From assembly GCA_002811645.1 (NCBI GenBank), contig PDIP01000026.1:124001-188000 (forward strand): 64,000 bases of DNA. Direction: 5' to 3'. A model generated the notes under the pieces. It was given only the letters and a program-made list of their open reading frames with translations. It searched no databases and was not told where the DNA came from. Position numbers and translations under genes: made by a program. This DNA is from Corallochytrium limacisporum Hawaii (lineage: Eukaryota > Protista > Pluriformea). Below, piece by piece: positions 1 through 64,000 of this stretch (positions within the stretch are counted from its first letter, which is position 1; every line of letters begins with the position of its first letter).

Positions 1-2
1 AC

Positions 3-452
3 AAGACTTTAGCCATTAGCGGTGGCAAGGGAGTGCTGCTAGTGGTACCCATGCCCTCCTCGAGTGATTACAAGCGCAAAGACAAGGCCAACATGCTGGG
101 TCGTGCGTTCACATTTCCGTATTGCTGCGGAGCCATTGTTGGATGGGGATCTATGTACAGCATGAACTACGGTTATGCATTCAGCATTGTTGATGACAAC
201 GCACTGGTTGTTCTTAGCACAGACGCCTGCATCAATCAGGTCGACACGGGCAATATCAACGCGTATTTTGCAGAGAAACCAAACGTGGTCAAGTTTGGGG
301 ATGTTCACGAGGTAGCATATATTGGCTTCCTCATTCAGAGCGAGGAAGCCTTGGACACATTCTTTACGTTCTTGGGCTCCATCAAACCTCCGCTTTTGTC
401 AGTGTTGGCACGGTCTGGTTATGACGTTCAGGTCGAGGCCAGGGCTTTGTGA
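3..452 (+). CDS. 3' end of a hypothetical protein that begins upstream of the window
   Basis: The frame is open from position 3 (KTLAISGGKGVLLVVPMP...) to TGA at 450-452. It is convergent with the PARG-like gene 71 nt away, like other tail-to-tail pairs here. No family recognised. Confidence 0.45.
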   Translation, partial: KTLAISGGKGVLLVVPMPSSSDYKRKDKANMLGRAFTFPYCCGAIVGWGSMYSMNYGYAFSIVDDNALVVLSTDACINQVDTGNINAYFAEKPNVVKFGDVHEVAYIGFLIQSEEALDTFFTFLGSIKPPLLSVLARSGYDVQVEARAL

Positions 453-523
453 AGGACCAGCAGACTGTATGTGATGTCATTCCTTTTGCCAGCTTTGCGG
501 ATATGTACCCGGAATAAATGAAA

Positions 524-2005
524 CTAGAAGAATAAGTCGAACAGGTCGGGAACTGCACTGCCATCTAGAGACATGCAAGCGCTCGCAAAGTGTGCAAGGA
601 TGTCCAATAGATGTCCCACAGTGACATGGTGCTCTTCCTCCATATCCGTGTCATCCTCTATCAGACCCAAGAGATCTCTCTCAAAGTCCTCATCCTGGCG
701 GATGCAGAAAACCAGTTCTTTTACATCAGCCAGACTGGCAGCAATGACCTGTTCGAGAGCTTTGACCTGCCTATTCCCTCCGAAAACCCCAGAACCCCAA
801 TGTCCCGTGTACACTACTCCTGGCCGCGGCTTCCCTGCAATAGATCGCATCTGGAATGATGCCAGCGCCTTTGCCATATCTCGTTCCCTCGTTGGTTTGC
901 AAGTTTCATCTGCAAGTCTGCTACCTGGAGGGTCATCCTTGACTGTGCTTAAATCCTTCGCATCCATGAATACAACCCAACGATTCTTGCTGCGTTCCTC
1001 TTCGATTTCCACGTCCGATGATGGTGCAACGTACTCAAGATGCTCGCCGTACCCCTTTGTCAGGCTGGGCAGGACGAACCCAGAGACCGTGATCACTTCT
1101 TCGTCACCCATTGGTGGCGCCAGTAAGGCTACCAGGGCAAGTTCAGGCGCATTGCCAATCAAACACTCTTCCTGGCTTCCACCTGGACCCATTGCCGGTG
1201 CCCTGTTAGCGAAACTAACATGCATCGATGGTACTTTCAAACTTGCTGGTGAACTACTAATTTCATCAGCTGGACCTTTCATTCCTACCCGGCGGCTATG
1301 ATCGAATCGCACTCGACAACATTTTGTTTTGAACATTGCCGGGCTGGCAAGGAGGTCGTGAACAGTTTGGATCCTGGTTGCATCGTCATCTGCATCCTTC
1401 ACAGCATCCTTGAAGGGTCCCAGGGTGCTCAGCTTCAAGGTCTGTCGATTGTATGCAACGACCCGTGAAGAGGACGAATGTGCGGATGCCTGCTGCCGAA
1501 AATAGTCAAATAAGCACTTGAGATGGACTTCATTTGCTTTGCTGTCGTTTGCACGCTGTAGGTACACCCGAAAGTCGCGGAAGCGTGTGTCAGTGCCTTG
1601 TTCCCCGTCCGGGCCAGCCTCGAGCGGCAGACCAAGGAACATAAAAGCCAGTAGACGAGCACAGTCCTTGGCCTGCAGACGTAAACTGACATTTTCATCT
1701 GAAGGCAGCACAGGTAAGTGTGGGATCCCTTGCAGTCCATGGTCTGATATTGCCACGCCATAGATTGTCGGCAGTATTTCTGCGAGTCCCGTTTTCTCGT
1801 CCAATTCCCGTAAGTACTCGCGGTCCAATACCGCACCTCGTTTCCCATACTGATTGATTAACCATGCTATGTTGATTTGATCTGCGGAAAGATGATTGAT
1901 GTGGTCCCATTCCTCTTTGTGATCGGCCACGGCCCAGGGCATGGCCACAGCGGAGCGGTGCCATGTCTGATGGACAGGATCCTCTTCTTCTATCACGAGT
2001 GCCAT
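524..2005 (-). CDS. PARG: Poly(ADP-ribose) glycohydrolase (PARG)-like macrodomain protein
   Basis: 493 aa. HVSFANRAPAMGPGGSQEECLIGNAPEL matches the PARG VDFAN...QEE...PE catalytic loop. YTGHWGSGVFGGNRQVKALEQVIAAS matches the PARG TGNWGCGAFGGD..LK...Q..AA motif. Confidence 0.8.
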   Translation of the reverse strand: MALVIEEEDPVHQTWHRSAVAMPWAVADHKEEWDHINHLSADQINIAWLINQYGKRGAVLDREYLRELDEKTGLAEILPTIYGVAISDHGLQGIPHLPVLPSDENVSLRLQAKDCARLLAFMFLGLPLEAGPDGEQGTDTRFRDFRVYLQRANDSKANEVHLKCLFDYFRQQASAHSSSSRVVAYNRQTLKLSTLGPFKDAVKDADDDATRIQTVHDLLASPAMFKTKCCRVRFDHSRRVGMKGPADEISSSPASLKVPSMHVSFANRAPAMGPGGSQEECLIGNAPELALVALLAPPMGDEEVITVSGFVLPSLTKGYGEHLEYVAPSSDVEIEEERSKNRWVVFMDAKDLSTVKDDPPGSRLADETCKPTRERDMAKALASFQMRSIAGKPRPGVVYTGHWGSGVFGGNRQVKALEQVIAASLADVKELVFCIRQDEDFERDLLGLIEDDTDMEEEHHVTVGHLLDILAHFASACMSLDGSAVPDLFDLFF

Positions 2006-2400
2006 GCTACTCTATTGATTTACAGTTCCATATCTTGTCTGTGTCATGTTCGTAAATAAATGGATACGGATTGTGATCTTTGCGCACAATCTTATCGTAT
2101 CGTGGATTTATAAATTTGTTGTCTCTGAAGTATCCGGGCGAATAGTGGGCCAAGGCAACCGACTCCGAGAGTCACACACTCAAGGTCGGCGAGGGAGAGG
2201 GCACCAAATTGAACCACGCGTTTACATAAAACATAGAGTTAAGGAAGGTGAACTAGACCTCGTTTACAGTCTTCTAAATTATTGCAGTCGTCATGTGCTG
2301 ATACGTACTGCATAAGCATCAAAGACGAACAGAAATTCTTTTCACTTCTTCGGATTTGCTCCCGGGCGTCAAAATGAGCGCGGCATTAGGCTTGATATTC

Positions 2401-2619
2401 TTATTTCTTCTTGCCTTGGGTGCCACCATTGGCAGCAGCCTCAGCAGCAGCGGCGGCCTTTCGGGCTTGCTTCTCCTTCAGAGCGTTAGCATCGCGCTCA
2501 CGGCGCTGTTCTGGGGTCAGCCCCTTATTGGTATCCGTATCAGACTGACCCTTGCTCTTTCCAGCCTGTTTCTTCTGGTTCTTGGCGCGGGCTAGATCAC
2601 GCTGGTTTCCGCGGGCCAT
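2401..2619 (-). CDS. SERF: SERF/4F5 family small EDRK-rich factor
   Basis: 72 aa. Starts MARGNQRDLARAKNQKKQ and contains QRRERDANALKEKQARK, both typical of the family. Confidence 0.92.
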   Translation of the reverse strand: MARGNQRDLARAKNQKKQAGKSKGQSDTDTNKGLTPEQRRERDANALKEKQARKAAAAAEAAANGGTQGKKK

Positions 2620-3277
2620 GGTTCCACTATTTTTCTTTTAGGTGTTTGTATTTATCTTTCCTTTTCGGTTACCCAGTGCCTCAGCACCACAAGTCCCTTT
2701 TCACATACGATGTCCTGTATCGGCAGCCGTTTTGTTCACTGCTAGTTTGCACAACAACCTTCTACAAAGTGCACGATTGGTCATGGTCCTAAGCCAAAAA
2801 TAGCACTACCTACACTGTCCGTCACCCAGCTGAAAGGGTAGCAAGAATACAACGCATACGATGAAGAAAATCATAGTGAAGAAAACGAAGACGGAACGCA
2901 CGAAGCAAGCTCACCGCTTTGAAATGCGCTCGGCCGATCATGGAGCCGCACCAGTCGCACTCCAGAGTATGCAATCGATTTCTTCTGTAGGGCTAGCCTA
3001 ACTCCCACCCGGCCATAAGCAATCGGGAGTCCCTTTTCTGAGACCCTCTGGTTAGTTTTTAAATTGGTGGACGGGCCTGGCGCAGATTGAATGGCTCTGG
3101 TTACCCACCGCGAATACACACGGCGGTATTGTTGTCAGGCTTGGTACATGAAACTACGAAGATGTCAGCAACTTGCCGCATGGCAGCGGTCACAGTCGAA
3201 ATCTCAACGGGCTCCCTTCCTAACTTTCTATCGGACGGTCATATGTTAAAGGGTTTTAGCACAAGGCAGACTGTGTC

Positions 3278-3685
3278 ATGACGGTGCGACTCCCGCGTAT
3301 CGGCACTGACATTGCCCATATTTCACGGTTCAGAAAGATCCTACTTTCAAAGCATGAGGACAAGTTCTGTAAACGAATTCTATCAGAGGCTGAAATCAGC
3401 GTATACAAGGACCGATACAAACGTCATGGACCAGAAGCTGCTGCGGTTTTCTTTGCGGGTAGGTGGGCGATGAAAGAAGCGCTGACAAAAGCCTTTGCAG
3501 CCAAGCAGTGGTTACAGTGGACGCACATTAACACGGTCCATGAGAACCACAAGGATGGCAGCATGCCGGTTGTGACATTGACGGGGCCCTATAAACAATA
3601 CGCACAAGAACTGGACGCTCAGGAATTTCAGGTGAGTATCAGCCACGATGGGGACTATGCCATAGCCATGGTCATGATAAGCTGA
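3278..3685 (+). CDS. acpS: AcpS-type 4'-phosphopantetheinyl transferase (holo-ACP synthase; Ppt2-like)
   Basis: 135 aa. Motifs IGTDIAHISRF, FAGRWAMKEALTKA and VSISHDGDYAIAMV. Confidence 0.9.
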   Translation: MTVRLPRIGTDIAHISRFRKILLSKHEDKFCKRILSEAEISVYKDRYKRHGPEAAAVFFAGRWAMKEALTKAFAAKQWLQWTHINTVHENHKDGSMPVVTLTGPYKQYAQELDAQEFQVSISHDGDYAIAMVMIS

Positions 3686-4017
3686 CACCAAGTGTTTCCC
3701 AACCAATTGACCGCACAACACCCATGCAATACATTGGCATATCAATATCCATTCATAATCCATAATATCCATATGATCAGTACCAGAGATCGGCCGTACC
3801 CTGGTCAGGGAAGCCCGGAGCTGGTACTCGAGCGGGTCCTTGAACCCCACCGTGCCCGCTCTGCCACTGGGGGAGGGGCCTCCAGAATTCGCGGGGATTC
3901 AGGTATTTGGAGCCCGCACATGCTCCGGTATTTCCATGACGTTCCGTGCGAACAACTATTGTGTGCTAGAAGATAGTAATAACAATTTCAGTGCAGAAAA
4001 ATGTAAACAAGAACACA

Positions 4018-5565
4018 ATGGCTGCCTCAAAGAGTGCCGGTAAGGCTAAAGTGAGGCAGAAAGATCGGCAAAAATTGCGTCGGAAGCAGCGTCTCGAGGC
4101 ACAAGCAAACGGAATCGTGAAGGGCACACCGAACAAAGGTGAAGATCGAGATGAAATCAATGATGAATTTGTAGTGGAGAAAATTACCGTTCCGTCGCAG
4201 CTAGCCTCGAAGGCAACGCCCGGGTTTGTGGAGGACGAGGATCCCCAAATATTTGCCGAGATCATTCGGGCAAAGTTTGCTATATCGGACGAACCAGATA
4301 TTGTCATTGGAAGGAAACGGAAATTTGATGATGAAGAAGAATATGATATTGTTGATGAAGACGTAGCAGGCTATCAAAGAGGAGACGCAGGGGACAACGT
4401 AGCCCCTATGTCAAAAACACGGTTAAAGAAAATTGTCCGGCCTTCGCTAGCTGAACTAAAGCTCAAAGCCCCGAGACCGGACCTCATAGAGGCCGGTGAC
4501 GTCAATGCATTAGACCCTGACTTTCTTGCACAGCTGAAGGGCCTAAGACACGCAGTGGCAGTTCCACCAAACTGGTCGTCGAAGCGAAGGTTCCTTAGTC
4601 AACAGAGAGGGCAGGAACGCAAAGCGTACCAGCTTCCGGAGTATATTAAGGCTACCGGGGTCCAGGAAAAACGAGATGCTGCAAAAGAACTTGAATCCAC
4701 TGCTAGTGCTGCGGCGCTATCGCGCATGAAGATTCGTCCAAAGCTGGGGCGCATGGCACTGGACTACCAGAAGCTGTACGATGCCTTCTTTAAATGGCAG
4801 ACCCGTCCATCTCTGACCCCTCATGGCAAGATCTTCACAGGCAAGGAAGATGATCTTCATAGGGAATTCAGTCCAGGCCAAATATCTGACCGCCTCCGGG
4901 TGGCACTGGGTATGCCGATTGGCCCAGGAAGCGAGAAGATTCCGCCCCCATGGTTGATTTCAATGCAAAGGTATGGGCCACCACCGGCTTATCCCGGCTT
5001 GCCTATCCCTGGTTTGAACTGCCCCATTCCGGAAGGGTGCTACTTTGGATATCATGCTGGAGGCTGGGGCAAACCACCGGTCGATCAGTATGGTAACCCG
5101 ATATACGGAAATGTCTTTGATCGGGCCGCAAGTGGAGATCACAGCATACTCCACTATCGATGGGGTACCATGGATGAAACGCTGGAACCCAGCGAGTACG
5201 AGGAGGTTGAACAGGATGAAAATGAGGCAGAGCAAGTCCAAGCTGGAGCTCAAGGTGAGAAAGAAGCAGAACTGACCATCAACCGACATGGCGATGCAAT
5301 TTCAGCGCCATCAGAGGGCATCTCATCCGAGGTTAACATCGATCAATCTGACAGCAAACGCCTCTACGAAGTACTCGAAAAGGAAGATGGCTCTGGGACC
5401 TACACCGGAGTGTCTAAGAAACGGAAGACACAGAAAGAAGTAGCCATTTCGGACGATGACGAAGATGAAGAGGCACTCCCTGATCTACGCAAACACGTCT
5501 CTGATCACCGTGCCCACTCAGCAAAGGAGCGACTATCCAAACTCTCTAAAGAATACAAATTGTAG
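4018..5565 (+). CDS. SF3B2: Splicing factor 3B subunit 2 (SF3b145/Cus1)
   Basis: DUF382 region (RPSLAELK, VPPNWSSKRRFL, RPKLGRMALDYQKLYDAFFKWQ) and PSP domain (PPPWLISMQRYGPPPAYPGLPIPGLNCPIP, FGYHAGGWGKPPVD). First ATG is at 4018; the ORF track starts at an upstream GTG. Confidence 0.93.
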   Translation: MAASKSAGKAKVRQKDRQKLRRKQRLEAQANGIVKGTPNKGEDRDEINDEFVVEKITVPSQLASKATPGFVEDEDPQIFAEIIRAKFAISDEPDIVIGRKRKFDDEEEYDIVDEDVAGYQRGDAGDNVAPMSKTRLKKIVRPSLAELKLKAPRPDLIEAGDVNALDPDFLAQLKGLRHAVAVPPNWSSKRRFLSQQRGQERKAYQLPEYIKATGVQEKRDAAKELESTASAAALSRMKIRPKLGRMALDYQKLYDAFFKWQTRPSLTPHGKIFTGKEDDLHREFSPGQISDRLRVALGMPIGPGSEKIPPPWLISMQRYGPPPAYPGLPIPGLNCPIPEGCYFGYHAGGWGKPPVDQYGNPIYGNVFDRAASGDHSILHYRWGTMDETLEPSEYEEVEQDENEAEQVQAGAQGEKEAELTINRHGDAISAPSEGISSEVNIDQSDSKRLYEVLEKEDGSGTYTGVSKKRKTQKEVAISDDDEDEEALPDLRKHVSDHRAHSAKERLSKLSKEYKL

Positions 5566-6210
5566 AACGGAGATTGTGATCTATATAAATTCAGTATGGA
5601 TTCAATGTGTCGCATATTTTCTACCCCCGCAACAGGACATGGGCAGAGGAGGAGGCTCCACTCATACCCCCGCCACATAAGACGACGCAGAGGGGGGGTT
5701 TTTTTTTGCAGCTTTGTGGTGGGAGGAGGGCTTCAAGGATCAACTGCCGACCCGCCCACCGAGCCAGCTTATCAACCTGCCGGCCAGCCCCGATTTCAGT
5801 GCTTTTTCTACTCGCAAGGGTATCCCCGATGAGGAGGAAGCGAGTCGACCCCCCCCCCCCGGGGAGAGGGGGAGTGTGGCGTTTAGCTTTGCTGTAGTCA
5901 GCTCTGTTCGCTGCGCTATGACGAGTGCGGGACTGGGGCAGGGGGGTATTAAGCGTCACCTCTCTGCTTTGGAATGCTCACCGACCCTTCCCTTTAGCCC
6001 CCAACTTCCCCACGGGTCAACGCAGGCTGCATTGTGGAGACTATTGCGGCCGTCGGGATCATAGGAGCTTATGGTACTAGACGGGGGGTACAAGTGGAAC
6101 TTCAAAAAATTTCTACTACCTGCACTTTATTTGACAACTTTGCAATGTACTGAAATAATGCGCATCGTGTATAGTATGGAATCAGTGAGGTGAGTAAACA
6201 CTAAGCAAAC

Positions 6211-8400
6211 ATGGTGCGCTTAAAGGAAAAGGTCACCGGAGCCCCTGGTGTGACGTGGGCAGCCTGGTTTGTATTTCTGTCCATGTTTTTTGTGAATTTC
6301 ATAGTACTTGCAGAGGGGAGTGCAAATCACAAGGAGCTTTCTCATGGCCTTACCCGCCGGGAGGACACCATCACAAGGACAGAGACGACAACAGTGTCAG
6401 TAGCCAACACAACTCTCACGGAGACCCAGACACAGACACAGACACAGACACAGACACAGACACAGACGCAGACACAGACACAGACACAGACACAGACCAC
6501 AACAGTTGACAAACAGACAGATGGTAATGCAACCGAGACTACTCCTGGTATACCACCGCCCCCTCACGAACCTGATGGCGGAGAGGCTGAACGGGCGAGT
6601 TCATATGAGATCATGTTTATTTCCATGGTGCTGCTGGCTTGCATCTTCTTGATCTACTTAATGAACAAAATCCACTTTAAGTACCTCCCGGAGTCAATTG
6701 CGATAGTGCTCATTGGGTTCCTTATTGGTCTGGCATTGAAGCTGTCGGGGAACCATTTCGCAAAGGAAGAACAAATCGACCCGCAAGTCTTCTTTTTGTT
6801 TTTATTGCCTCCCATCATGTTTGAATCCGGGTACACCCTCCACAAGGGTAACTTTTTCTCCAATTTTGGCTCAATTAGCCTTTACGCAGTGGCAGGTACG
6901 GCGATCTCAGCGTTTGTGACGGGGTTCGGATTGTGGCTGTTTGGGCTAATCGGAATTGCATACTACATGCCGTTCTATCATTGCATGGCCTTCGGATCCA
7001 TCATCAGTGCTGTGGATCCTGTGGCCACACTGGCGATTTTTAAGGCCCTTGATGTCGACCCGACTTTGTACACTTTGGTCTTTGGTGAATCTATTCTGAA
7101 TGACGCAGTTGCCATTGTTTTGACTAGAACAGTTTTGGAATTTGCGAAGTACGAGTTTACCTTCACTGTGTTCATGTCAGCAGTGGGCAAGTTCTTCTTA
7201 CTCTTCTTTGGTTCCGCGGGTATCGGAATCCTTGCAGGCGTTTTTAGTGCGATCCTGCTCAAGGTCATTAACATTCGAAATCTACCAACGCTGGAGTTTG
7301 CGACGGTGACTATCTTTGCATACTTCCCCTTTGTTATGGGTGAAGCACTTGAGCTATCGGGCATCATGGCAGTACTTTTTACTGGGATAGTGATGTCCCA
7401 CTACACCATGTACAATTTGTCGCCAACAACACAGATTTCCACTCAGCAGTTTTTCAGAACGCTGGCCTACATCTCGGAGACATTAGTATTTGCGTACCTG
7501 GGATTGGCTATTTTCAGCTTCGAACACATTTTCAAACCAGGGTTCTATATTTGTGCCATTATCATGGTCATGGTAGGACGAGGGGCCAATATCTTCCCCT
7601 TGACACGCGTGCTGAATCGCTTCAGAAGCCAGCCTATCAGCGAGGCCAATCAATTTATTATGTGGTTTTCGGGACTTCGTGGTACGATTGCCTTTGTGCT
7701 AAGTATTCAATTATTGGAGGATCCTCCTTTCTCGGAGGAGCAGCGGGTGGTTATTCGTACTACGGCCTTGTTCACAGTGTTATTCACGATTGTAGTTTTA
7801 GGTGGCAGCACGTTGCCTTTCATCAAGGCCTTTGGAACTGATAATGTCCGTCGTTCAGTTGATCATCTGTCCATTGGCAAGACTCATGATATGGAAACGA
7901 ATTTGCAGACTGAATGGAACTGGATCAATGATGACCAAAACGTGGCCCTAAGCGCCCAGAACGTTTTTGAATGGGTGGATCGGAAGGCCCTACGTCCTCT
8001 CTTAAGACGAAAGTACAACTTGGCAGAGATGGAACGGGCCCATCGAGAACTGGGTCGTCTGCGTCAGAACTTCTACGACCGAGTGGCTATGCACTCCGGC
8101 AATGATGTACAGTTTGAGCAGACAGCCCTTGGGCGAGAGCAGTCATTCGTAGCGGGAGACCTTGAGAATGGGGATGAAGAGATGGCTTGGATGAATCCAT
8201 CAGCGGAGGCCCTTCAGCTCGAGCCAATTGCGGACGAATTCACAGGCTTTGAGACCAAACCTAGTGTCACTGGAGTACGTTTTGCAGACGAGCAGAACGG
8301 ACATCCTTCGAACGGTCGCAGTCACAGCGATCGTCACGAAATTCGGGACAGCGACCAGGACGCAAGCGCGCTGATCGATTTGTCGTCCGAGCGATCGTAA
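6211..8400 (+). CDS. SLC9A8: Organellar Na+/H+ exchanger, CPA1 family, NHE8-like
   Basis: 729 aa, multi-pass membrane protein. Motifs FFLFLLPPIMFESGYTLHKGNFFSNFGSI, ISAVDPVATLAIF, LVFGESILNDAVAIVL, WFSGLRG. N-terminal signal-like segment followed by a Thr-rich stalk. Confidence 0.9.
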   Translation: MVRLKEKVTGAPGVTWAAWFVFLSMFFVNFIVLAEGSANHKELSHGLTRREDTITRTETTTVSVANTTLTETQTQTQTQTQTQTQTQTQTQTQTQTTTVDKQTDGNATETTPGIPPPPHEPDGGEAERASSYEIMFISMVLLACIFLIYLMNKIHFKYLPESIAIVLIGFLIGLALKLSGNHFAKEEQIDPQVFFLFLLPPIMFESGYTLHKGNFFSNFGSISLYAVAGTAISAFVTGFGLWLFGLIGIAYYMPFYHCMAFGSIISAVDPVATLAIFKALDVDPTLYTLVFGESILNDAVAIVLTRTVLEFAKYEFTFTVFMSAVGKFFLLFFGSAGIGILAGVFSAILLKVINIRNLPTLEFATVTIFAYFPFVMGEALELSGIMAVLFTGIVMSHYTMYNLSPTTQISTQQFFRTLAYISETLVFAYLGLAIFSFEHIFKPGFYICAIIMVMVGRGANIFPLTRVLNRFRSQPISEANQFIMWFSGLRGTIAFVLSIQLLEDPPFSEEQRVVIRTTALFTVLFTIVVLGGSTLPFIKAFGTDNVRRSVDHLSIGKTHDMETNLQTEWNWINDDQNVALSAQNVFEWVDRKALRPLLRRKYNLAEMERAHRELGRLRQNFYDRVAMHSGNDVQFEQTALGREQSFVAGDLENGDEEMAWMNPSAEALQLEPIADEFTGFETKPSVTGVRFADEQNGHPSNGRSHSDRHEIRDSDQDASALIDLSSERS
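6424..6495 (+). repeat. In-frame hexanucleotide microsatellite (ACNCAG)x12 encoding (TQ)12
   Basis: Twelve units, mostly ACACAG (one ACCCAG, one ACGCAG), inside the exchanger N-terminus. Confidence 0.95.
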
Positions 8401-8529
8401 ATTTCCTGGCAGCTGGTCTGATCGCTAGACCCGGATCCAATCCCAATATACAAAAATTTCGTGTAGTTCTATAGTACAAATGGTAGTTCCCCGCTTCTGT
8501 GCAAGGCTGCCGAACCCTGAGGCGAATCT

Positions 8530-8541
8530 TTTCGCGCCAAA
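8530..8541. promoter_or_regulatory. Candidate E2F site upstream of WAPL
   Basis: TTTCGCGCCAAA matches the TTTSSCGC consensus on both strands, ~290 nt upstream of the WAPL ATG. Confidence 0.5.
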
Positions 8542-8832
8542 CCCCACGCAGAAAATATCTGTCAATGTCTCAGCCGCCCCGCACCCAGTGAGACCCCCTA
8601 GTCTCATAGCGAAGTGGGAAAGCAAAGACTGACCACGTACGGACCCAGAATTCGTAGGCGTGCAGTTAGAGGTGAGCAAGTGGTATTTAAGTAACGGGAC
8701 CATAGAAGACTCTTCCATGATAGACGAAGACACATGTATTGTCTAAGTCGATGATTGAATCTATACCTTGCATGTGCCAGCGGAAAAGTATGTGACTAAT
8801 AGACAACTTCATAGAACGTACACAAAGGCGTA

Positions 8833-11376
8833 ATGAAACGGTCTGGTATGCCCTCAAAAACAGATCCTTGTACAAAATCCCAAGAATCTAAGGCAAGCGT
8901 ATACGAATTTGACGATGCAGAGGACGAACCGACCAAAGCTAAAATTGGTGCGAAGGTCCAAGAAGGTCAGGCCAGTGTATATGACTTTGACGATGAGGAA
9001 GACGGTTCAGTGGGTATCCAGGGGAAGAGCTTGAAGCCACCACAAGCACGTGGAAGGTCAAGAAGCCGGAGTAGAAGTGTTGCTCGTAGCAGATCAGTCA
9101 GTCAAAGCAGTAGCAGAGGTCCGTCACGGGCATCCTCAAGGGAGCGAAGTCCGGTGAACAAGAAGACGAAGGTAACCCCGACGGAACCAGCTATTGAAGA
9201 GAAGGAAGTCGATGAAGATCCCTATGGCTTTGGTGACTTCGCAAAAGCACAAGTACCCGAGTCAGCACCGCCATCGTCCCCGAAGAGCAATTCACCATCC
9301 AGGAAGGGAACGGCTAAGACAGGTGTCCCAACTATGTCCTCACCGTTCAAAGACTCGTCCGCTACTCCTATTGCTCGTAGGCCTGGTGCTCGATCTTCTC
9401 CGAACAAATCTCAAGTTGTGAAGATAGATCCTGCCAAGCTGCATGCCTTAAGTCGTCTCAAAGACAGGGTTAAGTCACAAGCTAGTGAACACACGAAGAC
9501 TCCACCGACTGTGCAGAGAAAGTCATCGAGTTCGCTATTCAGAATCGGTAGTTCGGGAAGACGGCCAGTCATGCGAAGTATCGTTGGACCCACTGATGTA
9601 CACACTCCGACGCAGGCGGCCCAAGCTGCAAACACAGGGTATGCTAGTCGGTTTCAAGAGGACTTTGATTACTACCTGGAGGGCATTGTGCCACCAGCAA
9701 CCGCAGCGTCTGCTGCTTTGACAGTTATGGCTGTCGCAAAACTGGCTCAAAAAGACTCTGACTTCAACGCGAGGTTGCGACAGGGAAAGAATGGGGCATA
9801 TCTCGACTCAGTCTGTAGTGGCATCATAGCTCATGGATTCGGTGTGGACAACGCCGGCCTTGCTTTGGCTTCTGCGTATATCTTTGCGACGTTGGCACAG
9901 GACCCTAACGAAAGTTTTGTTCCTCCTCAAGGTATTCGCGTTTTGGCCAATATCGTTCTGAAGCATGCTAAGAGCTTTACCATTGTCGGTGGACAATCAC
10001 GGATTCCCAAAGCATGTGAGCCAATCGTAAACCAAATACGTCCCCAAATTTCTTTCTTCGATGTGGATGCTCCAAATATTGCGCCGGATCAGAACAATGA
10101 ACATCTATTGTCAGGAATCCCATCTGAGATGGCTCTGTTCGCGGTTTATCTTCTGAGCCATCCGGAATCTCAGGGTATGGACAAGAAGCTGATCAAACAA
10201 ATTCTGCGTGAGGATGCTCGTGTGATAGATCCGTCCACGTCTGCGTCATGGACGCCAAAGCCCGTATTGACGACAGCCAAAGGGTCTCCAAGCCTTCTCA
10301 GTTTCACTGTGGGACTGGCGATGGATTTGATGCGAAAGTTTCTGAAGGGTGACACATCGTTTACAAGACTTGATCTCTGTCTCAAGGTATTGGAAAATGC
10401 AACATTTGAGGATCAGGATAACGTTAACTTCCTTCTAAAGGACAGAGACGGCAGAATCGTGCAGGCAGTATTGGCCTTTCTGAACGGATTCCTGAAGGAC
10501 CACCGCATCGAACAAGTAGCTGAAGTCGCTGACTTTTCACAGATAAGTGGAATTTCGTCAATCAATTCAAGCGCTTTGAACAACAACCTCAACAACACGG
10601 CCACGAGTGTGAGCAGTTACAAACAACCTGAGAGGGAGCCAGAATACTTCGACCTGGATGAAACTGATGCATGCATGTCGGCACTGCGTCTGTTAGTTAA
10701 CCTAACCCATCACAATATGCATGGATGTCAGACTATTGCCAACAGTGATATTGGATTGCAAATCATTTGCCACGCAATTATTACTTTACCTCTGGCAGTG
10801 GTGCCTGGTCGTCGGCACGACTTTCGTGCGATTGGAATTGGTTTGCTCATCAACATTGCCGAGCAACACCCTAACTTCAGCGAGAAAATCATCAAACAGG
10901 ACCTGGGCAATGAGTTGGCGCTGGAGCGCTTCACTAGAATATTGAAGCACTGCCTCACAGCTGACAAGGCATCGAAGGCCAAGAAGGATGCCGTAAACAC
11001 CAGCACGTCTTCTGCTGGCGACGAAGGCATTACGGAGCAGTTTGTGATTGCAGCATACTTGTGTATGCTCTTTGGTATCTGCTGTCGCAGCTGCCCGCGC
11101 TATACGGACTATGTCCTCGACATGCTGCCGGAGCCAAAGGCTGTCCTCCTAATTCACACCTTGCAACATTTCTTAGAATTCAAAGAGGACTCTGGTCTCG
11201 CTCACGATGATGAGATCATCGCTGTTGTCCAGGTCGTAAAATTTCTAGAGGATCGCGTCGATCCAGACCTGGTGATCAAAGAAGACAGTGACAAAAACAC
11301 CAAGGAAACGAAACGGCGAGAGTCTTCGGGTGAAAGTATCCAGGAAGTTATCCAGAGCGAATTGGGTGACATCTAA
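8833..11376 (+). CDS. WAPL: Cohesin release factor WAPL (Wpl1/Rad61 family)
   Basis: 847 aa. Disordered Ser/Arg-rich N-terminus with YxF/YGF motifs, then a helical WAPL domain: FQEDFDYYLEGI, LCLKVLENATF, ALRLLVNLTHHN, GIGLLINIAE, AAYLCMLFGICC. Confidence 0.85.
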   Translation: MKRSGMPSKTDPCTKSQESKASVYEFDDAEDEPTKAKIGAKVQEGQASVYDFDDEEDGSVGIQGKSLKPPQARGRSRSRSRSVARSRSVSQSSSRGPSRASSRERSPVNKKTKVTPTEPAIEEKEVDEDPYGFGDFAKAQVPESAPPSSPKSNSPSRKGTAKTGVPTMSSPFKDSSATPIARRPGARSSPNKSQVVKIDPAKLHALSRLKDRVKSQASEHTKTPPTVQRKSSSSLFRIGSSGRRPVMRSIVGPTDVHTPTQAAQAANTGYASRFQEDFDYYLEGIVPPATAASAALTVMAVAKLAQKDSDFNARLRQGKNGAYLDSVCSGIIAHGFGVDNAGLALASAYIFATLAQDPNESFVPPQGIRVLANIVLKHAKSFTIVGGQSRIPKACEPIVNQIRPQISFFDVDAPNIAPDQNNEHLLSGIPSEMALFAVYLLSHPESQGMDKKLIKQILREDARVIDPSTSASWTPKPVLTTAKGSPSLLSFTVGLAMDLMRKFLKGDTSFTRLDLCLKVLENATFEDQDNVNFLLKDRDGRIVQAVLAFLNGFLKDHRIEQVAEVADFSQISGISSINSSALNNNLNNTATSVSSYKQPEREPEYFDLDETDACMSALRLLVNLTHHNMHGCQTIANSDIGLQIICHAIITLPLAVVPGRRHDFRAIGIGLLINIAEQHPNFSEKIIKQDLGNELALERFTRILKHCLTADKASKAKKDAVNTSTSSAGDEGITEQFVIAAYLCMLFGICCRSCPRYTDYVLDMLPEPKAVLLIHTLQHFLEFKEDSGLAHDDEIIAVVQVVKFLEDRVDPDLVIKEDSDKNTKETKRRESSGESIQEVIQSELGDI

Positions 11377-11459
11377 AAGTTTATATATAGCAGCGGAAGT
11401 CCTTAGATTAAAATTCTTGAAGTCGTTTATCACGATGGCACTGGAGTTTGAGTTTGCTG

Positions 11460-14400
11460 TCAGGATCGGAATTCTTCCAGCACATTCCACAGCTCGTTAG
11501 TGACATTGGTAATGTCCAAAATGATCGCTCCGACGCGACTGATGCCAACCAAACCGTGGGCCTTGTTCATGATGCGTTCTTCTCGGAGAGACTGCAACAT
11601 TCGCACCGCACCACTCTGACGCACCGCGGTCTTAGCCCGTGAAGAATCCCATACCGTCATGTGCAAGCAATGCAGGGCCAAAAATGAACGCTCGCAAAAC
11701 AGCACACGTTGGCGGGCATTGGCACGTAGCAAATCATCCACCTCGGCAGCACCGACGATCCCCTGGATTAGATTGCGCTGATGTGTGAGGTAGGACGTTT
11801 CATGTGCTACCAGCCCAGCGAGGTCCTCGGTTAAGGCTCCAGCCAGAGCAACTACAGCTCTGACCATCTCAGCGTTTGTGAACCACGCGTGCTTGCCGAG
11901 ACCACCACAGCCTTCCTTGTTAGCGCTCATGTTGCGTAGCAGGAGCAGAGCAATACATTGCAATTGATAGCTCACTGACGGGCTATTTTTGTCATTTACT
12001 AATAGGTCACTGATGACATCCAGAATATAGTCACATCGCCGCAGAACGGACCTTCCAACAGAAGACATGGACATGGCCATGAGCACGCGCATGGACCATT
12101 CTCGGATACAGCGTACCCAGACATTGAAGCTTTTGTTGTGTCGGCTGTACAGAGTCCTAGATTTCAGTAGTACTTCCTGGCACAGATATGCTGGCACACT
12201 GCGACGGGCCAGAGCCGCAACACCTTCCGGTGTTGAACACAAAGAGAGGAAGATGCGCATGCCGATCTCCATGATCGCACCAGACTGCTCGCTGCGCAGC
12301 TCGCTGCGCTGCACTAAAGTGTTGATGTGCTCTTGAACCGCGTCCAAAATGAGATCGTAGGCACCTAGCGCATGCGTCACCTTCTGATTGAGCTGACCGT
12401 TGTACTTCGAAATGCGGTTCACCATAGCAATTGGTAAGGATTCAGTGACTGGCACGCGCGCCGAGAGCAATGCAGTCGTGCCTTTCGTACCGGCATTGAG
12501 CAAAATATCCACTAGACAAAGGACTGCGCCCCACAGCTCGACGTGCCATCCACTGCCGAGCATCGCCAAACAGTGTCTTATTGCATCCGAGCAAGAGCGA
12601 CCACCGAAGTCTGGCAGATCTGCGTGCCCTTCTACAAACGCGGCCAGTAGGCCAAGGTCATCTATCAGGCCGTTGACATTTACCATAGAGTAAGTCTTGC
12701 ACAAATTTGAAGCAATTCGATTTCCGGCCGCAGTGACAATGCGCTCGTTGGCCTGACTGGCAATCCGCACATCAGTACGCATTCTATAGATCTGACCAAG
12801 TAGCCAGATTGTACCTGTTGCGGTGTCGTCCAGACCGGTAGAATCGTAAGACACCCGGGTGCCAATGCTCTCCGACATGAATTCCAGAATAACTAAGACG
12901 TTCTGTCCCGTACTGAGAATGGTTTGCAGTTGCGTCTGGGGTCCAAGCTGTAGAGTCAGCATGATGGCTTGCAGCAAAGACTCAAGTGCCGCCATAAGTT
13001 GTGGCCTCAGGAATGCTGTTACATGTTGTCCAGCTACTTCGGTATCCAATGTCATAACGTAACCAATCATTTCACTGAGTACACTGAGCTCGCCAGTTTC
13101 CATATGGTTGCCAGGTGGATTTAGGAGAAACTTTAGGATGGGACCGTGGAAGTGTTCTGACGCACAGAGACATGCCCGCATCATGTTACTGGCTTCAATC
13201 AACAAACGCATCTGTTCCACATATGCCTCCCGCAATTCACGCATGGGCACAAACGTCTCGTTCTCAGAAAGGAGGTCTTCATAATCGCTCAAGTCATCCA
13301 GTGATTCCTTCAAATACCGTATTAGTGTGGGCACGAACACCTCAAAGTGCTTGATGAGACCAAGCAGTGTGTCCGCGTTGCGGTCGCCGAGACTGGACTC
13401 CGGGCCGAGTTCTCCAAGAGTCAGTGAAGGATCGCTGAATATGGATGTTATCATGTGACAGATCTCATTGAGTAGAGCATGTGCTTGTTGCATAGCGGCA
13501 GCATTCTCCTCGATCAACGGGTTCTCAAGGTGTCCCATGAAATCAAACAGTTCCGCTATAGGTTCAAGATTCACATAGTGGCGAGCAATACTGTCCAATG
13601 CCAGATTAGTCCAAGCACCCAATGCCTGGCGCACCAGCGCAAACAGAGAGTAACGCAGGGACGAAGACGGATTTTCGAGCAACACGGTTAAAGCTTCAGT
13701 GAAAGTCCGCTCCACAAAGGCACAGAGAATGCTGGGATGGATGGCAAATGCATCCTGCAAAGCATCTGTCTTTGCCAGCAGAGACCGGGCATAGACATAC
13801 GCACCAATCTGTCTCAGAGACTCGGTGCGATAGGCAATACAATCTGTTCGTCTGTGCAGGACTCCCTGTGCCAAAGCATCCAGGTATGTTTGGTTTCCGA
13901 GAAGAACATCATGACCACACATTGAGTGTGTCATAATCAAGTTTGTCAATGCGGAGAAGGGATAGAAGGCGTCTCCCAACTCCAAAGCGTTTTTCAGAAG
14001 CTGTTGGCACAAAGCTTTCGCATCATCGACCATAGAAGATGATGGGATGGGGCCACGAATTAGTCCTTGGCTAGTTCGCATCAACGAGTGTAGAGCTGCG
14101 ACAGCAATCGTGGTGCTTGTGACCAGCGATCTTCGGGCAAAATCGTTTGTATCGTGCTCGGCACATCGACGAAGAATTTTAACGACTACGGTGTAGGACT
14201 GCTTCAATGAGCCAAAGCCCTCGGACATCCGTCGTGCGCTCTCTGTACCCATCGTCACACTTGCTGCGAAGCTTTGGCCAATCTCTTGGCCACTATAGGC
14301 ATGCGCGCCAAAATTCAACATAAACTGGCGTGATTGTTCGACGTGCACAAGCACACGACAAATACACTGGGCAATTGTGGGATCGAAGACAGCTGCTTCT

Positions 14401-17400
14401 TCACCGAGAGCGTCCATCGCCTCGATGACGCTGACGTGGATCTGGCCTAAAATCTGCAGGAATTCACCTTCCCACTCACATCGTCCCATCATGCAAGAGG
14501 ACAAGAGCTTCTCTATTGTGCTCACAGTCTTCCGGATGCCTCGCCGCGTCAAATTTGGTGGTAAGGGGATGGACCAGCCTGGTCCATATGCATCGTATAG
14601 TCCTGGATGGCTGAAAGACTCGTGTACACTGAAGCCCTGACAGAGAGTAGTCAGGCACTCTCGTGCAAAATGTTCCCGAGCCATTCCGATTGTGCCATGT
14701 CGGGGAGTGCCTTGTTCAAAAATTGCACAGTGGTCAAGCAAACTGTCACAGAGATACATTAATGGAATGATGGCATCGTCGTCATGACTAGCACCCAGGT
14801 CTCTGGCATACAAGCCAACATAGCCTAACGCCTCAATGGCGGATTCGAGAGAAATGTACGAGTTCGTCATGGGAACAAGGGAAAGCAAATTCTCCAAGTC
14901 AGCCAAGAACGACATGCTTGAAGAAACCCCAAAGACCGTGCATTGATCAACCAGAAGCCTTACAAGACTGGTGCCGGACGCGGGATTCGTTTCACGCTCG
15001 TACTTGGTTACAAGCATCTGCCGTAGGGCGGCATGCAAATTGGGCACATACGGTTCGTAGACGCTGCGCATCTGATAATAATCGATAGATATGGGTATCT
15101 GAAAGTTGCGTCGAAGACTGTACGGCATCTTGATGGGCCCTTGGTTGCTGAGATTAGTCTCCGGCTGCGGCCGATCACTGTTCGAAGGGCTCTGAACTCT
15201 TTCATCCTGTGTGAAAACATCCACACATCGGTGACGCAAAGCTCGCATAACCTCATCATCGAAGCCAATGATGGAGAGGATAGCCATAACTTTGCCACTC
15301 AATGTCCCATCCGTAAACATCATGTGGCATAGGAACCCGACGAACTGCGCAACCACATTCCGGCCCTCATGATGGTGCACATAAGCCTTACACAGCTCCA
15401 GGAAGATGAGTACGCACACTGCTCGCTCGCGGCTGGTTGCTGTTTTAGATTCACAACGGTCTTGAGCAGATTTCAAATGACTAGGGGTACAAAGCTCCTG
15501 TACCTCACCATCGAATGAGTACGCCGCGACAGACGCGAAACGCCGGGCGAGGGATACCCGCAGCTCGCCCTCCAAGTGAGAGTCCCACATGGTAGCGTAC
15601 AGATCACGAGCTGACTCGTGCGCTGTTGGCGGAATAGGATCAATCTCTTCGTGTTCGGCCAGCTTCATGGCCTCTGCGAAGCGAAGAATCTCATCAAAAG
15701 TATGGTGGTCATGTCCCTTCTCCGATTGAGACTGAAGAAGAAGTTTCCGAAGCGCGTAGGCACGACATTCCGATGAGATGTGGAAGAGTAGTCGACATAG
15801 GCTGCATACGATAGAGGAACGAAGTAGCTCTTCGTCGGTGCGCTCGATACGGCTGTGCACATCCCTCACGACCTTCCACATATCAGTGTCCTCAACAATG
15901 TATCCTTCCAGGAATGGCAAAACGCAAACCAATGTCTTTTCGAGAGCACTGTTGTGGTTTGCCTTTGCATTTATATGCTTGATAATGTCGAAAGCATGGT
16001 TGCGAGTCTCAGTCTCAGTGTCATACAATCCAAAAGCTGCGATTTGATACACGCAATCCGTAGTGACTGCAAGTTCCCAGACTGGAGGTTCCTCCGTAGC
16101 GATCACTTTCTCTATGCAGGAATACATAAAACTTCTCACATTCGCGTTTGTGTGTGCTAAGAGCTTGAGAACTTGCAAAGTACCTTTTTGGATGCCGTCA
16201 TCCGGATCAAGAGACACATGTGCCTGTTTAAGAACCGCAAAGGCAGTATTCATGGCAGCTTCGTTATCCAAAATTCCGAGAGCGTCGATGAAGTTAAGGT
16301 AGTGATCATTAAGCTCTGTTGAGCTTTCCTCGCTCTGACCGACATCTTCGCCACAATGATACAGATGTATCGCCTGGATGGCCTGAACATACTTCATACA
16401 CAAATCTAGGTCACCCATGAAGGAGTCACCCAAGCGATCAAGCAGGTCTCTACATATTGAGAATATCCAGGGCCGATTGTTCTCGATTGCGCCGTCGCAG
16501 ATGACTAGACGTGCTCCTGCTTGTACCGCGATGGGAAGGGTATCACGTAACACATCGACTGGCACGGACCGACTGAGGACCTCTACAATACGGAATCCAG
16601 ATAGCAGTATCCGACTACCTTGTGGGAATGGCGATGTACCATTCATATGAAGCCGGACTTGGGGCCCGATACCACCAATAATACTCTGTCCACATTCAAT
16701 CTCTGACATGAAGTTCAGTAAGTGTCCTAGTTCTTCAAGGAATGGCTTGAAATGCAGTAGGTCTAGGGGACAGTCGTTCTCTAAGCAGTGCTCACAAACT
16801 TTGGCAACGTACTCTAATCCCTCTTGAATAGTCCACAATATGCCTGCCTTGGTTTGGGATCCTTGCTGGTAGCTCACGGTCGCCATCCGCAGAAAGATGG
16901 TTCCAACTACTGACAGTGTGTCAGATACCCCGACTGCGTTCGGCGTTGAAGTCTCCGACCACAGCTCAGGGAAAGGGGGGGCAGTCATACCGATGCTTGT
17001 GCTGCGCATGCGATTAAGTGTGGCGCCCATCAAGGCCACCAAGGCCGTCACTTCCGAGTATTGGGACCACCGTGTCACTTCCTTCAGATTCTGAGATTGC
17101 TCTATCGACTGCAATCGTTTTAAAAGCAAACGGAGCAACATTCCATGGTGAAAAATGATCTCTGCTGGACAATCCTGGAGCACGACCGACTCAAAGAATT
17201 CCATGTCATCCGACGTTTCTTTCTGTAGTGATATGAAGATCTCATCCAGTGATTTATAGGATGCCTTGAGAGTTGTCTCGTTTGGTGGCTGAGGCAGACA
17301 CCGATACATGGCATCAGATTTTAAAGTCTCTTTGTCAGTTCGACCAATAGGTGCCATCAGAGATGCAGAAGGCACACCGAGGCCCACAGGTGAGTAGCGT

Positions 17401-18191
17401 GCTGTCTGTGTCTCGATCGATGCTGCCAGCTGGGAACCTACTAGCGGTGACAACTTGGTAGAGGGCGGTTTCGCTAATTGTGAACTTTGGGCCGAGGACC
17501 GTTTTGATGGGTAAGTTATAGGGCTTGACTGAGGCCTCCCATGGAATGGTGTGTCAATTGCTTCGCTCAATTCCTTCGCGATCTTTATGCTATTTGATGC
17601 CTCAAAGTACGGCGCATGCGATGATTCACCGGGCATACGCGCCGGACCGGCCTGTACAACTCCAGATGTGGCCACTCCGTTCGGATCTGATACCTCCTGC
17701 TCTAACTCACGCTTCCTAATCGGCAGTGTTGCCGCTTTTGCCTTACCATTTAGTTGCTTTAAAGCAACTCGCACATCCGCAGGCACTGTCCGCGAAGCCT
17801 TCTCTTGCTCTCTCTCCGATGGTCCGAGAGCCACAAGATTTGTGCCCGCCGCAACGTCGATAGCTTGAAGAGCATCTACTCCTCCGCAGCTTCTGAAAAC
17901 AAGGTATGTTTGGGCATCCAAAAATAAGTACTTGAGTATGGTTTTCAAGGGTGGAGTGCTTTCATTTAACACCTGTACCGACCCGGAATCTGTCGTTGCT
18001 TCCAAGCACTTCACTAAATCTTCAATGAAGACAATATCTGCTCTGAGGGCTTCGACACTAACTAAGCCTAGCTCCAGTTTTTGTGCCACGTTCTTTAAGC
18101 TCCGAATGCGAATTGCATCAATTGGATGAGAGACCTTCCTTCGCACTAGTCGGTTGGGCGAATTCGGCCTCAGTGATTGGAGCACTTCCAT
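11460..18191 (-). CDS. RTTN: Rotatin (centriole/basal body armadillo-type protein)
   Basis: 2243 aa, the size of animal rotatin. N-terminus [29 protein letters not shown] resembles rotatin [40 protein letters not shown] resembles VIMQDFPAEIF. The rest is Leu-rich and helical. Confidence 0.8.
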   Translation of the reverse strand: [2243 protein letters not shown]

Positions 18192-19049
18192 GATTAATCT
18201 AACCAGACTCTGTGACCTGAACGTCCCGTGTCCTACTATTCATGTCATCATTGCTTTCATTTTCGATCCATTTTCAGCTCAGGACATGGTTTACCACATA
18301 GTCGTTCTTAGTTTTGTCCTGGACCTATTGATTTACCTGCTGACTACTGTGCGGCCCGGGAGCCAACTGCAGGTGTTAGGAGTCAGAGGCACCCTCCCGA
18401 AGTCCTCACGAAGTCGCGGGCTTTTTGGAAATTCCGGCCCCCCCCCCCCACTCTTGGACTTTTGGCGCGCTTCCTGTCACGAAGTTTCCCTCTTAAAATA
18501 GACCCCCGTTTGCTCTTTCTCCGTTTCAAAGGGAGCTAAAGAAGTTGCCCGGCGCCCGTTTTTTGAAATTCGGCGCCCGGTAGTGGAACTACCGCAATCT
18601 GGGAGGGAACCGCAATAGTCTCCAAACTGAGACTCAGTTCCGAGTGGGTACACTGAACCTACCGACCGCAGGCGGCGGAGGCCTCGGTCGCCGAGACTCG
18701 CCGATGGGCCAAAACCTCCCAAAAATGGAAAAGACACTGACCTCTTTCGGGGGAGAAATGGTCCCGTGGGCCGTCGGGCAGGGCCCTACCTGCTAAACTG
18801 GTTGCTCCGATTGCGCAGGTAGGAAAGGGCTGCAGACGGACACATGATGGCAGATACCGGATCTGGAACGCCTATTTAATAGAGATAAGTCGACTAGTAA
18901 GTTTCAAAGGGCAGGTGTTTTGGGAAGATATGCAAAGGCTGTTGACCAGGGTGGGAGCTAAGGTGGGTTAGATCGAATGCTCTGCTGTCACGGAATTCTC
19001 TAATCAGAAGCCGGGCGCACAATCACGCACTGCCATCGACGAAGGATAG
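18192..19049. promoter_or_regulatory. Divergent promoter between RTTN and NEK with E2F and CHR-like motifs
   Basis: TTTTGGCGCGC at 18460-18470. TTTGAA or its complement at 18525-18530, 18562-18567 and 18903-18908. CGGCGCCCG occurs twice (18550-18558, 18571-18579), flanking one TTTGAA. Confidence 0.5.
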
Positions 19050-20684
19050 ATGTATAAGCCTTCAGAACCTAAGGGTCCTGTGATCATTAAGCAGCACATA
19101 CATGTTGCCATTGAAGAACAACGTGCTCACGTGCGCAAGGAACAAGAGTTCGTAAGAAGACGACAGCAGCGAGAGCTGCAGCAGCAAAGGGAGGAGGAGG
19201 AAGCTGGGATCCAAAGACATATTGAGCAGAAAAGGCCCAATCTTCCAGGCTGCGGCGCCCAACCCCCGGACACAAAATATCGCTTAGTTCACAGGTCAAG
19301 TAGCCACAAATCAACACAGCAACGCAAATGTATAGACGGCGATCAACGCTATCAAATCCTGGACGAGATCGGAGATGGTGCGTTTGGGAAAGTGTTCAAG
19401 GTCAGGTATGACCCGAAAGATGGTCACCCTCCAGATATTGTCGCGGTCAAGAAAATTAACGTAGCCTCTATGACGCGAGAGGAGAGGTCCAGAGTTCTCT
19501 TGGAGGGCAAAATTTTGTCGGTGATGAAACATCCCTTCATAATTCGATTTCGAAGCATGTTCTACAGCCAGGACAAACAGAGCTTGTATCTCTGCATGGA
19601 GTTAGCTCCCGGGGGAGATATATGGTCAGCGATCCGCCAACGACGACGAGAGCTCCGCGCAGGCAAGGAGACTTACTTCGATGAGGGGCATGTCAAGCAA
19701 TGGATGATTCAATTGGGCTTGGGGCTTGAATTCGTGCATTCGCTCAAAGTGCTTCATCGTGATATCAAGACACAAAATGTTTTTATCAACTCCAAAGGGA
19801 TAGCGAAGATTGGCGACTTTGGCATTTCCACCGTCCTGTCAAATACGAAAGATCTTGCTTGCACGGTTGTTGGCACTCCATACTATCTTTCGCCTGAGCT
19901 CTGCGAGAGAAAGTCTTACAGCTTTGCTACTGATATTTGGTCCATGGGTTGTGTTTTCTATGAAATGATGAGCCTCAAACATGCGTTCTCAGCGCGGGAC
20001 ATTAAGCATCTCTTGGTTCAGATCCTCACGGGAAAGTATCCACCATTGCCCCATTTCTACAGTCGTCAACTGCGTGAAGTGGTCTATTCCATGCTGGCCA
20101 TGGATCAAGCAGAGCGACCAAGCATCCGGGCTGTTTGTAAGCGACTGGTGCTCAGAACAGAGCTGCTGGCCAATATAACCTCACAAAAGCAGCACCAGAG
20201 AATCATGCAGACCCCAGACGATGGCAAGGCCAATCCAAAATATACTCCTGACGATCGCGAGCTTGTCGGGGAAAGACTCCGGAAACCAAGTTACCAACCA
20301 AAAGAACCGCAAGACCTTGACATAAGTGAACCGGACAATGTCCAAAGGGCATTCCTAGACCAGAAGCTGCCTGAAGACATTGTGGACTTGCTTGAAATGG
20401 TGTGCACCAAGATGGGACAGAAAAGCCCATCGGATGCTACCGTCGGGCCTGGTAGTCTTTTCGGTCACATTGAAAACATCAGATTGTTACTGGAACGTCG
20501 CATTGGCATGTACAACATGATGTATCGATACAAAGCTCTTTCGCAAGGTCACATACAAGAGTGTGACAAATGGTATCCTTCGCACCTGAGACCGTATGAC
20601 TTGCTTATTGTCCAGCTTATTAGATGCGAGCTGCGGCTATACTCAGGCTTCAACAGGAAAAAGATCATCATGCACGAGTACTAA
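19050..20684 (+). CDS. NEK: NIMA-related Ser/Thr kinase (NEK1/4/11-like)
   Basis: 544 aa. Intact GDGAFG, VAVKK, HRDIKTQNVF, DFG and GTPYYLSPELC. C-terminal SLFGHIENIRLLLERRIG resembles the NEK1-type tail domain. Confidence 0.9.
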   Translation: MYKPSEPKGPVIIKQHIHVAIEEQRAHVRKEQEFVRRRQQRELQQQREEEEAGIQRHIEQKRPNLPGCGAQPPDTKYRLVHRSSSHKSTQQRKCIDGDQRYQILDEIGDGAFGKVFKVRYDPKDGHPPDIVAVKKINVASMTREERSRVLLEGKILSVMKHPFIIRFRSMFYSQDKQSLYLCMELAPGGDIWSAIRQRRRELRAGKETYFDEGHVKQWMIQLGLGLEFVHSLKVLHRDIKTQNVFINSKGIAKIGDFGISTVLSNTKDLACTVVGTPYYLSPELCERKSYSFATDIWSMGCVFYEMMSLKHAFSARDIKHLLVQILTGKYPPLPHFYSRQLREVVYSMLAMDQAERPSIRAVCKRLVLRTELLANITSQKQHQRIMQTPDDGKANPKYTPDDRELVGERLRKPSYQPKEPQDLDISEPDNVQRAFLDQKLPEDIVDLLEMVCTKMGQKSPSDATVGPGSLFGHIENIRLLLERRIGMYNMMYRYKALSQGHIQECDKWYPSHLRPYDLLIVQLIRCELRLYSGFNRKKIIMHEY

Positions 20685-20707
20685 ACCAGGTAACAATATG
20701 TCCTCCA

Positions 20708-22423
20708 TTAGTCTATTGTCGCGAGCAGAAACTCCGATGTGCTGTTGATAGGATCGAAGAACTCGTCCTCGATCATTTCCACTTCTGCATCTTTCTCCTC
20801 GAGATGTCGCAGCGTAGATCGAATGTTCATGGTTAAGAAGTCTTCACCAGTGAGATCCGGAGTAAGTGATCTCAGGAAGTTCTCCAAGCAAAGTTTCAAG
20901 CCCAGGTTGATAAAATAAGGACGACATTCTACCTGAACAGACATCTTTTGAAGCAAGACACAGAGCCTCTCTTTAACGCGCTTGGTATCAAAGGACATAT
21001 CGTTGATAATGTCCTTGATACTACTGAAGAAGATTTCTGACGCCACAGCACTAACCAATGACTTCAACCAAGGTCCATTGGGCGTCAACAGCAGAAGGAC
21101 CTCGCATGCATGAGGAAGAACTTGCTTGTGTTGCTTTGTGTGAATCATTTCAATGACGATCTGATGGCCGCGGAGTGCAACAAACATTTGCTTCAATTCT
21201 GGATTGTCAAGGTACTGTACAAGGTTCTTGAGCGCAAAAATTTGCTGCTCCACTACGCTAGAGGTGATCAGAATTGCCACACTGGTGAGAACGACATTGC
21301 GCTCGGCCTCGCCCGTTGAATGTAATGTAGTATCCGAAATCTGGTACACATCATTGTTAAGGATCTGCGTATGTAGTAAATCAGCCAGCCGCCTTGATGT
21401 CGCCGGTAGCAGACGTGAACGGACATTGTCCTTCTCTGAATCGCCCGCACGACCTTCAAGTAGCAAGAGCGAAGAGATTGTAAATTGTAGGGGCATCTGG
21501 CAATCCAATTCAGGTACCTTCGCACTCAATCGCAGGAGCTCGACTACACCTGGGAGAACCTGGGCGGCATGTTTCTGATGGCCATGCATTTCTTCTTGCA
21601 TTTCCTGTGGTCCAATTACAGCCTCAAGCTCCATCTGAATATCATTCATCCACGCGCACATAGCAGAGAAGCTCTTCCCCAGTGCGATGACGGCTGCCTT
21701 AGAAGAGCAGGAGCTTCCGCACTTTGGGGCGGCCTGTTCCTCTTTCTCAGCTGTTGGAGCCGTCGTTGTACTCTGTTGTGAGATCTCTCTAGTAAGCGAC
21801 TCCAGTCTCCGGCTTTGCGATGAATTGAGATGTCGTAGAGCACGCACCTTAGAAGTGAGCTCCTCTTTTGCCCGCCTGAGCTGAGCAATCTCATCCTGCA
21901 AGTTCATATGGTTCTGTCTCATCTGCATATAGATTTCACGGGCCCGCTTTTCATCACGTGCCTGCTCGTTGGCTTTATCTTTGGCACGCGAGAGCTCCTT
22001 ATTGAGGGCATCGATTTCTCTATTCTTCTGACGCAAAAGACTGCTCTTTTCTGCCTCAGACTGGGCCCGCAATCGATCAGTCTTCCGCTTAACATCTTGC
22101 TCAATGGCCTCAATCCGTTCTTGGACTTGCTGAAGGTGCCCGCCAACAGATACGCCCGCTGTTTCAATGGCGGCTTCAAATTCCACTTCCCGGCGCTGTA
22201 CTTCCGCTTCCCGTACGGTCACCTTGTACAGCCGTTCCTCTAATTGACTCTTAAGTGCAAGAGTTTCATCTAAGGCAAGTGCCAGACGGTGCTGTGCAGC
22301 TTCTTCTTCTATCACATCACCGAGATCCTCGTATGCAAGGGGCTCCTGTCCCTCTGTGTCACTTTCGAGGTCGTCATTCCTAAGCATTCGACCCTCGTGT
22401 ACATGAACGCTGGCGGTTGCCAT
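20708..22423 (-). CDS. CCDC138: Coiled-coil domain-containing protein 138-like (centrosome/satellite-associated in animals)
   Basis: 571 aa. N-terminal coiled coil. C-terminal KERLCVLLQKMS...FLTMNIRSTLRHL resembles CCDC138 LEKLSIILQKLS...FLCINLNSTLFNL. Confidence 0.72.
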   Translation of the reverse strand: MATASVHVHEGRMLRNDDLESDTEGQEPLAYEDLGDVIEEEAAQHRLALALDETLALKSQLEERLYKVTVREAEVQRREVEFEAAIETAGVSVGGHLQQVQERIEAIEQDVKRKTDRLRAQSEAEKSSLLRQKNREIDALNKELSRAKDKANEQARDEKRAREIYMQMRQNHMNLQDEIAQLRRAKEELTSKVRALRHLNSSQSRRLESLTREISQQSTTTAPTAEKEEQAAPKCGSSCSSKAAVIALGKSFSAMCAWMNDIQMELEAVIGPQEMQEEMHGHQKHAAQVLPGVVELLRLSAKVPELDCQMPLQFTISSLLLLEGRAGDSEKDNVRSRLLPATSRRLADLLHTQILNNDVYQISDTTLHSTGEAERNVVLTSVAILITSSVVEQQIFALKNLVQYLDNPELKQMFVALRGHQIVIEMIHTKQHKQVLPHACEVLLLLTPNGPWLKSLVSAVASEIFFSSIKDIINDMSFDTKRVKERLCVLLQKMSVQVECRPYFINLGLKLCLENFLRSLTPDLTGEDFLTMNIRSTLRHLEEKDAEVEMIEDEFFDPINSTSEFLLATID

Positions 22424-23063
22424 TGCGCGAGGTTTATTTCCAACTCGTCTGCAACTATCGTCTTCTGATAACTACATCAGGTCGGAAATTTCCTCCGCCA
22501 TATCATTTTATCCTACCAAGTGCCACCCTAGGATCAGAGAGTGCGCCCTTCATGAGGTGGTCCGCCCTGCTCTCTTCTATACCTCGAGCGAAGTCACCAT
22601 CTGGCAGAGCCTGCCGAAGGGCTCTCAGCACTGGGCGAACGTACGGACGGGGGACAGTAGGGAAGTGGGTCCGCGTAGGAGTCACGGCCTGCCAGAACGT
22701 CATATTTTGGGCACTTGGAATTTGCAGGGTGGGGAATTCATTTGCGGGGTTCCGGTTTTGCATGGTTATATTTTTTGGCGCGCCATTTTCATTTCTCTGC
22801 GCGGTCGCCAGCCTCGCGGACCGGCCAGAGGTCGCTGGGTGTTGGGAGGGCGGGTTCGTTTCCCTACACGGGCTTTCCAAGGGTATTTGAGGGATCCTTT
22901 GCGTATGAGAATTTGAAGCCGGTGTGTAATATCTCTCAACCAGCCGACTTCGACGGCCTGCAGTAGTATGAATATCAACAGCTTTAATGAATAAATTCGA
23001 ATAACAGACACGAACTAATGATGTGATCACTGCCGGGAGGAAATGAACTAGTTTCCAACAAAG
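22424..23063. promoter_or_regulatory. Divergent promoter between CCDC138 and the giant coiled-coil gene, with E2F and CHR-like motifs
   Basis: TTTGGCGCGCCA at 22774-22785 and TTTGAA at 22912-22917. Confidence 0.45.
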
Positions 23064-26000
23064 ATGGCTGAAGGAGCGCGTACAATATCCTTCACGGAAG
23101 TCCGGCCGGGTCGGACGTATAGACGGCTCATTACTATCACAAACGAGTCACGGTCTCAAGAATTGAAGAATTTACGGGTTCTTGTGGCAAATGGCACTGA
23201 TCGACTGTTGCTGCGATCACCCGACCAGACCATCAGTACTGCGAACTCCAGTGAACCTATCAACGTAGATCCACTTAGAACTGTGACATTTTCAGTGGTT
23301 CTCAGGGAGCTGAATGACAATGACGTTGCGCTGTTGAAACAGTTGGGACCAAGACACCGGGATCTTTTACTTATTGAGGATGAGGAACACAAATTGCAGG
23401 AAGCGATATATGTCAATATTGCCGTTGCTGATAATCTTTCAAGCGTGTCCTCGGCGTCCGAGACCGCCTTTGGGGTGAAAGACCGGTCTGGTTCAACTGA
23501 GTTCCAAGCTGAAACGAACGACGAAATTTTGATTAACCTGTCGGCAGATCACGGTACGAGCATCGCTGGAGAAGGCGAAGGCACAGAACACGACCTCACT
23601 GAGTCGAATCCGATGAGTTCGTTGGAACCTACAGAACCAGGAAGAACAGGGAAACCGATTCTTGGACCCGGCAGGCAAGTACCGCGACTAGAAATTAGGT
23701 CGCCATTGACGGCTTCCATGGCGGCCAGCAAGGTGGCATCTCGGTCACATGTCTCTTCCGGATCACTGCAGGAGAAAGTGGCGGGCAAATCAGTGTCTTT
23801 GGAACCGAGGCCGGTACCAACCTTAGAGAGAACCCAAGGCGGTTCAGCTAGAATTCCACAGCCGACACTGCTCACATCTCCCCCAGCATTCATCCCGGGT
23901 ATTGATAAATATGCTGTGGATGAGACAAATGAGGATAACCGCCAGACGCAGGAGCAGATTGTCAATGAGCTGACTAGGACGAACCGAAGTTTGCTCAATC
24001 AAAACAGCCTTTTGGAGGAACAGCTTTCTGAAGTTCAAGGGCAGTTGAGAAGTCTTATTGAAGAACAAACGGAGGAAGGACGACAGCATTCTATTAATGG
24101 GCGATCTCTTGAAGAAACGAAAGCCCAGCTTTCCAGGTCCAGAGCTGAGGTACGAAAGCTACGGGAAGACGTGGATGATCTCAAGATTGAGTTACAAAAG
24201 ATGCGTAGTGTTGAAGAAAGCTTAGCAACACAAAAGGAAGCACTTATAGCGGATAATGAGAATCTGTCTCTTCAAGTTGTCCGATTGCGTAAGCAGAAGG
24301 CAGATGCAGAACTCCAGATCTCTACACTCCATGAGACCCAGAGAGAGCTTGAGAGAGCAAACACACGTATCGAGACTTTGAAGAAGGACAACACAGAGAT
24401 TGGCGCAACTGCCTCATCCACGCAGCTGAATTTGGAAGATGCCTTATCTGCATTGAAACAGCGAGATGCCCAAGTGGAGAGCCTTGGTCACATATTGAAC
24501 GAGGCTAGGTCCGCTGCGGCAGTTAATGAGCAGAAAATCAAAAATCTGAAGGCAAATTATATGATGCGCCTGAGATCAGAGCGTGCAGCAGTGGACAAGC
24601 TAGGATTGGAATTGAGTCATGCTCAACGGCGGGAACGTGAGCTACTGATGAAGCAACAAATTCATGAACTAGAGAACGCAGTGCCAACTGTGTCAAATCT
24701 CAGAGGTCCATCTGGTCAAGAACGATCAACACGGCCGCAGAGACATGTTGCAGTCAGTGTTCAACAAGACGCTCCTGAGATACCGTCTTTTGTAGTTGAC
24801 GATACGTCTTTCAGAACACCAGTATCGCCGTCGCGCGGGGATCAAGAGAATGCGACTTCAACCCCAATTAGACGATCAACTGAGAGGAGAACAGAAGACT
24901 CCGTTGTTGCCGAACCTGTTTTCCCAACCCATGAAGAGGAATCGAATACGGAGTCTTCGCATACTCAAAACTCAGTCCGGATCATGGATCTTGAAAGACA
25001 GGTGGCATCACTGGAGGCACAGCTTCAACAGGCGCGACGTGACGCATTACTACAGGTCACGGAACATAATGGTGAAATTCGGGGCATCAGAGAACACTTC
25101 GAGAAGACCAATCAGGCCATGCGTGAGGCCTTTTCACGTCAAATTAGTTCATGGCAGGCACGCCACTTTGATCAGAGTAGAATAGCAACAGCTCAAAAGA
25201 AGCAATTGGACGCGCTTGGACGATCCCTGCAGGTCACGCGAAACGATTTAGGCCACCTTCGCTCTCAGGTGTCAGAAGCTAATGCACAGAACAGTATCCT
25301 CTTCGACACGATGGAGACTCTGTCTGGATGCCGAACGACTGAAGAACGAGAGGCTGTGTTGCTGCGAAGCTTCCAGGCTGTCATGATTTCTGCAAAGAAT
25401 CTTGAAGATGTTGTGCAAAAGTTAGGTAGTCCGCATGATCAAGGTGAAGCTGCAGATATTGCCGAAACGCGGGTATTACCCGAGGAAAGCGAAGGCATGT
25501 CACAGGCTGTCCAGGAATATGAACGCGAGATTAAGGCCCTCAGAGAACAGCTCGAGGCTCAGGAAACAGCGAACCTTCACACATGTATCGAAAAGCTAGA
25601 TGTTGCTTTGAATGCTGATAGCCACATTGCGGAACTGAAGGCTCTTGAAGCTCGATGTGCTGCGCTTCAAAGCATGGTCAGTAAGAAAGACGAGGACTTC
25701 GATGCAAGCCTTGGTGAGGTGCATCAGCGATTTGCACATGATCTGAATACCATTCAGGTCAGCATTGAGAGTGTGCACAATGAAAGTGCACATAATATGG
25801 GTCAGGCCGGCCAGGCGGCCTTCAAGCAGATAGTGACACTTGTAACTTCCGTGCGCGATTCTCTAATGAGTGGAAAGCCTGACTCACGGAACGTACAAGT
25901 TCTCCTCAGTCGTGCACTGCAGTGTGCGCATAAGGGCGGTGCGTGGAGTTCGCGAGCCCAGCGAAGACTGTCCGGGGCCGAAGAGATCATCCGACAGGTT

Positions 26001-29000
26001 TGCCAAACTCTGGCAAGTCGTGAACAGACAGTTCTGCGGACCACTTCCCAGCTTCGTGCTGCAGAGCTCGAGTTGGCATGGCATCGTGACCAACGACCTT
26101 CGCTTCTGTTCTTGAGACGTGGAGAAGCCAACAAGGTGATCGATACAATGTTCGCCCAACGCGCCCGCGACAGAGACCTGATGAATGAGCAGCAGCGTAC
26201 TATTACTGCAATGCAACAACAATTGCGACAGATGGAGGATGGCAAAGGTCACATGGAGACCGCAACCAAAACATTGAAATCGAAATTCGAAGCAGTGAGC
26301 GAGGACATGTTGAATCGATTGGAAGAGTTGGCACAGGAGATTGCCCGAAAATGGGAACGAGAAGCTGCTCAAAGCTTGACACAAGAGACGCTTCAGAATT
26401 TGATAGAGAAGGATGATGAAAACGCCGGGGTGATTCGAGCTGATGCTACACTGCTTGCCCTCGCCACCTCTCGAGTGTCTGAGGCCATCCTCACCACTGG
26501 TAACACGTACCTGAAGGAATTGGTGCTCGACGCAAAATATCTTCTAAAGGACTGGCAAACTATTAACCGACAAACCCTGCCCCTTCGTCTAGATGACACA
26601 GCTGCCTCTGAGAGTTTGTCGCACGTCATCAACACAGACGTATTGCGTGCTTCTGAAGCCCACGAGCGCTCTGTTGCTCTTGAGATGCAAGCGCTGGACC
26701 AGGAGAAGGAACTTGCAGCAGTGCGACAAGAACTACAGGGATTACAATCACTACAGGAAGTGGTTCAGATACGAACAGGTGACAAGGAAGTGATCACCGA
26801 GCATCTATCAGAGTTCCTCAATGCAGATATCGCAGCCATGACCCGGGAAAGACGAGAGTTGCTGCACCGGGTGCAGCAGTATGAGATAGCGGAGAGTGAG
26901 ATGAAGGCAGCTCTTGCAGAGAACGATCGCAATCAGGAAGCGGCAACAACCCGTATTAGCTCATTGCAAACACAGCTGGCAAGAGCGACAAGTTCACTCG
27001 CTCTCGCTGAGGAGTCTCGTGTGGAAGTCGAGAAGAAATTCGAAGACATTCAAGCCGATGCCAATCGTGCTCGTTTGTACCAAGAGAAACTGGAGATTTC
27101 TGAGAGACGGGCGCGAGAACTGGACCTTTTGGTGGTGGATCTTCAGGAGCAACTTAAGAATGAAAAGGATGATCATTATCATCTTGCGCAAATTGCCGCA
27201 CAGTTGGAAGAGGCGAATGATCCCCAGCTGGGCATGGAGCCTGAGGCTGCGAGTGAGAGCGCGCGTCTGGTCCAGCTTCAACAGGAGCTTAAGCAGTCGC
27301 GAATGCGTGAGATTCATGTAAATTCACAGCTACAACGTGTGCTGGAGGACCTCAGTGATGCGAAAGTCAGTCCCGAACCTGGCAATAAGCCAGGTCGGCT
27401 GACTGATGATAAACAGATTTGCACAATTCAGACGCTCGAGAGCCAGATAGCCAGGCTCAGGGCAGAACTGGCCAATATGCGGCAATGGAAGGTACGAGCC
27501 CAGGAGTACCAAGCTCAGACCCGTGCCTCAATGCAAGAAGCTACTCGGACAGCTCAAAGACTCCGAGAGGCGGAACGTGATTACAATAGCAAGCTGCTGC
27601 AATGGCAAAGTTTATCTGAACACGTCGCCGATGTCTTCGCTCAGCAGTCAACCATTGAAGATCAGGATCACTATGACCGTATCGGACGCATCATTGACGA
27701 GCATAACCGAGGAGGTGTCCTTTTGCAGGAGCTAAATGTTCTCCCTGGAGCTCAGGCATCAGCTCACGTACCGCAGATGAAGGAAAATTTGGCAGAACTG
27801 GAAAGCAAAGTGCAGGATACCTTCTCCAAACTGACAGACATCATTCCCAACGGCTTGTACGACCAGTTGACTTCTTGCTTGTCCCGTGCCAAGTGGATCG
27901 GCGAGCGAGAACCTGGTGACCTTGCCCAGGATGACGAGCTCACCCTCTTTGCTCTTGCAAATCGCACGGCAATGCTCAAACTATACGCTGACACTGCGAA
28001 ACTGTGCTTGACGTCATTAGAGAAGAATCGGAGTTTGAGACATGTGCAGCAGGAAAACGTTAGCCCAAATCTTAAGCCAGGAAAAGCGCGCGGTAAAGGC
28101 AAAGGTAGATCTGGCTCAATGAAGCGGGCCGGCCTGGTCCGGGTGGATCGCACGCTACTCATTGATTTGCGAGCCACAATCTTGGTTCTCTTGCGCCTTG
28201 TGTATAGTCAAATGGCTGGAGCGCAGTCCATTCCCTTCGATGCCGCGCAGAAGGTGATACAGGAAGACCTCTACAGTATGCAAAAACTTCAACAGGACGC
28301 TACAAAGCAGCTAATGAGACGACCTCCGTCCCTGAGCACCTCAACATATTCCTTGTTCGGCAACCCTGCAGTTGCTCAACACCATGATGATACCGAGGTC
28401 AGAAGCGAACCACCAGCAGGTGGAGTCCAGCAGTCGGAGGCAGAGACCGAGGGCAGCATCAGGGAGATGGTTGACTGTGGTGTCCAAGTGGATTATCTCA
28501 GCGAACGAGAGAACGATCTGCTTCGGGACATTGAGGAACGAGATCAGAGGCTGGTCCAGGCCTCACGGTCCATCGAGGAATTACGCAACACTGCCACCGA
28601 GGCTGCAGATCAATCGGAAGCATTTCGCAGGCGCTTAGTTGCGGAGAAACAAGGCCGTGAGAATCTTGTTGCTCAGCTTTCAGATGCTCGTCGCTTACTC
28701 AAGGAGGCCCATGATAACAATACTGTCCTGGATTCCGAACTACATAAGGAATCAGAGCGTCGCAGAAGAGCCGTGCAGGACAGCAAGACCAAGGAAGAGC
28801 TCATTGGCCATCTTCGTCAAAAGCTGGCCAGTGTTGAAAAGCAGGTGAATCCTTTGAGGGATGATGTCAATGCGCTTGCAAAGCAGAACGAATCATTTCG
28901 AGTCGAACTGGAGCGTCGAGAGAAGAGCATGAAAGACATGCGGGCGCGTCTGGAGGTTCAGTCCTCACGAAAAACGGATGAAGAGGCCATAATCAAAGAT

Positions 29001-29531
29001 TTAGAGAACAAGTCTCACCGCATCCAGCAGCTCCTACTGCAAGTGGAGCAGGACGAGAAGGAAAAGAAGCAACTGCGGCTCCGGGTTAGAGATGAACAAG
29101 AAAGAGTTCGCAAGCTTCAGGAGGAGGCCGAGAACGTGGGATTCTATATTGCACCTCCACGGCAGCTCCTCTTCATGCTGCGCCAGTTTGGTAACACGAT
29201 TTTTGATGTTGCTGTACAGGGGATGAGGGAAAGGGGAGACACTACACTTTCTTCCGAGGTCACAGACGAGGGTCTGCAGCTTACAATGATGTCCATTGCT
29301 CACGATATGTTAGACATGGGAAGCATGGACTTTGCTACCTTCATGTCTTCTGATGAAGGTACGGAACACATGCAAGCGCTTGCCATGCAAGTGCCAGAGC
29401 TTGCCAGCCTGTACAACGTGATCCAGGAAGTCTTAGCACACGCCTTGCATCCGTCTGGGGACAGTTCTTTGCTGGACGCTTTCAAGGACCTCAACACTGT
29501 CATGCGGACCGCGCTCATGCCATCAGCCTGA
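23064..29531 (+). CDS. Giant coiled-coil protein with N-terminal Ig-like (ASH-like) domain; tentatively centlein-like
   Basis: 2155 aa, E/Q/L/R-rich heptads. N-terminal beta-rich ISFTEVRPGRTYRRLITITN resembles ASH/MSP domains. C-terminal SIAHDMLDMGSMDFATFMSSDE resembles the centlein tail as I recall it (SLAASILNISRSDLEEIL). The CDS is secure; the orthology is tentative. Confidence 0.7.
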   Translation: MAEGARTISFTEVRPGRTYRRLITITNESRSQELKNLRVLVANGTDRLLLRSPDQTISTANSSEPINVDPLRTVTFSVVLRELNDNDVALLKQLGPRHRDLLLIEDEEHKLQEAIYVNIAVADNLSSVSSASETAFGVKDRSGSTEFQAETNDEILINLSADHGTSIAGEGEGTEHDLTESNPMSSLEPTEPGRTGKPILGPGRQVPRLEIRSPLTASMAASKVASRSHVSSGSLQEKVAGKSVSLEPRPVPTLERTQGGSARIPQPTLLTSPPAFIPGIDKYAVDETNEDNRQTQEQIVNELTRTNRSLLNQNSLLEEQLSEVQGQLRSLIEEQTEEGRQHSINGRSLEETKAQLSRSRAEVRKLREDVDDLKIELQKMRSVEESLATQKEALIADNENLSLQVVRLRKQKADAELQISTLHETQRELERANTRIETLKKDNTEIGATASSTQLNLEDALSALKQRDAQVESLGHILNEARSAAAVNEQKIKNLKANYMMRLRSERAAVDKLGLELSHAQRRERELLMKQQIHELENAVPTVSNLRGPSGQERSTRPQRHVAVSVQQDAPEIPSFVVDDTSFRTPVSPSRGDQENATSTPIRRSTERRTEDSVVAEPVFPTHEEESNTESSHTQNSVRIMDLERQVASLEAQLQQARRDALLQVTEHNGEIRGIREHFEKTNQAMREAFSRQISSWQARHFDQSRIATAQKKQLDALGRSLQVTRNDLGHLRSQVSEANAQNSILFDTMETLSGCRTTEEREAVLLRSFQAVMISAKNLEDVVQKLGSPHDQGEAADIAETRVLPEESEGMSQAVQEYEREIKALREQLEAQETANLHTCIEKLDVALNADSHIAELKALEARCAALQSMVSKKDEDFDASLGEVHQRFAHDLNTIQVSIESVHNESAHNMGQAGQAAFKQIVTLVTSVRDSLMSGKPDSRNVQVLLSRALQCAHKGGAWSSRAQRRLSGAEEIIRQVCQTLASREQTVLRTTSQLRAAELELAWHRDQRPSLLFLRRGEANKVIDTMFAQRARDRDLMNEQQRTITAMQQQLRQMEDGKGHMETATKTLKSKFEAVSEDMLNRLEELAQEIARKWEREAAQSLTQETLQNLIEKDDENAGVIRADATLLALATSRVSEAILTTGNTYLKELVLDAKYLLKDWQTINRQTLPLRLDDTAASESLSHVINTDVLRASEAHERSVALEMQALDQEKELAAVRQELQGLQSLQEVVQIRTGDKEVITEHLSEFLNADIAAMTRERRELLHRVQQYEIAESEMKAALAENDRNQEAATTRISSLQTQLARATSSLALAEESRVEVEKKFEDIQADANRARLYQEKLEISERRARELDLLVVDLQEQLKNEKDDHYHLAQIAAQLEEANDPQLGMEPEAASESARLVQLQQELKQSRMREIHVNSQLQRVLEDLSDAKVSPEPGNKPGRLTDDKQICTIQTLESQIARLRAELANMRQWKVRAQEYQAQTRASMQEATRTAQRLREAERDYNSKLLQWQSLSEHVADVFAQQSTIEDQDHYDRIGRIIDEHNRGGVLLQELNVLPGAQASAHVPQMKENLAELESKVQDTFSKLTDIIPNGLYDQLTSCLSRAKWIGEREPGDLAQDDELTLFALANRTAMLKLYADTAKLCLTSLEKNRSLRHVQQENVSPNLKPGKARGKGKGRSGSMKRAGLVRVDRTLLIDLRATILVLLRLVYSQMAGAQSIPFDAAQKVIQEDLYSMQKLQQDATKQLMRRPPSLSTSTYSLFGNPAVAQHHDDTEVRSEPPAGGVQQSEAETEGSIREMVDCGVQVDYLSERENDLLRDIEERDQRLVQASRSIEELRNTATEAADQSEAFRRRLVAEKQGRENLVAQLSDARRLLKEAHDNNTVLDSELHKESERRRRAVQDSKTKEELIGHLRQKLASVEKQVNPLRDDVNALAKQNESFRVELERREKSMKDMRARLEVQSSRKTDEEAIIKDLENKSHRIQQLLLQVEQDEKEKKQLRLRVRDEQERVRKLQEEAENVGFYIAPPRQLLFMLRQFGNTIFDVAVQGMRERGDTTLSSEVTDEGLQLTMMSIAHDMLDMGSMDFATFMSSDEGTEHMQALAMQVPELASLYNVIQEVLAHALHPSGDSSLLDAFKDLNTVMRTALMPSA

Positions 29532-30531
29532 CTCAGTACGACTGCTGCGAGTACCGCTTAAGGGGAGACAGAGATTGCAATTAAAAGGCAGACAAGTGCA
29601 CCGGCTTAATAATATACATTCAGCTTTAGGATGCCGCGTGATGCTTAGCGTGCCCTCATCTAAAGATCCGCTGCTTACGGCGGAGACGCAAAAATTCCTC
29701 TGCTCCCGCCTCTCATCCCTCCACTGTGCCTTTCCAAAAGGCATCCGGAGTGGTCAACCCCCATCGTATGCCTTGGCCAAAGAAATTGGGAGTCCTTTAA
29801 TCCTTCCTTTCTTTTGGTTCTTGGTTCGGTGTACCGTCGTATGACTGTAATTGCAAAATATCCCTCGCCCGCGGCGAGTGGGGAGGGGCGGGGGTGGGGT
29901 GCTGGTGGTTTTTCAACAGCCGTTGTCATATCCGAGGGAGGAAGACCCGTAGAAGGCAAGTTTTTGTCAATATGGCCTTCACCCCCGTGTTCTGGCACAC
30001 GCGTACAGCAGAGTGGAGTTGGGGGCCAAGACTTCCCTCCGTCTGGCTGCTTTACTTGTACGTGGCGTGTGTTGGGTATGTTTTGTGTCATTTCCACTAT
30101 TGCGCAAGCCGCGTTCGCACAGTCCACATAATTCTTGTGCCTGGGTAAACGTCGGCAGTGTGCCCTCCCCCGTGTCCCACCGCGGCCGAGCTTCGTTGGC
30201 CCGGGCCCTGTTTCCAAGATTTTGCGTCGTACACCGATTACTATGAATGGGTGCCACTCAGAGTTGAGTGGGAGGAAGGAAGAGAAATCGACGGGAAAAG
30301 GGGGAGGGGAAGTGTGCGGTGAGCCTGCGTTGCGCATCCCCTCGGGACATCCCGATTCGTGAGCGCGGGTAGGCGGTATGATCATTTTGCATTTCACTTG
30401 GAAGAAAATTGCGTTGTTTCTGCGGTATTTAAAGGATTAGAAAGTATTCTAATTGTACCATGTGTCTTAAATCACATAACTAGACAAGACAACTCAAATG
30501 CAAATGTAAGAGAGAAGTTTCTTCAATCAAA

Positions 30532-31698
30532 ATGACTACGGCTCCGATTGATTGCGACACACTGAAACAAATTGTGGCGGCAGATGTTTCCGGATCTATG
30601 GTAGCCACGGCTGTGGGCTACATTGGTGATGAAATGGGTTTGTTTATGGGCCTTGCCAAGCTAGAAGATACGAAAAAGAGATATGTAACTCCTGTTGAAC
30701 TTGCAGAAGCCCTAAACCTGCGTGAAAGATACGTGCGTGAGTGGTGTCGAGCGGCTGCTGGGGCGGGCTACATTAGTAAGAGGCCGCGAGAGGACGATTC
30801 AACGGATGAAGTTGGTGCCTTTGGAGTAGGTGAAGGCCAGCGGGAGGTGCTGTGCACTCCCGGTGGACCCCACGATCTCACTGGATACTTTGGCTTCCAG
30901 CTCTGCCTTACTAATCCGAAGGTCGCCGAGGGGATCAAGAAGTGCTTCGATCTGTCTTCAGATATGGTGGGCCTCCCTTTCTCATCGTTTGGGGCAGGTC
31001 TAACCGGGTACATGACCCGCATGCACATACCTGCCTTTGAATATATGTTGGTACCGAAGTGGATAGCCCCCTGCATGCCAGACCTGCACAGAATGCTGCT
31101 TGCTCCCACCAATGGACATAAATCTCGCATCCTCGACGTCGGTTGCGGATGTGGTCACTCCACGCGCAGCCTTAGCCACTGCTATCCCGACGCAGAGGTT
31201 GTTGGCCTTGATCCTGACGAAGAGAGTTGCGAGCAGGCCCGCAATGACTCTAAGAACAGTCCAAACGTGTCTTTCGTGCAAGCAACAGTTCAGGACTGGC
31301 CGAAACAGGAGCCCAAATTGGACCAGGGCTATGACCTCATCTTGGCCCACGACTGTGTGCATGACATGGCAGACCCTGTCGGCGGTCTAAGGGCCATGGG
31401 TGAATTGTTGGCAGGGGGCAACCCACATGCACGGATTCTGTGGAGCGAGCCCGGTGGTAGCCAGGACCCTTCACAGATGACTTCAGCTAAATCACGCGGA
31501 CGCGTGGCGATTAGTGTATTGCATTGCATGACTGTGTCGCTTGCACAGCCTGGGGGTACAGAAACTGGTGGTGTGGGTACCATCATTGGAAAGGCCGGTT
31601 GCCAGGAAATGGCCAGGAAGGCAGGGCTGACCTTTGAGGAGCTGCCTGCCTCTGACTTCAATCAATTCGTTTTCGCGCTCGGCCGGCCTAGCCATTAA
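30532..31698 (+). CDS. Class I SAM-dependent methyltransferase with N-terminal winged helix (Rv2258c-like)
   Basis: 388 aa. IGDEMGLF...TPVELAEALNLRERYVREW (wHTH), ILDVGCGCG (SAM motif I), HDCVHDMADP and SVLHCMTVSLAQ. Confidence 0.88.
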   Translation: MTTAPIDCDTLKQIVAADVSGSMVATAVGYIGDEMGLFMGLAKLEDTKKRYVTPVELAEALNLRERYVREWCRAAAGAGYISKRPREDDSTDEVGAFGVGEGQREVLCTPGGPHDLTGYFGFQLCLTNPKVAEGIKKCFDLSSDMVGLPFSSFGAGLTGYMTRMHIPAFEYMLVPKWIAPCMPDLHRMLLAPTNGHKSRILDVGCGCGHSTRSLSHCYPDAEVVGLDPDEESCEQARNDSKNSPNVSFVQATVQDWPKQEPKLDQGYDLILAHDCVHDMADPVGGLRAMGELLAGGNPHARILWSEPGGSQDPSQMTSAKSRGRVAISVLHCMTVSLAQPGGTETGGVGTIIGKAGCQEMARKAGLTFEELPASDFNQFVFALGRPSH

Positions 31699-31790
31699 GA
31701 CACCTGTCTCAGGCAATAGATACTAAATCAACAAAATACAATGATGACAGGAATGACTTTAACTGTTTCAGCGAACTGTGAAGGCGGCGT

Positions 31791-33533
31791 TCAACTGATA
31801 CGGAATCTCCGCCGGAGGGCACTGGTTAGGTAGCCAATGACTCCACTAGCACCATCTTCGCTCTCACGGCTGCTGCTTGTAGATGACTTTGATATAGAGC
31901 CGTCCTTGTACTCTTTCCATGAGCCTACTGCAAGATGCTCATAGCTCTTCAAACTCTCGATAGCGTCATCCATTCGTGCCTCGTTGCGAATCTGAATAAG
32001 CACATTGTTCTCATCTAGGAACTTAAAGTTAAATCCACCAACATTGGTCAGGAGCCGGCGGATCAGCTTGTTATCAAACGCATCTTTGCCCTCGTTCGGC
32101 GCAGAACTTAGACGACTGACCACAATAAACTGTGCGTTTTCGTAAGGAGGGCTCTGAGCTTGCGTCAAATGTAACTCCGGATACACACTAAAAGGGACCG
32201 CGATCCGGTTCCCCAAACCCTCCACGGCGTTTAAATAATCACTAAAGCTGGGCTTTTTGGAGTTCATGCTTTCGGGATCGGCAACCTGCTGAGATTTTTC
32301 CCAAAGTGAATGCGCTAACCACAGGAAATTGGCACCTTGCATGTACGAATCATATCCAGCTTCATGCGCTTGTGCATTCTCGATATAATGGTCTTGTCCC
32401 TCGGCAAAGGTGATCTCGGGAATTAGGTTTGCATGGTCTGACCTCTTTTTCTCGCTCAAAAAGTCGTACAGCATGTCAACGCTTGTAGACTTCGAGCTGC
32501 CACTCACGGTCAAGTTAGCCTCATCTCGCGCATACAAGGCGATGAGCTTTGCGTCATACAAGTTTGGAAAAGCCTCATTCACACCAGCTTTGAATTGTGT
32601 CAGCGTATCAGGAATGGAGCCTTCAAAATGGTACCAACTAAGTGTTAAATCGAGGACCATATTGTGTCCAATGAGGGGTTTCTTCGACGACTTCATCGCA
32701 TCCCATATCGCACCAAAACCCCATTGTTCCTCCAACATTTCAACCTCCCAATCATCTTGATCAGCCGCTCTAGTTTGCATCGTTGATTTACGCACTCGTA
32801 GTCCACCCTCCTGGCGAATGAAGCACAATTCAGGGAATCGCTTGGCTAGCTCCTGCCGAAGAATCAAAATGCGTACTTTACCACGAGCCCGGAGAAAGTA
32901 GATCTCGCCAACATTAGCATTTTCATACCAGTTCTTGATTTCCTTGATGGCAATCTCTACTGCTGTCTTGTCGTCATCCCTTTTCACGTCAAATTCTTTC
33001 TTTTTCTTGGACTTGATTCCACGATCACGCCGGAATTGCAGTGTACGACCCGATTCATTGATCTGCATTTGCTGGCTGTCAAGCACGGTCTGCAGCTGAT
33101 CTGTACTTAAATAGGAAAGCCCATCCTTAAAGGTCTTGTTCCAATCAAATCCATTTTGATTTAAGAATTCAATGGCCGATGCCTGCATTGTAAACCTTCG
33201 GTCACCGCTTGCCTCCGACGTACTCGGAAACAAGTTGAAGTTGTAAACGTGGGCATCAAAGTTCTGTGTGTCCGGATTTTGCTTGTAGAGTGCCAAACCA
33301 AACTGTAAGACCTGAAAGTTGGATGCAAACGATTGCCAGCGCTGATATTTCTCTTCCAGAGAGTCAAGGATTCCCGACCCGGTCGGAGTGATAAAACTAT
33401 TGGAGGTGTCACCGGCTGGCGTCGCCAGACTCATCCCAGAGAACTCCAAGTCAAATGCCATGAACGTGCATCCAAGGATATTCTTTTTGATCTCAGGAAG
33501 CTCCTGACGAAAGTTTGCCCTGGTGATATCCAT
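31791..33533 (-). CDS. PARN: CAF1-family DEDD 3'-5' exoribonuclease, PARN/PNLDC1-like
   Basis: ATG at 33533 gives MDITRANF, the typical PARN start. Catalytic motifs FDLEFSG, GHNMVLDL and HEAGYDSYM. Also YNFNLFP and FLNQNGFDWNK. Confidence 0.88.
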   Translation of the reverse strand: MDITRANFRQELPEIKKNILGCTFMAFDLEFSGMSLATPAGDTSNSFITPTGSGILDSLEEKYQRWQSFASNFQVLQFGLALYKQNPDTQNFDAHVYNFNLFPSTSEASGDRRFTMQASAIEFLNQNGFDWNKTFKDGLSYLSTDQLQTVLDSQQMQINESGRTLQFRRDRGIKSKKKKEFDVKRDDDKTAVEIAIKEIKNWYENANVGEIYFLRARGKVRILILRQELAKRFPELCFIRQEGGLRVRKSTMQTRAADQDDWEVEMLEEQWGFGAIWDAMKSSKKPLIGHNMVLDLTLSWYHFEGSIPDTLTQFKAGVNEAFPNLYDAKLIALYARDEANLTVSGSSKSTSVDMLYDFLSEKKRSDHANLIPEITFAEGQDHYIENAQAHEAGYDSYMQGANFLWLAHSLWEKSQQVADPESMNSKKPSFSDYLNAVEGLGNRIAVPFSVYPELHLTQAQSPPYENAQFIVVSRLSSAPNEGKDAFDNKLIRRLLTNVGGFNFKFLDENNVLIQIRNEARMDDAIESLKSYEHLAVGSWKEYKDGSISKSSTSSSRESEDGASGVIGYLTSALRRRFRIS

Positions 33534-34390
33534 CCTTCGCACGGGGAACGCGCGGAGCGCGTGCCGCAGGAGTGTCCGGCTTACGGACACAATCGTTACG
33601 TCTCTGATATGTGACCCTGAACAACCACTCACATAGTCGTCAGAGGTACCAACAACGGTGTGGAACCATAGAATAGCGCCTGGGAGTTGTGAATAACCAC
33701 TGAGCCAATGGATCGGAAACAAACCCTGAGCGTACCTTTGAAGTACCCGCGTGGGGTAGCTTTTGCAGAACCTCCGGCGGACAAATGGGTACGGTTGGGC
33801 AGCCACCGGAGCTAAGGGGCTCCGATTTCCTCAGATGTCCCGCCTTCCGGAATAAAATAGGCCCCGGTGTGCACTTCCTCTCCTTTCCGCCGAGAGTCAA
33901 AGGAGCCCCTGATGTAAAAGTCAAAACACCGGGGACCCAGAACAAAAATGGCCACGGATACAACCATTGTATTGGGTATCGCCCGCTTGACGTGGCGGGG
34001 CCGAAAAGAAGAACCTGCACCTCCGTCGGGTGGGCCGGTAGTCATTGTACCGGCAATGGTGCGGGCGCGGGCGCCACAAAGGGAAAACAGTGGGGGGCGC
34101 CCTTGGCCCCGAAAAGCCAGAGCGCCACGGCAAGGTCAACTACTGCGTACGGAACACAAAAGGGGGATTAGAACACCTGGAACAAAGCACAGGCCTGTAA
34201 TCGCTCTCAAACCATTTATAATCCCTGATGCTTGTGTTCCGTCCCTAGGAAATGCTGTCTAATGGTAAATAGAGACTCAGGTACTTGGGTGTAGGCCACA
34301 GTTGTGGATGTTGAGAGAGCTCTCGCGTGTGACGTGCATCGAAACATCAGGCGGTCTTCGAGAAGGCATTGACTAGTTTGGAAATACACA

Positions 34391-34990
34391 ATGGAATTTC
34401 TGGTGGGAGTTACGGGTAAGGGGTTCACCCTTCTGGCCGCAGACAAGATGTCTGCCCGCTCTATTGTAATGATGAAGGATGACGAAGAAAAGATCAAAGA
34501 CGTCTCTGGTCACTTGGCTATGGCCGTAGTGGGTGAACCTGGTGACAACGTTATTTTCCCGGAGTATATTGCAAAGAACGTTAGGTTGTATGAACTGCGG
34601 AATGGAATCACTCTATCGACACATGCTGCTGCTAATTTTATTCGCAGTGAACTGTCACGGTACCTACGCTCTCGCACTCCGTATCAGGTAAACTTGTTGC
34701 TCGGCGGTGTTGATGGTGATGAATCCGCCCTGTACTTCATGGATTACCTAGGCGCCATGCAAAAGGTTCCATTCGGAGCCCACGGATATGGAGCTTTCTT
34801 CACCATGTCTACAATGGACCGGTACTACAAGCCTGATATGTCTAAAGAGGAAGCATTTGATCTGATGAAAAAGGTACTCGCGGAACTAAACAAGCGGTTC
34901 TTGATCAACATGACCAAGTTTAGCTTTGCCCTGATTACCAGCGAGGGTATTGTGCGTATGGATAGCCTAGATGAGGCCATGGCTGCATAA
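34391..34990 (+). CDS. PSMB2: 20S proteasome subunit beta type-2 (beta4/Pre1)
   Basis: 199 aa. GEPGDNVIFPEYIAKNVRLYELRNG, LRSRTPYQVNLLLGG and AHGYGAFF. Confidence 0.96.
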   Translation: MEFLVGVTGKGFTLLAADKMSARSIVMMKDDEEKIKDVSGHLAMAVVGEPGDNVIFPEYIAKNVRLYELRNGITLSTHAAANFIRSELSRYLRSRTPYQVNLLLGGVDGDESALYFMDYLGAMQKVPFGAHGYGAFFTMSTMDRYYKPDMSKEEAFDLMKKVLAELNKRFLINMTKFSFALITSEGIVRMDSLDEAMAA

Positions 34991-35070
34991 GGTGCTTTCT
35001 GTATAAGTCTTAAGCAAATTGTGATCGGGCCCTACACATGAACATACAATGAAGTCTATAATATAGCTTT

Positions 35071-36174
35071 CTATCCTGAACTTGAAGCGTTCGGTTTCTG
35101 TACCGCAGCGACTAACTGTCGTGGGATATGTTTCTTTGCTCTGTGGTGGCGACCTCGGAAAGGGTCTGTAGGCAGCACAGGGCTAAGAGTGCAATTCCGA
35201 GATGACATTCCCGGCCTACCGAGGTTGCCGCGGCGTGTTAGACCCTCAACGGTGCCGTAGTCGCCATCGAAGTTGATCCAGTTTGGTTGTCCCATTTCTT
35301 TATCGATGACCTCAACATTCTTCCAACATTGCCATCGTCGACCCTTCCCATTGTGTAGGTCATTAGCAAACCCCAGGATGCGGAAAGTCCATCCAGTTTC
35401 TGAATACGACGCATGTGATTCCGTTGCGGGATATACAATGGGGTGACATCCCGGAATTCCATCGATATTCTGCGTAAGTTGTAGTCCACTGCGGTTGGTC
35501 ACAAAACGGCCCTCTCCAGCATGGCGATAGTAGAAGACCGAAATCAGACTGTTCATATCTTCATCGGTTGCTGGCTCTTTTGCAAACACGACCACTTGCT
35601 CCAGATCACCCTCGTGCACGCCGACTTCAAATGGGCACCCCAGGCCACAGAAACTAAAAATGTTCCCGTTGTACGCATAAATGAAGTAGTAGGTGATCTC
35701 ATACACATCCTCGCAGACAATATCACAGCCGTCCTCATCAAAAATGTTGCACGGTGCCCGTGAAACAGAAGCATAACACGGTACGCGTCCCCGGGAGAGA
35801 TCCTCCTCACCCTGTCCTTCCCACATTGTAGAGTCCGGGCGCAGACGGTGCTCATGCCACAGTGCGGTTTGGCCATCAACCTCATTGAGGCTACACTCCG
35901 AGGCACTGGCTTCCACCGGGTCGACAAGTTCACCAACACCGGCTATTTGAACATCAATACGGCGACCTCCTTTGCGAATTGCAGAACTGCTGCCATCCGA
36001 CTGCTGCCTCCTGTACTCCTTCTTATGCCTATCCCAGCCCGTCTTGCACCACACTGCAGAGTTATCAGCAAGCCATTCTAAGCTGCATGGAAAATACTTT
36101 TCACGACTGTCGAAGCGAAGCTCGGGAGCATAGAATTCGGCTAACCGCTGCGCAAGCTCCGGCCTGATTGCCAT
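35071..36174 (-). CDS. Vps62/DUF946-like protein
   Basis: 367 aa. YAPELRFDSREKYFP, YYFIYAYNG, GVHEGDLEQV, HPIVYPATESHASY and WINFDGDYG. Confidence 0.78.
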   Translation of the reverse strand: MAIRPELAQRLAEFYAPELRFDSREKYFPCSLEWLADNSAVWCKTGWDRHKKEYRRQQSDGSSSAIRKGGRRIDVQIAGVGELVDPVEASASECSLNEVDGQTALWHEHRLRPDSTMWEGQGEEDLSRGRVPCYASVSRAPCNIFDEDGCDIVCEDVYEITYYFIYAYNGNIFSFCGLGCPFEVGVHEGDLEQVVVFAKEPATDEDMNSLISVFYYRHAGEGRFVTNRSGLQLTQNIDGIPGCHPIVYPATESHASYSETGWTFRILGFANDLHNGKGRRWQCWKNVEVIDKEMGQPNWINFDGDYGTVEGLTRRGNLGRPGMSSRNCTLSPVLPTDPFRGRHHRAKKHIPRQLVAAVQKPNASSSG

Positions 36175-36634
36175 GCTCCTCTTCTACCGACACTTCAGAG
36201 GACACTTCGAGACATTCCGCGAAATAGGACCTTTTGGTCGTCGTAGACACTATTTGTACAGATCTCACGGAATTTTGCACATCTTCTTTAAGCACCTCAA
36301 TTGATTGGTGAAACGGCAGCATGTTGCCACGATTTCTGGGGACGAAAGACTTTAGTGTGAGGTGCTCCGCAGTTGGGAAACCCACTCCCCAATGCCGTTC
36401 AAGATCTGAGTTTTCCGCGCCGGCGGAATCACCCGCTGGGGAGAGGGCCAGCGAGGGTGCCAGCCAGCGGATCAGTCAACAAATATATACAGCTATTTGC
36501 AATGTGGAGTGAGGACGGTCTTCGACAGGTCGCTAGATCAATGCGACTGAATTGTCTTGCTTCTACGGTGAAGGATACCAGTGGTCTTGGATCACCACGC
36601 TGTGTCGACGTACATACTACGACGACGTACAGCG

Positions 36635-37822
36635 ATGGCACCCATGTCACGGGGAGCAGGGCCGTTTGCGGGCACAGGCACTCTGCTGCCACCGTTCCGC
36701 TATGCAATTGTAGAAGAAGGCTTGCATCGGGGAGCGTGTCCAAGTACCAGGAACTTTAATTTTTTAAAGTGCCTCAAGCTTAAGACTATGATTAGCTTGG
36801 TTCCACAAAAGATGACTTTGCATTTGCAGCCTTTCTGTGTTGACGAGGGAATCGAGTTACTGCATTTGGAGACTGCACAATTCAAGGAGGAAGTTCCTCT
36901 CAAGGTTGACAATATTGCGGTTGTGCTTTCAAAAGTCATTGATGTTAAAAATCATCCAATCTACATGCACTGCGTGGACGGTACTCATGTTGTAGGTCTG
37001 CTGGGCGTAATGATCCGGCTTCTGCAACGCTGGACTCTTTCAGCTGCCATCAATGAATACACCCGCTTCTTGCGTGAGGCCGTTGTATCGACTGAGGAGG
37101 AGAAGTTTCTTAAATCCGGGTGGAAGAAGGAGATTATTGTACCATTGGATGTACCATTTTGGCTACGCAAGCATTTCTTTGCGGAAAAGGATGGAGGCAT
37201 GGTTCTTGTACGACATCCTCACTTCAAACTTAAAGCCTCTGATGAGGTGGCTGATGCTACGATGGTTCAGCAGATCACTCAGCAGGTACAATCGAGCGTT
37301 CAAGGCACACCCAAGAAAGGTGTCAGTCCCAATATGTACAACTCGACACAAACTCCGGTGAAAGACACAGAGCAGGTTGGTGCGTCTGGTGCAAATGACG
37401 TGCGCAAGGTGTCGTACATCGCCTCAGGCAGGGCCTCGCCGGATCGCTTTCCGTCTCCCGGTCCCCGTGGTGCTGAGGAGTCCGAACTTGACGCCAAACC
37501 CTTCTATCCAGGTATGATTGAGAGCATCCAGCGCTGGAAACAAGGCGGTGGTGTGCAGAGCCCGGAAGGTGGGTTGGCCCGGCGAAAGCAGGCCTTACGA
37601 AACCTGCGAGCTGCAGGCAAGCTCGAGAAGGCTGATCTCAGCCTCGAGGTCCGAGCGTTGAGCCTAACGGGCCTAGGGCGCAAGAATACAAAGGGCATCC
37701 CAGCGCTGCCATACGAGCGATTGAAAGACCCGCAGATCGTGCCAAACAAGGCGGCTTCCCCAGAGCTCCACACCCCGTCGAGCTCGGGGGTGGGTGGGGA
37801 GGCACCGTCCGGCGCGAAATAA
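36635..37822 (+). CDS. OCA6: Siw14/Oca-family atypical dual-specificity phosphatase, Oca6-like (probable pseudophosphatase)
   Basis: PPFRYAIVEEGLHRGACPSTRNFNFLKCLKLKTMISL. The P-loop HCVDGTHV lacks the CX5R arginine. First ATG is at 36635. Confidence 0.8.
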   Translation: MAPMSRGAGPFAGTGTLLPPFRYAIVEEGLHRGACPSTRNFNFLKCLKLKTMISLVPQKMTLHLQPFCVDEGIELLHLETAQFKEEVPLKVDNIAVVLSKVIDVKNHPIYMHCVDGTHVVGLLGVMIRLLQRWTLSAAINEYTRFLREAVVSTEEEKFLKSGWKKEIIVPLDVPFWLRKHFFAEKDGGMVLVRHPHFKLKASDEVADATMVQQITQQVQSSVQGTPKKGVSPNMYNSTQTPVKDTEQVGASGANDVRKVSYIASGRASPDRFPSPGPRGAEESELDAKPFYPGMIESIQRWKQGGGVQSPEGGLARRKQALRNLRAAGKLEKADLSLEVRALSLTGLGRKNTKGIPALPYERLKDPQIVPNKAASPELHTPSSSGVGGEAPSGAK

Positions 37823-37981
37823 AAACTGCCACCGCTCTGCGAGAGAAATACGGACACTGGATTACTTTGGTTCTTCCGGATCTACTGGTATGTCAAAGTA
37901 TGCTTGCGCATGTACGTGAAATGTAAAGAAAAGGAGTCCGAATTATGACTAAAGAATACAGAAACAGTTATACGATTATTA

Positions 37982-38569
37982 ATGACAACCATGGACCCGG
38001 TGTATAAGAATATGGAAGCGGTCGAAGAGCCATCCACAGGAGAGCGAATCGTCTTATGGCACGAGGACGCGGATGGCACTCCACATCTTGAGGAATTCGA
38101 AACATTTCAAGAGTGGGTAAACAGCATCAACTGGCTTGGTGAACCCGTATTAATTGGAGTTATCACGTTTCATCTTGTGATTATGGTGATGGTGCTGCTC
38201 ATGCCTAAAGCCAAGAATCTTTCTAGAGAAGCCACCTTTTTCGTGAGTCTTATCGTTCTCGCGTTTGTATCGGAACGGGCGAACGAGGAGTGCATCAAGT
38301 ATTGGCCCATGCTATTCAAGAAGAACCACTGCGATAAGGCCGGGATCTTTATGTCGCTGGTGTGGACCTTCCCACTGTGCGTGAACGCCCTACTGATGAT
38401 CTTGGGCTGGATGGTTGCCTCCTTCAATGATGCCGCGAACCTTAAGGCAAAGCAGCTCCGGGCGCAGCATGCGCAGCGGCTGAAAGAGATCAGAGAAGGT
38501 AGCAAGGCACCGACAAAGCCAGCACCAAAGGCGAAATCTGCCAAGGCTAAGTCGAAGAAGCGCGACTGA
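37982..38569 (+). CDS. TMEM18: Transmembrane protein 18
   Basis: 195 aa. INWLGEPVLIGVITFH, SERANE...WPMLFKKNHCDKAGIFMSLVWTFPL, three TM segments and a basic C-terminal tail. Confidence 0.8.
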   Translation: MTTMDPVYKNMEAVEEPSTGERIVLWHEDADGTPHLEEFETFQEWVNSINWLGEPVLIGVITFHLVIMVMVLLMPKAKNLSREATFFVSLIVLAFVSERANEECIKYWPMLFKKNHCDKAGIFMSLVWTFPLCVNALLMILGWMVASFNDAANLKAKQLRAQHAQRLKEIREGSKAPTKPAPKAKSAKAKSKKRD

Positions 38570-39082
38570 CCCGGATACTCAAGGGCCGAGATCATCTAAG
38601 GGACTCTGATCTGAACACCAACCTAATCACAAACTAATATAGAAGTACAAAACACCATTCCCCTTCCTTGATTTCTTTTCTCTTTTATTCCTTTTCCTTT
38701 TCTTTGGGGTGGGGTGAAGTAGCGTGTCGAAAAAGGCTACGGAAGTCAAAGATCTGACACTCGGTGGATTAGGCCGCCCCAGAGAGCTGATGAACGGTTT
38801 TGTGCTGTGCAAGAATACTGTACTCCTGCAGGACATGTCCTTGATCTGTCCGTCATTTTGAGACATCGGTCATCGAGATCACAGTCGGTACTTTTCGATG
38901 CGGTCGTGCACAAGGTGATAGATTACAAAGCCAGAGGCACGACGTATGTTCTTGGCTATTTACAAGACCTGATCGCCAGCGACGTCAAAATTGAAGCTCC
39001 CGGCACTAAACCTTTTCTGCATTTCATCGAGCCCATAGTTTAAGCTTCGCCTTAAGAGGCTCATTTCCAAACACTACTTGGT

Positions 39083-39799
39083 TCACTCGCCGAGCAGAGA
39101 TGTGTTGCCTGACTCGACCTTTTCCAAGAGGGCCTGGTCGGCCAGCAGGATGAAACCAAAGCCACACTTGGCAATGATGTCAAGGACCATGTAGGCAACG
39201 ACCTCAACATCGACGGATACGACATTGGCACCTTCTGCAGCGGCCCAAACTATGGGATACGCGATCCACAGGACAACGGTCATGTTAGCCAAGGTGGCGA
39301 ACTTGCTCTTAACATCCTCACCAAAGCGCTCGGCATTCTTTGCGATACCGGTGTAGAGGGACATAATGATGAAGCCGAAGAAAATGCAGCCGTACACAAA
39401 GAATATCCACTTCAGGCCGTTGTCGTACAGGCCACCAAGGACACCAGCCACAACCATCATAATGTCAGCACCGATCAGGAAGATTAGCTCGTTTTGATGG
39501 GCGCCTGCCAGCAGACCGAGGTCCAGCAGCAACAATGGTGTTGTCACGAGCCAGTCTAGGTAACGGGCAAACAGGAAGTGGCGGTCACCAACATGAGTTC
39601 CACCGAAGCCGAAGGCCATGGTCATATACGCTACGGAAGCGAAGCCGGTGATGAGGAAAGTCAGGTTGTGGAAGCGGCGGTACTCAACATCAACACGTAG
39701 ACCACCGAAGTAGAAGGCGAAGGTGGACACTAGCATGCAGGCAAAGCCAATGTACAGGAACATGAATCCTGTGGAAGAGATCTCTCCGTGCTCAGACAT
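39083..39799 (-). CDS. Type-1 (microbial) rhodopsin, bacteriorhodopsin-like DTD proton pump
   Basis: 238 aa, seven TM segments. Helix C RYLDWLVTTPLLLLDL (BR R82, D85, T89, D96). Helix F LWIAYPIVW. Helix G LDIIAKCGFG (D212, retinal-binding K216). Confidence 0.95.
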   Translation of the reverse strand: MSEHGEISSTGFMFLYIGFACMLVSTFAFYFGGLRVDVEYRRFHNLTFLITGFASVAYMTMAFGFGGTHVGDRHFLFARYLDWLVTTPLLLLDLGLLAGAHQNELIFLIGADIMMVVAGVLGGLYDNGLKWIFFVYGCIFFGFIIMSLYTGIAKNAERFGEDVKSKFATLANMTVVLWIAYPIVWAAAEGANVVSVDVEVVAYMVLDIIAKCGFGFILLADQALLEKVESGNTSLLGE

Positions 39800-41827
39800 G
39801 ATTGCTGTTCTTGTACGCTCCGTCTACTACTGCGAACCAATGATACACAACCTTTACAACTTTGCATACATCTACCGATTCCATTTTGAACAGCATTATA
39901 CCGTTTACCTCATGTACCTCATCGTGTGCACACACCTACACAGCTCCTCAATACGCATCACCGAACGGATGACAGATGATTACGCAGCCCCGTCACATCT
40001 GGGTCCACCAGCAGCTATCAACACAGGCCGGTTCCCCTACAGGCCACGCAGGGCAGCAGAACCGATTGCGCGGGCCGCTCATCACAGGTCCGAAGTTTGC
40101 AGCACGGTACCGGTACTGACATTCCGTCACCCTAACAAGCCTCTGTGACACACATACGTGTACCCTCCCTGCGCAGAACTTACCGGACATGTACTGCTCT
40201 TGCTGTATTGTTACCCGCAGCATTCCGACCCAACCCAAGAATCCACATCGGGGGGAGGGGGGGCAAGCCATACTGCATTGACTCAACGCATGGCTGGATT
40301 TTCTTTACCACCGTTCTGCTGCCTTCTGCACCCCAGAGTGAGTATCACTTGTGGCCGGTGCGGGACGTCAACGAATTACGAACGTCGGTGTCGTTAATTC
40401 TTCTCGGCACGCTCATTATGTTCACTCAGCAGCCATCCCTACGGGCTCACACTTCGTCACTATTCACAAGCGGCGGTACTTTACTGTTGGGCAATCCTAG
40501 TAGGCTGTGAACGCATGTATTGTCTGCAGCTCACAATGTCTCAGATGTTTCGAGCAAAGAAGTGAGATAATGATCTTCAGATTTCAAATTTGCCAGCGGA
40601 GGAATTATTGCAGGACGCGACGAGTGGCGTGCCGACTTACACAATTTAGCCAATCCTCCTTACCGCACTACATTGGGTTCTCACAGCGCGCGGTGCAAAT
40701 TGTTGTTGTTGTTCTTCATCGCCAACCCCCCGGCGGTGGGATAGTTGGTTTTTCTATTTTGAAGTCGATTGCGGTGGGCATATAAGAACAACATCACCCA
40801 CCCAAGCGTCTTCTTAAATTTAAGGCCGATGATGACTCATGCATCCGCTTACCATTTCCGAACCGCCGCTCCCAGCGTACGCCCGCCCGCGGGCGCAGAG
40901 CCCCCCAGGGGGGGTGGGGGCCGGCATTGTTCAACACGTATCGCCCGAGGGAAACACCGACAATACAGCATTCGAGCAGTGGGACTGGGGCATGGTAAGG
41001 TAAGTGATTGATCTACCAAACGTTTAATGTTCGGGATTGGGTGAGGACACAACCTGTGTTTGCTGTCAGAGGGTCTCCAGAGTGTTCGCTTATTAAGTCT
41101 TCCTCATGACAGATGGGGACCCACTGCACAGCGACTGTGACTCATGTAGCACACGTACCCAAGACCTGCCAGGACAGTACAAGACGCGTGGTGTTCCTAT
41201 ACGATTGCTTCATGCAGGTCACCTGCTCAGTGTACGCAACCCTTGGTGGTGCGGCTCGTTCAATAAAAGGGCCGCCGATCTGAATCCTGCTCTCCCACAC
41301 CATTACATCAACGGCTCTCTGATCTGATGCACCTTGCGCACTCTCAGAGCGCAACAGTGCTGTCTCATTCCGCCCACCGCCTGCTCCTGGACTTCAACCG
41401 TGTCTCCCTACCGAACCACCGGTCCATCATTGGTAACGAACACCTAATAGACATCATTATTTTTTGAAGTTTGGTTGCTCTCGTAAATCTTTTTGGGATT
41501 TCATCACCGGCAAGAGTGCGCGTCAGGACGGGGGAAACTCTGTCCAAACTATTCCCTCTGTCGGTCGCGCTGTGGGCACACTGACTGCGGGGTAAGAGGG
41601 GGGGGGAGGTGAGTTTCTGGGCGCGAATAGTTTGCGTAGGCTTGAGGTGGTCGGGTGTGACGCTTGTCCTTAGCATCAATTGTCGGGCTATTTAACAATC
41701 CTTGATTGACCTTACCCATATGTTTCATACTTTTTTGATTGATTTATTTAAAATATTGTATTTTTGACAGGCAAACATGTAAGAAAATATTTCTTGTTTT
41801 TGAAATAGAGACAAAAGCACATGGACC

Positions 41828-43147
41828 ATGAATAGGGTGGTCATTGAGCGGACTCGCGGGGCACAGGCCGCCAGACCGCGTCGATCAGGCCCACTGACGC
41901 GGAATTCAGAATTGGAAAAGGAGCTCAAGATCAGTAAGGAAAAGGCAAAGCAATTGATTGATAAAGTTCAGAAGTATGAAGGACAAATAGCTGATCTGAT
42001 GGCACGGAATAGGCAACTCGAGCAGCAAGTGCTCAAGCAGGATCGGAGCTACCACATGCACAACAATGAAGCAGAACGCGCAAAACGTGATCCTCTCCTC
42101 GAAATGGGCCAGACTCGGCAGGTCCGCGACTCAGAATTTCAACAGGAACCGACGGAATTCCACAAGGAAATTGAACGACGAGAGCGACTTCATGAAACAC
42201 AACTTAGCAACCTTCAGAAGGAGATGGAACTCCGTGAAATCAACCGTGCCCAAAAGGAGTCTACAATTGGTGAATTGCAGGAACGAGTAGGTGATCTACA
42301 AACACGCATTCGACGCCTGGAAACGGAGCTGTCTTCAACTCAGAATGAGCGTGATCGGATACGTTCTGACCTCATCAAAGAACGGAAGACTGTAAATGTT
42401 GTTGATAAGCGCCAGTACGACGACGTTTTGGTGAAGTATGAGCGGACTGTCGAGGGACTCCGGCTTCTGCGACAAAAATACAACCATCTCAAGCGTCGCT
42501 ACGGAAATCAGTGTGCTCGAAGCTCAAAGTTGGCAGAATCTTTGGGCGAGCATGCCAAGTATGTGGTACAGATGGAAGCCAAGGTAAAGGTGTATCAGAG
42601 CAAGGCAGCAGACTTTGTGGACATGAGCTGCCAGGATGCACTACAGGTCCTGGGGAACATTGACAATGCCCAAGCCCAGAGTGAAGCTCGACAGCGACTG
42701 CGCTGTCTGTTGGAGATGTTCCAGGCCCAATTGCGCAGCCAGAAGATTGCTCTAGAGGACACCATGCTTCAGTCGACCAAGGCACATCAAGACATGGCCC
42801 GGCTGGCCGGGTACGTCGCGAGTTTGGAGCGCATTCGGGCTGAGGAACTGACGATGTGGGCCCGGATGACGACGGCTGTATCATCACCAGTGCAGCAGTC
42901 GTTACAAAAGCCAGCTCTGGGCAGCAATGTAAAGTCCAAGCAATCGAATTCGTGTTTGAATCAGACAAGCCTTGCGACAAAGGAAGGCATCCCGCATCAG
43001 CCTTCGAGAATACCTTTGGCCACCAAGTCCGTGATCGCCAACGTCCACGGCTTCCAGAAATCGACTCAAACAAGCCACTATATAGGCGGTGGTGGTCAGG
43101 TGCGGAAGTCAGTTTCGTTTTCGAATGTAACCATGGTACCTTCTTGA
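41828..43147 (+). CDS. Uncharacterised coiled-coil protein
   Basis: 439-aa ORF with long E/K/Q/R heptad runs and a disordered tail. No family recognised. Confidence 0.75.
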   Translation: MNRVVIERTRGAQAARPRRSGPLTRNSELEKELKISKEKAKQLIDKVQKYEGQIADLMARNRQLEQQVLKQDRSYHMHNNEAERAKRDPLLEMGQTRQVRDSEFQQEPTEFHKEIERRERLHETQLSNLQKEMELREINRAQKESTIGELQERVGDLQTRIRRLETELSSTQNERDRIRSDLIKERKTVNVVDKRQYDDVLVKYERTVEGLRLLRQKYNHLKRRYGNQCARSSKLAESLGEHAKYVVQMEAKVKVYQSKAADFVDMSCQDALQVLGNIDNAQAQSEARQRLRCLLEMFQAQLRSQKIALEDTMLQSTKAHQDMARLAGYVASLERIRAEELTMWARMTTAVSSPVQQSLQKPALGSNVKSKQSNSCLNQTSLATKEGIPHQPSRIPLATKSVIANVHGFQKSTQTSHYIGGGGQVRKSVSFSNVTMVPS

Positions 43148-43194
43148 TCCCAACAGGTCAATGTATCCTAACATAAAGCTTTATATTCTTCTGT

Positions 43195-44271
43195 TCAAAT
43201 CAGTCCAGCGTCAGCAAGGTTGGCTTCAATGATGATGTTCACTACGTCATCCCAGATCATCTTCATCTGCTTGCCATCTGTTGCCGTCGTCATGTGATGA
43301 TATATTGACGTTTCCTTGTTCGGAGTCCTTTTCTGAAACTGTCCCAGAATGAATTCTGAGGCCTGATCCTTGTCAGTGCCACCCGTGTAGCCAGGGAAGC
43401 ATTCCTTCAGGGGATATCGCTTCAGTGTCCGCTTCAACAAATCTTGCTTGTTCAGGAAGAGGATAACTGGAATGCCCTGAAGAGACTTGCTTTTCAAAAC
43501 CTCTTCAAAGAGATTGAGTGTGTCAACCATGCGATTCTCATGAGGTTCTTCGGTCATGGTCTGCGCATAGCAATTGACAGCAGCAAAGAAGATGATGGCA
43601 TTTACATGGTCAAAGTAATGAATCCATTTCCGGCGGGATGCCTTCTGACCAGCCACATCAATGATTTCGAAATGCATTTGGTTAATATGAAAGCGTGCCT
43701 CGACCACACCACAGGTCATTTCGCGACAGTGTAGGATGTCTTGATGATCGGGAAGCCATGCAGGATCCTTGAGATCAACCAATTTTTGGAAGAAATATAT
43801 GGCAGCTTCTTGCAAGTTGAAGCCTTCTCCGTGCTCCATGGCTTCCTTAACCAAATCGTGTTCAATAAAGCGCTCCACCTCTGCCGCAAGTTCCGTAGCG
43901 AACATTTCAGGATTCAGATCAGGGCCAAGGCTTTCCTTGCAATGCTCGGCAATCTCGTTTAGAGCTGCTGGGACTTCCGTACCTTTCTTTTCAGTCAGGG
44001 TGTCGGCAATGAGCACCACATTCTCCAAGACGTTGCGATAAGCGATCAGACGCATACGCTCACGCTCATCTTTGCTGTATTCCGCGCCATGAAAGTGACG
44101 GATCTGTTTGAAGAACGTACTCTTTCCGCTCTCACCCGGTCCAAGCAATAGTAGCGAAATTCTGTTCTTCCGCTCCTTGCGGTCCTTCTCTATTTCCTTT
44201 TCAATGTGGAAACTCTTCACATACTGCACCTTCAGGTCACTATGGGTCATATCAATCGGCTTTTTAGGCAT
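43195..44271 (-). CDS. Heterotrimeric G-protein alpha subunit (divergent)
   Basis: 358 aa. G1 LLGPGESGKST, G2 CREMTCG, G3 DVAGQ..SRRKW, G4 FLNKQD, G5 TTATD. Confidence 0.95.
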   Translation of the reverse strand: MPKKPIDMTHSDLKVQYVKSFHIEKEIEKDRKERKNRISLLLLGPGESGKSTFFKQIRHFHGAEYSKDERERMRLIAYRNVLENVVLIADTLTEKKGTEVPAALNEIAEHCKESLGPDLNPEMFATELAAEVERFIEHDLVKEAMEHGEGFNLQEAAIYFFQKLVDLKDPAWLPDHQDILHCREMTCGVVEARFHINQMHFEIIDVAGQKASRRKWIHYFDHVNAIIFFAAVNCYAQTMTEEPHENRMVDTLNLFEEVLKSKSLQGIPVILFLNKQDLLKRTLKRYPLKECFPGYTGGTDKDQASEFILGQFQKRTPNKETSIYHHMTTATDGKQMKMIWDDVVNIIIEANLADAGLI

Positions 44272-44886
44272 GATGGCTAGTGATCACCCACCAGTGGTCA
44301 CAAGCATGTGTAAGTCCAGGAGTGCTAGGGGCCTTAGATCGTCTAAGCAATTGTCAACTTCAATGGCGCTGCATCCAACGTCACAAGCGCAGTTGGACTC
44401 GGAAGTAGCTACACTGCACATCTCTTCATCATAATAACCAGGTTACTCGCATTCTTCGTCATATTTTGCGATCTGTCAGCCGTATTTAAGGATAAGATTG
44501 GCACGATCTATAGGCACAGAGATCGGTAAGTGTTCTACATCGGGAGGACGCTAGTGATTGGCTGGAAACGAAATTGGGATTAAATTTGTAGTACTTTTTG
44601 TATGGAACCACACCCCCGTCCGTATTTCTCGTAATATACGGCTATGCTGAACCTCGCCCCATTGGTCTGCTTCCCGCTCGCGGGGCGGTGCGCGCTGCCA
44701 CAGTATGCTGACCGCAGCGGGGTGCCTTGGGAGCCACGCGGAGGCGTTAGGGTACATCAAGCTGAGCATGCCGAGCAAGCTTTTCATGAACAGCACCTAT
44801 GCAATAGATCCGGCTTAAGGCTTCCTGCAAGAGACGATATCCTTATGGGTTACAGAATGGGTTGAAATCTCAGTTTTTGCGCAATA

Positions 44887-45111
44887 ATGTTGGACAAGGA
44901 ACGAAGGAACGCTGCACTTGAAGCTGAAGTCGTGTCCTCCCGGGACAAATTCATGGAGTCGTATGAGGCATTTCAAGAGGTGGCAAGACAGACCCTAGCA
45001 TTTTCTGAAGCTCTCCGGAGACATCGGATGGAGTGCGATCGGCTCTCCCAAGGATTACAAACAATGGATGGCAGCATGTCCCGGGCACTTGCACGACAAT
45101 CCGATGACTAA
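44887..45111 (+). CDS. Possible small coiled-coil protein (74 aa)
   Basis: ATG-initiated with A at -3, charged amphipathic-helix composition, and divergent from the G-alpha gene. No family recognised. Confidence 0.35.
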   Translation: MLDKERRNAALEAEVVSSRDKFMESYEAFQEVARQTLAFSEALRRHRMECDRLSQGLQTMDGSMSRALARQSDD

Positions 45112-46711
45112 GTGGCGTCCATATGAATTAAAGAAGTGTATACACGGCTACGGCAGTGCACAACAATATGCCTGGTCATCATGGCCCACTATGCAAACAC
45201 AAAGCAAAACCGCAAAGATTCCTCAATAAAACGGGCGGGACTTACTCTCTATATACGGATATCTTTAAAATGTCCCGTTATTCCGCACGGCCCGATCTTA
45301 TATTTTAAGGGGCAGAGTAAGAAATTCTTCGTTTCTCCAAGAAAGAAAAAGAAGGAGGGGAGGGGAAGGGGGCGGGGCACCTTCCTCTTTTCTATTTGCA
45401 ACGGCGGGTTCATTGGCCTGCTCTCTCTCTCCTCCAACTCGCACCCCTTCCCCTGGCTGCCGGGGGCCTTCGCCTTTCCTAATTTTTGTGTCTCCTTTGC
45501 GGAGGTCGCCGCCATCTTTCCCTACGTTCGCCTTTGGCTCCCTCGGCTTTGTGTGGCCGGTGTTTTGCTTGCGCCGGTAACTCTTTTTTTTTTTCTTCCC
45601 CTTTTTTTTTTTTGCGCCTGTGTTCCTAACACGATTCGAAACGTCATCACTGGTGGCTGCCGTACGTTCTCTATCGTGTCGCTAAGGGAGATGTGAATTA
45701 CCCAAGGAAACCCAAAACACAACGAAACAAGGAATATTGGGAGACAATAAGAGTCGTGGGGTACACTGAGAATACGGGGAAAACCAACGGCTGAAAGACA
45801 GGCCAGCCAGACCAAAGCGACAGATCTGCAACGGAGTCCAAAAAAAAAACGAAAAGGATAAGAAAAAGTGGGGTGGGCCAGCCGCTGGACAAGAAAAAAA
45901 AAGGGGCGTTAGGCGGGGTGGAACCACGGACGGAAACGATCCAAAAGAGCAGCGGGCCGGGACGGACTGGGCCGTTTCCCCCCCCCCCCCGGGGGGGCTT
46001 GGAGAAGGGGAAGTGAGGGAAAGGCCCTAGGGCCGGCAAGTGAGCACGGCAGAGACCGAGGTTTCCAATATTGCAGGCAAGGAGAAAGAGAGCGGGACCC
46101 TCCTCCCCCCGGGAGGGGGGGGGGAGGGGCCAGGTACTTGGACGGAGGTGGCTGAAAAACAAAGGGCGGGCGGAGCAGTTTGCAAGGAGAAGAGAAAATG
46201 AAGGAGGTGGGGGAAGGGAGGGAGACGCAGGGAGCCAGTCTACACGGGGCGAACGGTGCAAATAAGGGGCCGCGTGTCCCTGGTTGAGTTCGGCGGTGGT
46301 TGTGTGCGCATGCACGGCCCTGGAATTCTAGGCGTGCCTAAGATCGCCGAGGGAAGACACCGGGTGAGCACGGTGTCAAAAGGCACGGGGAGGATCGATG
46401 TGGCCCAGGCTGAGAAGACTGCCGGGTCCATTGGCTCCATCAGAGCGGATGTCTCATGCACCCAGAAAGGTTTCTTTGTCTTCTTGAATGCCTGCACCCC
46501 TCTCATTTCTCCATGTCATGAGTAGAAGTTACTGTTCTGATGAACCGCCTGTGTGGTTGTCTTGTCAGGCATTTGAGGCCCAAACGTAGACCATGGCGGT
46601 CGCCTGAAAATTCATGTATGTAGAAGCGTGTGTGCATCGGGACACCAAGGAACCCTAGGATCGTTTTGTCGTTCTCTGACCAGGGTTCCCCGGAGAGGGT
46701 CTAGCAAGCCG

Positions 46712-47473
46712 TCCGAGACGGTCAAAGTCGTCGTACGATGTCGGCCTTTGAACTCCCGCGAGCAGGACGTCGGGGCTTCTCAAGTTCTTACCGTTCACAA
46801 GCCTGAAGGTCAGGTGCAACTGACGAAGCCGAGCGATGTGAAGGAGCCGCCAAAGAGGTTTACATTCGACAGTGTCTACGGCCCGAAACACACGACTCCG
46901 CAGCTGTACGATAGGTCGGCTTCACTTTGGTTGACAGCGTTCTGGCAGGGTACGATGCAATCGTCTTTGCGTACGGACAGACAGGTTATGGCAAGTCCTT
47001 CACAACGGAAGGTGAGCGAGAGCCAGTCGATAAGCGTGGCGAACTCTCTTGGGGCCAACTCTAAGACCCTCATGGTGGCGTGCATCTCTCCAGCAGGAGA
47101 TTCCTGCGATGAGACCTTGAGTACCCTGCGCCACGCAAACCGGGCCAAGAATATTAAGAATAAGCCAGTGATCAACGAGGATCCCAAGGATGCCCTCATT
47201 CGCAAATACCAGGATGAGATTATGCGTCTAAATGCTCTGTTGGAAGGCAAACAGGTGGATTGGACTGTGATATACAGGACTCTCAGTGGAATGGATCTGG
47301 CCGGAGCCGACATTGCCCCGGAGCCGGGCACAGCACAGAAGGACGTGAACCTCTTGGGTCAGACTGAACTCGATATGTCTGACGTGGTCGAACAGGCTGA
47401 AGAGGACGGTGACGAGAGTGCCATCAACCTAAAGAAAAAGATGGAAATGATGAGCAAAACTGGCACCCATTGA
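46712..47473 (+). pseudogene. KIF17: Degenerate kinesin-2 (KIF17/OSM-3-like) gene
   Basis: [12 protein letters not shown]...FTFDSVY, then a -1 frameshift near 46921 that puts [13 protein letters not shown] (P-loop 46975-46998) in another frame. Near 47041 the sequence jumps directly to [17 protein letters not shown]...[29 protein letters not shown]. Switch I/II are missing and there is no in-frame ATG before the motor. Confidence 0.85.
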
Positions 47474-47864
47474 GGCCATGCTCAAAAAGTCTCTGCTTGG
47501 ATCCCGCAAGAAGGGTTAGGCGTTTGAGGGAGAATTCAAAGGCGAAGGCTCGGCTGGACGGTGACATCATCAAAAGAGAGAACATGTCTTCAAATACCGT
47601 AGCAGTTAATAAAAACAAACAGCGCAATGAGTTCTAGTTACACAGACCTGGGATCAGGAGAATGAGGAGCCTGGTTGAACAGCTGCAAATATGAACCCCA
47701 TACTGTAAATCTGCTTGAACTTTTATGTATGAAATTTAAAGTCCGACAGTTTTTGTGAGTAACTATTTCACCGACACATTCAGAGGTACCATGTGTCCCC
47801 TTTTCCCAATGGGTGATCGTTGTGTAATAAGTATGCTTATGCAAGATCAAAATATGCTGACCAT

Positions 47865-48023
47865 TTAGTGTCCGTCACCGTGGGCGTGAGGGTTGGAGTA
47901 GGGAGAAGTCTCCTTCATTTCCTCGGAGATAGGGATGCTGCGGTACAGTACGTAAGTTACTGCAAATCCAGCCACGAATTCCTTGATGCCCATAAGAGCC
48001 CGTCCTGCTGTAGGTGCTGCCAT
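47865..48023 (-). CDS. Small single-TM protein resembling mitochondrial ATP synthase subunit j / 6.8PL / plant 6-kDa subunit
   Basis: Hand-translated, 52 aa: MAAPTAGRALMGIKEFVAGFAVTYVLYRSIPISEEMKETSPYSNPHAHGDGH. Start context AATCACCATGG resembles that of PSMB2 and PTGR here. It is below the ORF-track size cutoff. Confidence 0.7.
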   Translation of the reverse strand: MAAPTAGRALMGIKEFVAGFAVTYVLYRSIPISEEMKETSPYSNPHAHGDGH

Positions 48024-48730
48024 GGTGATTTTGTCTATGCTAGTGTGTGATTTATCCCAGTAAACCTTGGATAGCCACTATCCCACGCTGGCCCAATACA
48101 GTTGTTTGGACCAAAAAATACCATACTGTTACCCAGGTTTGTTTTCCAATAATTTACCAAACTATTCTAACCACATATTCAGTGTTGACCAGTTCGATTT
48201 CACCGACTTCGGAAGCGGTCATCAAACAGTCAAGCCGAAAATGGGATACATCATGATGGCCAGTGGGTCCTCTCGAAACCCCGCAAATCGCGCACAGGTG
48301 GACCCCAAGCAAGAGATTACCCACACACTGTGAGCCCCTCTGCTTAGCTCCTGGGACCCCTCCCTGTGAAGGTTTTTCAGTTTTGTTTTGTTTATGGAGA
48401 GGGATTGCCAATAGTGAATGTACTAAACACGGCGGACAGCTGAGACTAGGGAGTACTCGGCAAGGCAGGAATCAAGGAGGTTTGGGGAGGTTGTGTGGAA
48501 GGGAGAGACTGCGTGCTGGCCATAACACGAGATTGCCTCCTTCCCGGGGGGTCTCTTTGCACCGTTGATTCAATTGATTCCATTGAGTTTTGGTTACTGA
48601 TTTCATATGATTTAATAAATCTGTTCCATTTGAATTCCTTCTTCGAAAAAAACTATATTACTTAGGTGATTTATAGATGAAATCAAACAATCAAAGTACC
48701 GGAAAGGGACAGACGGGCAGATGTGGTCTT

Positions 48731-49747
48731 TCACATCTTCACCACCATCTTGCCTGTGTTCTCACCTTGGAAGAGACCAATGAAGGCATCGGGGAGACTA
48801 TTAAAGCCTTCTCTCACGGTCTCCTCGCTGCGCAGCTTACCCTCCTGCACCCACTTGCCGAGTTCGGCGGCTCCAGCAGGGAACTCACTGAGCCAGTCGC
48901 TCACGATGAATCCCCGAACGGTCAGGCGCTTGGTGGTAATGAAGAACCAGTTCTTCACACCAGCAACATCAGCACGGTTACGGTCGTAGTTGGAAATTGA
49001 TCCGCATGCAATGATCAAACCATTCAAGGCCATATTCTCCAGAGCAGCCTCCAGCATGGGGCCTCCGACATTGTCAAAGTACAGGTCGATACCGTCGGGG
49101 CACTCCTTCGCAAGCCATTGGGAGTAGTTTTGTTCCGTCTTGTAGTTGAAGCAAGCGTCGATGCCGAGGGACTTCGTGTATGCAACCTTTTCATCGGTTC
49201 CAGCGGAACCCACAACCTTCATACCGTGGATCTTGCAGAGGCCAATGACGGCGGAGCCGACAGCACCCGCGGCCCCGGAGACAAAACAGGTCTTTCCGGG
49301 CTTCAGATGTTCCTGAGCAAAGTGCTTCATGGGGAGCCAGGCGGAGAGACCAGTGAGACCGAGGATACCCAGATACCAGGACAGAGGGACGTTGTCCTGG
49401 ACGGGATATGCACGGGCTGGGTCGAGGGTCTGGTAGGGGATCCACTTTAGTAGGGCCTGCAGCTTGGTACCGACTGGGAACTTGTCGTTTTTGGAGACAA
49501 CCACTTCAGCAACACAACCGGACTCCAGGGGTTTGCCGAGCTCAAAGGCCTCAAAGTAATTCTTTCCGGCGTTTACACGAGCGCGCATGTAGGGGTCAAC
49601 GGAGAACCACAGAGGCTTAACTGTAATCTCTCCATCTTTGGGCTCAGGAACCTCAACTTCCTGCTTCTCAAAGCACGCAGGTGCCAGCTTGGGATCCGGG
49701 CGCTTCTTCAGGATCCAAGCTTCGGCGGTCTTGGGAACAGCGGTCAT
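48731..49747 (-). CDS. NADP-dependent enone/alkenal reductase (PTGR1/CurA-like, zinc-independent MDR)
   Basis: ATG at 49747. SVDPYMR, VSGAAGAVGS, GIDLYFDNVGG, CGSISNY and LFQGENTGKMVV. Confidence 0.93.
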   Translation of the reverse strand: MTAVPKTAEAWILKKRPDPKLAPACFEKQEVEVPEPKDGEITVKPLWFSVDPYMRARVNAGKNYFEAFELGKPLESGCVAEVVVSKNDKFPVGTKLQALLKWIPYQTLDPARAYPVQDNVPLSWYLGILGLTGLSAWLPMKHFAQEHLKPGKTCFVSGAAGAVGSAVIGLCKIHGMKVVGSAGTDEKVAYTKSLGIDACFNYKTEQNYSQWLAKECPDGIDLYFDNVGGPMLEAALENMALNGLIIACGSISNYDRNRADVAGVKNWFFITTKRLTVRGFIVSDWLSEFPAGAAELGKWVQEGKLRSEETVREGFNSLPDAFIGLFQGENTGKMVVKM

Positions 49748-52700
49748 TGTGATTTGTTTTGCTTCGTGTGGGTAGGGACCCGGAACGATGGTATACTTCC
49801 GAACTTCTGTAGTCAAATGGATCACTTCACAAACTAGTCTTAAATACCTACTACATCCAAGAAAGCCGGTTTCTCAGCTGACTCCCACTCATCTGCATGC
49901 CATGGGATACATGTGGGAACTGTTTTGCACACACAGATAAGCCCCAAAAGTGCGCAGACTGATGCACTGGTACGAAATTCTATAGGCTCCATCACTGTTT
50001 TGTCCGAAAAATCCGTGCTGAAAGTATCAACGAGTATAGCAAGCCCATACAGCGAAGGGTATCCTTGTTGATATGCTATAGTAAATGTGCGAGTCGGGTC
50101 ACAAATCTAGAGCCTTCTCACTTTGTTCGCTGTTGTTCCTCACCACCTCTTTTCGCTGCAGACGAACTTCAAATTTTGGGCTACTCATAGGAAGGGGAAC
50201 TACAATATTCGCACTGTCGGTCTCCATCTGTGAAGGGATCGTCATGTGACGGTCGAATGACTAGCGCAAAACGCTCTTGACTCCGTGTTACACCTACCCA
50301 GGCGACACACATATAACAAATCCCAAAAACCCTGCTGTGTACGCAAGCGACTCCTCAATGGGCACGAAACATGAACAACTGAACACCTAATATATATTTT
50401 GAATTAGTCTCCCGTCCCCCGTTTGCAAACTCACCGTGCCCATTGGTAGTAGCAAAGGAAGGCCCACCACCACGGAGATGTTGGCAATACGCACACTGAA
50501 TGCACAACTGGCATCGACGTTGGTTCCATTGTTTCCATGTCCCTCATGCAACTGTTTGTCTTTTGCAGCAGAGTAACCATGACCAAGATCTCAAGATCCG
50601 CCGGCCCGGCAAGAGTAACCTCGGCCAATGGACAGTTGTCAGACGGGAGTCTATTTTTGACGCTCCACCCCCAACTTCCGAAATATATTGAGGTCGGCTA
50701 TTATCTCGCGCCCAAATTCGTAGGTGCCTTCCCAAGAAATAGCCTTCTCCACCACCACGAACTTTATACCTTCTCCTGTGCAATTGCGAGTACTTATAAC
50801 TCCGGGCGACTGAACGCCGGACTCCTTGCCAAGCTTTTGGTAGTGAATGAACCGTCAAACGTTTACCTTCTTTGGAAGGTTTTCTTCATTCCTCCTTCCG
50901 CAACGTCCTCCTTCGTCTGGTGATACCCCTCCTATACATATCGCCGAATGTACACGAGCATCCGAACTCGCACGACTGCATATCTATTCTATTACGGGTC
51001 GAACCGTCATGTGCCTCCCAGAGAACGCTTTCTGTGACTTCCAAGAATTGTTCCCAATTATCTCCGTTTAATTTCCTTCACTCTTACTTTATTGGGGAAG
51101 GCTGGGGGTTGGCTCCACAGTGCTCCCGTTTAAGCCGAAACTCCAAGGTGGATGCACCATTGGGTATAGATCCACACAACAGTAGGCTCACTCAGAGGTC
51201 TGCCTGAGCGGGTGGCTTTCGCTGCGGTGTAGGCCACAGGGAACCCACGGTGGCGGTGAAGAGGGCAACCGGTACTCAAAGTACCGAATGCCGAAACTTG
51301 GCATCAGCGGAGGTGGTTGCAAAAAAATATTCCCGGTTGTTTTGTTATTAATACTCTTCTTAGAGTAGGGGTGGTGAGATGGGAAATTCGGCCCCTGATA
51401 TGCATCTCCAGCTCCTGCTAACTGTCGCTCCCCCCACTACTAAATATGCAAACCCAAAATCCCCTCCCCTCTCTTCCGTTTTCCGGGGGGAGCAAACATT
51501 GGGTGAATGGCGGGGAGGATGGGATGCGGATCTCTGCGGGGCCATTTTAAAAGATTTTATCAAACTTTTCTTGGCGAACCCGGAAAAAAAAATCCTAAGG
51601 TGGGATAAGGATTCTCTCACCCAACCCCCCCCTCCCGCGGGGCTCCCCACAAAGAGCCGGCACCTGCGGGGAACCGTGTGTGCCGGGGACCGGATGAGCA
51701 ATGCCATCCGCCCTGATCCCAAATCTTTTTTTTTCTTTTTTCTTTTGCTTTCGGTTTCGCCGCACACACTCTTCATGTAGAAGTAGACAGTCATCTACCT
51801 TAGGGGGGCTCTACGACATTCCATTTTTCTTTCTAGTTCGGTCGTTGATGGACGGGCAGGAAGCTGGTTCCACGTCCATACCCCTGTTTCATCACTCACG
51901 TCAGTGGGTATGAATATTTATATGATCAAAATATAGATACCAGTTCACCAACGTGCTCTGCCACTGGCATTTTCAGTTATTTTCGTACGCCGACGGAGTC
52001 AAAAGACTGGCATCTTTGGACGGGACCCGCCCCGGTTTCCTTTTCTCTCTTTCTCTGACGTCCTTTCCCAGTGCTTCCTGACTGCAGCATACACGGCAAA
52101 GCCGCAGGATCCATAGTGCCTGTACTCCCATTTATGGCCCACAAATAAAGAACCGTTCACTGCAAACTCCCCCCCCCCTCCAACCCTCCCCCACGGGGGA
52201 GGAGGAGGTTTTTGGGGGAGGGGTGAGAGGGGGGACCGACGGGGAAAGAAAGGGGAGGGGACGGACTACAGGTACAGGTTGTGGAGGAACATCTCTATTT
52301 TGGTGTGGGGGCGTTCGGAAGGTTAACATTTTTTTTCGGACCTGTGAAGTGGTCCCATTCTGGTTCCGTAACACGGTTTGAAGGAACTCGCCAATGATGT
52401 TTGCTGACGACGTGGGAGTGGACGATTCACTGTTTCAGACTCGGTACTAAATGTATAGCAAACTAATCTGCAGAAGTCGATGAATTCTCCTGGTGAGGGT
52501 CGTCGGTTTCAGGTTGCTGGGGATTTCAATGACTGGCCCCAGCGCTTTTTGCGCCTATTTTACATGTCTTTGCTTCCTTGGGGGCGGAACGCCTTAGCTT
52601 CTGGCCGGGGTGGAGGGTCCCTTTTGATGCGCGGCTTGCAAGGAGGATGCGAGCCGTCCTCTCGTCCTGGTTTGCCACTTCTGTTGTCTGTAGCTTTCAT

Positions 52701-53774
52701 ATAGAAATAATGAAACATTTTGCAGCGCGGATCGGCCAGCGAGGTATCCTCTTGCACTCTCGCTTCCTTGCCCAATAGTCACAACGTCAAGAGTTGCCGA
52801 GTGAGCGATTGGAGGCAGGGCAGGGGGCGTGCAGAGAAGCATGAGATACGGAAGAAACGCGGAAGGAAGGAAAGCGGACAGCCCCGCTCCACGGGACCAT
52901 TGTTAGGGGGCCCGCTAGGTTGTTGATAGCACCGTCCTCTTTTTGCTCCACGTCTGCAAGAAATGACAGGCAATCTCTTACGGAAGGCAGTGGTTCGTGG
53001 ACAAATCTCAGGCAGAACACGTAGTCAGTGACGGACACAGGACGGTGGCATACGCGGGAAAGCAGTGACGAGCAAGCAGGAAGTCGCGGTGGTACTATGA
53101 AAGGTGGTCCCGCGGCCAGATCCCTGCCCTCTCCTCTGGGGGGGGGGAAAGGACGCGATTTTTTTTTCTCTTTGGATGTGTGGCGGACAACTGGCGAACA
53201 TTGGAGGGGAGGGCGCGTGCAACGCAACGCAGTCTGGCTCATGTGCCCCATGAGATCCCTTCTTATTTGTGAGACATCGTCAGAACTCGCCACCATTTTG
53301 CTCATTTTGCCATATGTTCACTACGGGGCTTGCCCCACATGCAAAAGCGATCCGTCGTGGCCGGAACTAATTACATCGCTACAATTCCGAAAAAGGGAAG
53401 AAAGAGAGCGCTACACCAAACAGAAGTGTTACACCTTGGAAGAGCAACAAGGAGGCCAGCTTTTAGGGTTTGCACACGGCCAAAATGTTACCGTGTCCCG
53501 AGCGGTCAAAATAACGGCATGTTTAAAGTCCTCACCAGCACTGTGCGTCCACATCGGTCGCCTCCCTTCCCTGCCCTTGGCTATTTGAAAAGTGAGTAAA
53601 AGGGGGAGTACGACTGTGACATGCGTGTTTCGAAGGAACTTGAGGGAGGCACCACCACCCCTGCCTTCACACATACACACACACACATTTTCCGTCTCTT
53701 CTTGCCGTTTCGTCCGCATACCGGATAGTGAGTAGAGAGAGAAAAGGGAGGGGTACTGAGAGCGAGGGTGGGGG

Positions 53775-53995
53775 NNNNNNNNNNNNNNNNNNNNNNNNNN
53801 NNNNNNNNNNNNNNNNNNNNNNNNNNNNNNNNNNNNNNNNNNNNNNNNNNNNNNNNNNNNNNNNNNNNNNNNNNNNNNNNNNNNNNNNNNNNNNNNNNNN
53901 NNNNNNNNNNNNNNNNNNNNNNNNNNNNNNNNNNNNNNNNNNNNNNNNNNNNNNNNNNNNNNNNNNNNNNNNNNNNNNNNNNNNNNNNNNNNNNN
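53775..53995. other. Assembly gap (221 N) flanked by G runs
   Basis: N run preceded and followed by GGGGG. Confidence 0.99.
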
Positions 53996-54518
53996 GGGGG
54001 AAAGCGGCCTGTGCGAGTTGTGTGAACGCAACCTCTCGCACGGCAGCTTGCTTAAGTCCCGTGCGTGTGTGCGGGCTTGCAGAGAACTCAATTCTAGCCC
54101 CGCTACTGTCCATTGTATCACCATATAGGAGGGGGGGTCTTTGAGTTGGTGGGTGTGGGGGTGGTATCTGCCGCTGCTGGACGACGGGGAGGGACGGGAG
54201 GGGGGGTATGACCTGGAGGTTCTGGCCAAGGAGCGGCAATGAGTGTTTCGTCTCGAACTTGTGACATGAAGCATAGGCCTCTGAGTATGCGTGTGTGGTT
54301 CGTGCGGCTGTGGACGATGGGGTTCGACATTGAGGGCGCTTCAAAAAGACTTACTTCGAGTCGTTTTGACCAATGTGAAAGGAGCGACAGGTATTCAGGA
54401 CCATGAGGCATCTCTTTTGTGTTAGCGTACGAGGGATCCTATCTACAACAAACGGGAACAATTTAGCTCATTTGTGTACTGCTGGTCGGAACACAAATTA
54501 CACACTATCAATTCCATC

Positions 54519-56123
54519 ATGGGGTGGTTTTGGTCAAAAGAAACGAAACCTGAAATAGTCAGCGAGTGGGCTGAGAAAGGCTTTAAGATCCATGGCACAG
54601 AAGGCGCACGGGAAATTGATAAACAGACGAAGCATGTCTACTCGCGCCGCAGGAAGCTTCTGATCACGGGTGCCATTGTCGCCAGTGTTGCTCTTGTGGT
54701 GACTATTCTCTTGGTTGTATGGCTGGTAGTGGCCCCACAGCTTACGACCCAGAGCCTGAACAGTGCAGTTTTTGATTTTAGTAGCATGCAGATCGGCTTC
54801 AATAGTACAACAGGGCAACCACTTATCTCCGCAACAATGGTTACCACTGGCTGGAAAGGTTCATTCACGGCAGAGGGGGTCAAGATCAAGGTGGCGACTG
54901 GCAATAGGGGAATGACCGACAATCTTGATGACGGGCAGGTGTACTTCACGCTACCCACATTTGACGTTGGTGGCGACGACAGTATTGCCGAACAAACGCC
55001 GTATGTGACAAACTTGACAAATTTAGAGCTCAACGAACTGACTGACGGTGGTCATGCTGACATTCTCAACTATTGTGTGCGCATGCTGTCCACCCTGGGA
55101 GATCAACCCTTTATTGGCCTTCCGCTGACTCTACGAGCTGAGGTGGATGTCAAGCGCACTACTCTGGGTATCACAAGGACGCACCACCTTAGCAGGAATT
55201 GGTATTTCAGCCTGATACCTGTGCCAATCTCGGACATGCATATGAACAATGTCACTTCGGGAGGGGAGAATGACGAACTGATGGGCGATTTCAACTTTGA
55301 GGCGTACCCGGGAGGGTTTGTCATCGAAACACCTCCAAACATGACCATCTACAACTCAGACAAGACTTACATTACCGTTCAAGATTCCTTCACATTCGGG
55401 GGTCCGAACAGTGCCAACGTGGTTCAACAGGGAACGTCCTTGGGCATAATTGATGGCGTCACTGGAACTGAAGCCGGAGATATCATCGACGCTATCCTCA
55501 CAGCACGAGACTCTGTGACCAAGGATTCAAGTCCAGTCTCCTACGACACCATTGCCTCTGACAGCTATCAGTACCAGATTGACTACCGCAATGTCTTTTA
55601 TGTGGCGAACGAACCTGATACCTCTGGCCTGTTTCCAAAGGATATCGGAGTACCAGTTGATATGGATCTCAACACCCAGTTAGTGTACGTCGTAACCGTG
55701 GCTCAAAACAACGACACTATCACCTACGACCTCCCAGATGCATACCTGACTCCGAGCTCACAGAGCACCTCTTCGATCATCTACTCGGATGGAACTCAGC
55801 GAACGGTGTGCACCGGTGAAGATCTGCGCATTCCTCTCGACCCCTCGAGTGAGCTGCAGACTGTCAGCTCTGGAAACAGCACTTCGATGGTGACTGTCGA
55901 CACTGAAACCACGGACACGACGGATTGTCCCTCTGTCCTGTACTACGCCTCACTCTGTAGCGGTATCCCTATGGATCTTGTCATCGCCAGAGGATCGATT
56001 CTCCTTGGCACCTCTTCGTACCCAATTGCTGATCAAGTTCTCCCATTCAATCTGGACATCGCAGCTACCGTCAAAACGGAGGTTGACAATACCTACGGAT
56101 GTGGAAATTTCACCATTTCTTAG
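54519..56123 (+). CDS. Type II single-pass membrane protein with a large Thr/Asp-rich beta ectodomain (LEA-2/DUF3712-like architecture, tentative)
   Basis: ATG at 54519 (MGWFWS). Basic RRRK precedes one TM segment LLITGAIVASVALVVTILLVVWLVVAP, followed by QLTTQSLNSAVFDFSSMQI. Several N-x-S/T sequons. Confidence 0.75.
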   Translation: MGWFWSKETKPEIVSEWAEKGFKIHGTEGAREIDKQTKHVYSRRRKLLITGAIVASVALVVTILLVVWLVVAPQLTTQSLNSAVFDFSSMQIGFNSTTGQPLISATMVTTGWKGSFTAEGVKIKVATGNRGMTDNLDDGQVYFTLPTFDVGGDDSIAEQTPYVTNLTNLELNELTDGGHADILNYCVRMLSTLGDQPFIGLPLTLRAEVDVKRTTLGITRTHHLSRNWYFSLIPVPISDMHMNNVTSGGENDELMGDFNFEAYPGGFVIETPPNMTIYNSDKTYITVQDSFTFGGPNSANVVQQGTSLGIIDGVTGTEAGDIIDAILTARDSVTKDSSPVSYDTIASDSYQYQIDYRNVFYVANEPDTSGLFPKDIGVPVDMDLNTQLVYVVTVAQNNDTITYDLPDAYLTPSSQSTSSIIYSDGTQRTVCTGEDLRIPLDPSSELQTVSSGNSTSMVTVDTETTDTTDCPSVLYYASLCSGIPMDLVIARGSILLGTSSYPIADQVLPFNLDIAATVKTEVDNTYGCGNFTIS

Positions 56124-56499
56124 TCTTTCTGCCAAAGTCATTTGGTTACCTTTTCAACATCAGCAACATCTTGCATTGCATTTCTTGCATCGCATGCACT
56201 CATTTAGTTCATAGCAATATTCAAACATCATGTACATCATATTCATAGTTCATCCATTAAAGCATCATCATACAGCTCTTTAAGGCGCATAGAGTGGTCA
56301 CTGTTCCTCAGGTTCTCCTGATTTTCACAGTGCATTGACAAGTAAGGGAGAAGGTCGCTAGGATTCTCCCGCTCCACAATCATATTCATCAAAGCATAAG
56401 TAAATGGTTCTTGGCATTGCGAATTCTATTCTAATTTCCAGCAGCAGTATATCGTCCACGGTTACTGACGGACACCGTTTCCTCCCGTCCTCAAGCTCA

Positions 56500-57282
56500 C
56501 TATTGCCTCTCATTTTGGAAAAACGCCGCAGTGCTGAATCCACCATCAATGGCAACGGTCTGGCCGGTTATGTAGCCAGCTTGGTCCATGGCCAAAAAGG
56601 CCACCAGGCCGCTGACTTCTTCGGGGTCTGCCACACGATTGGCAGGAGTCACGTCAAGGACCATCTGCAGGTAGTCACCCTTCAGGACACCCTCGGTGAG
56701 AGCTGTGCGGATGTACCATGGAGCGATGCAGTTGACCCGGATGTTTTTCGGTGCAAACTCATGGCCCCAATTGCGGGTGGCCTGGGTCATAGCGGCCTTG
56801 GTCATTGCGTATGGGACGCCAGAGGCGACACCAATGATGCCTGCCACACTGCCAATGTTGATGATGGAAGCGCCTTCACTCATGGCGGGCACCAGGCGAC
56901 GGGTCAAATGGAAGAAACTAAACAGATTGGTATTGAAGATAGCCATTACCTCGCTGTCCTCGTAGTCCAGGGTGGGCTTACGATTGTTAGTTCCCACGTT
57001 GTTAACGAGGATGTGAAGGGGACCAGCCGCCGTGACGGTGTCCACGAGCAACTGACGGCCCTCCGCGGTGGACAGATCTGCAGGCAGTGGGATCACCTCG
57101 GTGACATCGTTGGTGAACTCCTTAGCCACGCGCTCACAGTCTTCCTTATTGCGGGCATTAACGAAGATCTTGGCACACTGCAGCTGCACAAAATCATCGA
57201 CAACAGCTTTTCCGATACCCTTGGAGCCACCAGTCACGACGGCGGTCTTACCCCTAAGACTCCAGCGATCGTTCACAGGCAT
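56500..57282 (-). CDS. Short-chain dehydrogenase/reductase, tropinone-reductase-like
   Basis: 260 aa. RWSLRGKTAVVTGGSKGIG, LVNNVGTN, catalytic YAMTK, APWYIRT and YITGQTVAIDGG. Confidence 0.93.
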   Translation of the reverse strand: MPVNDRWSLRGKTAVVTGGSKGIGKAVVDDFVQLQCAKIFVNARNKEDCERVAKEFTNDVTEVIPLPADLSTAEGRQLLVDTVTAAGPLHILVNNVGTNNRKPTLDYEDSEVMAIFNTNLFSFFHLTRRLVPAMSEGASIINIGSVAGIIGVASGVPYAMTKAAMTQATRNWGHEFAPKNIRVNCIAPWYIRTALTEGVLKGDYLQMVLDVTPANRVADPEEVSGLVAFLAMDQAGYITGQTVAIDGGFSTAAFFQNERQ

Positions 57283-58667
57283 AGTTATTTCGAGTATTGT
57301 CCCCTGACTAACCTTTTCCAGTTCGTTATCAGACTACAGAAAGGGCTCTATCCCAGTGCGTGTTTGTAGCGGCAGCCACAAAACCTGAATACCAGTGCTG
57401 CTGCAGCTATGAACCCTCAAATGACTCCCGTACGCGTCACACAACTTCCGCCCCGAAGGCCCCCATCCGTCCCCCTCTCCCCGGGACCCCCCGCGGCCAC
57501 CAGAACAGAGCGGATTGGTAGTTGCTCAACGAATCTTCCTCGACTGCCCAGAGGTGAAGAGCGGCGAAGATTGAGGCAGGGCACCGAAACTCAAAGTTGG
57601 GAGAGACGCACGCGGAGGATGTCAACACAAAATTACGTCGAGTAGGGTGTCTGTTTTTGAAACCATACACACGTCACAACTACGCTTTGTTTTGATTGCT
57701 GCAGTTCCTTACGACCGCAAGGTTTCGATTTCCGCCAACAAAGACCCTCAGTGGGTCAGCTCTGGTACGCAAGCGAGTGACTGGAGTACGTTGCCCCAGA
57801 CCCTAACAATTGAACCGCACAGGACCACGTTTGCGCTCTCGCTGTTGTCCATCACACGAGCGACTGCTTCCACTATTTTACTTCTACGCAGATCAATTTC
57901 ACAATACACCGGCAAGGACCAAGGCGCAAGACAAAGCGAAGCCCCAGAACCCAAGGGACGAGGGTGGCATACTAGAGTTCACGTTGAGAAGGATTCGGGC
58001 GCGTTGAGGGCCAGCGGACAATCCACTTCGTCGTCACCGGAGAGGACGCGTATGAATGGGAACCTTATCCGCTGGGAGCCGTTTCTGTAAATACATTCCA
58101 GGTGGCCCTTTTCCCCGTTGCGGGAGCCTGGACAGTCCAGTCCCGAGGGGCAAAATTTTCATCACCCTTGCGTCCCATTTCGGCGGACCTCTCTCCAGCG
58201 CAAAAAGATTAGTCCCTTGCGACAGAGTTAGCACGAAGGAGGTCTGTCTCGCTTTTCTGCGCGCCCGGCCCCCCCCCCTCCCTTCCCCTTCTCTCCCTTT
58301 TAATTTTCCCCGGGGCCTCCCTCCGGGGGTGGCGGGGAGGGGGGCCGTTTCCCTAAGTCGCACTTCCCTCGTGCACCCGATTTGGTTTCGCGGACCAAGC
58401 CGAACCGAAGTTGGGGGGGGGGCTCTCATGCGGGGCATAAATGGCTTCGATTCGCGTGCGCCCTGTGTCTCCCACTGGTTTTCTGCTGCTATTGCCGTAA
58501 GGCCGAACATCTGCTACCATCGCAAAGCATCTGGACGCACTTGGTTACGTTAGCTCGATCATCATGGTATCAGTTTTATCAGAAAACATACTGCCGAGTG
58601 ATGACGAATCGAACAACTTACTGTGCATTACATTGGTATCTCATAGTTTCTTTATACATTTGATTGG

Positions 58668-60665
58668 TCACCTACTGGTTTCGACAGTGTGCGGGTTTGT
58701 GGGAGTGTCCAGGCATGGTGGCAGGCCAGCCAGCTCACCCAGACCACCAGACCGAGTTCGGTCATTTAGCACGCCAGTTTCATTGATCTTCTGCTCAAAG
58801 GCAGCGGCGAGACAGATGGGGAAAACCTGTTTGGGGCTGGAGATATCAACCTGTGTACCGACATTGACAAAATCGGCCCGGACCAAGTCCTTGGTCAAGG
58901 TGAGTACAAAGTAGCCCTTGATGGAGGTGTTTACGAACCGAACGTGGGGATTTATGGCGTAGAGGTCTTCCCCTCTTCCGCTGGTGAAGCCAGCAGATGT
59001 GACAGAGGTAGCCACGTACTCCACAGCAAGCCGCTCGGAATTTGGGTACGCCAAAGAGTCGGCAACGATTTCGTTAGCCCAGAAAGAATGAATATCGCCT
59101 GTCAGAATGACGGTATTGGACACCCCACTCTCGTAAGTCCGGCCAAAGGCATCGGATACGGATTGGTTAGGGGACAGGAGAGAGTACATGCGCCCGCGGG
59201 ACATGTCGTAGCCCTCCCAGGCGTCTGGGTTGAAGTGATGTCCCGTGGGGGTGATAAAGAGGTCAGCAAAGACAACTTGTTGACCGAGCACTTTCCACGG
59301 GATTCCTTCAGCTTCAGCTTTGGTCAGTTTGTCAAAAACGAACGCCTCTTGCTCGTCCGAGATGAGCTGATGGCCTTCCAGACCCTTTGACTCATCGGCA
59401 GAGGCCAGCTGCTGAGTGCGACCACTTATGCGAGTGTCCATCATGATTAGATCGGCAAGGTCGCCAAACCGGAACTGACGCCAGAGCTTGGGATACCGCC
59501 AGGCACGTGCGCGCTCATCAACGCCATCAGTGGCAGGCTCGCCGAGGAGCGTGTCTCGTACGGGCATGTATTCGAAATAGGCACGGATGGCGACCCCTTT
59601 GCGATCCTCCCAGGTGCATCCGTCGAGCTCACACTCACCCTCACTGTGGTTTTCAGCACCACCAAGAGGCCCTTTGTTGTCAGGATCCCAAGAGTCGTTG
59701 CTGGTCTCGTGGTCGTCCCAAACCGTAATGAAGGGGAACGCAGCGTGTAGGTCCTGAAGATCCTGGTCCTTCTTGTAGTTCTTGTGGCGCATGCGGTAGT
59801 CAGACAGACTTGTGAGCTCGTGGTCGGGCTCGTGTCGGCGACCATAGACTCCAGCTACAATCGGGTCAGCACGGTCATTGCCGTACTCATACAGATAATC
59901 ACCCAGATGCAAAACAACATCAATGTCACTTAGAGTGGCGGCGTGGCGATATGCGTGGAAGAAACCGACGGAGAGCCAGGAGCACGAGAAGACGGCCATG
60001 CGCACATGCTCGGTCTCTCCGACCGGCAGAGTCTTGGTTGTGCCTTCCCTGGAAGTTACTTGGCCATCACCACCTTCGGTGACGGTGAAATAGTATTTAT
60101 ACTTCTGGTTGGGGGCCAAGCCGACGGCGACGGTTTTGACTGTGAAATCGCGGGCAGCAGTGGTGACAAACGTGCCGTCGGTGACAAAGCCGCCGTCCAT
60201 GTCACGGACTGTGTAGCTTACATCGATAGACAGTTTTGAGTCACAGGTGCCATCGATCTCGCAGGACGGTGTCACACGGGTCCACAGTACTACGCTATCC
60301 GAGTCCGCATCACCGGAAGCTACACCATGGTTGAAGGCATAGGTACCCTGTTGAACGCGATTGCCAGACTCAGACTGCTTGCCCTCGGCGGATGTACCGG
60401 AATCTGCGTCAGTTGTGGAAATGCTGGCTGTAGTGGTGGCTTCAGGACTGACAGTGTCTTGCCGTCCATCTGCGGTAGGACCCACTGTTGTATTCGAATC
60501 GGAGGTCTGGGACACCACCACAGCGACAACTGCACCGGCGAGAGCCAGACCAGCCAGACCCAACAGTGCCTTTTTCCAGACCTTGGATCCTCTCTGAGGG
60601 GGCCCGGGAACCTCCTCATCTTCCAAGAACCCGTCATCGGACGTCAGTGGGTAAAGATCACTCAT
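58668..60665 (-). CDS. phoD: PhoD-family alkaline phosphatase with N-terminal signal anchor
   Basis: Likely ATG at 60665 (MSDLYP). FNHGVASGD...VVLWTR, FSCS, LHLGDYLYEY, WDDHE, MDTR, DAWEGY and LTGDIH. Confidence 0.93.
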   Translation of the reverse strand: MSDLYPLTSDDGFLEDEEVPGPPQRGSKVWKKALLGLAGLALAGAVVAVVVSQTSDSNTTVGPTADGRQDTVSPEATTTASISTTDADSGTSAEGKQSESGNRVQQGTYAFNHGVASGDADSDSVVLWTRVTPSCEIDGTCDSKLSIDVSYTVRDMDGGFVTDGTFVTTAARDFTVKTVAVGLAPNQKYKYYFTVTEGGDGQVTSREGTTKTLPVGETEHVRMAVFSCSWLSVGFFHAYRHAATLSDIDVVLHLGDYLYEYGNDRADPIVAGVYGRRHEPDHELTSLSDYRMRHKNYKKDQDLQDLHAAFPFITVWDDHETSNDSWDPDNKGPLGGAENHSEGECELDGCTWEDRKGVAIRAYFEYMPVRDTLLGEPATDGVDERARAWRYPKLWRQFRFGDLADLIMMDTRISGRTQQLASADESKGLEGHQLISDEQEAFVFDKLTKAEAEGIPWKVLGQQVVFADLFITPTGHHFNPDAWEGYDMSRGRMYSLLSPNQSVSDAFGRTYESGVSNTVILTGDIHSFWANEIVADSLAYPNSERLAVEYVATSVTSAGFTSGRGEDLYAINPHVRFVNTSIKGYFVLTLTKDLVRADFVNVGTQVDISSPKQVFPICLAAAFEQKINETGVLNDRTRSGGLGELAGLPPCLDTPTNPHTVETSR

Positions 60666-62050
60666 GACTAATTCTGTTTCTTTAAGTGCGAGTTGTGGAC
60701 TTATCATCGAAGGACTGAACAAACCCAGTCCCTGTCGATTGTTGCCACTGTCCCAAGTACTAGGACAGATCTCCCACGAGTCATACAACCATGCACAGTG
60801 CACTCTGATCAACAGGGCAGGGTATATCACTTCCTCTACCATCCGTCGAGAGCGTGTTTCAGTATCTATCGACTCCCTTGCTGCTATGTGCGATCAAATT
60901 TCATTTTTCATGCGAGGTGTATGAGAATCCCGCTGGAGGTTTACTTGCTACGGGCCTAGAAGAGTGAGACGAGAGCGGCTTTAAAGCCACTGTGCGGGGA
61001 AGTGAGACGTCAGATGGCTTTCAACGAGAGTTTTGCTGGAGAGTTAGCTCGCCCCAAGGCTATAAATATAAAAATGCCCCGAGAGCTCCTAGGATCCCAG
61101 TGTACAAAACCGCCCTCTGCGAATTTCTTTCGAATCAACGCGGTCGGTGTCCCTCCTCCCCCTCCATCTCGACGGGGCGCAAAGCACGCAGTGTGTGCCA
61201 GTGATGGCTGTGTTGTGGTTTCCACTCCCGGATCTCCGCCATAGCTGACAATCCGCTGCGAGGCGTATCATCATATGCGCGGCTGTCCTATCTCTTGTGG
61301 ACATGATGTTTTTCTTGTTGCTGCGGAAAGGCGACGGCCTTGCCACACTATGCTATCAACGCGGCAGCTGGCGTATTGTATGGTTTAAGCATGGCGAATT
61401 CTTTGATGCTGTTGTATAGTCTGTCGCACACTGTGCAGAAAGAGCGTAGTTAGTCCTGGTTGTTGCTCAACTGAAAACGAGGAATTGCCCTCCTTCCTCA
61501 GAAAGTTTCCAGTGCACCAGTTGTGTAGATTCGGTACTGAATGTATTCTCCATTGCTGTGCCCCCACGACATGGGCTTTTGCCATGACAATGATATGGCA
61601 GACGTACGGGTCAAGGGAGGGCCTCAACAGGGAAGGGGGAAGGAACAGAATCAAACCCGCCCCCTCCTCCCCCTCCCCGAAATTTCTTTTGCCAGAGCGC
61701 CGTTCACCTCAAAGTATCTCCAGTGTCTCTCCCACACACTCACCATTGAAGTGAGACAGTGCCCCACTTCTCCCCCCGGGGGTTGGGGGGAAAGAACCGA
61801 CTGCGTGTCTTTCTCTGTAAGGAGTGGCCTGTCCTGGAGAGATTTACTGGGAATACCTAAGCTATGCGTACCTCTTCCGTACTTTAATGAACCGGCGTCC
61901 TATATAAGGGCCCTCCGCCGAAGGCCACGGGGTCGGTCAGGTTCTGGATGTTCACTTGGGGATGCGTGCGGGGAAGGGCGATGACGATGGGCTACAAGGG
62001 TTACATGAATTCAATTATATCTATGCTTTAATATTTACAGTGTTTGAATT

Positions 62051-63304
62051 TCAATCATCACGTTCGTGAGACGGAAGCATGTCAACCGCTTCAGGATCTT
62101 GAGGTTCGGTAGCAAGGGCGGTCAGTGGCAGGGCATTGTTTCCGATGACGAACGCATGAATCTCGAAGCCCTCACAGATTTCTTTTGTCACCATGACAGC
62201 GTAATGAGCTAAAGCTGCAAGAACGACTCCAAAGATAACCCATAGTGTTAATCCGACGGGGAAAACAGACTCTTTGCCGCGTAGCAGCGGACCTAGCCAC
62301 AAGTTCAAGACCTCAACCAGTAGCGGGACAATAGCTTGATGATAAATTGGAAAGGGGTCGTGCGTCATATGCGTAAGAATCATATGGCATGTCACAATCG
62401 CAAATGTGAAACCACCAGTGAGATATACAACCCAGATATTCAAGCCCCACGCATCTCTGCGTGCAAACAAAAGAGCCGCCATCAGGGAGAGGATCACAAA
62501 GATTGGAAGTAAGCGCTCGCCAGCGAGCTCTTTCCGGTTACCCACTAAATCTTCTTTCCGAGCACCCTCTACCCGCCGGTAATCCCGATAGCTCTGGATC
62601 AATGATCCAATGCCCAAGCACACAACCAGGAGCTGCGCAAGGGTGAGGCCGAATGCAGGTTTTACGACCCAGATTTGCGGGCCAAGAAAGGCGGTGATTA
62701 TGTACATGCAAATGGTGAGCCATACACCTTCATCAGCTCCGTTGATCACATCAAAGAACATCACACCAGTGTGATATTCACTCCAGGTTGCCGTGTAGAA
62801 CGGCAACATTGTTCCCGCGAGAGCCAGAAGCATCCATTCCGGGCCTAATTGTAAAGCGCAACCGCATACAAAAGTGCTCAGCACTGTATTGACACAGTCA
62901 CAACCGTGGTCCATAAGCTGACCTAAAGGACCACTTGTCCCGGTACGTCGAGCCTGAAGTCCGTCCAGCATATCTAGAGAAACATACGTAAATAGATTGA
63001 GACCAAACATGAAGTAGATCCAACTCGGCATGGCCTCCGTCATGTTTGGACAATAGAGACGGGCAAAGATGAAGCTTGTTCCCGTAAATGCAAGACCACC
63101 GACAGTAAGAACGTTCGGTGCAATGTTTTTCGGGACGTACTCGATCATCCATTGACTCATTGGTCGTCCTACATGCTTGTATATTATGGAGAGGCTCACA
63201 CTGTTGTACTTGTGTTGCCGAAGCTGTTCCATACCCTCTGCAGAAATATACTGGGTTTTAAAAATATGCGGGTCCCCGCCGCCAAATCGCAATCTTCCGG
63301 CCAT
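62051..63304 (-). CDS. CEPT1: Choline/ethanolamine phosphotransferase (CDP-alcohol phosphatidyltransferase)
   Basis: APNVLTVGG and the CDP-alcohol motif DMLDGLQARRTGTSGPLGQLMDHGCD. Multi-pass membrane protein. First ATG is at 63304. Confidence 0.92.
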   Translation of the reverse strand: MAGRLRFGGGDPHIFKTQYISAEGMEQLRQHKYNSVSLSIIYKHVGRPMSQWMIEYVPKNIAPNVLTVGGLAFTGTSFIFARLYCPNMTEAMPSWIYFMFGLNLFTYVSLDMLDGLQARRTGTSGPLGQLMDHGCDCVNTVLSTFVCGCALQLGPEWMLLALAGTMLPFYTATWSEYHTGVMFFDVINGADEGVWLTICMYIITAFLGPQIWVVKPAFGLTLAQLLVVCLGIGSLIQSYRDYRRVEGARKEDLVGNRKELAGERLLPIFVILSLMAALLFARRDAWGLNIWVVYLTGGFTFAIVTCHMILTHMTHDPFPIYHQAIVPLLVEVLNLWLGPLLRGKESVFPVGLTLWVIFGVVLAALAHYAVMVTKEICEGFEIHAFVIGNNALPLTALATEPQDPEAVDMLPSHERDD

Positions 63305-64000
63305 ACTTGCCAGTGACTTGTGTCTCAGATTTATCACCTACACCATAACTCAACAAAACAGACAATGACGCCACCGTAAAGATTCCCAAGTCTATCGCGC
63401 ATTCGTCAGTTTCTAGCCAATTATGGAACGCTTCTGCCAAACAGAACATTGGAAATGAACATTTACCAAATAGCTATACGAATGAACCTGAGCATATCAC
63501 CATGTAGTTTACCAATATACCAAATCTCCCAACAACAAACAAACACGTGAGTATGATGGCGTCATACTGCGGGGTCACGGGGCGCCGCCGCATTTCTCTC
63601 ACAGACCCATGCCCCCCTTTCCTCGGCACAGAGACAGGCGGACCCAGCCTACGCACACGTCCCCCAGAGAGATCATCACCAAATCGCTTCAATATCCCAA
63701 TATCCCGTCCTCAACAGGGACACCATACCTCGGTACTTTCACTACCAATCGTACTGGTTGTGTCCTAAGGGACCCAATCACCGCGGCTCACCGACACACA
63801 CACACCAACCCTGTGAGGGCGGCACCCAGCAGCGAAAGCAATCGATTTTAATTCGATTTAATTTTGATTGTTAGGTTTTTCAGTTTTATTCATTTCCAAA
63901 GTGTTGCGGAAAGAGAGGTCAGCAGTTACCGAGCCCGAGACCGGTGCCCCCAGGAAGGGTTCGTTTGGCGCTTTGCACAGTATTCCTGCCCGTAATGGGA

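Follow-up and report, generated by a model that had tools for sequence, protein, structure and literature searches.

The window analyzed here, a 64,000-nt stretch of the genome of Corallochytrium limacisporum Hawaii, contains a block of four genes in about 18 kb, preceded on the left by the gene for the cohesin release factor WAPL. The features of this region are as follows.

8833..11376, + strand: WAPL (cohesin release factor), left neighbor, not centriolar; Pfam WAPL E = 8.1e-14, over the cut-off
11460..18191, − strand: probable rotatin (RTTN), 2243 aa, ARM/HEAT-repeat protein; RTTN_N E = 0.049, ARM-repeat look-alikes
18192..19049, no strand: divergent promoter region RTTN/NEK, 858 nt; motif map
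19050..20684, + strand: NEK-family kinase, 544 aa; Pkinase E = 1e-59, best PDB match NEK1
20708..22423, − strand: CCDC138 homologue, 571 aa; Pfam PF21035 E = 8e-19
22424..23063, no strand: divergent promoter region CCDC138/giant, 640 nt; motif map
23064..29531, + strand: giant protein gene, 2155 aa; weak ASH-type profile matches

The four open reading frames (ORFs) are arranged in the order −, +, −, + and are all intact, containing neither internal stops nor N. Between them, no further credible gene and no tRNA was found, in agreement with a preliminary description of this DNA that had reported the block to be free of unrelated genes. That description had also pointed to the close packing of the locus, which was confirmed: the stops of NEK and CCDC138 lie 23 nt apart, and WAPL ends 83 nt from the stop of the RTTN-like ORF. 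The 23-nt gap was the shortest among 23 tail-to-tail gaps measured (median, 97 nt; next shortest, 33 and 47 nt), and 53 of 80 adjacent gene pairs were oriented head-to-head or tail-to-tail. In the Corallochytrium genome, head-to-head pairs are common, as are tight tail-to-tail gaps. Transcription of the block as an operon or polycistron was ruled out because the genes alternate strands.

Two of the genes can be assigned to the centriole, CCDC138 firmly and rotatin probably. The CCDC138 assignment was borne out by the CCDC138_C profile (PF21035; 68 bits versus a cut-off of 26.6) and by the family architecture, an N-terminal coiled coil followed by CCDC138_C. The rotatin assignment is more qualified. 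RTTN_N matched residues 27-66 under the cut-off (E = 0.049; 14.8 bits versus 25), but it was the only family matched on residues 1-150, and the 11460..18191 ORF was the sole candidate in a genome-wide RTTN_N search. The length of 2243 aa and the ARM/HEAT look-alikes fit a rotatin of ~2200 aa of such repeats, although rotatin itself ranked only 11th among the Atlas look-alikes, which included RICTOR, MEI1, and BRAT1. No sequence relatives of the RTTN-like protein were found by word search or in PDB, and word searches with CCDC138, the giant protein, and the rotatin C terminus returned only the query itself or nothing.

The block kinase is a NIMA-related kinase, its top 16 PDB matches being NEK1, NEK2, and NEK7. 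The preliminary description had called it NEK1/4-type, which holds insofar as NEK1 was the best PDB match (1e-64, versus 6e-50 for NEK2). However, the genome encodes four NEKs, and one of the three paralogues of the block kinase (that on C55) matched NEK1 better (2e-87). By sequence, the block NEK appears to be of the NEK1/3/5 or NEK4/11 type, and its role is uncertain; kinases of the NEK11 clade are not centrosomal (PMC2031824).

The giant protein is predicted to consist of an N-terminal Ig-like domain (about residues 1-125), long coiled-coil segments, and a helical C-terminal domain. Its description as an ASH-like coiled coil stood in part. Three weak but concordant profiles matched the N terminus (ASH, E = 0.04; Cep192_D4, 0.07; Ig_CFAP74, 0.1), and a fold search with a low-confidence beta model gave a best Z of 4.9, including the CEP192 SPD-2 domain. 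In contrast, the protein was not picked up by a genome-wide ASH search, and AlphaFold modeling from the single sequence gave poor results (pLDDT 34 for the N terminus, and 54). The N terminus is thus probably an ASH/MSP-type domain, as judged from profiles and models. The giant protein may resemble centlein; the centlein identity put forward earlier gained no backing, with no relative in a word search, only itself returned for residues 1780-2155 in an exhaustive search of 1.84e9 representatives, generic coiled coils as Atlas matches, and noise only in an Atlas fold search of the C terminus. Because centlein is poorly conserved and without a clear protist orthologue (bioRxiv 10.64898/2026.07.08.732882), such a blank search leaves room for centlein. 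We regard the protein as a rapidly evolving, probably centrosomal coiled coil and as a candidate for a centriole component, which might be the so far missing centlein of non-animals.

To place the block in its genomic context, we mapped 27 other centriole, MTOC, and NEK genes, which were spread over 24 contigs. None of their pairs lay within 20 kb (0.6 expected) and two lay within 50 kb (1.5 expected). SAS-6, SAS-4, CEP135, CEP120, and delta, epsilon, and gamma tubulin are all on contigs other than that of the block. Among the 28 immediate neighbors of 14 unbiased seed genes, one was centriolar (0.4-1.1 expected), a small sample with which mild enrichment is compatible (95% CI, 0.1-18%). The single match was CEP44-CEP135, arranged tail-to-tail with no common promoter. 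Outside that count, MDM1 adjoins a MOZART-like ORF, and an ASH-domain ORF of 1723 aa lies 35 kb from the block. The RING protein beside SAS-4, considered as TRIM37, was rejected as centriolar on its RING-LysM-FYVE domains. PPP1R35_C, CEP76-C2, and TEDC1 profiles had no match in the genome, a blank that does not show absence, and metagenome scans yielded no relatives for a synteny comparison. In this small sample, the spacing of the mapped genes and the share of centriolar neighbors are at chance level, contrary to the expectation of a functional cluster. Whether the run is improbable depends on which genes are counted: with all four included, P is 0.001-0.02 (0.005-0.06 over 15-20 gene classes), but it is 0.15-0.33 in simulations in which at least three of four adjacent genes belong to a class of 150-200, the size of the centriole class being assumed rather than counted.

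Both divergent promoters of the block carry an E2F-type site. The identical 11-mer TTTTGGCGCGC is present in each; in the RTTN/NEK promoter it lies at 18460-18470 (−271 from the RTTN ATG, −588 from the NEK ATG), and the CCDC138/giant promoter has the palindromic TTTTGGCGCGCCA at 22773 (−352 from the CCDC138 ATG, −289 from the giant ATG). Upstream of WAPL, a palindromic E2F-type site lies at 8531-8540, about 300 nt before the gene. CHR-like TTTGAA occurs at 18525-18530, 18562, and 18903-18908 in the first divergent promoter and at 22912 in the second. The same E2F-type signal was enriched before dispersed centriole genes, both as TTSSCGC (13/17 versus 27/77, P = 0.002) and as the strict TTTSSCGC (8/17 versus 10/77, P = 0.003), and CGCGCCA was the top de novo 7-mer; CHR enrichment was not significant (12/17 versus 38/77, P = 0.09). 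The exact 11-mer TTTTGGCGCGC has 50 copies in the genome (control, 12), among them copies before SAS-4, CEP57, and DZIP1 (P about 0.002 under a conservative null), and the two in the block are the only intergenic copies so close together. E2F_TDP genes are present at three loci. In vertebrates, centriole gene promoters are occupied by E2F4 (PMC4083089), and in humans the S/G2-M genes include RTTN, CCDC138, and many of those for the centriole (PMC6788831).

With an E2F-type site in each of the divergent promoters, cell-cycle regulation common to the block genes is plausible. The other centriole genes are scattered with the same promoter signal wherever they are located, and the adjacency of the four genes is therefore most probably due to chance. 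We thus favor, with a fair margin for error, the interpretation that the block consists of chance neighbors within a genome-wide E2F regulon rather than a centriole module. The four genes would be transcribed separately in a compact, almost intron-free genome in which alternating orientation is common; two would be centriole genes (CCDC138 and probable rotatin), accompanied by a NEK of uncertain role and a probably centrosomal coiled-coil protein. Any coregulation would most likely act in trans, through E2F/DP factors on sites 150-400 nt upstream of centriole genes, and we infer that such binding would time these genes to centriole duplication for centriolar open mitosis. One site lies within this range of both CCDC138 and the giant gene, a probable common bidirectional promoter, whereas that in the RTTN/NEK region does so for rotatin only. 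Of the coregulated, linked module proposed earlier, the shared regulation is plausible; a linked module is at odds with the dispersed toolkit, the chance-level neighbors, and the same site before dispersed genes.

Mild but real clustering is a less probable, though serious, alternative. Here, adjacency of centriole and cell-cycle genes that share an E2F-bearing promoter or open chromatin would have been favored, with the block and WAPL as the extreme case. The E2F-type site upstream of five consecutive genes fits this idea, as do the verified CEP44-CEP135 and MDM1-MOZART-like pairs and the nearby ASH-domain ORF. However, those five genes are served by just three promoter regions, CEP44 and CEP135 share none, 13 of the 14 seed genes have no centriolar neighbor, and chance alone gives 3-12 adjacent pairs for a class of 150-300 genes. 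A stronger version, which we consider improbable, would have divergent pairs of centriole genes grouped into small blocks under E2F control (RTTN/NEK/CCDC138/giant on C171; CEP44/CEP135, perhaps with CEP295, on C5; MDM1/MOZART-like on C223), with old or selected linkages and the giant protein either as an orthologue of centlein or as a new component of the centriole revealed by its position. If clustering were real, gene position could reveal unrecognizable centriole proteins in a nonflagellate that keeps only the centriole core.

The original proposal, that the four genes form an ancient basal-body module kept in physical linkage by selection and that their products function jointly at the centriole, appears quite unlikely. 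The human counterparts of the block genes are on different chromosomes, the core partners are on other contigs, the giant protein has no detectable relative, NEK11-clade kinases act elsewhere than the centrosome, and our literature search found no paper placing the four proteins in one complex. These points outweigh the improbability of a run of four, the closeness of the two 11-mers, and the fact that Corallochytrium still shares some old linkages with both Capsaspora and Chromosphaera (PMC5560861). Least probable of all is that little of the cluster remains, with a giant protein that is not centrosomal and a kinase of the DNA-damage/nucleolar NEK11 type: two centriole genes one gene apart are expected several times per genome, the searches gave no relative of the giant protein, and the E2F site lies beyond the usual range from NEK, but the ASH-like N terminus and the E2F site 289 nt before the giant ATG speak against it, and it overlaps with the favored explanation except in covering incidental E2F sharing.

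The E2F regulon that we favor resembles the vertebrate E2F/DREAM system (PMC4083089, PMC3874167, PMC6788831) in its dispersed centriole genes, its E2F/DP genes, and the proximal E2F-type sites at SAS-6, SAS-4, CEP44, CEP57, HYLS1, gamma-tubulin, RTTN, and CCDC138. It differs in belonging to a unicellular holozoan, where it is known from motif statistics alone and CHR enrichment is not significant. The divergent pairs with short common upstream regions recall the head-to-head integrin alpha/beta pair of Corallochytrium and Capsaspora (PMC5560861); the products of that pair, however, form a heterodimer, and the pair has been conserved in different lineages, whereas RTTN/NEK and CCDC138/giant are known from the gene order of one genome. 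Fungal and plant metabolic clusters likewise join contiguous genes of related function with a common promoter motif but hold most of a pathway, whereas of the centriole genes, which number roughly 100 or more, 2-4 are in the block and the rest are scattered.

The block had also been taken to imply a centriole or a cryptic flagellated stage. Centrioles and centriolar open mitosis have been shown in C. limacisporum by electron microscopy in a study concerned with neither gene order nor promoters (PMC11153136), so the first part is correct but not new. The published mitosis explains the intact rotatin, CCDC138, and other centriole genes, and because centrioles serve open mitosis here, the block does not count as evidence for a hidden flagellate stage, an inference that we reject. 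If the block is a chance arrangement, it has little importance in itself, its genes belonging to a centriole already seen. E2F-type sites at a set distance before most centriole genes, in contrast, suggest an origin before animals for the control of centriole duplication by E2F; our literature search found no paper showing such control in a unicellular holozoan. Corallochytrium is transfectable, so E2F control of its centriole genes is open to testing.

The four genes that the preliminary description had joined into a centriole module occupy positions 11460-29531 of the window, which spans C171:124001-188000; all four ORFs were intact and in the order -, +, -, +. A search of the window found neither a credible gene nor a tRNA in the gaps that separate them, in agreement with the statement that no unrelated gene intervenes, and the reported 23-nt spacing of NEK and CCDC138 was reproduced on measurement.

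Genes in order, with strand, gap to the next gene, and upstream E2F-type site
WAPL, left neighbor: 83 nt to RTTN; site at -302
RTTN (-): 858 nt to NEK; site at -271
NEK (+): 23 nt to CCDC138; site at -588
CCDC138 (-): 640 nt to the giant gene; site at -352
Giant gene (+), 23064-29531, encoding a 2155-aa coiled-coil protein: site at -289

The window and 20 fetched regions gave a curated set of 80 adjacent gene pairs, made up of 30 head-to-head (gaps of at least 460 nt), 23 tail-to-tail (median gap, 97 nt; shortest, 23, 33, and 47 nt), and 27 tandem pairs. The NEK-CCDC138 gap lies at the low end of a tight tail-to-tail distribution. Because head-to-head and tight tail-to-tail pairs are frequent in this sample, the geometry of the block is ordinary for this genome. 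Another ATG in the CCDC138 frame lies 78 nt before the start codon, with a TAG at codon 10 (window 22424-22501, -). Possible readings are a short upstream ORF, a GT-AG intron of 27 nt, or an acidic N-terminal extension that holds a premature stop.

CCDC138 was confirmed by a Pfam match above the cut-off (PF21035, E = 8e-19); the vertebrate protein localizes to basal bodies (PMC5488662). The RTTN-like gene is probably rotatin: the single RTTN_N candidate in the 24 Mb genome maps to the N terminus of this ORF, RTTN_N is the only family matching residues 1-150 (E = 0.049), and the length and ARM-repeat character are consistent with rotatin, although no family exceeded the cut-off. Judged from its best PDB matches, all NEKs, the kinase is certainly a NEK, but its proposed NEK1/4 type is less secure, as a paralogue on contig C55 matches NEK1 better. 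Its three paralogues look NEK4-, NEK6/7-, and NEK2-like by eye. NEK11-clade kinases are not centrosomal (PMC2031824).

The giant protein had been likened to ASH proteins and centlein. Residues 1-125 gave three weak ASH-clan matches in a profile search and a poor predicted beta model, with best fold matches including the CEP192 SPD-2 domain, Hydin, and MSP (Z 4-4.9). The remainder is coiled coil, with a tail that may resemble centlein; no relative of it was found in a word search, 1.84 billion representatives, the PDB, or the Atlas. Because centlein is poorly conserved, with no clear protist member (2026 preprint, bioRxiv 10.64898/2026.07.08.732882), this result argues neither for nor against centlein.

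The arrangement is real and the names are partly right, but the claim of a cluster is weak. A profile search of the genome (24.1 Mb in 286 contigs) placed a further 27 genes for centriole, MTOC, or NEK proteins on 24 contigs, with no pairs within 20 kb (0.6 expected) and two within 50 kb (1.5 expected). We read 10 kb around 19 of the 27, annotating most neighbors by Pfam and the remainder by eye. For 14 seeds picked without prior hints on their neighbors (MDM1, picked with a hint, was excluded), 1 of 28 neighbors was centriolar (95% CI = 0.1 to 18%), against 0.4 to 1.1 expected by chance for a class of 100 to 300 genes. This was the following pair, in which CEP135 was confirmed by PDB matches 7bji, 5fcm, and 9qzc.

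L015:4800-9525 (= G000:C5:48799-53524): CEP44 (+) and CEP135 (-), tail-to-tail, 94 nt apart

In simulated gene orders with an assumed class of 150 to 300 genes, a run of four was improbable (P = 0.001 to 0.018, respectively; 0.005 to 0.06 for any of 15 to 20 classes). Runs of three (P = 0.05 to 0.37) and three of four consecutive genes (P = 0.15 to 0.72) were less so, and 3 to 12 adjacent class pairs are expected by chance. The block stands out only when NEK and the giant, the two uncertain genes, are both counted as centriolar. The remaining centriole toolkit shows no strong clustering; a mild enrichment of neighbors may exist.

The organism, whose published genome is nearly intron-free (24.1 Mb, 7535 genes; PMC5560861), was predicted to have a centriole or a cryptic flagellated stage. 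Centrioles have already been seen by TEM, with open mitosis from centriolar MTOCs (Shah et al. 2024; PMC11153136), so a flagellate stage is unnecessary to explain the genes. Matches to CFAP20 (G000:C274:96488) and TPH (C280:11245) domains carry in-frame stops, consistent with flagellar gene decay, whereas the centriole genes covered by the sequence analysis are intact.

The value of the locus rests mostly on the orphan giant protein and on a candidate E2F regulon over centriole genes. Both divergent regions of the block carry the identical 11-mer TTTTGGCGCGC, which is an E2F-type site by the general consensus. Genome-wide it has 50 copies versus 12 for a control, among them copies upstream of SAS-4, CEP57, and DZIP1. 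When upstream regions of 600 nt were compared between 17 dispersed centriole genes and 77 others, TTSSCGC was found in 13/17 versus 27/77 (P = 0.002) and TTTSSCGC in 8/17 versus 10/77 (P = 0.003). CGCGCCA was the top de novo 7-mer (8/17 versus 3/79); enrichment of CHR-like TTYGAA upstream of the 17 genes was not significant (P = 0.09). E2F-type sites lie mostly 150 to 400 nt before the ATG, and E2F/DP genes occur at three loci.

Most likely, each block gene is transcribed separately, and E2F/DP binding at proximal sites would set the cell-cycle timing of centriole genes regardless of their location. One palindromic site is probably common to CCDC138 and the giant gene, and that in the RTTN-NEK region probably serves rotatin. 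Adjacency of the four genes would then be incidental or at most mildly favored, without selection on linkage. In vertebrates, E2F4 occupies centriole gene promoters (PMC4083089); the sites here are predicted from motif statistics. A human list of S/G2-M genes includes RTTN, CCDC138, and CNTLN (PMC6788831). For unicellular holozoans, a limited literature search turned up no paper describing E2F sites at centriole genes, a weak negative.

Exact copies of the 11-mer also lie at C5:28369 and at C88:206418, the latter ~2.2 kb upstream of the two DNA-binding domains (C88:203613-204233) encoded by a 682-aa E2F7/8-like gene, which is possibly autoregulated through it. The RAP1-like and RecQ-like chromosome genes among the additional features below could share E2F sites with WDR90 and gamma-tubulin.

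Additional features of the window and of fetched or neighboring regions
Window 39083-39799 (-): bacteriorhodopsin-like ORF, 238 aa
Window 41828-43147 (+): 439-aa coiled-coil protein that matches no family and lies 47 nt from the stop codon of G-alpha; it may be a further centrosomal protein
Window 46577-47473 (+): remains of a kinesin motor that has lost large internal parts (two-piece match to Pfam Kinesin, 7.5e-18)
G000:C171:188712, 0.7 kb beyond the window end and 35 kb from the block: ASH-domain match over the cut-off; the open frame that holds it is 1723 aa long and may be ASPM
L016:3588-4601 (-): RAP1-like telomere protein (BRCT, Rap1_C, weak), head-to-head with WDR90
L028:1008-3713 (-): RecQ-like helicase, head-to-head with gamma-tubulin
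L022:7389-7610 (+): 73-aa MOZART-like ORF, head-to-head with MDM1 (weak: MZT1, E = 0.002; MZT2, E = 0.009); a clear MZT1 lies apart, on C11
L020:1178-2464 (+): MAPK/CDK-like kinase that by eye resembles ciliary MOK; it lies 1.4 kb upstream of FAM161, and an unassigned 209-aa ORF intervenes
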